A stretch of DNA of 64,000 nt, from positions 21,886,001-21,950,000 of the forward strand of contig CM120646.1 in assembly GCA_051362555.1 (NCBI GenBank), written 5' to 3'. The notes under the pieces are model-generated. The model saw nothing but the letters and a program-made list of their open reading frames with translations, did no database searches and had not been told where the DNA came from. Source of the stretch: Lingula anatina (lineage: Eukaryota > Animalia > Brachiopoda). The position numbers were made by a program, and so were the translations under genes. Positions within the stretch are counted from its first letter, which is position 1; the number at the start of each line of letters is the position of its first letter. Shown one piece after another: positions 1 through 64,000 of this stretch.

Positions 1-990
1 CCATATTACATTTTCTGAATATCCATGATACTTTTATTTTTTTTTTATAAAAAATTGATGGTCATTATGCTGTTAAGTATTGTGTTATATTGCATGGAAG
101 TTGAAGAAACCTGTATTTTGGACACTGCTGCCAGGATAGCGATTAAGGGAAAACCATGTTACTTATGATACTCAAATTTACTGAAAAGTTTCATAAGACT
201 GAAGTGCAGCTTGTGTTGGAAAACCAGTGTGATTGTTTTCTGTTTTGGAAGCAATGCAGTTCTATAGAGTGAACTGTGGTGCTATAAATGTATATGGCAG
301 TATATTAATTCAGGGTCACAAACTAATTTGCTTAATTAATTTTCAAGTGGCCATTAAATGAGATTACATAAAACACACGTTCATAAAGTAATTTGCTTAA
401 TAATTTTTCAAGTGGCCATTAAATGAGATTACATAAAACACACGATGAGATTTCATTCTAAAGTCCCCTGGGTATATCTTTCTTAACTGTGTCACATAAT
501 TCGGAATCAATGATTATTGTGCAGGTAAATGTTAGTCATGTTAGTAATTAGACAGCTAGATTTAAAGTTTGAATAGCAGCTTTATTGGAATTTTTTGTTT
601 TGTTTTATTTTACATTTTCTTTTAATTATTTTTCAAACACTAGCATCTTCAAGATATCACTTTCAACTCCCATCCACCAGAAGCACTGTGCATTTTCTGT
701 TTTTCCACATAAGGAGTTGTGTTGGTTTTTATGTCTAATTATATTATTTTATGCACTGTCATCTTTTTTCACATATTGGGATTTTCATTATGTGAATTTT
801 GAACTCTCACATATGGTCCTGAAACTGTAATCTTATTGACCATGTTATTCTGTTGTACATTTTGTGTAATTTTATCTTTCACATACTGGAATTTTAATTG
901 TGGGACTTAAAACTCCCAAGGACATGTAACATTTAACTTTTATTGATACTACCTGTTGTGCAATATTTGCAACTTGACTGTTCTTTTTGG
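1..990 (+). mobile_element. Partial HINE family 1 copy (3' body)
   Basis: Colinear similarity to 37240-38340, which lies in a HINE1 copy. The 5' end is outside the window. Confidence 0.65.
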
Positions 991-1539
991 CAAATAATTA
1001 ATTTTCTTTCTAAAAAGTGTTTTTTTTTTTTTTTATAATCTCTTAAGATATTATTACAAAGTATAGCCATCTATGGATGTCACATGGTCTGATGAAAAGT
1101 TCAGATATCAGAATAATAGCTATGACTGCCCTTTTTGTAGTAAAACAAAATATATTATATTTCTGCGAGTTGTTTACACTGTTTAAACTCAAGTTGAAAG
1201 ATTTTATGATCTGAGAGATTTTATGTTCCGTGAAACTTGCTAGTGTTTCAATGTCCATGTTACCTGTAGTACATATGTAAGAGGGCAAGAGTAATTATGA
1301 TGTTTTAAAGCATTATGTAACAGCTCATCAGAAATGACCAAAACATATTATGGTGCACTCTTTTCTGCATATTGTGATCACCCCAATTGATGTTGAAGTC
1401 AATACGTGAAAATGAACCCAATTTCACTCTGACATTCAACATACAAACCATAAAAAAAGCATTAAGTAAATGAATTAATTTATTAATAGACCTCATATTT
1501 GCTAGGAAAGTAGCTTGCTGTCTAATTATGTCATTCCAG

Positions 1540-1929
1540 CTTCCTTGCCAAGTTGTGATGACGCCATCAGTGTTACTCTACCCTCGTCTTACTCTGTACG
1601 CACTGGACACAGCGTCACACTGCAGTGTACATTTACTCCTTATGCAGTGGAGTACCAAGTGAAGTGGTCGTGGAATTCAGAGGAGTATGAACTAGTTATA
1701 GGTAACTTAACTGGTACACCTGCAATACGTCCCAATGGGGGTGTTCTACAGCCAGCATGGAATGGAAGGTTGTCATTCCAGTCTCCAGCCTCACTTGTCA
1801 TCAGTGGTGTCACTGCAGCAGATGCTGGGACCTACACATGTGGGGTGAAGATAACATTAACATACCCATCAACATGTTCACCAGCTAACAGTCGCTATTT
1901 TGCATCAGATACAACCCTCTCTATTACAG
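1540..1929 (+). CDS. IgSF exon E1: V-set Ig domain (follows a signal-peptide exon not seen in the window)
   Basis: Acceptor tcattccag|1540, donor acag|gtgaat, phase 1-1. Translation has SVTLQC...VKWSW...GRLSF...ASLVISGVTAADAGTYTCGV...TTLSIT. Confidence 0.9.
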
Positions 1930-2201
1930 GTGAATCCGACAGTTGTCAATGTTGCATATTCTTGTAAAATATTGAAAATGGATATTTTATATTGCTGTAA
2001 AGATACATGTAAGTGGAGCATGTAAACAAACCATATGTTATTCTACTGGGAATGAAAAAACAATTTTATAATAAACAGATTATGTAATATAACTGAGTAT
2101 GTTAATAACGTGGCACAAAAAATGTCAGAATATTATTTTCTCATCTGCTTCAGATGAATTCTTGTCACAATCCCATTTAAAGTTCAACAGCTTTGTTTTA
2201 G

Positions 2202-2468
2202 TTCCAGTTGGGGGTGTTTCTGTATCCCGTTCACGTGCCACAGGACATGATGTAACCAAGGGAGACACCGCATATCTGAGTTGTACGACAACATCAGGAT
2301 CGACACCCATAACATATACATGGCTCCTGAACAATACACCATTACAGCAGACTGGCAGGGAGTTGACAATCAGCAATATACAACCAAACCAAGCAGGACC
2401 ATACAGATGTAATGTCAGCAACACCATATCATGGCAACAGTCAGGAACATTCACATTTAATGTGTTGT
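2202..2468 (+). CDS. IgSF exon E2: I/C2-type Ig domain
   Basis: Acceptor ttttag|2202, donor t|gtaagt, phase 1-1. Translation GDTAYLSC...PITYTWLLNN...ELTISNIQPNQAGPYRCNVSN. Confidence 0.9.
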
Positions 2469-2852
2469 GTAAGTGTCTCTGAACAAAAATTGTCAACTTC
2501 GATTGATGGTTAACTGTTAGAATGATTTCTTTCAGTGAATTTAAACAATAAGTACATGTATATAGCCTTAAAGAAAGGGGATCGAATAATGAAATCTAGA
2601 GTTATTATACAAAGCAGACCCATGAAGGTGTAAAGCAATTAACATATACAGAGATTGCATTAAACGATTATGCATTAACCTGTAAAAAAAGGTAATATAA
2701 AGTAATACATTGAAACATAAATGGGTATATACTTTTAATCTCAGTGTCCATACTGACAGGTTACAACTCAGCACTACATGCAGTAGCTGTCCACTCCTCA
2801 TACAATTGTAAAAAGAGAACTGGTACATAAAGTGGTATTATATTTTCTTCAG

Positions 2853-3164
2853 ATGCCCCTGACAACTGGCAGAACCTACCTACACTGACAGGTTACAACT
2901 CAGCAGTAGACAAACTGGTCACTGGGGAGTCATCTGTGACCCTGACCTGTAGTGCACCTGGCGGGAATCCTTTAGCATCCTTAAGCTGGACTTCAGGGTG
3001 TCCAAGTGGTACAAGGAGTGATCAGTCCACCTCAAACACGTCAGAGATCAGACTTCAGTTTACAGTACAAACCAGTCACCATCAAACCACGTGTGGTTGT
3101 CGTGCTACACATGCACAGGGAACACCTTCATCTAGGGAGAGACAAGTCACCTTCTTTGTTATAC
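2853..3164 (+). CDS. IgSF exon E3: C2-set-like Ig domain
   Basis: Acceptor ttttcttcag|2853, donor c|gtacgt, phase 1-1. Translation YAPDNWQNLPTLTGY...VTLTCSAPGGNPLASLSW...HHQTTCGCRATH. Confidence 0.88.
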
Positions 3165-3455
3165 GTACGTAATATATTTTTTCGAATTTTGGTTAAGTGA
3201 CTTTTCTTGCTATATGTGAGTAATTGTTTGTATTCAGTAAATTTTATCATGAGATAAGATCAATAAAATACATTTGTTATTATCTTAAATATTAAGTGAA
3301 AATATAGCTTTCTGTCTTTTTAATTAGACTCAATACTCAGTTGTAAGTTCATGTATATGTACCGGTAATTGTCAGTGTTCGATATAAGTATGCTAGAAAC
3401 ATTTTTGTGATAGGTATGTTTATCAAATCTTTTATTTTTCTATCTAAACATCCAG

Positions 3456-3743
3456 ATCCCCCAAGAAGTGTGAGTATCACACCAAGTCCTCCATTACCGT
3501 GGTTGGCGACAGGACAGAACCCAACCACCAATGCCCAGCTGACATGTTCGGCTACTGGTGGTTATCCAACACCAACGTTGTCATGGCAACGTAACTCTGT
3601 GTCTGTACCAGGGTCAACAACATACACTTTCCAGTCTGTAAACATCAGTGAAAACCAAGTGGAATACAAGTGCCTGGCTTCAAATGAATACACTACAACA
3701 AAGGGAGTTACTGTTCAGAAGGCGCTACGCCCTGACGTTCAGT
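3456..3743 (+). CDS. IgSF exon E4: Ig domain
   Basis: Acceptor tccag|3456, donor t|gtaagt, phase 1-1. Translation PPRSVSITP...AQLTCSATGGYPTPTLSWQRN...VEYKCLASN...PDVQ. Confidence 0.9.
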
Positions 3744-4003
3744 GTAAGTATGTACAGTGCATGGTGTCAATTTGGCCTGGTGTTTTTTGGCATATCAGGG
3801 TGTGGACTGCCATAGTGATGTATGTAAAGATACTGTAATTAATTTGATTGGAAATAAATTTGGAAGAAGCTATTTCTACTTTCCTTACTAATTTGGTTTT
3901 TATATTTCATACATTCATATCTTCAAACATTATATAACTGTTTTCTCATTTATGCACATGAATTAGTATTATATAGTCGTTTTCATATTCTACATTTCCA
4001 TAG

Positions 4004-4267
4004 ACCACCCCATAGTTCAGGTCAGTGTCTCTCCCAGCAGTACCAGGGAGGTCAACGAGTCTGTTACTTTAATATGTACAGCAAACGGCAACCCAACTGT
4101 CACTTCCTATAGATGGCAGAAAGGTAGCTGGACAACAAGACAAGCTAACCATACTATACAACAACTGACCAAGTATGATACAGGACAGTACACCTGTAGT
4201 GTAACAGCCAACTCGGCCAGACATGGGGATCTTATCTCTACTGGGTATATTACTCTCACTGTACAAT
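4004..4267 (+). CDS. IgSF exon E5: I-set-like Ig domain (absent from the ORF track)
   Basis: Acceptor tttccatag|4004, donor t|gtaagt. Hand translation YHPIVQVSVSPSSTREVNESVTLICTANGNPTVTSYRWQKG...KYDTGQYTCSVTA...ITLTVQ. Confidence 0.9.
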
Positions 4268-4445
4268 GTAAGTACCTAGTTGGTTTAGGTCTATATGCAG
4301 CAAAAAGATTAAAATATACTAATAGATAAACATGTGCACGTTTTTTGCTCCAACTAAATATATAATTCATGAAAATATACCCTTTATGCCCATCCTAATA
4401 AACACTTGATTTTAACTTGCACAGCCTAAACCATCATAATTACTT

Positions 4446-4610
4446 AATATAGGTCTTTGTGGTGGGCAATTTAAATTGAGATACAATAATCATACCAAGT
4501 CATTTAGGGACAAGAAATATGCTGCAGATACTGAGTTATCGAAATACATTTGGAAATTAACGGAAAATAACACCCAGTATGACATTAGATGGGACATCAT
4601 AAAGAAATCA
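4446..4610 (+). mobile_element. Fragment of a Penelope-like element GIY-YIG endonuclease
   Basis: Translation (N)IGLCGGQFKLRYNNHTKSFRDKKYAADTELSKYIWKLTENNTQYDIRWDIIKK matches the typical YIG..FKxRYNNH..SF...TELSKYIWKL..W pattern of Penelope-like elements. Truncated on both sides. Confidence 0.75.
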
Positions 4611-4751
4611 TCAAAATTTGAAGAAACCCCCATTTTGGGCACTGCTTCCATGATGACCATTTAAGGAAAATCATGTCACTTACTGTTTTCAAACTTACAG
4701 GATAGAAACATGGGACTAAAATACAGCTTCAGTAGGCAATGCAGTCTGTTT

Positions 4752-4794
<43 letters not shown>

Positions 4795-5227
4795 AGTTAA
4801 ACAGTTTTTTGTGAAAATTTAATTTTTCACATATTGACATTTTCAAGGTGTGACTTTAAAGTTCCATGATCTTGAAGACTTTTGCTTTTCACATTTTCTG
4901 AATGTCCATGTTACTAATATTTTATTAATAACATTTGATTGTCATTATGCTGTTAAACATTATGTAATGTTGCATCAAAATTTGAAGAAACCCCTATTTT
5001 GGGCACTGCTCCTATGATGACCATTTAAGGGAAATCATGTCACTTACTGTTCTCAAACTTACAGGAAAGAAACATGGGTCTAACATACAGCTTCAATAGG
5101 CAACGCAGTCTGTTTGGTAAATTTTTCTGGCAATTTAACAGTTTTTTGTGAAAATTTAATTTTTCACTTATTTGCATCTTTATTTTCTGTTCTTTGTCTG
5201 TACATTTGACAGCTTTGCTGCCTTGTT
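4609..5227 (+). mobile_element. 5'-truncated HINE family 1 copy
   Basis: Near-identical to 18318-18924. Ends in tgtctgtacatttgacagctttgctgccttgtt. Confidence 0.85.
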
Positions 5228-5494
5228 AAAGTAAATATAAGATTCTTACTAGATACTTACTAATCAATAAATAACTTTTTAATCGACATGTGTTTTAACA
5301 GTTAAAATCCAATTAACTACTGTAGTCTAGTACTGCCAGCCAGTACATTGCATTGACTTTGGTTACAATTTTGGGCACTTTTGCGTTAGAAGTTTAGGTC
5401 ATCATATATATTTAAAGGGTCATTACAAAGAGACTGGACTGCCCTGTTACTTTTAACCTTGGTCTCATTGATGTGTTTGTGATTGTTTTTTCAG

Positions 5495-5833
5495 GTGCCT
5501 TTTCAATCGTAACGGTGACAACCGATCCACAAGTGAATGTGAGCAGAGTTGGAGAACAGGTAACATTGAGTTGCCGATATACATTTGACAATTCTACAGA
5601 TCCTGCTGCCATTAAATGGTATAAGGTGGATGTTGTAGATCCAATATATAGTAAAATTTCTACATTGCCAACCGGTACATATGGACCTGGTTACAATAAC
5701 AAACTGTTATCAAATGGATCCTCTATAACTTTTGTTTTCACAAATGCAACTGATGCTGGAACTTATAACTGCTCAGTAGAAAATTATAACACTGGAGAAA
5801 AGAACACATCACAGGTGTACATGATGATACAAG
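5495..5833 (+). CDS. IgSF exon E6: V-set-like Ig domain beginning with a signal-peptide-end-like segment (AFS|IVTV)
   Basis: Acceptor ttttttcag|5495, donor g|gtactg, phase 1-1. Translation GEQVTLSCRYTF...AIKWYK...TDAGTYNCSVEN, with many NxS/T sites. Confidence 0.9.
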
Positions 5834-6082
5834 GTACTGATATATTTTCATTACTTACACCGGTGCATTGATGATATCTTTGTGCACAGACACAATAGCT
5901 TCAACTTACACATTAAAAATTAATTAATAAAAATAAAGATACTAACTATAACGAGCATGCATGATTCTACAGTTTAATGGGGCAAGTTGATCTAGCTGTA
6001 TTGCATAATTGTATAACACATTTTGACCCATAATGATGATTTTTCTTGATTATTGTTTACTTTACTGATATATTTTCTTCAG

Positions 6083-6391
6083 TTGATCCTGACAGTATAT
6101 ATGTTCAGAGGAAAGATTCAGGGGATTTGGAAAAAGATGGTACCCTTAAACTATTTGTTTCATCCACACATGCAAGACCGCTTGTTAAGCATTCCTGTGA
6201 AATAGCTGGGGAACAATTAAGTGGAAGTCAACCATCATATAACCTGAGCAATCCAGTGTATGATCCACTATATGGATCTACAGATACACAGTTTGATATT
6301 AAAGTGAATACCGGGTACGATGGAGAGCAAGTCAAATGCTGTGTAACTGGCTCAAGAATCTGCAGCAACTTTACTTTCCCAAATATAAAAA
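6083..6391 (+). CDS. IgSF exon E7: divergent C2-set-like Ig domain
   Basis: Acceptor ttttcttcag|6083, donor a|gttagt, phase 1-1. Translation LEKDGTLKLFVSSTHARPLVKHSCEIAG...YDGEQVKCCVTG...FPNIK. Confidence 0.75.
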
Positions 6392-8803
6392 GTTAGTATA
6401 AAGCTCTGGAAAAAAAAAAAAGGTTTCTAGTAACTTATTCAAGTTGTTTTTATGTACAGACACAGATGTGTCTGTACATATAGCCGTCATCTGCGTCTGT
6501 CGTCGCCGTTGCCGTCGTTGCTGTCGTCGCCGTCGTCTCCATCGCCGTGCACTTTTACTGATAACACGATAAGTGGAAAACTGTTTTTTCTTTTTGTTTG
6601 AAACTTACAGAACTGATGAATATTCATAATACGCAGGTCGAGTTCGAAAATCAGCATGATCGGGTCACTTATTGGGAATTTATATATGCAGCACCGATAA
6701 CACGATAAGTGGAAAACCATTTTACTTTTTGGCTTGAAACTTACAGAACTGATGAATATACTTACTACGCAGGTCAGGTTCGAAAATCAGTGAATTTAGG
6801 CTGTTTTTTCACTTTTTTCAGTATATATGCAACACTGATAACACAATATAAGAAAAACAGATTGGCCAATTGTCATTATACTCACAGGAGGGGCCAATCT
6901 TACTAAAACGCAGGTTGAGTTTGAAAATCAGCATAATCAGTCCATTATTTTAGAAGTTATGCTCTTTTTTCACATTTCCTCACATTCAATTCTTAGGCAT
7001 GTTAACAGTCTCATTATTGAACTAATAAGATACTTAAAAGTGTTTGTTTGACATTTCCTGCATCTTTACAACATTGTTAGTTGATTTTGTAAAAATGATG
7101 GTAAACTTGTTATCATGTATTGTGTAATTAAGTGTCAAAAATGGAAATAAACTCATATCATTGCAGTTTGTCAGATGCATTCATCCACTATGTTCAGAAT
7201 CTCAGAATGGAGGAAGTTGGACATTTAACACTGTTCTATTGATACTTTTCCCATCTCATCAATTTTCTTCATTGGTCATATAAAAATGGCAGTAAACTGT
7301 TTATTTTGTTTTATGTTAAAAAAGTGTTAAAAATGGAAATAAACCCATTTCAGAACAGTGCTGTCTTGTTTACATTTTGGCATTTTCAATATGTGACTTT
7401 GAAGTTCCATGGGCCTGAAGACTTTTGCTAGTTACATTTTCTGAATAACCATGATACTAATATTTTATAATTAAAAATTGATGGTCATTATGCTGTAAAA
7501 CATTATGTACAGTAATATTGCATCAAAATTTGAAGAAACCCCTATTTTGGGCAGTGCTCCCATGATGACCATTTAAGGAAAATCATGTCACTTACTGTTC
7601 TCAAACTTACAGGAAAGAAACATGGGACTAAAATACAGCTTCAGTAGGCAATGCAGTCTGTTTGGTAAATTTTTCTGGCAATTAAACAGTTTTTTGTGAA
7701 AATTTAATTTTTCACATATTGGCATTTCCAAGGTGTGACTTAGAACCTCCACGGGCTTGAAGACCCATGCTAGTCACATTTTGTGAAAATCCATGACACT
7801 TATATTTTATTATTAAAAATCGATGGTCAGTATGCTGTTAAGCATTATGTAATGTTGCATCAAAATAGAAGAAAACGCAATTTTTGGTGCTGCTGCCTTG
7901 ATGACCATTATGGGAAAACCGTGTTACTTATGACTGTCAAACTTTCAAAAAAGAAACACAGGACTAAAATGCAGCCTGAGTTAGAAAAGCAGTCTAATTG
8001 GCTTCTTTTTCTGGAAGTTATACATTTTAGTGTAATATTCGTTATCTTTTTGGCATATTCTTTGTGGGACTCGGAGCTCCCATGGACATGAAGCCAAATG
8101 GTAATCATATTTTCTACATGTCCATCCTATTTATAGTCAATAAACAAAAATTGGTGATAATTATTCTCTAATTTATTATGTAATGTTACATCAAAATTGA
8201 CAACAATCTTTTTGCACTGCTACTGCAAACATTATGAAAAGAAAACTGTGCTACTTATTATAATTTTAAACTTACAAGTACAATTTTTAGGATTGGCCTT
8301 CAGCTCATGAGAAAACCAGCTCTATTGGATTATCATGTTTATTGTATTTATGCATTTTTTGTGAAATTTTCATTTTTCTCATTCTGGCACTTTCTAAGTA
8401 TAAACTTGAACTCTGATGGGCCTGGAGCCTTATGCTTTTACTTTCGTCTGTGTTACCTGTTGTGCATAAGTTGATGTTGACTGTGCAGTTAAACATAATG
8501 TATTATTGCATCAGGATTGGTAGTCTCCTATTTTGGGCATTATGGTTTTGTGCTTTTCTTAAGGTGTGACTTATGGGCCTGAAGACCTTTGAGTGGGTCA
8601 GTCTGTAAATTACCCTTGGGCATCAGTAGATTAATTTCAGAGTTATAAAGTCATTTGCTTTAATAGGCCATTAAATGAGATTACGTAAAGCACACTTGTT
8701 GATATTTCCCTGTAATCTCCCAAAGGTAAAGCTCTCTGCTAGATTAATAATAAGGAAGCAGTGATAATTATGCAGGTAAATTTTGTTTAATATTGCAAAT
8801 AAG

Positions 8804-8804
<1 letters not shown>

Positions 8805-8885
<81 letters not shown>
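8805..8885. repeat. (TA)n microsatellite
   Basis: About 40 TA units. The homologous site near 13936 has only about 10. Confidence 0.95.
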
Positions 8886-8887
<2 letters not shown>

Positions 8888-8934
8888 AACTGGAAGATTA
8901 AAAGTTTGAATAGCATCTTCATTGGAATTATATT

Positions 8935-9169
8935 TACCTCAAGCTCTGCCAAGGGGGTTATATTTTCACCCCTGTTTGTCTGTCATCCACATAACACAAA
9001 AAGTTATGGACCAATTTTGCAGAAATTTTCAGGAACTGTCGGAAGTGGGCCAAAGTGGACAATGATTAATTTTTGGTGGTGGTCTGGATCAATAATCAAT
9101 CAATTATCAATAATAAGCAACAATTGCTGCCTTGGCAGAGGTCTGCACTCTCAAAGTGCTTTTCTAGTT
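8935..9169 (+). mobile_element. Short HINE family 3 element nested in HINE1 (second copy about 14004-14193)
   Basis: ttacctc..tgccaagggggttat head, ccttggcagaggt subterminal IR, gcactc..agtgc stem-loop and ctagtt end. Confidence 0.7.
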
Positions 9170-11158
9170 TTGTTGTTTTCCTTTATAATTTTTTCTCAAA
9201 CACTTGCATTTGTGACTTTTAACTCTCATCTGCCTGGGGCTCTGCACATTTTCTGTATTTCTACATAAGCAGTTGTATTGTTTTTTGTCTTTAAACATTA
9301 TGTAATATTATTTTATGCACTGTCATCATTTTTCAAATATTGAGAATTTCATAATGTGAATTTGAACTCTCATGGTCCTGAAACTGTAATCTTATTGAAG
9401 GGGTGGATTGAGACCATCTTCTGGGTCTTCCGGAAGACAGTCAGGTTATTAAGCTTATATTGACTGGTATCTATTTTTTTCTGTTGGAAGACCATCAAAA
9501 TGCAGGATGGATCAACATAGATACTTTGTAATACTGTCAGAAAATATCTCTGGGTCTGCTCCTGTTATTGACCATGTTACCCGTTGTGCAAGATTAAAAT
9601 TCAGTGTTGACTGACAGTGCTATTATAAGCATTATTTATTATTGCATCAAAATTGACAAAATGACCTTTTTTGCATCTTTATTTTCTGTTTTTTGTCTGT
9701 ACATTTGACAGCTTTGCTGCTTTGTTTAGAACTTAAATTTTTAAAATAATACAATTGTGGATTTTAAAGGATTTAGAATGTGTCCATATTAAATGTGTCA
9801 TGGTTTTGTTTTGTGTGTCAAGAACTACAGGAGTTATGCAAATGGCTTACTTTTATATAGATCCTGGCTGAGGCAATATTTATGTACAGACACAGAAGTG
9901 CCTGTACATATTCCTGTCACCTTTACCTGCAGCTGGTGCCACAGTGGTGCACATTTCTTGTTCAGATATAAACTCCAGAACATCCCAAGGAGGATAGCAA
10001 ATGCTTGTTCAGGGTGAGACTTACTTGTAGTATCTGCGTACGCACCTTACTTTTTATGTACAGACACAGATGTGTCTGTACATATTGCCATCATCTGCGT
10101 CTGTTGTCGCCGTCGCCGTTGGCGTACACTTTTACCGTAAACACGATAAGTGAAAAACCGTTTTACCTTTTGGCTTGAAAGTTACAGAACTGATGAATAT
10201 TCATAATACGCCGGTCGAGTTCGAAAATCAGCATAATCGGGCTATTTTTAGGGAAGTTATGCTGTTTTTTCAATTTTTTCAGCATATATGCAACACCGTA
10301 AGCACGATAAGTGGAAAACGGTTTAACTTTTTGGCTTGAAAGTTACAGAACTGATGAATATTCATAATACGCCAGTCAACTTCGAAAATCAGCATGTTCG
10401 GGTCATTTTTAGGGAATTTATGCTTTTTTTCCCACTTTTTTCAGCATATATGCAACACCGTAAACACGATAAGTGGAAAATGGTTTTACCTTTTGGTTTG
10501 AAACTTACAGAACTGATGAGTATTTATAATACGCAGGTCAAGTTCGAAAATCAGCATGATAGAGCCACTTTTATGGAAGTTATGCTGTTTTTTTTTTTCA
10601 GCATATATATGCAACACTGATAACACAATATAAGAAAAACAGATATGCCAATTGTCATTGTACTCACAGAAGTGGTCAATCTTACTAAAACATAGGATGA
10701 GTATGAAAATCAGCATAATCCGGCCATTATATTAGAAGTTATGCTTTTTTTCACATTTCCTCAGATTCAATTCTTAGACATGTTAATAGTCTCATTATTG
10801 AACTAATAAGATACGCAAAAGTGTTTGTTTGACATTTCCTGCATCTTTACAATATTGTCAGTTGATTATGTAAAAATGATGGTAAATTTGTTATCGTGTA
10901 TTGTGTAATGAAGTGTCAAAAATGGAAATAAACACATATCATTGCAGTTTGTCAGATTCAATCATCCGCTATGTTCAGAATCTTAGAATGGAGGACAATG
11001 GACATTTAACACTGTTCTATTGATATATTTCCCATCTCATCAATTTTCGTAGTTGGTCATATAAAAATGGCAGTAATTGTTTATTTTGTTTTATGTTAAA
11101 AAAGTGTTAAAAATGGAAATAAACCCATTTCAGAAAAGTGCTGTCTTGTTTACATTTT

Positions 11159-13170
11159 GGCATTTTCAAGATGTGACTTTGAAGTTCCATGGTCCTGAAG
11201 ACCTTTGCTAGTCACTTTTTCTGAATATCCATGATACTAATAATTTATTATTAAAAACTGATGGTCATTATGCTGTTAAACATTATGTAATATTGCATCA
11301 AAATTTGAAGAAACCCCTATTTTGGGCACTATTCCCATGATGATCATTTAAGGAAAATTATATCACTCACTGTTCTCAAACTTACAGGAAAGAAACATGG
11401 GACTAAAATACAGCTTCAGTAGGCAATGCAGTCTGTTTGGTAATTTTTTCTGGCAGTCAAACAGTTTTTTGTGAAAATTTAAATTTTCACATTTTGGCAT
11501 TTTCCAAGGTGTGACTTTAAAGTTCCATGATCCTGAAGACCTTTGCTAGTCACGTTTTCTGAATGTCCATGTGACTAATATTCTATTAATGAAATTTGAT
11601 AGTCATTATGCAGTTAAACATTATGTAATGTTGCATCAAAATTGAAGAAACCCCTATTTTGGGCACTGCTCCCATGATGACCATTTAAGGAAAATCATGT
11701 CACTTACTGTTCTCTAACTTACAGGAAAGAAACATGGGACTAAAATATAGCTCCAGTAGGCAATGCAGTCTGTTTGGTAAATTTTTCTGGCAATTAAACA
11801 GTTTTTTGTAAAAATTTAATTTTTCACTTATTGGCATTTTCAAGGTGTGACTTTGAAGTTCCATGATCCTGAAGACCTTTGCTTGTCACATTTCCTGAAT
11901 ATCCGTGATACTAATATTTTATAATTAAAAATTGATGGTCATTATGCTGTTAAACATTATGTAATATTGCATCAAAATTTGAAGAAACCCCTATTTTGGG
12001 CACTGCTCCCATGATGACCATTTAAGGAAAATCATGTCACTTACTGTTCTCTAACTTACAGGAAAGAAACATGGGACTAAAATATAGCTTCAGTAGGCAA
12101 TGCAGTCTGTTTGGTAATTTTTTCTGGCAGTCAAACAGTTTTTTGTGAAAATTTAAATTTTCACATTTTGGCATTTTCAAGGTGTGACTTTAAAGTTCCA
12201 TGATCCTGAAGACCTTTGCTAGTCACGTTTTCTGAATGTCCATGTGACTAATATTCTATTAATGAAATTTGATAGTCATTATGCAGTTAAACATTATGTA
12301 ATGTTGCATCAAAATTGAAGAAACCCCTATTTTGGGCACTGCTCCCATGATGACCATTTAAGGAAAATCATGTCACTTACTGTTCTCTAACTTACAGGAA
12401 AGAAACATGGGACTAAAATATAGCTCCAGTAGGCAATGCAGTCTGTTTGGTAAATTTTTCTGGCAATTAAACAGTTTTTTGTAAAAATTTAATTTTTCAC
12501 TTATTGGCATTTTCAAGGTGTGACTTTGAAGTTCCATGATCCTGAAGACCTTTGCTTGTCACATTTCCTGAATATCCGTGATACTAATATTTTATAATTA
12601 AAAATTGATGGTCATTATGCTGTTAAACATTATGTAATGTTGCATCAAAATTTGAAGAAACCCCTATTTTGGGCACTGCTCCCATGATGACCATTTCAGA
12701 AAAATCATGTCAATTACTGTTCTCAAACTTACAGGAAAGAAACATGGGTCTAAAATACAGCTTCAGTAGGCAATGCAGTCTGTTTGGTAAATTTTTCTGG
12801 CAATTAAACAGTTTTTTGTGAAAATTTAATTTTTCACATATTGGCATTTCCAAGGTGCGACTTAGAACCTCCATGGGCTTGAAGACCCGTGCTAGTCACA
12901 TTTTGTGAAAATCCATGACACTTATATTTTATTATTAAAAATCCATGGTCATTATGCTGTTAAGCATTATGTAATGTTGCATCAAAATAGAAGAAAACAC
13001 AATTTTTGGTGCTGCTGCCTTGATGACCATTATGGAAAAACCGTGTTACTTATGACTGTCAAACTTTCAAAAAAGAAACACAGGACTAAAATGCAGCCTC
13101 AGTTAGAAAAGCAGTCTAATTGGCTTCTTTTTCTGGAAGTTATACATTTTAGTGTTATATTCATTATCTT
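11159..13170 (+). repeat. ~337-bp tandem array, about 6 units, inside HINE1
   Basis: tggcattttcaaggtgtgactt recurs at about 11159, 11495, 11832, 12170, 12506 and 12842. Confidence 0.85.
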
Positions 13171-14527
13171 TTTTGGCATATTCATTGTGGGACTCGGAGC
13201 TCCCATGGACATGAAGCCAAATGGTAATCATATTTTCTACATGTCCATCCTATTAATAGTCAATAAACAAAAATTGGTGATAATTATTCTCTAATTTATT
13301 ATGTAATGTTACATCAAAATTGACAATCTTTTTGCACTGCTACTGCAAACATTATGAAAAGAAAACTGTGCTACTTATTATAATTTTAAACTTACAAGTA
13401 CGATTTTTAGGATTGGCCTTCAGCTCATGAGAAAACCAGCTCTATTGGATTATCATGTTTATTGTATTTATGCATTTTTTGTGAAATTTTCATTTTTCTC
13501 ATTCTGGCACTTTCTAAGTATAAACTTGAACTCTGATGGGCCTGAAGCCTTATGCTTTTACTTTCGTCCGTGTTACCTGTTCTGCATAATTAAAATTTGA
13601 TATTGACTGTGCAGTTAAACATAATGTATTATTGCATCAGAATTAGTAGTCTCCTATTTTGTACATTATTGTGTTGTGCTTTTCTTAAGATGTGACTTAT
13701 GGGCCTGAAAGACCTTTGAGAGGGTCAGTCTGTAAATTTCCCTTGGGTATCACTTAGCTCATTTTAGAGTTATAAAGTGATTTGCCTAATTTATAGGCCA
13801 TAAAATGAGATAACATAAAGCACACTTGTTGATATTTCCCTGTAAACTCCCAAAGGTTAAGCTCTCTGCTAGATTTATGATAAGGAAGCAGTGATAATTA
13901 TACAGGTAAATTTTGTTTAATATTGCAAATGAGTTTATATATATATGTATATATATCAAACTCAAAGATTAAAAGTTTGAATAGCAGCTTCATTGGAATT
14001 ATATTTACCTCTGCCAAAGAGGTTATATTTTCACCCCTGTTTGTCTGTCATCCACATAACTCAAAAAGTTAGGAACGATTTTGTTGAAATTTTCAGGAAC
14101 TGTCAGAAGTGGGCCAAAGAGGACAATAATCAATAAAAATCAACAATGGCTGCCTTGGCAGAGGTCTGTACTCTCGGAGTGCTTTTCTGGTTTTGTTATG
14201 TTTTCCTTTATAATTTGTGACTTTTAACTCTCATCCGCCTAAGGCTCTGCACATTTTCTGTATTTTCTATAGGTTAAGCTCTCTTAACTCGGTCACATAT
14301 TTAGGAATTGGTGATAATTATGCAGATAAATGTTGTTTAATATTGCAAATAAGTTTACAAAAGAAAAAATTTGTGTAATGCCAACATTAATGCTATAGAT
14401 GAATAACAGTGCCTTATTATCCTCAAACACATTGGGGTTATTCATATCATGTAATACAGCAAGATTAAAAGTTTGAATAGCAGCTTTATTGGAATTTTTT
14501 TATTGTTTTTTTTTTGTTTGTGTTTTC

Positions 14528-16156
14528 TTTTTATGTACAGACACAGATGTGTCTGTACATATAGCCATCATCTGCGTCTGTCGTCGCCGTCGTCGCCGTC
14601 GCCGTCACCGTGCACTTTTACCGATAACACGATAAGTGTAAAACCATTTTGCCTTTTGATTTGAAACTTGCAGAACTGATGAATATTCATAATACGCAGG
14701 TCAAGTTCGAAAATCAGCATGATCGGGTTACTCTTAGGGAATTTATGCTGTTTTTTCACTTTTTTCAACATATATGCAGCACCGATAACACGATAAGTGG
14801 AAAACCATTGTACCTTTCGGCTTGAAACTTACAGTACTGATGAATATTCATAATACGCAGGTTGAGTTCGAAAATCAGCATGATCGGGTCACTTATAGGG
14901 AATTTATGCTGTTTTTTCTCTTTTTTCAGCATATATGCAGCACCGATAACACCATAAATGGAAAACCATTTGACCTTTTGGCTTGAAACCTACAGAACTG
15001 ATGAATATTCATAATACACAGGTCAAGTTCGAAAATCAGCATGATTGGGTCATTTTTAGTGAATTTAGGCTATTTTTTCACTTTTTTTCAGCATTTTTGC
15101 AACACTGATAACACAATAAATGAAGAGCTGTTTTACCCTTTGGCTTGAAACTTACAGAACTGATAAATATTCATAATACGCAGGTCAAGTTCGAAAATCA
15201 GCACGATCGGGTCACTTATAGGGAATTTATGCTGTTTTTTTTTCACTTTTTTTAGTATATATGCAACACAGATTGAAAAACAGATTGGCCAATTGTCATT
15301 ATACTCACAGGAGGGGCCAATCTTACTAAAACGCAGGTTGAGTTTGAAAATCAGCATAATCAGTCCATTATTTTAAAAGGTAATGCTGTTTTTTCACATT
15401 TCCTCACATTCAATTCTTAGGCATGTTAACAGTCTCATTATTGAACTAATAAGATACGTAAATGTGTTTGTTTGGCATTTCCTGCATCTTTACAACATTG
15501 TTAGTTGATTTTGTAACAATGATGGTAAACTTGTTATCATGTATTGTGTAATAAAGTGTCAAAAATGGAAATAAACTCATATCATTGCAGTTTGTCAGAT
15601 GCATTCATCCACTATGTTCAGAATCTCAGAATGGAGGAAGTTGGGCATTGCTGTCATCTGCCTGGGGCTCTGCACATTTTCTGTATTTCTACATAAGCAG
15701 TTATATTGTTTTTTATGTCTTTAAACATTATGTAATATTATTTTATGCACTGTCATCATTTTTCAAATATTGAGACTTTCATAATGTGAATTTGAACTCT
15801 CATGGTCCTGAAACTGTAATCTTATTGAAGGGGTGGATTGAGATCATCTTCTGGGTCTTCCGGAAGACAGTCAGGTTATTAAGTTTATATTGACTGGTAT
15901 CTATTTTTTTCTGTTGGAACACCATCAAAATGGAGGATGGATCAACATAGATACTTTGTAATACTGTCAGAAAATATCTCTGGGTCCGCTGCTGTTATTG
16001 ACCATGTTACCTGTTGTGCAAGATTAAAATTCAGTGTTGACTGACAGTGCTATTATAAGCATTATTTATTATTGCATCAAAATTGACAAAATGACCTTTT
16101 TTGCATCTTTATTTTCTGTTTTTTGTCTGTACATTTGACAGCTTTGCTGCCTTGTT
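14528..16156 (+). mobile_element. HINE family 1 nested in a T-tract of another HINE1
   Basis: Complete head and tail. The flanks rejoin to give the host consensus seen at 585-670. Confidence 0.8.
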
Positions 16157-16779
16157 ATTTTTTTTTCCTAAACACTGGCATTTTCAACTCCCATCCACCT
16201 GAAGCTCTTAAGATTTTCTATATTTCCACATAAGCAATTGCATAGGTTTTTATGTCTTTAAACATTATGTATTAATATTATTTTATGCACTGTCAACATT
16301 TTTCAAATATTGGGATTTTCATTATCTGAATTTGAACTCTCATGGTCCAGAAACTGTAATCTTATTGCAGGGGTGGATTGAGGCTGTCTTCTGGGTCTTT
16401 CAGATGACGGTCAGATTTTAAAGTTTACATTGACTGGTATCAATTTTTTTCTGTTGGAAGACCATCAAAAATAGAGGATGTATCAACAAAGATACTTTGG
16501 AATACTGTCAGAAAATATCTCAAGTGGAGGATGGATCAACAAAAATACTTTGGAATACTGTCAGAAAATATCTCTGGATCTGCTCCTGTTATTGGGCATG
16601 TTACCTGTTGTGCATGATTAAAAATCAGTGTTAACGGACTGTGCTATTATAAGCATTATTTATTATTGAATCAAAATTGACAAAATGACCTATTTTTCAT
16701 CTTTATTTTCTGTTTTTTGTCTGTACATTTGACAGCTTTGCTGCCTTGTTCATGGAACAGTTCAGTGTCACTTACAAGC

Positions 16780-19678
16780 CAGGGGTCGATATGTTTAGAA
16801 AATCATACTTTCCCTGCCGGGAAAGTGATTTTGTACATGAGTAGCTTTCCCTGACAACAAAATCATGAAAACTGATTTCCCTGATATTAAATTTGTTTAT
16901 TTTAAAGGGAAAATAACTCTTCGTATGGGATCTATATTTCACAATAAAAACATTATGAAAAACTCACTGAAATATAATATATTCTGTTTTACCACAAAAA
17001 CGGCAGCTATAGCTGTTATTCTGATATTTGAGCTTGGCTTTAGACCACGTGACCTCCATTGATGGCTATACTCTGTTAAAACCTCTTAAAGGGATAATAA
17101 CTCTTCATTTTGGCCAAAAATGAATTTTCCTGGAGTAAACAACAATTTTCCCATACTAACCAATGGTTAATGAATCCATTTTTACATTCAAAGTTAGTCC
17201 CTGTTTTTTTTCTAAAAAGTTTGGTTTTTTATGTACAGACACAGATGTGTCTGTACATATAGCCATCAGCTGCGTCTGCCGTCCCCGTCGTCGCCGTCGC
17301 CCGTGCACTTTTACCGATAACACGATAAGTGGAAAAACATTTTACCTTTTGACTTGAAACTTGCAGAACTGATGAATATTCATAATACGCAGGTCAAGTT
17401 CGAAAATCAGCATGATCGGGTCACTTTTAGGGAATTTATGCTGTTTTTTCACTTTTTTCAGCATATATGCAGCACCGATAACACGATAAGTGGAAAACCA
17501 TTTTACCTTTTGACTTGAAACTTACAGAACTGATGAATATTCATAATACGCAGGTCAAGTTCAAAAATCAGCATGATCGGGTCACTTTTAGGTAATTTAT
17601 GCTGTTTTTTCACTATTTTCAATATAAATGCAACACTGATAACACAATATAAGAAAAACGGATTGGCCAATTGTAATTATACTCACAGGAGTGGTCAATC
17701 TTACTAAAACGCAGGTTGAGTTTGAAAATAAGCATAATCGGGCCATTACTTAAGAAGTTATACTGTTTTTTCACATTTCCTCAGATTCAATTATTAGGCA
17801 TGTTAACAGTCTCATTATTTAACTAATAAGATGCCTAAAAGTGTTTGTTTGATATTTCCTGCATCTTTACAACATTGTTAGTTGATTATGTAAAAAACAT
17901 GGTAAACTTGTTATCATGTATTGTGTAATAAAGTGTCAAAAATGGAAATAAACTCATATCATTGCAGTTTGTCAGATTCAATCATCCACTATGTTCAGAA
18001 ACTCAGAATGGCGGAAATTGGACATTTAACACTGTTCTATTGATACTTTTCCCATCTCATCAATTTTCTTAGTTGGACATATAAAAATGGCAGTAAAATG
18101 TTCATTTTGTTTTATGTTAAAAAAGTGTTAAAAATGGAAATAAACCCATTTCAGAACAGTGCTGTCTTGTTTACATTTTGGCATTATCAAGGCGTGACTT
18201 TGAAGTTCCATGGGCCTGAAGACCTTTGCTAGTCACATTTTCTGAATATCTGTGATACAAATATTTTATAATTAAAAATTGATGGTCATTAAGCTGTTAA
18301 ACATTATGTAATATTGCATCAAAATTTGAAGAAACCCCCATTTTGGGCACTGCTTCCATGATGACCATTTAAGGAAAATCATGTCACTTACTGTTTTCAA
18401 ACTTACAGGATAGAAACATGGGACTAAAATACAGCTTCAGTAGGCAATGCAGTCTGTTTGGTATTTTTATTTATTTATTTATTTATTTTGGCAGTTAAAC
18501 AGTTTTTTGTGAAAATTTAATTTTTCACATATTGGCATTTTCAAGGTGTGACTTTAAAGTTCCATGATCTTGAAGACTTTTGCTTGTCACATTTTCTGAA
18601 TGTCCATGTTACTAATATTTTATTAATAACATTTGATTGTCATTATGCTGTTAAACATTATGTAATGTTGCATCAAAATTTGAAGAAACCCCTATTTTGG
18701 GCACTGCTCCTATGATGACCATTTAAGGGAAATCATGTCACTTACTGTTCTCAAACTTACAGGAAAGAAACATGGGTCTAACATACAGCTTCAATAGGCA
18801 ACGCAGTCTGTTTGGTAAATTTTTCTGGCAATTTAACAGTTTTTTGTGAAAATTTAATTTTCACTTATTTGCATCTATTTTTTCTGTTCTTTGTCTGTAC
18901 ATTTGACAGCTTTGCTGCCTTGTTAAAATCTCTTAAGAGATTATAACAGAGTATAGCCATCAGTGGAGGTCACATGATCTAAAGACAAGCTCAGATATCG
19001 AAATAATAGCTATAACTGCCGTTTTTGTGGTACAACAGAATTTATTTAATTTCTAGGAGTTGTTTACAATGTTTTTATTGTGAAATATAGATCTCATACG
19101 AAGAGTTATTATCCCTTTAAGAGATTTGAACAAAAAACCAAACTTTTTAGAAAAAAAACAGGGACTAACTTTGAATGTAAAAATGGATTCATTAACCATT
19201 GGTAAGTATGGGAAAATTGTTGTTTACTCCAGGAAAATGGCTGACCGAGTTAAAAATTACCGCGGGATTGACAGACAGAAGCATGTGTTGGTACCGCAGC
19301 GCCCTCTGGCGATCGATCGATGAGACGATCGACGAGAATAATTACACGATTGACGAGATTAGTTGGACGATCGACGAGATTAGATGATCAACGAGAATAG
19401 TTACACAATCGACGAAAATAGTGACAGCATTGGTTTTAATACACCGTAGATGAGAAATATTTGACAATTATTGACGAAAGTAGATGTTAAATTTATGACA
19501 GGATCGTTTAAACTTGAAACTGAATCGATGGGAAGGCAGTGAATCGACAAAACATAACTGAATCGAAGACATGAATTTTTGCCCTTTTGGCCGCCCATAA
19601 AGTAAGATATGACATAGATTTGCCGAGATTGCAATAGCTTTCCCTCGGGAAAACAGGAAAGCAACATTTCGACCCCTG
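16780..19678. mobile_element. Non-autonomous DNA transposon with CAGGGGTCGA TIRs and a 5-bp TSD
   Basis: caggggtcgatatgtt ... aacatttcgacccctg, flanked on both sides by CAAGC. Hosts the HINE1 at 17227-18924. Confidence 0.8.
17227..18924 (+). mobile_element. HINE family 1 copy
   Basis: Complete termini. An empty-site equivalent ttggttttttgttaaaatctc is seen at 36711-36731. Confidence 0.85.
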
Positions 19679-20931
19679 CAAGCTTACTAATAAGTAGGAC
19701 AAGACTTATTATTATAAATGCACTGTTATTGGACACCTCTTTATTATTTAAACATGAACGGTGGGCTATTTTCAAAAATTGTGGGCTAAATTGTATATTA
19801 GTCAATTTTACCAACATGTCCAAATTTATAGAAATTTCAAGTCCAGACATTGCATCAGAAATAAAAATTCTCTTAATTCCTACCACCTTTCAAATACTGT
19901 CTCTAAAAAAAAATGAAAATAAGTTTAAAATGTATGATGCTATTTATTTGCACTGTAGTAATGTCATCACAAATGTAATGTGCATGTTGCTACTGAAATC
20001 CAGAGAAGAGCAGCATGGAATGATCATATTGTCAATTATAAACTGTGTAAAAAACAAGTGACAAAGTAGAAAACTTTACCTATGTTCCTGTGATAGTCAA
20101 TTAAATTATTTCAGGTTACAATTTTGATTGGGATAATGGCATTGTATCGGAGTTTATCAGGATTCACTATTTCTTGCATGTATGCAATAGCCTGTTGCGC
20201 TTTTTGGTATATCATTAATGTACGCGCTAGTAGTGCAAAAAGGCGACCCATCCTAATCCCTGTGGAGTTTAAAACTGTTCAATTTCTACACATAAGCTGG
20301 AAACATACCTGTACAAGCTTTCGTCCCATTACACTTGGGACTCCATCAGTCACACTGAAGGTATGTGACAGTGTACAGTGAACAGTCTAGTGAGAACTGC
20401 TCACTATAACACTGTACCAGGTAGCCTCTTTGTAAACATATATAAAAAATCATTGAAGCTTTCAGTGCAGCATGAAAATGAGCTTGATGACAAATGGGGC
20501 AAGTCCTGGATACCTAATAGAATGATATTTACTACATTCAACACTTCATGTTATGGTCTTTTATCTGAAGCATATAATTAATTTGAATGGCCGTGAAATG
20601 TTCAATATGCCCAATCTGATTAGTTTTCACTAAAACTGTGATATTTTGCAACTGAACCTGATGAGTGCTCACATGGTTTAGATTGAGAGCACTGTCCTCA
20701 GGGCCTCCATCAAATTTAATATTTTAAATAATAAAACCATTTTTCTGTATAGAGTGTCTGTATATTTGCCAGCTTTGCTGTCTAGTTTAGATGTTACCAG
20801 TGAATCTGTTCTTGTTGACACTTTGTTATTCAGGTAATAGGTGCTGAAATTCTTGGGTTGCCTGTTTGGAAATCGATGGGCAATTTCCTAAATTTTTCAG
20901 TAACTCTAAGATTGTTATTTTTTCCCCATCA

Positions 20932-23900
20932 TTGTACCACCAGCGTAGGCGCTGGCGGTACACATGGTTTTAGTCCCGACCCGTATGTTCCGCCGGCTCC
21001 CCCGGCTCCTGCGGCTCCGCCGGCTCCTGTGGCTCCGCCGGCTCCTGCGGCTCCGCCGCCAAGTCACCGTTACCGCTTCTCCTCCTAGACGGTAATGGCC
21101 TCCATACCCATCTCTTGGATTTAGGTCACCTATAATCTCAACTCGTTCCACGTAAAATTTGGGCTTTGTCGGTATTGGGGTCTAGGTGTGGCACTCATTG
21201 CAATGCACCCTTGTCCAAAAATGGCAAAATTAAATGCTAATTATCTCCCCTACGGAAGGAATTATGGGAAAAATTTCTACAGACAGCTTTCCAAAAGTCA
21301 TATGTGTAGATTTCAAATATGCCCTTGGATTTGACCTTTGACCTTTATTTCAAGGTCAAACGGGCCAAAATTTTCAAAAAAAAAACAAAATTTTTGCCGA
21401 AAAAAAAATAATATGCGGTCTTATTCAGACACCACACAGACTTAACTAATAATATTAATGGAAAGTGTTACCCTTCAGGTCATCTTTCATCTCTGTGAAT
21501 TTGGGGTCAATCGGTGCATTTTCACGGGAGTAGCGGCCATAAGATATCGAAACTGAAAACTGTCTCTAAATCGGGAACCGTTAATGCTAGACACCCATTC
21601 TTTTTTGCATTTTGTAGAGCATGTAAAGCCCAACACTGGAAGTGGTCTCCGTTTTTTTGTATTCCATACGGTTTTCGAGTTACGCTGTATCAAAAAGTAC
21701 ATATTGGTGGTGAAAGCAAAATGTGCAGTACGTTAATGGATAATAAATTTTGAACTCCGGAAAAATAAAACATAAGGCTTGGCAAAGCAGACAACTTGTG
21801 GTCAAAAATGACATTATTTCATCAAATTTGAACATCTGGAACTTCAGAGCACCTCCCATTTCAAGAATTTTGACCAAAATGACCTTTTCTTTATTTTAAT
21901 TAATTTTTTCTGTAGGAAATTTATGGCACATTATGGTAACTCCAAGATTATAACATTTAGTCCCTTATATCTCCAAAACTGGCAGAGATAGGTCCATAGT
22001 TACTATTGAAGTTGAATAGGAAGTCATATACTGGCAATCTACATGTGACCTTAAAATTGACCTTTGACCTACTTTTCGCCATGAACTGAACTTTGCAAAA
22101 TTTGCTTCCCTTTTATCTCCAAAACTGGCAGAGATAGGTCCATAGTTACTATTGAAGTTGAATAGGAAGTCATATACTGGCAATCTAAATGTGACCTTAA
22201 AATTGACCTTTGACCTACTTTTCACCATGAACTGAACTTTGCAAATTTTGCTTCCCTTTTATCTCCAAAACTGGCAGAGATAGGTCCATAGTTTCTATTG
22301 AACTTGAATAGGAAGTCATATACTGGCAATCTACATGTGACCTTAAAATTGACCTTTGACCTACTTTTCACCATGAACTGAACTTTGCAAATTTTGCTTC
22401 CCTTTTATCTCCAAAACTGGCAGAGATAGGTCCATAGTTTCTATTGAACTTGAATAGGAAGTCATATACTGGCAATCTACATGTGACCTTAAAATTAACC
22501 TTTGACCTACTTTTCACCATGAACTGAACTTTGCAAATTTTGCTTCCCTTTTATCTCCAAAACTGGCAGAGATAGGTCCATAGTCTCTACTGAACTTGCA
22601 TAGGAAGTCATATACTGGCAATCTACGTGTGACCTTAAAATTGACCTTTGACCTACTTTTCACCATGAACTGAACTTTGCAAATTTTGCTTCCCTTTTAT
22701 CTCCAAAACTGGCAGAGATAGGTCCATAGTCTCTACTGAACTTGCATAGGAAGTCATATACTGGCAATCTACGTGTGACCTTAAAATTGACCTTTGACCT
22801 ACTTTTCACCATGAACTGAACTTTGCAAATTTTGATTCCCTTTTATCTCCAAAACTGGTAGAGATAGGTCCATAGTCTCTATTGAACTTGAATAGGAAGT
22901 CATATACTGGCAATCTACATGTGGCCTTAAAATTAACCTTTGACCTACTTTTCACCATGAACTGAACTTTGCAAATTTTGCTTCCCTTTTATCTCCAAAA
23001 CTGGCAGAGATAGGTCCATAGTCTCTATTGAAGTTGAATAGGAAGTCATATACTGGCAATCTACATGTGACCTTAAAATTGACCTTTGACCTACTTTTCA
23101 CCATGAACTGAACTTTGCAAATTTTGCTTCCCTTTTATCTCCAAAACTGGTAGAGATAGGCCCATAGTCTCTATTGAACTTGAATAGGAAGTCATATACT
23201 GGCAATCTACATGTGACCTTAAAATTGACCTTTGACCTACTTTTAACCATGAACTGAATTTTGCAAATTTTGATTCCCTTTTATCTCCAAAACTGGCAGA
23301 GATAGGTCCATAGTTACTATTGAAGTTGAATAGGAAGTCTTATACTGGCAATCTAAATGTGACCTTAAAATTGACCTTTGACCTACTTTTCACCAAGAAC
23401 TGAACTTTGCAAATTTTGCTTCCCTTTTATCTCTAAAGTTACGCTGTATCAAAAAGTCATATTGGTGGTGAAAGCAAAATGTGCAGTACGGTAATGGATA
23501 ATAAATTTTGAACTCCGGAAAAATAAAACATAAGGCTTGGCAAAGCAGACAACTTGTGGTCAAAAATGACATTATTTCATCAAATTTGAACATCTGGAAC
23601 TTCAGAGCACCTCCCATTTCAAGAATTTTGACCAAAATGACCTTTTCTTTATTTTAATTAATTTTTTCTGTAGGAAATTTATGGCACATTATGGTAACTC
23701 CAAAATTATAACATTTAGTCCCTTATATCTCCAAAACTGGCAGAGATAGGTCCATAGTTACTATTGAAGTTGAATAGGAAGACATATACTGGCAATCTAA
23801 ATGTGACCTTAAAATTGACCTTTGACCTACTTTTCACCATGAACTGAACTTTGCATATTTTGATTCCCTTTTATCTCCAATACTGGCAGAGATAGGTCCA

Positions 23901-24483
23901 TAGTCTCTATTGAAGTTGAATAGGAAGTCATATACTGGCAATCTAAAAGTGACCTTAAAATTGACCTTTGACCTACTTTTCACCATGAACTGAACTTTGC
24001 ATATTTTGCTTCCCCTTTATCTCCAAAACTGGCAGAGATAGGTCCATAGTTACTATTGAACGTGAATAGGAAGTCATATACTGGCAATCTAAGTGTGACC
24101 TTGAAATTGACCTTTGACCTACTTATTATCATGAACTGAACTCTGCTAATTTCTTTCTCTTTTAACTCCAAACCTGGCAGAGATAGGCCCATAGTTACTA
24201 TTGAAGTTGAATAGGAAGTCATATACTGGCAATTTACTGTGACCTTGGAATTGACCTTTGACCTACCTTACGATGAACTTAACTTTGATTGTACCATTTT
24301 TAGTAATATATATATTTTTTGCATATTTTGAAAATTCTTGTTGATTGCATTTTTACAGCTTGTCAAGCACAAGACTGGTGGCTGTGTTCCTTATTTTGTA
24401 TATGTGGGGGTCTATACAAATGCGCTTGCTCCAGCTGGTGGTACAATATTCAGAGGCGGTATCGCCTCTCTGATCCTCTAGTT
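20932..24483 (+). mobile_element. HINE family 2 with a 146-bp satellite core
   Basis: 5' hairpin gtaccaccagcg-tagg-cgctggcggtac, GC-rich 9-bp microsatellite, 3' subterminal IR gctggtggtac, stem-loop agaggcg-gtat-cgcctct, ctagtt end. Confidence 0.88.
21968..24290 (+). repeat. 146-bp tandem array: 10 units, a duplicated spacer, then about 4 units
   Basis: tatctccaaaactggcagagatagg recurs at 21968, 22114, 22260 ... 23282. The segment 23438-23725 duplicates about 21679-21967. Confidence 0.92.
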
Positions 24484-24690
24484 CTTATTGGTGTCCTATG
24501 CAGGGTTATGTAGCAGGTGCAGTTATTAAAAACACAGGGTTTTTCCGTCCCTAGTGTTTTGTTTTAACCAAGTTACATGTACATTATCTGTATTGTTATT
24601 TTGCCAGTTTTAGCTGGTTTCTTTTATCCCAAATCTTCAGTATAAAAAACAACATTCTTTATAGAAAAACAAATACCCATTTACTTTTAG

Positions 24691-24803
24691 CAACAAATTT
24701 TGCCTGGTGGGTGCTGCTGCTTATTGTTGTTGGAGGTATAGCATTTATAACAGCAATCATTGGGATGATTATATGGCTTCACAAAAGAAGAGGAAGTGGC
24801 TAG
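24691..24803 (+). CDS. Transmembrane exon TMa ending in a stop codon (short cytoplasmic tail)
   Basis: Acceptor ttacttttag|24691, phase 1. Hand translation xTNFAWWVLLLIVVGGIAFITAIIGMIIWLHKRRGSG*: a hydrophobic run followed by a basic stop-transfer motif. Confidence 0.7.
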
Positions 24804-25706
24804 GATTAGTAAGAATTGAAGAATGTGGTTACCTTACTACAGTAACTGCTTAAGATGTGCGGTTTTGATGGAGGATATTGCTGATATACCTATAAAACGC
24901 ATTAGTTTATGGTGAAGATGACACACATGTAAATCAAAGGCAGTAATCTACCAAGTTTTTCTCAATTTCTTACATTACTCAATATTGTTAATTTTTTTTT
25001 TTCAATGTAAGGTTTTCAAGATTTGATCCTTGTACTAGTGCTGTGTATGTTTCTTCATTCAGATGTATGTCCTAGAAAGCTGATTTTCTAATGATGAGTT
25101 AGAACACCAATATACATGTAATCATGTTTTTAATTCATTAAGTTAAGGAAGTATTAAAGTGCAAAGTATCTGTATAGGTGCATATAAAAAGAACACTCCA
25201 TTTTGAACAGTGTTTTTGAATGACAGTATCACAAACAGATGGATAGTCACGTGTATAACCAGCAGTTACTTGATATGAAATTTGACCTATCATGATCAAT
25301 GTTACAATATTGCAAATGAAGATAAAAAAAGAGTGGAAATCATTTCAGCATTTTTTTAGGAGGGGGGGGGAGATGTCTAAGAACACAAATTTGTAATAAC
25401 AATTCATACTTTTATTACATCCACTTATGAGTTAATTGACAAACTAACGTAAAAAAAAAAGATGGGTAAAAAATTTAGACCATATATCCCCTTGACTCAT
25501 TTTAAGTGTTCAGACAGCACTTTCCATAATTTAAAAAAATGATGCATAGACTTTAAAACCACATAAAACGATCTTAGATTTCCATACTTGTCTACAATAA
25601 AGCAAAAAAAAAAAAAAAAAAAATACATCAGAATTAGTTATAGTATTTAAAATGAATGCTGTTAAGTTTCCATGGGTCCCATAGAGTTAATAAAACAGAG
25701 AGAGAG

Positions 25707-26381
25707 CCTGGTTGGGTAATACCTGGTAGCAGTATTCTCTGACCCTGAAGTTATTTATTTATTATTATTTTTCCTTTGAAGTTGTAAAGCACAATTAAAA
25801 CATAGGTAGGCTTTTTTTTTTTTTTAGTGATTCTAGAGACTATTCTTTTTTCCCTTTTTTGTCTAAAAATGGTGTTATGTGTCATGTTGATTATAAGAAA
25901 ATAGAATGTGGATACCATAGTATTGAACTCAAAGTAAATGTTTTGATTCATACAGTTGCATTTTAATTAGGATAATGACCTTGAGTTTGACTTTTGACCT
26001 ACTTTTTATCATGAACTGGACTTTGCATTTTACCAGACCCTATTTCTCCACAACTAAAAGAGATATGCCCAAAGCTACCATTGAACTTGAATGGGGGTTA
26101 ATAAACCTGGGTTGGGCAATACCTGATGGCAGTATTCTCTGACCCTGAATTTATTTATTTATTATTATTTCAGGGTGTCAGTTTCGTATGTTTTGCTATT
26201 TTTTGAAGATCTTTCTATTTTATAGAAACTTTTTTTTTTTTTTGTATTTTTCCTCTTTTTTGTCTAAAAATGGTGTTGTATGTCAAGTCATGATGATTAT
26301 TAGAAAATAAAATGTGGATATCATAGTATTGAACTCAAAGTGAATGTTTTGATTCATAAAGTTGCATTTTAATTAGGATAA
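25707..26381 (+). repeat. Diverged direct duplication with ~400-bp offset
   Basis: gcagtattctctgaccctgaa and atagtattgaactcaaagt..gcattttaattaggataa blocks occur at 25707-25975 and 26106-26381. Confidence 0.8.
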
Positions 26382-26480
26382 GGAAAATTGTATCTTATAC
26401 TGGATCTTACTTGAAACGAGCATCTCTACTAGTACACTTCAGGTAAGGTCCAATATAAGATTGAATTTTTCATTATCCTA
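26374..26480. repeat. Foldback/MITE-like inverted repeat with ~42-bp arms
   Basis: taggataaggaaaattgtatcttatactggatcttacttgaa versus the reverse complement of ttcaggtaaggtccaatataagattgaatttttcattatccta. Confidence 0.75.
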
Positions 26481-26950
26481 TTAATCAGTATTGAACTGCT
26501 TATTTATGTTAGGAGATATTTGGTAAGAACATTGACTGTGCTTGGACCTACTAGTGGGATAAGAAAAATAATAACTTTTTTGTAGAAATCTCTGGAGGAA
26601 CAAGTGTTTTTAGAGGCGAAATAAGTGAAAAAGTTAATTTCTGATGAGAAATTTGAGCTATGAGCTTTCTTTAGGTCGGTAATTTCACCATTTTTGGAAA
26701 CACATACAAAGCATGTGTACTACATACAGTAACTATATGCATGTATATACCTGTATTAAATAGGGTTGGTTGAAACACAAATTTTTGATTAGTCATTGTT
26801 TTCTATAACAGAATATGATGCTTAGCACTTATGTGACAACTGATTTACTTTCACAACAGCCATCTAAGTTGGTAAAATGACAATTTTCATAATGGCAGAC
26901 AAAATGATAGTTTCATTATCTACATTTAAAGGAGAGACAGTTTGCAATAT

Positions 26951-27123
26951 CTGGGGTAGTGCTAGCAGTTTTTTTCCCTTAGCCAAATCACCACTTTTAT
27001 GTCAATTTGATATCCAAATGGTTCTAATTTGACTAAAATTAGTCAAATCAAGCCCTTTTTGCCTGGCCAATTTAAGTCAGTTTTAGCATTTGGCTAAATT
27101 GGCGAGTGTTAGTGCTACCCCAG
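26951..27123. mobile_element. MITE with a 5-bp TSD
   Basis: ctggggtagtgctagca ... tgttagtgctaccccag, flanked by AATAT on both sides. Confidence 0.7.
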
Positions 27124-28220
27124 AATATGCACTTTTTTATGTTTTTAGGGTTAAATTTTTTCCCTTATGTTAGCACTGCCATTGTCACATTTTAAATGGA
27201 GTTTTGTTTCCTTGTTTGTTGAAAGTTAACTGTAAAGCTTGACAGAAAAGCCAGAACTAAGAGAGCATTCACATCGAGAAGAGCCGAGGTCTAGCAAGGA
27301 CGAGGCCTAGATATGACCGACCTGCACGAAAGGAAGGCCGCATAATCTTTTAATAGTATCTTAATGAATGTCATTGAAATTGGATTGCTATTTGGGTAAA
27401 GTGTCTAAATGGGCATACAAAGGAGTTTTAGATGGACATTATTCACAAAAACAGCACTTCCACAGAATCAAGCACTTCAAGTAAACACCATCTATTTCAT
27501 ATTTAGTGTCTAACAGCCGTCCAGTACATAGAAATAAAGAACTAAAAATTGCATTTACATCCTGGGATTGTAACATACATATTGTGTGTCACGTGACTCA
27601 GATACAAGCCTATGAATGAATGGGCGGGAAGAAGTGTGGAAAAACTGCTCAATCTACAATCTATCAGTGAAGGCCGAGTGAGCAGGCATACCATGTGACT
27701 ACTCTATTTTAATAAGTCAATGCAGTCATTGCAGTCAAAAAACTTTTTAGCACATAAGAAGGTTATAAAGAAGAAAGGAGCATGACGCAAAACTTGTATG
27801 AATAAAAGTAGGATTGTAATAGAGAGGGCAGTGGCACGTCAACAGAGGTAAATAAGACATAAAGCATTATGAGACCTTGCACTAAGACAACATTGAATGA
27901 TGCAATGGTTAGAAAGCCCTGATAGTATTACTAGTGAAAAGTGCCCACGCAGTGATTGAATTGTGTGCGTGCAAACTGTTTTCAGAGACAGTATAGCGTA
28001 AAACTGAACGAGAAGAAAGGACAAAAAACAAAGTTGAAACCATGTTTTGGAGAATAATATATGCATCTGATGGTGCTGATTATTTAAGGTAAACAGTATT
28101 AGACACCACTCTTATGTCGTCTCAACAACCATAATAGCACCCTCTCTTGGTTTGTATGCCGCTTTTTACAAAGTTTCAAGGTTACAATAAGGTCTACGTG
28201 CATTTTTTGTTATTAAAATA

Positions 28221-31200
28221 CGGTAATGTGCCATGAATTTAGAACGGCTCTTAAATTTCGAACGATCTTAAAATCGGCCGTCTGGAGTTTTTTCTGGATC
28301 ATGAATTTCGGCCAGTAAGCAATTTTGCGCAATCTTGATTTCGTGAATTTCGTACACCTTAAAATCGGCCACGGGGCTATTTTCTCGCTCATAATGATAT
28401 AACAGTCGGCAATGTTGCCCTAGCGTACTTTTACCTGAGTACTACGTGTGCGGCCCAAGGTGCAAGATAACGATCGGTACAGTTAGTTTAGGACGCTAAA
28501 CAACATTATCATATCCATTCATTCAGATAACAGGAGAATCTATTGAGAGTTGTACTGTGGGGCTGTTGTTTCTTTACCGCAGTACTCGGTGTGAATAGCG
28601 ATCGGTAGTTTTGCTGAGGCGCACAATAGCATAGTTAACAGTAGAGACTTCAATAACAGAACAAAAGAAGCAATATTAAGAGCTGCAATAAAGATAACCA
28701 TCATTGCTTTCTTGTCTCGCTCGGATCGTTCACGATCTCCCACTGATGATCTTCCGCTAATGAAGTCCCTTGAAATGTACAAATGAAATGACAAGTATTT
28801 TAAAAAATTATAAATTCCAATGGGGAGGGAGGGTTAAAACGATCTCCGGCTGACGATCTTCTGCAAACCAAAGCCACTGAACAAGTATGAGCTTTCTCGT
28901 TTCGCTGGGATTGCGAACGATCTCCCGCTGACGATACGAAAATTGCGTTCTCGTCTCGCCCTTTGGCTTACGAAGTCTCTTTAACAAATATGAAAATTGC
29001 CTCCTGTCTCTCTCGGATTGCGAACGATCTCTCGCTGAAAATTTGAAAATTGCCTTTTTGTCAATCAGGTTTGTCAGTTGCCGTGCGTATGAAGGTCCGG
29101 AAGGTGTCCCCTTTAACAAATTGGCGGTTAGTTGCTTAGAGTGTTTTGTACCGCATGAAGGTCACTCTTGTCACTGTTGCATACGGCGTGGAATGTGTAT
29201 CTTAAAGTTAATAGAAACATTTTATTGTGTTTTGTAAGCTTTGGGAAGTAGTTTTGTCGTGACTGAATATCAGCGTACACTACAAAGTAGTACCATTCAT
29301 CTGTGACGCATCATAAAAGCTGGATACGTTGATATTACTCTATGAAAATTTCTTACAACGTCCACGGCTGTCCCGACAAGCCAAAACGTCATTTTTCAAA
29401 TAAAAAAGTCGTAAGCCGTCTAGCCGTCTTTGAAAATATAGGCCATCCGGTGATGTCAGCGGCTGTCCAAATGATGGCTGGACGGTTCGCTGGGAAAAGC
29501 CTTGCTCATAAGGGTATATTTATTTAACTAGGGGCTTACTGACACAAACTTTGGCAACTTACATAGATTGTGCCTGCTTGTATCAAGCTAAATTCTGAAA
29601 ACGGTGCGGTACTGCTGTTTGTTGGGGTTTGCTGTATCTATCCTGAAGTCTCGAAAAATAATCTGAAAAACTGAACGCTCGGGTGCATGCCTCCCAAAAT
29701 TATATTAAAGGATAAAATTGTAAAATATGTAAGTTTAATTGTTTGTAAATTTTGTAAAAATTGCCCATGCCACCCCGTTAGTTTGAAGGGTTAAGCTGGA
29801 TCAAGTCCGTGTCAAAATTCTTTGAAGCTTTGCCGGGAAAAATCAATCTTCCTTTGTTACTCTGGCTCCTTGTTTAACCCGATGATCAGATTTATCTAGT
29901 GCCCTCAGGTCTGCTGGAGCAGCTCTTTAAAAATAACACACAGGTAGATTTTTATCTGAGATAAATATCACCAGCGAGAGTGCATTCTATACACTCAAGA
30001 CAAAAGCTACCTGTGAGCTGAAGGGCTCTTTACCCTCTAATTAAGAGGTAAAGGAAGTTCCAGCTAGATGGACGATTAAGATAACTAGTATTGTTTACCT
30101 CAGTTCTGTGAAATCAAACGAGAAGGGTGTCAGAACAATGGTGCATATATAAATTATACAGAGGATTTGTACATTCAGGTGACGTTAACTTATAATCGAA
30201 GGGGATTTTCGATAATATTCCATGAAAAGTACACTAGATTTATAGAAAATAATTATCATGGCTGGCCAAAAAATTATACGCACAGTGTATCCGTGCGTAG
30301 GCCTGGTTACACCCCGGTCGCAAACCATATCCCGCTGACTACATGAAAATTGTCTGCTAGCATGGACAAAAAGTCCAAGCTTCTATGCTTGCTCGGATCG
30401 CTGACGATCTCTTGCTGACAAATACAGTAACGAAGTCCCTTGTACTAGTGTGGAAATTGGATTATTGTCGCGCTCAGATCGCTCACGATCTCCCATTGAC
30501 CATCTTCCAGTCCCTTGAATGGCCTTTCTGTCTCACTCGAATTGCTAACGAATGTAAAAACTGCCTTTTCAGTTTACTCTAAATTACTTATCTCTCGCGT
30601 GTTTGTTTGAAGATGGTTTAAATGACAAAACGTACACACTTTTCAAATGTGTACATTGGCGCAACTACATGTATGTGCCAGGAAATCAGTTTCTGCTGCT
30701 GGTCAAGATTGGGTAGCCTGAGCGAAAATAAAACGGCCCTGCATCCCCCCCCAAACCTAGTATATTTGATCGCAGACAACAATCAGCGGTCATCTTGGTC
30801 GCAGCCCACAACGGAGAGAGACCGTAATACACAGTGGCGAAGGCTACCTGTGCGCCGCACATACCGATCTGCGGTCGTAGTGGCCTCCCTGCACGGAGGA
30901 GAGGAGCCGTAGTGCTGAGGCCGGCTTCTGCAGGGAAGGCTACAGTATGTATGCGTCGAAGCCACTGACCCCAAACGGCGAGATGAGGACGCACTCGCGG
31001 GTAAAGCTCCGCCCGACTTCAACGGTAAAGGCAACGAACCTGGTCGCGGAAGACACTTATCGCAGATGAAGGCTACCTGTACGTGTGCCATAGACACCGA
31101 TCGGCTGTCGTCTCGGTTTCAGCGCACAGAAAGGAGCAACGGTAACACTAAGCTTCCATAGTAAAGGTTATCTGGCCGTGGTAGATGCTAATCGTCGGCC

Positions 31201-31636
31201 GTCTCTCCCTCCGTCCCCTCCGGTTCTGAGCGCCAGGATCGTTTTTGAAAAACGACACTAGTTTCTAGCTGCCAGAATCGCTTTTGAAAAACGACACTAT
31301 TGATAACGATGCTGTTTTGCGGCCCTAGACAACAGTACTGCTCGTTATCTAGCACCTTGGGCCGTACACAGTGATCGGGTGAAAGTACGTGTATCCCTTT
31401 GGTCACAGTTACCGACACTCACACATCATACATTATGGTAACTCTAAATAGATCGTCGGGAGAAGATAATAGAAGGCCTAGCAACGAACAGACAACTTCT
31501 GGTCAAAATTGACAGAATTCCATGAAATTCGAACGTTTGGAAGTTCAGAGCACCTCCATTTCATGAATTTCGGCCAAAACGATCTTTTCCCAAATTTAAT
31601 TATTTTCTACTGTTCGAAATTCATGGCACATTACCG
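28221..31636. mobile_element. Non-autonomous pogo/Tc1-mariner-like element, 3.4 kb
   Basis: TA|cggtaatgtgccatgaatttagaac ... gttcgaaattcatggcacattaccg|TA. No transposase ORF seen. Confidence 0.78.
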
Positions 31637-31823
31637 TAAGAAATCCAGATGGGTGATAACTACAAAAAATTGTTTTGGTTTCTTTTTAAAATTTTGTATT
31701 ATATAGTTGCCTTTTAAGAAGTTTAGAGGTTTTAATATTTACAAAGTAATTGTGGTTGAATGATTATTAAGCAATTTTCCAGAATTTTCAAACCCATTTT
31801 TACCTACTGATATAAAGTGCCTT

Positions 31824-32260
31824 CACTAGTGGGCTAGATTTGGTCTCAAAGTGCAATTTAAGTTCACAAGTGATCTTACACAATCTTAATCATTACAGCA
31901 GTAGTCTTAGAGGACACCTCTGCTCACAATAGGAGAATGTGTAAGGGGAAACAACTTGATTGGCTGTCAGACTAGAAATGGTCTTACTCATGTTTTAAGT
32001 GATAGATACAATATGAGTCGCCGAACTGTACGTGAAATATTACGAGTGTATTGGCGAGCCGCAGGCTTAAACCACGGCCACTGATTGGCTACTACACTAG
32101 TAATGCAACAGACCATGGAATGCACTCGTACATGACGTGCTTGTCTGTCAAATACAGCACGGCCGAGTCTGTTGTTCTACGTGCTTGCTGTGGTTTAAGA
32201 TCATGTAAGACTATTTGTTTTCTTAAATTGCACTTTAAGACTAAATCAAGCCCACTAGTG
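31824..32260. mobile_element. CACTA/EnSpm-like non-autonomous element, copy 1
   Basis: CACTAGTGGGC...GCCCACTAGTG termini, 3-bp TSD CTT. Confidence 0.85.
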
Positions 32261-32968
32261 CTTGGCATGGTTTAAGTTACAAAAATTATCTGTAGAATTA
32301 TATATTCCAAATGTAATATAATTATTGTGAAAATGGTATCCAGAGTAAGTAGATGAATGTGTGTATTTTTCAGTATTGCTTATTACATTCTAACAAATCT
32401 GTAACAAGCGTGACAGATACAAAAGAAGGTATGAAATCTTTGAAATCATCGTAGTCAGTCTATAACCAAAAATATATATCTTATCTTTAAAATATTTTAA
32501 TTTATGAGAATGACCACATATATAAAATTGAAATGTTTTATGGCTTACTGATTTGAACATTTAGAAAATGATTATGTGCATGAGTACAGTAAGTGTAAGA
32601 TATAGTTTAGTCTTGGGTGTCTTTCATGATAATTTTTATGTACAGACACACGTGTCTGTACATATAGCTGTCACCTGCGTCTGCCGACACCTTGCACTTT
32701 CACCGATAACATAATTATTGGAAAACCATTTTACCTTTTGGCTTGAAACTAACAGGACTGATAAACATTCATAATATGCAGGTCAAGCTCAAAAATCAGC
32801 ATGATCAGGCCATTTTTATGGAAGCTATGCTGTTTTTTCACTTTTTTTAGCATATATGCAAAACCCATAACACGATAAGTGAAAAACTGTTTTACCTTTT
32901 GGCTTGAAACTTACAGAACTGATGAATATTCATAATATGCAGGTCAATTTCGAAAGTTTTGATGAAGT

Positions 32969-32999
<31 letters not shown>

Positions 33000-33140
33000 G
33001 TATAAGTTTTTTTTTTCCTCAGATTTAATTTTAAGGCATGTTAACAGTCTCATTTTTGAACTAATTAGATATATAAAGGTGTTCTTTTGACATTTTCTGC
33101 ATCATAACAATATTGCTAGTTGATTACATAAAAATGATTA

Positions 33141-35881
33141 CAGCCCGGGAGCCACTGGTCTGCCGCTAGGTGGCTATTAAACAAACCGGAAATTCGAGAA
33201 TTTGAATTGGGCAATATTTTTTGAGATTTATAGGGTGTCATAAACGGTGTATTATCTCGGCTATTAACGTACTTGGGGTTACAATATGTACATTGTCATA
33301 TTGAGAAATAAATTTCGAATAATGTGAGATGACCCAAAAGTTGATCTACAGCATATTTAATGTTGAAAAATGAGTTTGAAATCGAAACTTTATTAAAGCT
33401 ATTACGGAAGTTCGTTTTTGATTTTGATTTTTGTACCTATAGAGGCCTCCGCACAACTTGAAATTACTACAAGTTGTGGAAAATTTATTCAGCTTTCTGT
33501 CAATGTAAGCATATAAAGAACTTTGCCTTAAGCTGTGAATGGCAGAAATCAATTCACGGCCATGTCAGCCTGAAAACTCTCACTTACGATATCCGCATAT
33601 AAGCCTCGCTTTGACTTAGGGCTTTCTCATGAGCTTCAGTCTCGTTTTAGTTTTTCCTTCACACAGTATTACTTATATAGAGCAACTGGGTATTGGGGAC
33701 AATGAAATAATTTTTTTCTTGGCACTTACCACGGTGCTAATACAAATGAACTTTAACATTTTTTTTCATTGTAGATAAACCTTTTTATTACATGAGGCCA
33801 ACTGATGAGGGTATTCCTTTCATTAAATATGAAAAATAACAAATGAAAGACAATTTACATTTAATCACATTGCTATATATTTTATTTTAATTTTACATAA
33901 AATTCAACTAGCTTGAAATATTTTACCAGTGAGACATGTACATTGCAAAATAGTTATTTTACATTACATTGTACATTAATTACCCAGTAGGTGATAATTC
34001 AATGCTACTTTACTTGATTGGTACACATTTATATATATTTAACCATCTAACACACAATTTCCCTTTACACAGTGGACCAGAATTTTTACAAATAATATAA
34101 TTTCATAAATTTTCCCAAAGATGTCATGTTAATTTTCTTTCAGTGATACCAGGTATCAATCCATATTTGCATTTGAATAAACTTGTTTTACTTGTTACGT
34201 ATTCTGATAAGTAGATACTATCTATAAGCTACACATATATAAAAAACCTGCACAGTAAAAATAAAACAATGTATTGTTAACTTAGTTGCACATACACTTT
34301 TAACTAACTTCATGTGGTTAAAACCTAAATTGATTTCACAAACTGCATTTCTATGTACTGATAACCAATAACTATTTATATTAGCAAGAGCACATATTTT
34401 TCATCCCTTAGAAGTATCCCAGAGGTTGTGGTGTTCATTGCCACACAGCATTTGGAAATGATGGGCGCTTTTGTTATGATAATTGCACGGCAAAAGGAAT
34501 AATCCTGGTCCCATTCATGCTATTCAAGCCTAGAATAAATAATAGAGTTTTTAAAAGAATATCATAAACAAATTCTAACTACATTTATCAATTGCTCACA
34601 CACATACACACTGAAATTAATCATAATTTATTGCAATCTTTGTAATAGGTAAACTGTAACAATCAATCTTAAACAGCACTATATTTACAATCTTTACCTT
34701 AAACTGCACTATTTATACTTAATTCATAACAGTGATTATTAAAAAAACACTTGAAACTGAACTTTGGGCAAAGCTGCACACCCATCATAATTCAAAAACC
34801 CAATTTGAATCAAGGCATGAAAAAATTAGAAAACACATGCAAGTCAGAGCACCACATCACTATCATATGGCCTCATCATTGAAGAGCCTGTTTCATTTAA
34901 TGTACATACACAAATACATATATTATTCACCTTTTTTAAACTTGCATTTTATGACATTCTTGTCCTCAAAACCCCCAAACAATGCAATAAAACTTATTTT
35001 GTGTTTACATGTTTTTTTTCTAAAAAAATTAACACAATTGATACATTTAACCCCCCCCCCCCGCCCCCAGCAAAAAAGACATAATTTACGATTCATATAT
35101 TTCAAAACATGCCTATGGTTAGTTTACAATACTGTATCTTTCACAACTACTGGTACCAATGCCCCCCCCCCCCTCCCCACCGCTTTGCAAACAAGTACTG
35201 GAACACCACGATATGCACATGCGTGTATGCAGGTTGGATGACAATGTTATTTCGCAATCCACTTCATCCTTTTCACATTAAAACACGAAGAAATTGCATG
35301 AGAAGCCAAGATTCAAACATTTCACTTATACGGTGACATTCATTCCATGCATGAGACCAGAAAGCCACTGCCATCACTCGATCAACTAAATGATAGGTAC
35401 CCGGCACGGTGAATATACAGCTTGTTGGAAATGTTGAAATTCTACAAATTACAGGCCATCGCACATCTTAAAAATTTGATATGTTCAAAAAATATTGCCA
35501 AACTATGAAAAAACAGGAACAGATAAAGAAAAAAACCCTTAAGCTGCATTTGGCACAGTTCAAAAGTCAATGTTTACAATGACGTTTTGTGTGCGGCCAT
35601 TTTGCTAATCGCCAGTAACTTTAGAGAATACTCAGTGAAATCGATACACGAAGACTTATTCGGTGTATAAAATGTAACTTAAGCATATACTGTATTGTCC
35701 CGTCAAATTCATTAGTATTTAAATCTACTGTTCATTCCACAAACACATGTACAACTTACCTGTCTCTATGCCTTCGTCTCCCGCCAAATTTTTTTGGGGC
35801 TACCACTCCACGTTTTGAAAACGAGGCCAAATCTAATATTTTCCAAAATAACCGTCAAATCAGCCAGTGGCTCCCGGGCTG
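33141..35881. mobile_element. 2.7-kb TIR element with TTA TSD, inserted in HINE1
   Basis: Perfect 18-bp TIR CAGCCCGGGAGCCACTGG with tta on both flanks. The HINE1 consensus resumes after it. No intact transposase found. Confidence 0.82.
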
Positions 35882-37333
35882 TTAGTAAACCTGTTATTTT
35901 ATATTTTTTAAAAAAGTGTCTAAAATGGAAATAAACTTATATCTTAACAGTTTGTCAGATGTTCAGAATCTCAGAATGTAGCAAATTGGACATTTAAAAT
36001 TGTTCTTTTGATATTTTCCTTTGTCAACAATTTTGTTAGTTGAGCATTTAAAAATTATAGTAAATTGATTATTTTGTTTTATGAAAAAAATGTTGAAAAT
36101 GGAAAGAAAATCATTTCAGTACAGTTATCTTTTGTTTACATTTTGGCATTTTGAAGGTGTGACTGAAATTCCATGGCCTTGAAGACCTTTCCATGTCACA
36201 TTTTCTGAATGTCCATAATACTTTTACTTTATTTCTAAAAATTGATGGCCATTATGCTGTTAAGCATTATGTAATATTGCATCAAAATTGAAGACAACCC
36301 TGTTTTGGGCACTGCCTCCATAGTGACCATTAAAGGAAAACCATGTCACTTGCTTTTCTCAAACTTACAGAAAAGTAGCATAGAACTAATTAATAGCTTC
36401 AGTTGGAAAACTTGGCTAATCGGTTAACTTTTCTGGAAATATTATAGTTTTTTATAAGAATTATAATTTTCACATATCGACATTTTCAAGGTGTGACTTT
36501 GAACTTCCATTGGCTTGAAGACCAGACCTTTGCTAGTCACATTTCCTGAATATCCATGATACTTTTACTTTATTATTTCAGTCACAATAACTCCTCATTT
36601 GGCAAAGAATTGAATTTTCCAGGAGTAAATGGCAATTTTCCCCTTCTTACCAATGGTCAACGACCCCATTCCTGCATTCAAAGTTAGTCCAGGTTTTTTT
36701 TCCTAAACGTTTGGTTTTTTGTTAAAATCTCTTAAGAGATTTTAACTGACAGAGCCCTCTCTGACACTGCATAGTCACGCGATATCTGGTGACCTACTTA
36801 AAACCGTGGGAAAAGCAGACAACAACAACACTATATAACAATAATATAAGGTTCATAACATATATTTGTCTTATTGCTCAAGATGCATTTATATCTACAA
36901 GGTGTGCAGTTCTGGGCTTTTCATTATCCGACGCTCTGTACAAAAACTCGCAACTTATGACTGAGGATTGCATCACACGTCTGCTTTCTTATGCTGCCAT
37001 ATGTTATTTTGGTCTCGAATGAACTCGAGAATCCGCATGACACCCCAACGTCATTGGCAACAGATGCCTTGACAACCGGGAAGAAAGGCATTGAAAGCCC
37101 TTTTGACAAGCACAGATTATAGTTTTATTACAATAACAGCTGTTTTAGTGGTAAAATGCAATATAATATATTTCCATGCATTGTTTTCAATGTATTTCTT
37201 GCGAAATTTTGAATCTCAAAGGAGGAGTTATTATTGCTTTAAAAATTGGTCATTATGCTGTTAAGCATAATGTTATATTGCATAAAAGTTGAAGAAAACC
37301 TTATTTGGACACTGCTGCCAGGATGACCATTAA

Positions 37334-37555
37334 AACCCCCTTTACACTGGACGGCGTCCTTTCTGCGTCCTTTGTGTGACCATGAAATTGGCATTGCTGT
37401 GGTCGTAAAAAGGAGGCACAAGCATCACTTTGGTTGCAGAATGAATGCTCAATGATCGGCCAGTTGTTGGCACATAATATATTATTATTTTTAACTCTTA
37501 AAGTGGGGCCGCACTTCGGGAAGCAGAAAGGACGCCATCCAGTGTAAAGGGGGCT
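37334..37555. mobile_element. PIF/Harbinger-like MITE
   Basis: TAA|aaccccctttacactggacggcgtcctttctgc ... gcagaaaggacgccatccagtgtaaagggggct|TAA. Confidence 0.82.
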
Positions 37556-38551
37556 TAAGGGAAAACCATGTTACTTATGATACTAAAACTTACTGAAAAG
37601 TTTCATAGGACTGAAGTGCAGCTGGTGTTGGAAAATCAGTGCAATTGTTTTCTGTTTTGGAAGCAGTGCAGTTCTATAGAGTGCTATATGGTGCTACTGT
37701 ATATGGATGGTTGTCAATGTGTAATTGTCCCTTGGGTAATCACTAGCTAGATTAAGGGCTATTATGTCACTTGCCTTATTAACTTTCCAGTGGCCACTAA
37801 ATGAGATTACATAAAAAAAACGTTGAGATTTCCCTGTAAAGTCCCATAGGTTTAGCTTTCTTAACTGTGTCACGTAATTAGGAATCAGTGATAATTATGC
37901 AGGTAAATGTTGTTTAATATTGCAAACAAGTTTACAAAAGAAAAAATTTTGTGTAACACCAACATTAATGCTATAGATGAATAACAGTGCCTTATTATTC
38001 TCAAACTCAATGGGGTTATTCATATCATGTTAATACAGCTAGATTAAAAGTTTGAATAGCAGCTTCATTGGAATTTTTTGTTATGTTTTATTTTAATTTT
38101 TTTTTTTTGATTATTTTTTTCAAACGCTAGCATCTTCAAGATGTGACTTTTAACTACCATTCACCAGAAGTTGTGTACATTTTCTGTATTTCCACATGAG
38201 CATTTGTATTGGTTTTTATGTCTTTAAACATTATGTAATATTATTTTATGCACTGTCATCATTTTTCACATATTGGGATTTTCATTATGTGAATCGAACT
38301 CTCACATTTGGTCCTGAAACTGTAATCTTAATGACCATCTTACCTGTTGTGCATGATGAAATTTTAGTGTTGATTGACTGTGCTGTTATAAGCATTATTT
38401 ATTATTGTATCAAAATTGACAAAATGACCTATTTTCTGCATCTTCATTTTCTGTTTTTTGTCTGTACATTTGACAGCTTTGCTGCCTTGTTTTTCATTGC
38501 ATTGACAATGCCATTTTGAAGTAAAGATTAGGATCTGCATTATTAATATAG

Positions 38552-38800
38552 GTTATGCAGCAATAGATGAGATTTCAAATGATACCCAGTTGCAAGTAGG
38601 AGATGCCTTTGCATTGGTCTGCAATGTATCCGGGAATCCTCCACCAAATGTGACGTGGGTGAAGGATGGCACTGTAAAGTCTACCACATATCGACTGCAA
38701 CTACTGCATGTTACTGAGCAAGATGCAGGTTGCTATATGTGCATAACAACTATTGATAGTGCAGTCACTGCAAATAGAACAGTGTGTATACATGTTGAAG
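38552..38800 (+). CDS. IgSF exon E8: I-set Ig domain
   Basis: Acceptor ttaatatag|38552, donor g|gtaaaa, phase 1-1. Translation YAAIDEISNDTQLQVGDAFALVCNVSGNPPPNVTWVKDG...EQDAGCYMC...IHVE. Confidence 0.88.
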
Positions 38801-39826
38801 GTAAAATAAAAGACGTTGATGGATGCAATTTACGTTACAACTTAATAAGTATCCTAACCTAGCAAGTCTCTGTCTCTCTTTTGAGTTAATCTTATGTAAC
38901 TCTGTAACTTCAAACTACTTGTTTTAGACACATGCTCTTAGTATCAGTGCCTTTATGTTTATCTGAATATTGATAGCCTCTAGGTCAAAATCATTATATA
39001 GTTTATAAACTATAACTTGCTTATTTCATTGCTGCAGTTGTCTTGACCAATCAAACTTTTCATCCCATTTTGTGATCTGGCTTTCATTTTTCTCTTATTC
39101 TCCTTGAATATTTTTGTCACTTGATTACACTGCAGTGACTTTGCACTTACTATGTTTTGTTCATTTGTATTTCCTTCTTCACCTCCTACTAAGGAAGTCA
39201 TAGATTAACATGTTTGTGGTGGTATGAGTTTATTGTACAGTGATAAATTCATTGGAATACATAGCCTAGCCAATAAAATGGGGAAGTGTTACTACCTGTT
39301 GTCCTAGATCATGACATTCAGGAAAAGAATAGTTCAAATGATATCTACATGTCTTATCTCAGCAGCAATGTGTTATGCTTCCTGCTAGGAGTCTGTGTAT
39401 TCCATTTCTTTTGGCTTACATATTCTCAGCTCTTTCTAGGTTTCTCTTACGTTTGTTTTTAAAACATAATTTTTGAAAAATCATATTAAAGTTGGATTTA
39501 GTACTTTTAAAATTGTTTAGATTGTTTTAATTTGTATCGGAGAGAACTGAAGTAACTCAATATTGCAATTGGCAACTGTGATTCACAACAACATGCAGTT
39601 ATATTGTGACTTTTTTACTGTTAACTGAAGTTGCCTAAGTCATCACATATTTCAACAATAACAATTCATGTTGTTGGAAAGATAAAAATTTTAATTTTTC
39701 ACATAGACTGTTTCTCTTGAATATATATACTGTGATACTGATACAGGATAAATTGTATATTAAGATTTTGATTATTAATGAAGCTTATAGAAAATCACCA
39801 AATTTGCAATGTTCCTTTCTTTTCAG

Positions 39827-39937
39827 GTGTGAATGATGGTCTGACTACAGGACAGATTGTGGGAATAGTAATCGCAGTTATTGTAGTAGCTGTTATTGGT
39901 ATTGTTATTGTTGCCATCGTCATATATAAGAAACCGA
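39827..39937 (+). CDS. Transmembrane exon TMb
   Basis: Acceptor ttcttttcag|39827, donor a|gtaagt, phase 1-1. Translation GVNDGLTTGQIVGIVIAVIVVAVIGIVIVAIVIYKKP, a typical type-I TM segment. Confidence 0.9.
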
Positions 39938-40660
39938 GTAAGTTGTTAAAAGGTAAAGTTGAACACTTAATTAATGGTGCAAAAAGCACTTAACCATTTT
40001 AGTTAACGTCATTGTGCATTTTGTTATATTTGTTATGTCTGGATAAAAAAATACTAGGCAAGGGAAAGTTCTGATAAAAATGCTTTTTGAATAAATTAAC
40101 TTTTCCTACTTTAATTTGTAATACTAAAAGTAGCATGTTGATCAGATTAAATATTCTAAAAACAGACATATCACACTTAAATGTAATTTGTATTTGATTA
40201 TATTATTATATATAAGCAAAATATATGCAGTGTTACTCATTATTAAATTGCAAATCATCTGTTTACAAATAAGGCATTACATCCTATTTTACCGACACTA
40301 AGACATTTATTACACATAGATAAACTAAGTTTATTTCTGCTTAAATACCGATGGCATCTATTGGCAGCGCACAGTGCAGTTTTAAATGTTGCTTATTTCA
40401 TGATCGATGCCAAATTAATATGGAATGATAATGTATAAATATGTCTAAATCTTTCAAAAATAGCAGTGCGAATAGCTGACTATGAATTTTTGTAAATGTG
40501 GAATGCAATGTCATTGAGTGTTTCATTGATAAGCTATTTCCCAAGTACAAGAATGAGTGTATTTTCAGGAAGTAACAAAATGGATGAATCTTTCAATACC
40601 ACTAGGTTGTATGAAACTTGTGTTGCTCTGTTGCTTCAAAAGGCCTTTCCTGTTAACTTA

Positions 40661-43287
40661 TTATGTACAGACACAGATGTGTCTGTACATATTGCCATCA
40701 CCTGCGTCTGTCGTCGCCGATGCCGTCGCCGATGCCGATGCCGTCGCCGATGCCGTGCACTTTCCTTGTAAACACGATAAGTGGAGGACAGTTTTACTTT
40801 TTGGCTTTATATTTACAGAGCTGATGAATATTCATAAAACGCAGGTCAAGTTCGAAAATCAGCATGATCGGGCCATTATTGTAGAACTTATGCTGTTTTT
40901 TCACTTTTCAGCATATATGCAACCCTGTAAACACATTTTAAGGAACACCGTTAGGCCTGTTGTCATGAAACTCACAGGAGTAATCAATCTTACTAAAACG
41001 CAGGTCAAGTTCGAAAATCGGCATGATCGGGCCATTACTTTAGAAGTTATGCTGTTTTTTCACATTTCCTCAGATTCAATTCTTAGGCATGTTAACAGTC
41101 TTATTATTTTACTAATAAGATACATAAAAGTGTTTGTTTGACATTTCCTGAATCTTTACAACATTGTTAGTTGATTATGTAAAAATGATGGTGAACTTGT
41201 TATCGTGTATTGTGTAATAAAGTGTCAAAAATGGAAATAAACTCATATCATTGCAGTTTGTCAGATGCAATCATTCACTATGTTCAGAATCTCAGGATGG
41301 AGGAAATTGGACATTTAACACTGTTGTATTGATATTTTTCCCATCTCATCAATTTTCTTAGTTGATCGTATAAAAATGGCAGTAACCTGTTAATTTTGTT
41401 TATGTTAAAAAAATTGTTAAAAATAGAAAAAAAACATTTCAGAACAGTGCTGTCTTGTTTACATTTTGGCATTTTCAAGTTGTGACTTTGAAGTTCCATG
41501 GGCCTGAAGACCTTTGCTAGTCACATTTTCTGAATATCCATGATACTAATATTTTATTATTAAAAATTGATGGTCATTAAGCTGTTTAACATTATGTAAT
41601 ATTGCATCAAAATTTGAAAAAAACTTATTTTGGGCACTGCTCCCATGATGACCATTTAAGAAAAACCATGTCACTTACTGTTCTCAAACAGTACAGTAAA
41701 TATGTACAGATGTGTCTGTACATATTGCCATCACCTGCGTCTGTCGTGGCTGGCGTTGCCATCACTGTCACTGTCACTGTCGCCGTGCACTTTCATTGTA
41801 AATGCGATAAGTGGAAGGCAGTTTTACTTTTTGGCTGTATATTTACAGAGCTGATGAATATCCATAAAATGTAGGTCAAGTCCGAAAATCAGCATGATCG
41901 GGCCATTATTGTAGAACTTATGCTGTTTTTTCACTTTTCAGCATATATGCAACACTGTAAACACATTTCAAGGAAAACCGTTAGGCCTGTTGTCATGAAA
42001 CTCATAGGAGTAATCAATCTTACTATAACGCAGGTCAAGTTAGAAAATAGGCATGATCGGGCCACTATTTTAGTTATGCTTTTTTTTTCACTTTTCAGCA
42101 TATATGCAACACTGTAAACACAAAATAAGAAAAACAGATAGGCCAATTGTCAGTAAACTCACAGGAGTGGTCATTCCTGCTAAAACGCAGGTTGAGTTTA
42201 AAAATCAGCTTAATTGGACCATTATTTTGAAGAAATGCTGTTTTTTCACATTTCCTCAGATTTAATTCTTAGGCATGTTAACATGCATGTTTCATTATTT
42301 AATTAGTAAGATACGTAAAAGTGTTTGTTTGGCATTTCCTGCATCTTTACAACATTATTAGTTGATTATGTAAAAATGATGGTAAACTTGTTATCGTGTA
42401 TTGTGTAATAAAGTTTCAAAAAATGGAAATAAACTCATATCATTGCAGTTTGTCAGATTCAATCATTGACATTCACTATGTTCAGAATCTCAGAATGGAA
42501 GAAATTGGACATTTAACACTGCTCTATTGATATTTTTTTCCATCTTATCAATTTTCTTAGTTGATCATATAAAAACGGCAGTAAACTGTTAATTTTGTTT
42601 TATGTTAAAAATTGTTAAAAATGGAAAAAAAAAATTCAGAACAGTGTTGTCTTGTTTACATTTTGGCATTTTCAAGTTGTGACTTTGAAGTTCCATGGGC
42701 CTGAAGACCTTTGCTAGTAACATTTTCTGAATATCCATAATACTCATCATTATGCTGTTAAACATTATGTAATATTGCATCAAAATTTGAAAAAAAAAAA
42801 AACTATTTTGGGCACTGCCCCCATGATGACCATTTAAGAAAAACCATGTCACTTACTGTTCTCAAACTTACAGGAAAGAAACATGGGACTAAAATACAGC
42901 TTCAGTAGGCAATGCAGTCTGTTTGGTAATTCTTACTGCCAGTTTAACAGTTTTTTTGTGAAAATTTAATTTTTCACATATTGGCATTTTCAAGGTGTAA
43001 CTTTGAAGTTCCACGGGCTTGAAGACCCATGCTAGTCACATTTTCTGAAAATCCATGTATATTTTATTATTAAAAATTGACGGTCATTATGCTGTTAACC
43101 ATTATGTAATATTGCATCAGAATAGAAGAAAACACAATTTTGGGTGCTGCTTGAGCATAATTAAAATTTGATGTTGAATTTGCAGTTTAACATAATGTAC
43201 TTTTGCATCAGAATTGACAGTAGCCTATTTTGTGCATAGTTATTTCCTGTTTTTTGTCTGTACATTTGACAGCTTTGCTGCCTTGTT
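40661..43287 (+). mobile_element. HINE family 1 copy with a second internal head near 41700
   Basis: Termini as above. The paralogous intron at 46860-46893 lacks it, which defines the insertion site. Confidence 0.88.
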
Positions 43288-43303
43288 TTTAAAATTCTCT
43301 CAG

Positions 43304-43481
43304 GTCAAAGATCTTGCCCTTCTAGTGAAACCGTTATTCTTGAACCAACCGAAAAAGAAATAGAGAAAAATGTTGGTGACATTTTGAAGGTGATTGCTAA
43401 TGTGAAAGACAAAACAGCCAACCAGCAAATTGAGGTCTCCTGGTTTGATCCCAATGGAAGAAAAATTAACTCTGATTCAAG
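43304..43481 (+). CDS. First half of post-TM Ig-like domain, copy 1
   Basis: Acceptor ttctctcag|43304, donor ag|gtacag, phase 1-2. Translation QRSCPSSETVILEPTEKEIEKNVGDILKVIANVKDKTANQQIEVSWFDPNGRKINSDS. Length and splice sites are conserved in the paralog at 46894. Confidence 0.82.
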
Positions 43482-43783
43482 GTACAGTGTAAAAATAAGA
43501 ACAAATGCATAAGCTTCTTTAAATAAATTGATACATACGGTAGAACTGATAACTATGTAATATGGTGTGTGTGTGTGTGGAGGGGGGGGGGGGGCAGTTG
43601 TCTGAGCTGTGATTCACCTGGGTGCCATTATTAAGTTAGATATGTTGATCCAGACTTTTTTGTTTAATTGATAGGACTGTTATGAAGGTATTCATAACCA
43701 AGCATTTTATTATAACAGAAACAAACTTTATAAGCTATGCCATTGTTAGTTTTGTCAAAACATGATGTGTTGTGATCTTTCAG

Positions 43784-43926
43784 TAAATCAGGTATATCTG
43801 GAAAAGATGGCTGTTTGACTATCCAAACCATCAAGAAGGAGCATGGAGGGGAATATATTTGTAGATGGAAGAGATGTGTGGAGGATTCAAGTGGAGAAAT
43901 GTCTTTTGTTTTAAAGGTTGCCTCTG
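43784..43926 (+). CDS. Second half of post-TM Ig-like domain, copy 1
   Basis: Acceptor tctttcag|43784, donor g|gtatgt, phase 2-1. Translation SKSGISGKDGCLTIQTIKKEHGGEYICRWKRCVEDSSGEMSFVLKVAS. Confidence 0.82.
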
Positions 43927-44004
43927 GTATGTAATTCTCTCAAACTTTCTCTTTATGTAAGAGATAATGTTTACCTACAACCTTATGATTATCAGTGGAA
44001 TTAT

Positions 44005-46468
44005 TTGTACCACCAGCGTTAGCGCTGGCGGTACACATGTTTTTAGTCCCGTCCGGTCCGTTCTGCCGGCTCTGTGGCCATGTTACCGTTACCGCTTCTC
44101 CTCCTAGACGGTAAGGGCCTCCATACTCATCTCTTGGATTTAGGTCATCTATAATCTCAAATCGTTCCACGTAAAATTTGGGCTTTGTCAGTATTGGGGT
44201 CTAGGTGTGGCACTCATTGTAATGCACCCTTGTCCAAAAATGGCAAAATTAAAAGCTAATTATCTACCCTACGGGAGGAAGTATGGGAAAAATTTCTACA
44301 GGCGGCTTTCCAAAAGTCATATGTGTAGATTTCAAATATGCCCTTGGATTTGACCTTTGACCTTTATTTCAAGGTCAAACGGGCCAAAATTTTCAAAAAA
44401 ATGAATTTTTTTACGAAAAAAAATTTATTTGCACTGTTATTCAGACACCACACTGACTTAACCAGTAATATTTATGGAAAGTGTTACCCTTGGTGTCATC
44501 TATCATCTCTGTAAATTTGGGGTCAATCGGTGCATTTTCACGGGTGTAGCAGCTATAAGATACTGAAACTGAAAACTGTCTCTAATTCGGGAACCGTTAA
44601 TGCTAGAGACCCATTCTTTTTTGCATTTTGTAGAGCATGTAAAGCCCAACACTGAAAGTGGTCTCCGTTTTTTTGTATTCCATACGGTTTTCGAGTTACG
44701 CTGTATCAAAAAGTACATATTGGTGGTGAAAGCAAAATGTGCAGTACGGTAATGGATAATAAATTTTGAACTCTGGAAAAATAAAACATAAGGCTTGGCG
44801 AGGCAGACAACCTGTGGTTAAAAATGACATTATTTCATCAAATTTGAACATCTGGAACTTCAGAGCACCTCCCATTTCAAGAATTTTGACCAAAATGACC
44901 TTTTCTTTATTTTAATTAATTTTTTCTGTAGGAAATTTATGGCACATTAAGGTAACTCCGAAATTATAACATTTAGTCCCTTAAATATATCTCCAAAATT
45001 GGCAGAGATAGGTCCATACTTACTATTGAAGTTGAATAGGAAGTCATATACTGGCAATCTTACTGTGACCTTGAAATTGACCTTTGACCTACTTTTCACC
45101 ATGAACTGAACTCTGCTAATTTCTGTCTCTTTTAACTCCAAACCTGGCAGAGATAGGTCCATAGTTACTATTGAAGTTGAAAAGGAAGTCATATACTGGC
45201 AATCTAAATGTGACCTTGAAATTGACCTTTGACCTACTTTTCACCATGAACTGAACTTTGCAAATTTTGCTTCCCTTATATCTCCAAAACTGGCAGAGAT
45301 AGGTCCATAGTTACTATTGAAGTTGAATAGGAAGTCATATACTGGTAATCTTACTGTGACCTTGAAATTGACCTTTGACCTACTTTTCACCATGAACTGA
45401 ACTTTGCAAATTTTGCTTCCCTTATATCTCCAAAACTGGCAGAGATAGGTCCTTAGTTACTATTGAAGTTGAATAGAAAGTCATATACTGGCAATCTAAA
45501 TGTGACCTTGAAATTGACCTTTGACCTACTTTTCACCATGAACTGAACTTTGCAAATTTTGCTTCCCTTATATCTCCAAAACTGGCAGAGATAGGTCCAT
45601 AGTTACTATTGAAGTTGAATAGGAAGTCATATACTGGCAATCTTACTGTGACCTTGAAATTGACCTTTGACCTATTTTTCACCATGAACTGAACTTTGCA
45701 AATTTTGCTTCCCTTATATCTCCAAAACTGGCAGAGATAGGTCCATAGTTACTATTGAAGTTGAATAGGAAGTCATATACTGGCAATCTTACTGTGACCT
45801 TGAAATTGACCTTTGACCTACTTTTCACCATGAACTGAACTTTGCAAATTTTGCTTCCCTTCTATCTCCAAAACTGGTAGAGATAGGCCCATAGTTACTA
45901 TTGAACTTGAATAGGAAGTCATATACTGGCAATCTAAATGTGACCTTGAAATTGACCTTTGACCTACTTTACACCATAAACTGAACTTTGCAACTTTTTA
46001 ATGCTTTGCAACTTTTTAATGCTTTTATTTTCAGAGATACGACCATAGTTACTATTGAATTTGAATAGAAAGTCATTAGAGGCAATTAACTGTGACCTTT
46101 GACCTTCTTTTCACCATGAACTGAACTTTGCAAATTTTGCTTCCATTTTATCTCCAAAACTGGCAGAGAAAAGTCCATAGTTACTATTGAACTTGAATAG
46201 GAAGACATATACTGGCAATCTTACTGTGACCTTGAAATTGAACTTTGACCTACCTTACGATGAACTTTAATTTGATTGTACCATTTTTAGTTATATATAT
46301 TTTTTGCATATTTTGAAAATTCTTGTTGATTGCATTTTTACAGCTTGTCAAGCACAAGACTGGTGGCTGTGTCCCTTATTTTGTGTATGTGGGGGTCTGT
46401 ACGAATGCGCTTGCTCCAGCTGGTGGTACAATATTCGGAGGCGGTATCGCCTCTCTGATCATCTAGTT
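44005..46468 (+). mobile_element. HINE family 2, second copy with about 9 units of 146 bp
   Basis: Same termini as 20932-24483. Absent from the paralogous intron near 47560 (gaattatt|ttccaat), no TSD. Confidence 0.9.
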
Positions 46469-46893
46469 TTCAATAAAAATTTAAGTGTGAGACACCCTGT
46501 GCGATACAGGAGCAGTGATATCATATTGTTAAGTAGTTATGTTATGGTCTTTTGACTCCCTGACAAGGTCCATTGTTAGTACCTTTAATTTATGTTGAAA
46601 CTAGCCAAAGCAGTAAATTTTAAATACTGGTTATTTTGTGACAATCTAAAAAAAATACAAACTAGCAGTGCAAATAGCTAATTATAGATTTTATTTAATG
46701 CTGAATGTCACAGTGTGTTTCATTTTAAGTAGATAATCTCTGAAACTTCACAAGTGCAAGGATTAGTTATTTGTTAGGAGTGCACAAAATGAATTAATCT
46801 TTCAACACTACTAGGTTGTATGAAACTTGTTTTGCTCTGTTGCTTCCTGACACAGCGGTCTTTTCTGTTAACTTCTTTTTTACATTATCCCAG

Positions 46894-47071
46894 GTAATCG
46901 ATCTTGCTCCTGTAGTGAAACCCTTATTCTTCAACCAAGCGGAAAAGAAATAGAGAAAGATGTTGGTGACACTTTGAAGGTGATTGCAACTGTGAAAGAC
47001 AAAACAACCAACCAGCAAATGGAGGTCTCCTGGTTTGATCCCAGAGGAAGGGCAATAAACTCTGATTCAAG
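46894..47071 (+). CDS. First half of post-TM Ig-like domain, copy 2
   Basis: Acceptor atcccag|46894, donor ag|gtaaat. 178 nt like copy 1. Translation NRSCSCSETLILQPSGKEIEKDVGDTLKVIATVKDKTTNQQMEVSWFDPRGRAINSDS. Confidence 0.82.
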
Positions 47072-47348
47072 GTAAATTGTGAAAAAAAAAAATAAATAAA
47101 TGAGCTTCTTAAAATAAATTGATACATTGAACTGATAACTATGTACATATGCTAGGGGGGGTACAGTTGTTTGTGATTTACCTGGATACCATTAGTAAGA
47201 TATGTTGAACCAGATTTTTTTGTTTAATAGATAGGACTGTTATTGAGTTATTCATCACCAAGCATATTATTATAACAGAAACATCATTAACTTTATAAGC
47301 TATGCCATTTTAGTTTTGCCTAAACATTGATGTGCTGTGATCTTTCAG

Positions 47349-47491
47349 TAAATCAGGTTTATCTGGAGAGGATGGCTGTTTGACTATCCAAACCATCAAG
47401 AAAGAGCATGGAGGGAAATATATTTGTAGATGGGAGAGATGTGTGGAGGATCCAAGAGGAGAAATGTCTTTTGATTTAAAGGTTGCCTCTG
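47349..47491 (+). CDS. Second half of post-TM Ig-like domain, copy 2
   Basis: Acceptor tctttcag|47349, donor g|gtatgt. 143 nt like copy 1. Translation SKSGLSGEDGCLTIQTIKKEHGGKYICRWERCVEDPRGEMSFDLKVAS. Confidence 0.82.
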
Positions 47492-47725
47492 GTATGTAAT
47501 TATCTTTATGTAAGAGATAGTGTGTACCTATAACCTTATGATTATCTATTCAGTGGAATTATTTTCCAATAACAATTAAAGTGCAGGTAACCCAGTGCAA
47601 TATAAGAGCAGGAATATCATATTATTATAAAATAGTATGTTAAATAACAGTGATTTAGAAGTACCACTATTTTGCTACATACAAATGGTTTTTTTGATAA
47701 AAGTTCCTTACATGGCATTAGTCTT

Positions 47726-49558
47726 CACTAGTGGGCTTGATTTGATCTTAAAGTGCAATTTAAGATTCCAAATAGTCTTATGTGATCTTGAGTAAGACCA
47801 TTTCTGCACTGACAGCCAATTAAGTTGTCTCGCCTTACACATTCTTCTATAGTGAGCAGAGGTGACCTCTTTTGTGAGGAGAGGCATCCCCCATTGTGAG
47901 GGGAGAAAACTGCTTGACATCTTAAGGGGTCTAGGATATTAACGAAAAAGTCCAAAACTAATGCAGCTAATCAAATTTCCTATTAACTAAAGGATGTGGT
48001 CTAGCAAGCAAAGCAATTTTCCAAAGTTTGTAGTCACAGTGTAACACGAGTGACGTAATATCAGCATTTTGGGGCTAAAATTGTCATTTTTTAAATCAAG
48101 ATTTTCTCTTAAACAAAAAGCCCTATAAATACGATTGAAATAGCTAAAGGTTAGCACAAAAACCAGTAAACTTAGTCAGGATTTTCTCTTATTATCTTTA
48201 CTTTTGATTTTATTTTGATAAAACGTGAATTTTACGAAATATATATAGACCTTCCACTTTCAGTTTTAATAACTTCAAAAATAAAAGGTCAATCAAAAAT
48301 TCAAGACTCTGTTGACTAGATATTATACTGAAACACAGACACATCAAATTTCATATCAATCTGACAGTTAAAGAATGAGATATGGGGATTGAAGTTTAGG
48401 CTATGTTATCAATTTTCAAAGCTGAGAAATCGCTCATAAACCATTTGGCTCAGGTAATTGGGCTAATTTAGCAAATTAATTGCACCTCCACCTGTTATCA
48501 TCTTATTGATCGGGAAGGTCTATAAACCATTATGTGGGTTGTTTGTTTCTATCTAGATGCCAGAAAATCTTACTTTTGTACGCAAACTTATTCACACCAT
48601 GAAAGCCGCTCTTCCCTGAGAAATGATTGACAGCTGAGTAGGCCTACCTACTCTCACTGACGTAATTAATCATACTTGTGCCTGACGCAGTAGAAGTCTG
48701 TGCACTGTCTAGGAAGTGTCTAAGGAAGGGCTAACAAACAAAAAGAAAGTTACTTGAGGTGCAAGCAGAGGACAATGCCACCCGTCGTGCGTGGACGCCA
48801 CTCTACACACCAAGACATGAAAATGGAGAAAGCAAAGAAAGAATTACTCCAAGAAATGGCCAAATGTGGGTACGTATCAGCCACGATGCCAGAGAGTGCC
48901 AAGACCATAATATGCTAGTTTGAAAATGTTTTGGGTGGCAATATTATTCATAAACTTGATTGCTGTTACAATTTTTTTGTGAATAAAATGATTGCCTCAC
49001 GATTTTTTCTGACAACCCCAGATGTTGTACGAATTCTCAGCAGCTCAAGTGTGATCTTGAGTCTTTCCCTAGATGTGATTGAGACGCTAAGGGAGAAAAT
49101 TTAATATATTGTTAACAATGTAATGGAAACAATATAATCTCAGTTTAGCTGACATAAGACTTATTAGCTGCCAGTGCACGCGTAACAGCTTAAGACAAGT
49201 TAGACAACCATTCTTGCCCCGCCCCCCATAGTAACGGTGCTTGACAACGGAGGCCGAGCCTAGAGGCCACGGACAGGTAGAAAAACTAGTCCAAATGTAT
49301 ATTTTTAGTCCGTGTTGCAAAAATATAACTTAATTGAGTATTAGATTCAATATTGATTATTTCTAACGTATAAAAAAACTGAAAATCGAGTTTTAGACAT
49401 ATTTGTAATATCCTTGACCCCTTAAGTAGATGTTAGATCATTTGTGATCTTAAAAGCAGATACAGTCCATTTTAAGACTACTGCTATTATGATTAAGACC
49501 GTGTTAGATTATTTGTGATCTTAAATTGCACTTTAAGATCAAATCCAGCCCACTAGTG
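47726..49558. mobile_element. CACTA-like element, copy 2 (opposite orientation), hosting a Kolobok-like element
   Basis: CACTAGTGGGC termini, TSD CTT. Confidence 0.85.
47926..49421. mobile_element. Kolobok-like non-autonomous element
   Basis: TTAA|ggggtctaggatatta ... taatatccttgacccc|TTAA. A single TTAA sits at the empty site in CACTA copy 3 (about 53379). Confidence 0.8.
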
Positions 49559-50343
49559 CTTATAAGGTCAAATTTAGTAAATTGTCAATTCAAAATGCCA
49601 ATGAGCTTGCTATAATCTATTTTTCACAACCTGCAGCTTTTTAAATGTGTAAGGTGTGATTATTTTCATTTTGAATACAACAAAATTTCCCTGGTTTAGG
49701 TGTGAATTAATTAGCACATTTTTTTTCAGGTTTGCCATATTTAACATGTTCCAATAGAAGGCTTAACATGTTATATTTTCTCATTTGCCTGGTGTTGTTT
49801 AAGCATAAAAAAACTGAAATAGATTTTGTATTCAGTCTCATATGTTGATGCACCTCTCTCAGTTTTGGTCAGAAATATTTTTTAAGTAAAATAAGAAAAT
49901 GGTTCAAAAATTCTGTCATTTTTGTCTTCATTGTGTGCTACTTACTCAGACTTGATTGATTCAATGTCTTTCTAAACTCTTTCTTTCTTTGATCAAATTG
50001 TACATTCCTACTGGTACCATATCTGCTCATAGCACAGTTACATCTAAACTAACAACTACTAGTAAGTACATCATGCACCCATTGTACATACTTGAGTTGC
50101 ATGGCCAGTATGAGCTTTGAGGTGGAAATGGCAAATAGGTTCATGATGATGATGAAAATTAATGCATTAAATAGCCAAAAACCAAGATGGCTACAGTGAA
50201 TTTATTTAATCAAGATGGAAAACATGTAGACAAGATTATCAAATGTATTAATGGTATGATTTTAATTTTCACTTATTGTAGAATTATATGGGCAACATAC
50301 ATGCACTACATGTGTATTACTCTGTCAGCATTTTAAATCTATA

Positions 50344-52957
50344 TACGTAATATGCCAAACAATTCGACCAAGATTAATTAATTAATTTCATGGAAATGTC
50401 AGTTTGGTCGAATTGATTAAAATACAGCAATTGGAAACCTTTGATATCGTCGGATTGTTAGGGGCATCTGCCAAAACGTCCATCTTTCCGGAAGCATTGC
50501 ATTTTACTGGAAGTGTTACGCAAGATAAGCCGCAATTTTCGCCTAACACGTGTTTCAGGCATGTTTTATCCTTCTTCTGAAATCTTATTTTGCTGTGTAC
50601 AATACAATGTATGTGCTAACATTACTTAACATTAAAAAAGACGACAATTATAATTTCTAATTATATATTTCCCTCACCTACGATCATTTTCATGATGCGC
50701 TTCACAAGTGGGACGAGTATTTCCCCGGAGACAGGTGTTGTAAACAAAGGCCGGTCATTTATATTTGAAACCGGTAGCTTTAGTGGACTTAAACTAGTTA
50801 TGTGATCTACGTACGCCCTATTTGAATTTTAATATGACAACTGAAATCAACCGAATTGAATTTTTTTTACCAGTCTGAGATCAGTTGTTTTCAACCCGCA
50901 AGGCTTGCTCAGCGTCGAGGCATAGACGTACGTACTAGTACTTCCGAAGAAAATTCAATCACCCGTATCAAAGAATACCAACTGGTGCTCAAACGAAAAT
51001 CAGTGTAACTTCAAATTACTTTTAAGTATTTTATTTAAAAAGCATGTCATATTAAAACATATTGGGAAAAGGCAAAATACGAAGCCTACCTGTGCCGATA
51101 GACATACAGTATCTTGCTGGCACTCTTCCGATTTTCTTACTTATATGCTCTCGCTGTGCACAAACCACGGTGCATATTGAAAACCCCACTGATACAACCC
51201 GAACGTAAAAAAGCATTTAATTGCCATAATTTTCACAAAACAGGTGCTTTTATAATTTGACGTGAGAATTGAGAACATGCAGAAAAGAAAGACTGGTCTT
51301 ATCCGGTCTGATCTAGCATAGCGCAAACCACATGTTAATGAAGACGGTTCCATTTTGGGGGAGGGGGGGTCACAGGAATGGAGTTTTTTCGTGGATTACG
51401 CTAAATATTATCAACATTTCATGCACCTGGCACCCTGAGCTTCAGAGATAACTTGACACTAACCTCTTCACAATAGCCTATCTTCATCGTGTCAAGTTAC
51501 CTCTGACCACATTCGATTGCCCGCGCCGCCCGCCAACCAAATTTAAAGCCCGCACTCAATGACTCATTGAACGATCTAGCCAATGAACGCGAACGAGTCA
51601 AAGCGCGCTTTGTTCAAATCCGGACCAATCAGAGATAAGGCTCAATATCAGGGACTTGCCGTAACCTGTGGGCAGCACGCAAAATACATCATCCCTCAGT
51701 AGATAATGATGCAGGGCCTCAAACTGCTCTGGTTTCAATTCCGATATACTCATATTTTGCAAAGAATCAAGAGATAACTTAACACATTATTTTACGTAGT
51801 CACTCGTAGAAGACGCCATGCTTTCTTTGTGTACGGTTATGCACTCGGCACTACTCGGATGTCTCCGCACTCGACAATAACTTTGTTGTTAGTATGGAGC
51901 TTGCGGAATCAGCCGAGGATTACCGATTGACGGTCAACCAATCAGCGTTTTCACCAAACTTTGGTGAAAAATTTTGAAACTTGGATTCGATTGGCTTATA
52001 TAAACTAGGTCAAACTATTTTCGTCAGAGGTAACTTGACACGATGAAGATAGGCTATTGTGAAGAGGTTAGTGTCAAGTTATCTCTGAAGCTCAGGGTGG
52101 CACCTGGGGAAATAGAAAGTGACTCACAGGTAACGTAAATACCCAGTGGAACTCTCTATGAAGCTCCCATGGAGTTAAGGAAGACGTCATTTTTATTGTT
52201 GACAAATCAGTTATCCATGTAGGTGAACAGCTACACGTGTTCGTCAGATTTTGACAGCGCGTGGTATTTGGCGCCAAGAAGTCTGGGCGGTCGATCCCGC
52301 TGATCTTTCGGTCGATTGTAGTAAATGTGAGATCTTGCGGTGTTGACTTCAAGAACGTTTCCCCATCTGCATATATATTTCAATCGAACTTGAAAATAAA
52401 TTGCTTATTCTTCCCAAACTTTTTTATTGCCAGCAAACGCTATTATAATACTAGTATATGGTCTTTATGAAGGTGTTTACCACGTATTCTACCCACTGTC
52501 GATACTTGGTTTCATCCATAATAGACCTTTTTTTTTTAAACCCCCCCCCCCCCCCCCAGTTACGGGCGTGATGAATCAGTCAGCGAGGGCAAGTCTGCTT
52601 AATTAGCACAATTTGTATGTCTATAAGCACTATTATTGTCATCGGGGACAAAAGAAATGACAGGTACGTCATGCTTCCAGATTAGATCTTCAATTAATTG
52701 TTTCTTCCTCATTGACGAGAGCTATTGAAAGAACAACAATTGACAAAGGGCCAAGGCATGCAGCATCTATTTCACTGGCTTGAAAATTTACCGAGTCTTG
52801 CCGACGATGTGGTCGAACAATCGGAACAAGAAAAAAATTATGTCGCATGATTTTGACGTATGGACTAAATGTTTGAGCCCAGAAAAATTAATTTTATAAA
52901 ATAATTTTTGTGGTCGGATTGACTGGGCCCGTCGAAATACTTGGCACATTACCGTAC
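50344..52957. mobile_element. Second pogo-like non-autonomous element with diverged TIRs
   Basis: tacgtaatatgccaaacaattcgac ... gtcgaaatacttggcacattaccgta. The ends are related to those of 28221-31636. Confidence 0.6.
51431..52099. mobile_element. Young MITE with perfect 77-bp TIRs and an 8-bp TSD (hAT/P-like)
   Basis: TIRs at 51431-51507 and 52023-52099, TSD GCACCTGG on both sides. Confidence 0.92.
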
Positions 52958-53575
52958 AAGGCTTTGGACTCAAAGTTTTTTTTTTTTTTTTTTTTAATTA
53001 AAATGATGGCTTTGTGAAAGACCTGCAAAGTATGTAATGCTGAACATGTCTGGCTATTATCAGTTTTAATACAAAATGTGAAGATATACCATAAGTCATA
53101 TGTATGTACAAAATGAGCAAAGGTAAATTATGGTCATCTTGTATTGTGGCTGTTTCCATAGCTTTATTTAGATATGCCTGTCCATTTGTCTATATTATAT
53201 AGGTAAATAAACAGGTATCAGGAATATCCCCCCCCCCCCGCCCCGCACTAGTGGGCTGGATATGGTCTTAAAGTGCAATTTAAGATAACTAGTTATCTTA
53301 TGCGATCTTAATCATTACAGCAGTAGTCTTAAAATGGACTGAATCTGCTTTTAAGTTCAAAAGTGGTCTAACATCTACTTAAATGGTCAAGCAGTTTCCT
53401 CCCCTCATAATGGGGGACACCTCCCCTCACAACAGAGGACACCTCTGCTCTCAATAGGAGAATGTGTAAGGGGAGACAACTAAATTGGCTGTTAGACTAG
53501 AAATGGTCTTAGACCCCATTTCCAGAGATTAGATCTCTGGGTGTTCACGCCTTACAGCTTGTAGTAGGCGGGACG

Positions 53576-53706
53576 TGTAATGTTACGAGCGGAGGAGCGC
53601 ACACCAGACGACACGTTGTTAATAATTACTCAACTGCAGCACACAGCCGCGCTTTATTCTAATTGGATAATATTACATAATGTGCATGACGCACCACTAT
53701 GTGACA
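53576..53706 (-). repeat. 3' LTR of the Gypsy element
   Basis: Identical to 63217-63347. Preceded on the minus strand by a polypurine tract (plus strand 53707-53719, t/c-run/tttt). Confidence 0.95.
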
Positions 53707-54494
53707 TCCCCCCCCTTTTAAAGGAAAAACTAATTAACATACAGTAGTAATAAAAATTAAGTTTCCGTTGTACGACGTTTTAAAAACGTCAGAAACGTTT
53801 TAATCCCTATCCTATGAATAGAAGGGGGCGGACAAACAATGGAGAGCCGTCTAATCCCTTCAAAATTCGAACGCCAAAACACAATAGTTTAGACGTAATA
53901 ACACACAATACCTTAGGCGAGTGAACCCCATGACGCCTGTTTCTGTGGTCCAGCGCGAGCGGGACAATCCGCTGTGACCAGGTGTAATTAACAGCAGGAT
54001 ACATCAGCCAGAAGGTGCCTATTGTTTGTTGCGGCGATAAGATTATAGCTTTAAGATGCTAGAACCCATGCTAACGCGTGCCACTCCCGTGGCCACCTAT
54101 CCTTTTGTTCACTAGCTTGGCACGCGCAGCAGATCATGTATTAATTAATTGTTGCAAGAAAACTGCTAGTTTAATTTAGTATCAGTTATTTTATTCAATA
54201 TGAAGTGTTCTGTGGTCAAAAATTGAATTTGATATACATGTATCAGCAACGTACATCAGCATGATCAACAAATCACCCCGTCTCAAAAAGTTTAAAGATG
54301 CTCCGTACACAAATTTCCATCATCGCTTCCTGTGTAAAAATAGATAACTGTTTAGAAATAACAAAGAAAGAAACATTATTAAAACAATTTTTTCACATTA
54401 CAAGCTGACGTGTTGCCTCAATTACTACATTAAGTTACATTTTATATAAAATAAGAGAGCGAATCCGTCAAAGGATAATAATAGAAAGTCTTAA

Positions 54495-54537
<43 letters not shown>

Positions 54538-54538
54538 A

Positions 54539-54709
54539 CAGGCCCGCAGCCAGGGGGAGTTCGGGAGGTTCGAAAGACCCCCCTTTTGCTGAAAAAAAGT
54601 CCACTCTGGGTAAAATTTGACATAATTACATGGAGATTTTCCGGTAAAAGGTCCACTTTGTCAGAAAAGGATCCCCCCCCCCCTTTTGAAATTGCTGGCT
54701 ACGGGCTTG
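54539..54709. mobile_element. MITE inside a (TAAA)n tract in the Gypsy 3' region
   Basis: caggcccgcagccag ... ctggctacgggcttg (2 mismatches), flanked by ataaataaa. Confidence 0.78.
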
Positions 54710-57700
54710 ATAAATAAATAAATTATTTAAAGAATAAAGTAAATAATAAGATGACATTAAGAATCAAATAAAAAAGATAGATAGAAATTAGATGGTATAA
54801 ATCATTAAATAAAAGATAAATTATTTTAAATAATTTCATAAATAAATTTTGATTTAATAATCGCTGTGAAGTCTACCCATTATCCGGGCCACAGATAGAT
54901 TTTCACTAGTTGCCAGTATAGACAGATATGTATCTGTTTATTTGATGGGACTTTTTTGCACGCGCGTTAGGGGAACGAGCATATAAACTAATTTCTTTTA
55001 AGATTAAAGTGAGTGTCCTATCATTTGAAAGCCAACAAAATATTTCATTCCACATTAGAGAAATTAGCCTCATAATTACATTTGTAAATTATAACCGGGT
55101 GTATGTAACTCTTCGCTGTTCAGTAACAGTTATAAAGGAAAGTTAGATTTTGCTTGTATAAAACACACTTTTTATTCTGATAAAAATCGACTGCGCACGA
55201 AGCATAATGATATTAGGCTTTCGATGATGATTGTGCATGAAACATCAAGTCATTTTTCCTTTTCATAATAGTGCTGGGCACCCAGGTGTTGAATCTTTTA
55301 CTCGACGTGCATCTCCTAATATTGTATAGGCATGATTTCAGGTTGTTCTGGAGCGATGACGATTGCGTTCAAAATGGGTTGTTTGCAGCATAAGTGATGT
55401 GAATAAACCTAGCTTACTAATTAACTATTACCAAAGTAAAGCAGGGCTATAGGTTTATCAGCCTAAGATATATTCAATATGGGCAGTTAACTTGGACCAG
55501 TCTTGTTTCATTAACTTTGCGAATGAAAGTCTCCGTCGTTAACGTAAATTTCCTATATGATTTTACATCACTTATCTGATTTAACAATCTTATTGCTTAG
55601 GTTTTGTTTAAGGTTGCATGAGAACAGATAATGATCGCGTTTAACAATAGATTGAGGGCTATAGTAAGTCCTGCCTCTTTGGGCGATGTCTAAGACTGTT
55701 AATTCAACGTACATAAACATGTAGTGTGACCACAGTGTCAGCCATCCCCCTTGTTGCACGTTGCAAGCGATTTGTCTCATAACTATGACAAGGCGTTCTT
55801 TTTTCTCGTTGTTGTTTTAAAACGGACCACTTTGTTAAGGCTAATTGCTTAGCTCATTGCGCGTCATATGTACTTAGCTCTTTGCGCGTCATATGTAAAC
55901 GCTAAGATATGAATGTTATACCGGGTAGTTGATTGTTTTGCCCGGGCGCCGCACTTATGCTTTCTTACTAGAGCGATCTAGAACAAGTCGCTAGTTTGCC
56001 CTGTTTGTAACTGTAGCAAAATATGTTCGACATGCCGTTTCTGCACAGCCAGAGACACAGTAATTGTATAAGGCATGGTTTAAGCTTGTTCGAGAGATAA
56101 TAACAGTCGCGTTTAACAAAAGATAGTAAGACCCCCTCCTCTTTAACTGATGTCTTACACTGTTAATATTGACCGCACTTTCATATATTATGTAATACAC
56201 TGACAGACTTTCCCCTGTTGCACGTTGGCGTTGGATTGTACTTGTGCCTCTGTCAATACACCTCATTTAGTTTAAATATTTTTACCGCATAAACCTTTGT
56301 GGTTTAGAGTTATAAGTTTAGTAGTAGGAATAGGATGGTTGGACAAAAAGCTTCTAGTCAACTGGCTTAGACCTAGGGTGTGATGCTGCTATCATCCGAG
56401 GAAACACCTACACTGAATCCTCTTCCTGAAATCCCCCTAGCTGAAACAAAAAATGCCCCTTGAACCGGTCCATTTTTACAGGGTCGAATGATTTTTGATA
56501 TCATTGAGCGTCTTTAAACGAAAGCTTTTAAGTGACAAAAACAGAACCGTGTGGTGATTGTTTATTAAAGCGTAGGTTTATTCATCATGATCCATTTTGT
56601 AAACAACACATGCCTAAATTTTACTTGGATTGATCATCGTCACTGTTTGGCTACTCGCCTATAATGCGTGCTGAACGACAGACAACTTATAAATATTATC
56701 TGTGTTACTGTGTATTTGACCAAGTTAAAATAGAACGGTGTCGGTGATTTAATCCATCGAACATATTAATATTTCTTCTTTTAAAACCAGTGTTAGGTTA
56801 ACATCAAGTCAATTTAAGTAAAGCTAAGTAAAGCATGTTTCTAGTTCATCCACGCTATATAAATACATGAAGGATAACAAGTCTCTGTAGCCAATTAACT
56901 TTCACAATGCCCTGTGCTTTAGAGTCCCATGTTATACAAGCAAATGAGTATGGCCTGAGAGAAATATAAATATGAGGCCGTGTATGAAGATGTTTCAAAT
57001 AATAAGAATCAAGAATTTAAACATGTTAGGTACATGCACATCATTTAATAAGTCATTTCACAAAAATGGCATCTAATTTTTCAGATAAACCTCCACTTTT
57101 ATCGATCTCAACGCCTTGTCTGATGTTTACATGTAGTACTCCAATATTAATTGCGAACAATATCAACAGCGACTCGAGATCGTTGCCTAGCTGTCTTTCA
57201 CACTTTTACACAAACCCATGAAGGGTTAATAAAAGGATTCGCGTTGCGACATCTATCTCTTTCTTTCGAACAAGCAAATTAAGGGCTGACCCGAAGTAAG
57301 CTGGCATAACTAATTTCTCTTTGACTGTACAAGGGTATATTGTAATTACTCCACTTGGTCGCCTCCATTGTCTTGTAACAGTGACAAAGAATGTGTTTTC
57401 ACACGCTAGTTTACATAACTCCTTTGCCTTGTGTCTTTATCAAGGTTATAATCAGTTTGAATAGGTTGTCTTGCCTCACTTAAAAAGGGAGTTGTTCTTC
57501 ACACTGGTTTTTGCCTAACTTATGCTAACCTATTTTGTACAAATATGGTTTTAATAAATCGCCAAAATCATGACACTAGTGAACATTGTATATCAAACGT
57601 TTTGATACGATTAAATAAATGTCCAATAAGGATTACGGAATGAGTTACTATTTACCTCCCCCCACGCCCCCCCTCCCCCCCCCCCCCCCCCCAAAAAAAA

Positions 57701-59262
57701 AAAAAATCCTCTTTTGATTTCGAAATGAATTTGTTTTTAACGTAAAGAAGTCCAATACCCCTTTCACGACTCAGTCATTGTACAGCATGTTGTAATCGAT
57801 ATTTAAAAAAGTTCATAACTTGGACCGGAGTTTGATATACAGTGTACTGTAGCTACAATGGCATTCCTCAAGTTGGGTCTGCTGGGGGAGGGGGCATTTA
57901 AATGATAAACGAAGAAGTCCACCTGTAAACAGCAGCGGTTTAAATGATCGCTATCTCGGTTATTTTTCCTTTGACAGCATCATAGAAAATGTTAAGGGAG
58001 AAAGTCACACATACCCACGGCGTTGTTTTGTCTTCAGCATTTCCTCCTTCCTGCTTACTGCAATTATTATCGTCAATTAATTAAACCGAGAAAGCAATTA
58101 AATGGTGGCACATTGAATATAATCACTATGTGCATTTCGCTGAGTGTAAACACGATCTAGCGAAACATTTTATTTCAGAATAAATTTATATGTGATTTCA
58201 CCTCTGTCGTTTGTGTTATTTCAAACAAAACGATTTCCTGAAAGACCAACTTTAAAATGTATGTCTATTCAGCAAAATAATGTAATTTAATACAACTATG
58301 AGTAATGTATTTAAACCGTATATGCGTATATGCCGTATATGCGATGGCCATGTGGGATTATAATTGCATACCTTGATGCAAAACAGTCTATCGTTTCTCC
58401 TACCGCGAGTCCCTTTAATTAATGTATTATATTACTCTTTACCCTTTTTATTTGACACTGTCTCTGTTTCTCTCCCCTTTTCCTTTCTCTTGTAAGAAGG
58501 AGGGCAAATAATTAAGCATTCAAAATATGCATCACCAATCTTCAGAAAAGAATGAGTGAATGAACCATTGGGCTGGCCCACAACGTCCGACACAGCAGAA
58601 TAAATTAAATAACAGCTTTCACAGATTTAACTGCAGTTAGCTGTATAGCGTCACTATATACATAATCCGCTGCACGCGCGAAGCTGTTGAACAAAAGGAT
58701 AGTTCTCTATGGAAGACATTTTGTTTACATAAGTACTCTAAGGGGGCGTGCCTAACCAGGCGACAAGAGGATTAGGCTAGTCACTATATTCCGTCAAATT
58801 CGTTTAGCGACCCTATCATTATCACACTCCCTCTATTGTATTTTCTGACGTTATAATTGTATCTAATCTTCTTACGTTAGATGGAATAAATGCACACATA
58901 CATAATCTTATGACTGTACAGACAATCACTTAACAATTACTTATATGTTTAGCTACAAAATGTGATACACATGCTTGTCTTAAACATTGTATTACTACCA
59001 TAGTTAAAGTAATAAAATACAAATAAAGAGTAAAAGTTCTGTTATGATTGTCTTTGATCAGCAAAATGCATTTTATAATAAGTGCAGTAACATTAAACAC
59101 AACATGTCTCTAAACAGTCAATGTTGATCTTCCTGAGTGCATAAAGTCAATGCAGTACTTTTCAACAGTGTTTTCTTACAAACACATTTAAATGGGTTAC
59201 AGGCACTGTGTACAATCAACAAGTGTTTTTTTTTTTTTAAATAACAACAAATAAACATGCAG

Positions 59263-62200
59263 TCACTTCATTTCATAATCTGCTTGCCACCTAGGCGGAT
59301 GTCTCTCCCGAGTACTACGCCTACACATTTGTGGCTGAGCAATTTGTTTTCCAGTTTCATTGTTCTGGTGCACTGTTTTACTCATGCTAGTATCTGATGG
59401 TTCAGTGTCCATAACATGCGACTCGGGCACCGTGTCAGGAGACTTGTTTATCATGCGTTGGTTTCTACGATATGAATGTCCATCCGAAGTAGTCACCTCA
59501 TATGACCTCGGTGTGTTATGAATATCCGTCACTCTGGCATGTTCCCAATTTTGTCCTAAATTCACACGAACACTATCACCCACATTAAATGACTGATGAT
59601 ATTTAGCACTTCAATCATAATAGAATTTCTGCTTTTGCTGACGCTTGCGCAGCTTTGACTGTGCATCATTTACCACCTTTGGTCGCAGCAAATTATTTGT
59701 AGTAGGCAATTTATCTTTTAACCCTTACTCATTAACAATTGAGCTGGTGATGAACCTATACCAGCTAAAGGTGTATTTCTGTATTCTAACAAAGCTATGT
59801 GAGGATCTTTACCCTCTGCTTGTGCTTTCTTAAGCATTCCTTTAATTGACTGCACAAATCGCTCACTTTGACCATTAGACTGAGCATAAGTGGGACTAGT
59901 ATAAACACAAGTAAATCCCCACTCTTTCGCAAACTGCTTAAAAGTAGCACTATTGTAAGGCATATTATCACTAACTAAGGTATCTGGAATACCATGCCTT
60001 GAAAACACTGGTTTCATTGCTGCAATAACACCAGCTGCTGTTTTGTTTTGCAGCTTGACAACTTCAGGAAACTTTGAATAATAATCAACTATCAACAAGT
60101 AATCATGACCTGCAAACTCAAATATATCTGAACCCAGCTTTGACCATGGACGAGTTGGCAAAGAATGTGGAATCATTGGTTCCTTGGGATTCTGACGCGC
60201 ATATGTGGCACATACTGGGCAATCAGCAATCTTGGTCTCTATGTCCTTGTTGATATTAGGCCAATACATAATTTCAGAGGCTCGTGCTTTGCACTTTTCA
60301 CTGCCGGCATGTCCTTCATGAAGTGTAACAAGCATTTCTTGTCTCATGGCAACAGGAATTATAAGTCGCTCTCCAGCATATATCAGTCCTTCCTCCACAT
60401 GCATTTGTCCTCTTAAACTCCAATAGACCTGAATTTCTGGTGCTAGGGAAGACTTATGCTGAGGCCAACCATTCACAATATGGTTACGGACCAGCTGGAG
60501 GCTACGGTCACTCTGAGTAGCATCTCGAAGTTCCTGAATCCTGTGCGTGGATGCTGGCAAATACTGGGTAACAGTATGAATCCTGTACTGTCCCTCTTCT
60601 AACTGAGAATCTATGCTCTCCTTAGATGTGTCATCAACATATGCACGTGACAGCGTGTCTGCAATGTACAACTTTGAACCTGGTACATATGTCACACATA
60701 GATTGTATTTCATCAATTTTAACAACATCATTTGCATTCTAGGAGACACCTGGTGTAATGGTTTCCTTATAATTGCCTCTAGAGGTTTGTGATCACTCTC
60801 CACCATAACCTCATTGCCATAAATATAATGGTGAAACTTTGTTGCTGCATACAAAATAGCTAAAAGTTCCTTCTCGATCTGTGCATATCTCGTCTCAGTA
60901 TCAGTTAATGCACGCGAGGCATAAGCAATAGGTTGACCATCTTGTAACAGACATGCACCTAATCCTGTAGATGACGCGTCTGCTTGTATTGTCACTGGCT
61001 TGGCTGGCTCAAACAACTTCAGCACTGGTTCTTCTGAGAGTACATCCTTTATTTGTTGCATGGCAGCTTTCTGCTCTGGTCCCCAAATCCAAGGTACTCC
61101 AGCTTTCAACAAATTGCTGATTGGACTCATGGTAGCAGACTTATTTGGAATAAAAGGTGATAGGAAATTCAACATTCCTGTTAAACGCTTCACTCCCTCA
61201 GTATCAGTTGGGTCTGGCATTTCCAGAATTGAGCGAATCTTCTCCGGGTCTGGTCGTATTCCTTGCGCTCCAACAATCATCCCAAAATATGATACACTGC
61301 TTTGTTTCAATTGGGTTTTCTTGGCATTAAAGCGAACATTGTTCTCCATGGCACGTTTGACCACTTCCCCCAGGATTCGATCGTGTTCCTCAACTGTCTC
61401 TGTTGCTATTAGAATGTCATCTGCTATAGCGTATGTATTTCTAATGTCACCAAAGACACGGTAAACATTTTTCTGCAAAATATCTGCAGCACTCGAAATT
61501 CCAAATGGCATTCGTCTAAATTTATAACGTCCAAAAGGTGTGGAAAAAGTAGTAAGTTCTGAACTGGAGTCATCTAATTCCACTTGGTAGTAGGAATCCT
61601 TGAGATCGATGATAGTGAAGACTTTACTTCCTCCTATCTGCGCTGCTACTGATTCGAATGTTGGCATATTGAAATGTTCTCTTCTTATCTCTTTGTTGAG
61701 ATGTTGGGGGTTGAGGCACAACCTTATGGAACCGTCTTTTTTCTCTGTTATGACAATATTGCTAATAAAATCTGTGGGGTGATCCACCTTCTCAATAACT
61801 CCTTGTCTCTCCATTTCTTCAAGTTTATTTCTCAATGGGGCCATCAACTTCTGTGGAACCCTGTGTGTAGGAGCAATGTGACCCTTGGCACCCTGCTTCA
61901 ATGAGATGTGATACTGCCCAGGGAACTTTCCCAGGCCTGTGAATGCACTTTTATAAGATCCCTTTTCTATTGAATCTTTTGTAATTGAAGCAGTTACTGA
62001 ATCAAGATTCCTTTGTTTCTCCACTGAAACAAGACCTAGAGCAATGCAAGCTTGCAGTCCCAGTACTGGCACTGTTTTTTGTTTTGTAACAAACACTTCT
62101 CCAATGGTTTTACGTCCATTTGACATGCTCATATCTATTTTTGCTCTGCCAATGTGCTCTACCACTGCACCACCAAACGCTTTAAGTATGGTATGAGATT

Positions 62201-63200
62201 GTTCTAGTTTGGGTCTACCTGCTATCTTTCTCCATATTTTCTGGGGTATGGAGCTGGTTTCTGCACCTGTGTCTATCTTCATTCTAATATGAGAGTCAGC
62301 TACCTTTACATTTTCAAACCATGCACGCTGATCTTCATTCCTGGACACACTGCCTATACTCAGCTCTATTGTTCCCATAAAACACTCATCACTGTGTTGA
62401 ACTGCACTGTTATCATCATTACTTAGTTCATGGACATTTACAGTAGCTCTACAACAACTTTTGAAGTGGTTGTTACCTTTACACCTGTAACATGTCCGTC
62501 CCCACGCAGGGCAGTCTGTGTGCTGATTTGGACCATGGATTCTCTTACAACGTGTGCATAACTTGGTGTGTCGATTATCTTTCTTCTGAGAAAACTTCGT
62601 TGAGGGTTGTCTCTTACCCTTCTGTATCGTGGATACACTGGAAGTTGCAGCTGCGGCACCACGTGCGAGCCCAGACATAGAGTCAACTTCCTGCTTAGTG
62701 ATCTCCGCCGCCCGGCAAATGTCTATAGTTTTCTCGAGGTCCAAATTTTTCTCCCGTAAGAGCCTTTCCTGCAGCCTTTTGTCCTGTGTAAACACTATTT
62801 TGTCCCTTACCATGTTGTCGGTCTCAGCAAAATCACACTTTGCCGCAATGGCCTTGACCTTTACCAGGTAATCGTCAAAAGGCATAGAGTCTCGCTTTAA
62901 GTTCCAAAAGCTGAATCTATTAAAAACGATCCTCTTCTCACCGCACAGTTCAGTGTCAAATTTATCTAAGACTGTCTCGTAACTCTCTTTATCACCTGCT
63001 TCGTTCCAGTTAAACTGGTTGAAACGTTTTACTCCCTCCGGTCCCATGCACGTGAGTAGCATGGCGATTTTTGTGGCGTCTGTTTTCTCCACTGCTTCTT
63101 TGGCTACCAGAAAAAGTTGGAACATTTGTTTCCATTCCCTCCAATTCTAGCTAACATCGCCATCAAAAGAAAACTTTGGTGGGGGCTTGAAGTCATTCAT
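59263..63200 (-). pseudogene. gag-pol: gag-pol polyprotein with three disabling lesions
   Basis: ATG at 63200 (MNDFKPPPKFSFDGDVS*NWREWKQMF) with TAG at 63147-63149. Two CCHC knuckles, protease IDTGA, RT YAIADDILI, RNase H QADAS, integrase HHCC and DDE. A 1-nt frameshift near 59722 and an in-frame TGA at 59611-59613 precede the C-terminus RRSTRERHPPRWQADYEMK*. Confidence 0.92.
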
Positions 63201-63216
63201 CCCGATCCTGACACCA
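63199..63216 (-). promoter_or_regulatory. Primer-binding site, tRNA-Leu-like
   Basis: Minus strand TGGTGTCAGGATCGGGAT directly after the 5' LTR resembles the complement of the tRNA-Leu 3' end (TGGTGTCAGGAGTGGGAT). The gag ATG overlaps its end. Confidence 0.75.
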
Positions 63217-63347
63217 TGTAATGTTACGAGCGGAGGAGCGCACACCAGACGACACGTTGTTAATAATTACTCAACTGCAGCACACAGCCGCGCTTTATTC
63301 TAATTGGATAATATTACATAATGTGCATGACGCACCACTATGTGACA
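63217..63347 (-). repeat. 5' LTR of the Gypsy element
   Basis: tgtaatgttacg...ctatgtgaca, identical to 53576-53706 and adjacent to the primer-binding site. Confidence 0.95.
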
Positions 63348-63597
63348 GGACGGACATTAAAGCCGGATTATCTGACAGTAATCTAGTGAGACTCCCCGTG
63401 GGGATAGATCGATCTAAAAGCTCTGGGAATACAGCCTTACTCGTGGTTTAAGTTCATGTAAGACAATCTGTGATCTTAAATTGCACTTTAAGATCAAATC
63501 AAGCCCACTAGTGCCGGACAATGCCCCCCAGGACAATCCCCCACTCCCCAAGAATATACATTTATATACAAATATAGAGGAAGAGTAAAACATTCAA

Positions 63598-64000
63598 TTT
63601 TTATGTACAGACACAGATGTGTCCGTACATATTGCCATCACCTGCGTCTGTCATTGCCGTCGCCAATGCCGATGCTGTCGCCGGCGCCGTGCACTTTCCT
63701 TGTAAAACTTTTTGGCTTTATATTTACAGAGCTGATGAATATTCATAAAACGCAGGTCAAGTTCGAAAATCAGCATGATCGGGCCATTATTGTAGAAGTT
63801 TTTTCACTTTTCAGCATATATGCAACCTTGTAAACACATTTTAAGGAAAACCACTAGGCCTGTTGTCATGAAACTCACAGGAGTAATCAATCTTACTAAA
63901 ACGCAGGTCAAGTTCGAAAATCAGCATGATCAGGCCACTATTTTAGTAGTTATGCGTTTTTTTCATTGTTCAGCATATATGCAACACTGTAAACACAATA
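63598..64000 (+). mobile_element. HINE family 1 5' part, running off the window
   Basis: Head tatgtacagacacagatgtgtccgtacat followed by the family body. Confidence 0.8.

What the first reader, a model, noticed from the sequence alone, without database searches (positions are those of the whole stretch)
39827..47491. Ig domains downstream of a type-I TM exon: candidate receptor with tandem cytoplasmic Ig domains
Seen: the TM exon ends YKKP with a strong phase-1 donor. The next recognisable exons (43304/43784 and 46894/47349) start in phase 1 and encode two Ig-like domains (VG-x-x-L-x-V, VSWFDPNG, LTI, HGGEYIC). I found no signal-peptide exon between them. Known: VSWFDPNG resembles NCAM Ig1 (ISWFSPNGEKL), NCAM-type domains are split over two exons, and Ig domains of type-I receptors are normally extracellular. 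Both copies have Ala at the B-strand Cys position (VIANV, VIATV), so the canonical disulfide is lost, as expected in reducing cytosol. Inference: this is an IgSF receptor with Ig domains on both sides of the membrane, possibly built by exon shuffling.
Basis: partly seen in the sequence, partly recalled or inferred. Interest (0 to 1): 0.82.

Follow-up and report, generated by a model that had tools for sequence, protein, structure and literature searches.

The report
Brachiopod Ig module behind skippable anchor
In a likely brachiopod (Lingula) cell-surface gene, an antibody-like domain whose close relatives are expressed and spliced lies behind a membrane-anchor exon that most transcripts likely skip, so the domain would sit outside the cell in most products and inside it in a likely minor form, but the splice that would put it inside was not seen.

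Summary
The exons are real. A 111-nt phase 1-1 membrane exon (TMb) is followed, with no leader exon, by two tandem two-exon Ig-like units (A, B) lacking the B-strand Cys. A and B differ by 27 indels in non-coding DNA and 0 in exons, so both frames were kept. RNA shows A/B-type exons spliced (51 and 59 reads in two runs) in the runs that express the upstream Ig exon and TMb, and TMb is not read through. But the TMb-to-Ig junction was not among the 15 of 230 joints shown, only 1-2 reads per run reach the TMb donor, and TMb depth (at most 9x and 4x) is far below the Ig module (40-80x). Reads match neither copy exactly, so the tandem pair is unsupported by RNA. Best reading: TMb is an in-frame cassette; most transcripts skip it, and a minor form likely carries one cytoplasmic Ig domain. 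Charge-rich, sequon-poor composition fits that; kept extra cysteines do not. The scan noted a post-membrane Ig layout before in shark and skate B7-H6 genes (other DNA), not at this locus. Topology is open.

The parts
38552..38800 (+). Ig38: canonical I-set Ig exon, phase 1-1, upstream of TMb
   Evidence: Pfam Ig_3 E 7e-13; about 21x (X11) and 15x (X10) over its last 106 nt, 0 in X4 and X7
39827..39937 (+). TMb: 111-nt phase 1-1 transmembrane exon, skippable in frame; read-through would end at a stop near 39990
   Evidence: sequence; at most 8.6x and 3.7x; 11 aligned bases in the next 177-nt bin in each run
40670..43287 (.). about 2.6-kb dispersed repeat inserted about 16 nt upstream of the A1 acceptor
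   Evidence: 40457-40669 aligns with B's upstream intron 46659-46884; many copies in the window
43304..43481 (+). A1: first half of Ig-like unit A (Ala at B-strand Cys, C-strand Trp), phase 1-2
   Evidence: related reads about 51x and 40x
43784..43926 (+). A2: second half of unit A (E-strand LTI, F-strand YIC), phase 2-1
   Evidence: joint 43481>43784 in 51 (X11), 59 (X10), 2 (X4), 0 (X7) reads
44007..46465 (.). inserted element with 8.7 copies of a 146-bp unit between A and B
46894..47071 (+). B1: first half of Ig-like unit B; strongest acceptor of the 12 exons scored
47349..47491 (+). B2: second half of unit B; phase-1 donor, read-through stops after 2 codons
   Evidence: 93.7% identical to A2; Atlas Ig/I-set clusters at 0.90-0.92
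1540..6391 (+). seven upstream phase-1 exons E1-E7 (six clear Ig domains) that likely belong to the same gene or cluster
   Evidence: Pfam hits for 6 of 7; E1 61% identical to Lingula anatina XP_013390183.1; their splicing to Ig38 not tested
24691..24810 (+). TMa: terminal transmembrane exon with a stop, a likely alternative 3' end
   Evidence: X11 depth about 6.5x in the two 664-nt bins over it and its 3' flank

Best explanation
This is a fast-changing, likely Lingula, Ig-receptor locus in which an expressed two-exon Ig-like module lies behind a membrane exon that is likely an in-frame cassette, so most transcripts would skip the anchor and a minor form would carry the module inside the cell. 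Shown: exons, frames, splicing inside the module, co-expression with the upstream Ig exon, lack of TMb read-through, low TMb depth. Inferred: that TMb, when included, joins the next expressed phase-1 acceptor (A1 or B1); that the skipping form is secreted or anchored by an exon further on; that the inside form uses the charged, disulfide-less Ig as a docking surface for an adaptor or cytoskeletal protein, with the cysteines 4-6 residues into the module as possible lipid-attachment sites. The module differs in make-up from the other Ig exons (split in two exons, 30% charged), so it likely came in by exon shuffling and then duplicated as a unit of about 1.1 kb.
For: TMb is 111 nt, phase 1-1; Ig38-TMb-module and Ig38-module both read open. 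In X11 TMb has up to 8.6x but only 11 bases in the next bin, so it is not terminal there. No other convincing phase-1 exon was found in 47565-59200. Ig38, TMb and A/B-type exons are on in X10 and X11, off in X7; X4 has 2-3 module reads only. Depths Ig38 21/15, TMb at most 8.6/3.7, A1 51/40, A2 at most 80/56. Frame kept: 27 indels in 541 non-coding nt, 0 in 321 exon nt, binomial p 3e-6 (gap count depends on penalties). Charged residues 30-31% against 13% (106 of 799) in the eight upstream exons, p 1e-5 to 4e-5; sequons 0 and 1 against 2.5 expected.
Against: Neither the TMb-to-module nor the Ig38-to-module junction was displayed (15 of 230 joints shown, all with 54 or more reads). Coverage thins at the 3' end of TMb, and the 11 bases may be one unspliced read per run. 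Reads differ from the window by at least 6-7% in these exons, so they may come from other alleles or paralogous loci, and low TMb depth could be a mapping loss. Three non-canonical cysteines are kept in both copies, and an allele class fixed in X10 has Trp-to-Cys with Cys-to-Ser three residues apart (40/40 and 50/50 reads), which fits a disulfide. dN/dS between A and B is 0.89 (Sd 7, Nd 24), no sign of amino-acid constraint.
Confidence: 0.4

Rival explanations
1. The module is never joined to TMb. It is an extracellular Ig of another isoform or gene, fed by Ig38, an upstream exon or a distant leader, while TMb joins a tail exon beyond the window or ends by read-through in this haplotype.
For: Only 1-2 reads per run reach the TMb donor, against about 97 bases expected if all 32 X11 reads at 43320 came from TMb (11 seen). 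N-terminal Cys plus FG-loop Cys is also seen in E1 and in the first domain of XP_013390183.1, which follows a hydrophobic N-terminus. Read-through gives a 17-residue basic tail and an AATAAA at 40090. Much of the DNA after B is mobile, so real exons may lie past 64000.
Against: No read-through coverage after TMb although one read maps at about 40150-40290; no leader between TMb and A1; no other tail exon found; composition unlike the extracellular exons.
Confidence: 0.33
2. One reading: TMb is constitutive and the module, once or twice, is the cytoplasmic tail; low TMb depth is an artefact of divergent alleles and of junction reads being lost because their module part fits copy A poorly.
For: In X11 one Ig38 read class (about 8 of 22 reads at 38759-38765) matches the TMb depth of about 8; the module to Ig38 depth ratio is about 3 in both runs; X10 reads are lost at the 5' end of A1 (depth 2 at 43320), so loss near this junction is real. 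Composition.
Against: X10 has intron-containing reads that map across the TMb acceptor, so a mappable TMb exists there, yet at most about 2 further partial reads against Ig38 depth 12-19. X10 shows one sequence class at all 22 displayed module sites, which does not fit two copies 10% apart.
Confidence: 0.2
3. The reads come from paralogous loci; the window's A and B are silent or decaying duplicates.
For: No X10 or X11 read class equals A; dN/dS 0.89; a 2.6-kb repeat sits 16 nt from the A1 acceptor; no database protein holds A1, B1 or Ig38.
Against: Zero exon indels against 16 expected and no stops; 2-3 X4 reads carry A's letters and 2 span the A1-A2 joint; Ig38 shows similar divergence, as expected for alleles of one locus.
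Confidence: 0.07

Closest known systems
Lingula anatina XP_013390183.1 ('pregnancy-specific beta-1-glycoprotein 8', automatic name)
   Same: Its V domain is 61% identical to E1 and its repeated constant-type domains closely match E2; one domain per repeat, multiplied in tandem.
   Different: The model has no membrane segment and nothing like units A or B, so it does not tell the topology.
NCAM Ig1 (PDB 2ncm, 5aea)
   Same: The C-strand SWF-PNG motif; a domain split over two exons (NCAM exon layout recalled, not checked).
   Different: E 0.3 only; NCAM Ig1 keeps the B-F disulfide and is N-terminal and extracellular; no FnIII exon was recognised in the window.
AjNLR-new of Apostichopus japonicus (PMC13133943; abstract and 8 passages read)
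   Same: An invertebrate membrane receptor reported with an intracellular Ig domain that binds actin and recruits Fidgetin: a model for what an inside Ig could do.
   Different: Its Ig lies between two membrane segments and its outer part is a NACHT domain; no homology was tested; here Ig would be on both sides of one span.
B7-H6-like genes of sharks, skates and amphibians with post-membrane C1 Ig domains
   Same: Ig - single span - Ig layout, with loss of canonical cysteines in the inner domains.
   Different: Vertebrate B7 family with C1-set chains said to be conserved across taxa; here an I-set-like, two-exon module with no relative found outside the locus and an unseen junction.
Soluble isoforms of Ig receptors made by in-frame loss of the membrane exon (general knowledge, recalled; one search found 0 papers with my 5 terms; tail-less Dscam is mentioned in a PMC11999971 passage)
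   Same: A symmetrical membrane exon whose use decides between anchored and released product.
   Different: Here the part behind the anchor is itself a folded Ig-like domain, so skipping would move it across the membrane.

Membership tests
Ig-superfamily domain (I-set-like) | C-strand Trp, E-strand LxI, F-strand YxC in register | tested here: met
   alignment with 13 Ig domains; PDB hits of the second half; Atlas
Ig-superfamily domain (I-set-like) | B-strand Cys and B-F disulfide | tested here: not met
   Ala in both copies; a non-canonical member at best
Ig-superfamily domain (I-set-like) | profile match above a curated cut-off | tested here: inconclusive
   halves only: Pfam Ig models E 0.01-0.17 for second halves, none for first halves; local profile above 200 of 200 shuffles
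Ig-superfamily domain (I-set-like) | beta-sandwich fold of the spliced domain | not testable with these tools
   the folding tool takes unspliced window sequence only; no model was made
NCAM / fasciclin II family | significant similarity to NCAM and a 5 Ig + 2 FnIII layout | tested here: not met
   E 0.3; no FnIII family among Pfam hits of the 14 exon translations
single-span receptor with cytoplasmic Ig | membrane exon joined to the Ig exon in RNA | tested here: inconclusive
   not among 15 of 230 joints shown; 1-2 reads per run reach the donor
single-span receptor with cytoplasmic Ig | open frame, no leader or second span between anchor and Ig | tested here: met
single-span receptor with cytoplasmic Ig | membrane exon is not terminal | tested here: met
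   X11: up to 8.6x on the exon, 11 bases in the next bin; one run, few reads
single-span receptor with cytoplasmic Ig | cytoplasmic location of the domain in cells | not testable with these tools
   needs a topology experiment
receptor with a skippable membrane exon | membrane exon symmetrical and a multiple of 3 | tested here: met
   111 nt, phase 1-1
receptor with a skippable membrane exon | skip junction seen in RNA | tested here: inconclusive
   depth dip at TMb only; joint not displayed

The most novel reading that the evidence does not exclude
A lophotrochozoan single-span receptor carries Ig domains on both sides of the membrane, and one cassette exon flips the same shuffled-in, disulfide-less Ig module between the cytoplasm and the outside, giving a signalling receptor and a released decoy from one polymorphic locus.
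Probability: 0.4. Interest if true: 0.72.

Novelty: new variant of a known kind. Interest (0 to 1): 0.47.

Why it matters
Ig domains of single-span receptors are outside the cell almost by rule. A confirmed inside Ig in a brachiopod would be an independent origin of that layout, next to a sea-cucumber case in print and B7-H6-like cases in this scan's notes, and would show how exon shuffling can give a receptor a new tail. A splice switch that moves one domain across the membrane is directly testable with one RT-PCR. If the junction fails, this is an ordinary alternative Ig exon pair in a polymorphic cluster.

Tried and rejected
No whole genome is held, so paralogues could not be counted. Homologue searches found nothing for A1 (0 of 13 candidates, longer proteins only) or Ig38 (0 of 12, longer only). 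The A1/B1 profile against 1.84 billion proteins gave 2 hits at E 2e-4, both unrelated repeat proteins by inspection. Atlas for A1: best 0.85, a lead only. The first read lay (24500-44400; X3, X6, X9, X11) was swamped by repeats; all 15 of 385 joints shown were repeat-derived. A higher share filter in the second lay did not clear them. Seven of the nine same-species-label runs were laid, 6-30% of each; X5, X8 and the two soil runs with small shares (0.05-0.06) were not. Nothing past 44400 was laid, so B itself and its downstream partner have no direct RNA evidence. E7 seems to lack the B-strand Cys too, which would be an extracellular control, but its Ig nature was not significant (0 Pfam families, 23 of 200 shuffles as good), so I do not count it. 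TMa and TMb are not detectably related (score 39, shuffle maximum 42). The leader of XP_013390183.1 has no match in the window (best E 3.9). Read-through at B2 could not be excluded or shown. Splice scores come from an approximate consensus matrix of my own. Literature: 0 papers for 'cytoplasmic immunoglobulin domain' + transmembrane + invertebrate, 1 for 'intracellular Ig domain' + 2 terms, 0 for B7-H6 + 4 terms; some searches were seen as listings only and showed nothing on this locus. Subscription papers, including any Lingula immune-gene survey, are not covered; no supplements were read.

Full report
Observation. TMb is 39827-39937. Units A (43304-43481, 43784-43926) and B (46894-47071, 47349-47491) each form a 106-residue open frame in phases 1-2-1. 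Aligned with 13 Ig domains they have the C-strand Trp, the E-strand LTI and the F-strand YIC, and Ala at the B-strand Cys. They beat 200 of 200 shuffles on a local Ig profile (B narrowly). The first half's best PDB hit is NCAM Ig1 at E 0.3; the second half hits DSCAM, CD79a and contactins. No leader-type exon was found between TMb and A1 or between A and B.

Setting. The window holds seven phase-1 exons at 1540-6391, six of them clear Ig domains, a terminal membrane exon TMa at about 24691-24810, an Ig exon Ig38 at 38552-38800, then TMb, A and B. E1 is 61% identical to Lingula anatina XP_013390183.1, and E2 closely matches that protein's repeats. The animal is therefore likely Lingula; unreviewed notes on the same genome say so too. 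No database protein holds A1, B1 or Ig38 (limited searches).

Origin of A and B. They are a tandem duplicate of about 1.1 kb that carries no leader. A 2.6-kb repeat landed about 16 nt upstream of the A1 acceptor, and a 2.5-kb element with a 146-bp array lies between the copies. Exon identity (87.6%, 93.7%) is no higher than intron identity (86-96%), and dN/dS is 0.89. But non-coding parts differ by 27 indel events in 541 aligned nt and exons by 0 in 321 (p 3e-6; the count depends on gap penalties). Both frames were therefore likely translated while the copies diverged. Unlike the other Ig exons, the module is split in two and is 30-31% charged against 13%, which suggests a separate origin (inference).

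RNA. Nine runs carried the same species label; seven were laid, 6-30% of each. In one search the A1-A2 joint (GT..AG) has 51 reads in X11, 59 in X10, 2 in X4 and 0 in X7. Depth per exon base (X11/X10) is 21/15 on Ig38, at most 8.6/3.7 on TMb, 51/40 on A1 and at most 80/56 on A2. Ig38 and TMb are 0 in X4 and X7. After the TMb donor only 11 aligned bases fall in the next 177-nt bin in each run, so TMb is not read through, but it also means only 1-2 reads reach the donor; about 97 bases would be expected in X11 if all 32 reads at 43320 came from TMb (a rough model). In X10 one read of each direction runs from the intron into TMb, leaving about two partial reads. The decisive joints are not visible: 15 of 230 are shown, each with 54 or more reads, 14 of them from repeats.

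Which copy is expressed cannot be said. At 22 displayed sites the reads differ from A; 12 carry B's letter (11 of them in 97% or more of reads in both runs) and 10 are new. The other 19 of 31 A/B differences are not displayed. X10 shows one class, X11 two. The reads look like alleles or paralogues related to both copies, and give no support for two modules in one transcript. Two to three X4 reads carry A's letters. Mapping loss is real (X10 depth 2 at 43320), so the TMb dip could be partly an artefact.

Inside or outside. For inside: open frame, nearest expressed acceptor, no other tail exon found to 59200, high charge, 0-1 sequons against 2.5 expected (weak, P 0.08 and 0.28). For outside: low TMb use; three extra cysteines kept; an N-terminal and FG-loop Cys pair like that of E1 and of the Lingula protein's first domain; and a read class with Trp-to-Cys and Cys-to-Ser three residues apart. 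Loss of the B-strand Cys also occurs in extracellular Ig domains (recalled), so it does not decide.

Mechanism. TMb is 111 nt and phase 1-1, and both the including and the skipping chains read open. The model that fits most observations is a cassette anchor: skipping gives a released or otherwise anchored protein with the module outside; inclusion gives a minor receptor with one module inside, acting as a docking surface. Confidence 0.40. Rivals: never joined to TMb 0.33; constitutive inside tail 0.20; silent copies 0.07. The chance that some TMb-to-module isoform exists is about 0.55-0.6; that it has two modules, about 0.25.

Comparison. It is not NCAM (E 0.3, no FnIII seen). An intracellular Ig in an invertebrate membrane receptor is in print for AjNLR-new, which binds actin and Fidgetin (PMC13133943, abstract and passages). 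This scan's notes describe post-membrane Ig chains in shark and skate B7-H6 genes (not checked). Searches showed no paper on this locus or on an Ig-span-Ig receptor in lophotrochozoans; the library lacks most subscription papers.

Verdict. Real, frame-conserved, with expressed relatives; topology unproven; tandem claim unsupported by RNA. New variant of a known kind, interest 0.47.

Noticed in passing
window 24691-25740: TMa is a terminal membrane exon with a short basic tail; X11 covers it and about 900 nt of 3' flank at about 6.5x per bin, X9 and X6 do not. Likely an alternative 3' end of the E1-E7 gene.
   Followed up: partly
window 38716-38768: 6 of the 7 displayed read differences in Ig38 change the amino acid; the locus may be under diversifying selection. 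Only displayed rows were counted.
   Followed up: partly
window 6083-6391: E7 is an open phase 1-1 exon with Val where the B-strand Cys is expected and four other cysteines; Ig nature not significant.
   Followed up: partly
window 20115-20360: Open 82-codon phase-0 frame between an acceptor and a strong donor, with Cys, Trp and Cys spaced like an Ig but no significant profile score; perhaps a decayed exon.
   Followed up: partly
window 33139-35883: Element bounded by an 18-bp inverted repeat, inserted in a dispersed repeat, with a minus-strand donor at 35760 and acceptor near 35493 and low opposite-strand reads in X3.
   Followed up: no
window 44007-46465 and about 20935-24480: Two copies of an element with an internal 146-bp tandem array; resembles Helentron-derived satellite carriers of bivalves (recalled).
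   Followed up: no
window 59721-63146 (-), 63217-63347 and 53576-53706: Intact 1142-codon Ty3/gypsy-type ORF (protease, RT, RNase H, integrase). A 131-bp stretch beside it is 100% identical to one 9.6 kb upstream, so much of the DNA after B may be a recent insertion.
   Followed up: no
window 49730-49850 and 56923-57029: A phase-1 acceptor (score 5.1) opening a 38-codon frame with a short hydrophobic run and basic residues, and a Tyr-rich frame with a poor acceptor; weak candidates for exons after B or TMb, not covered by any lay.
   Followed up: partly
window 40658-43290: The dispersed repeat family is heavily represented in poly(A) RNA (depth of hundreds to over 1000 in all laid runs).
   Followed up: no
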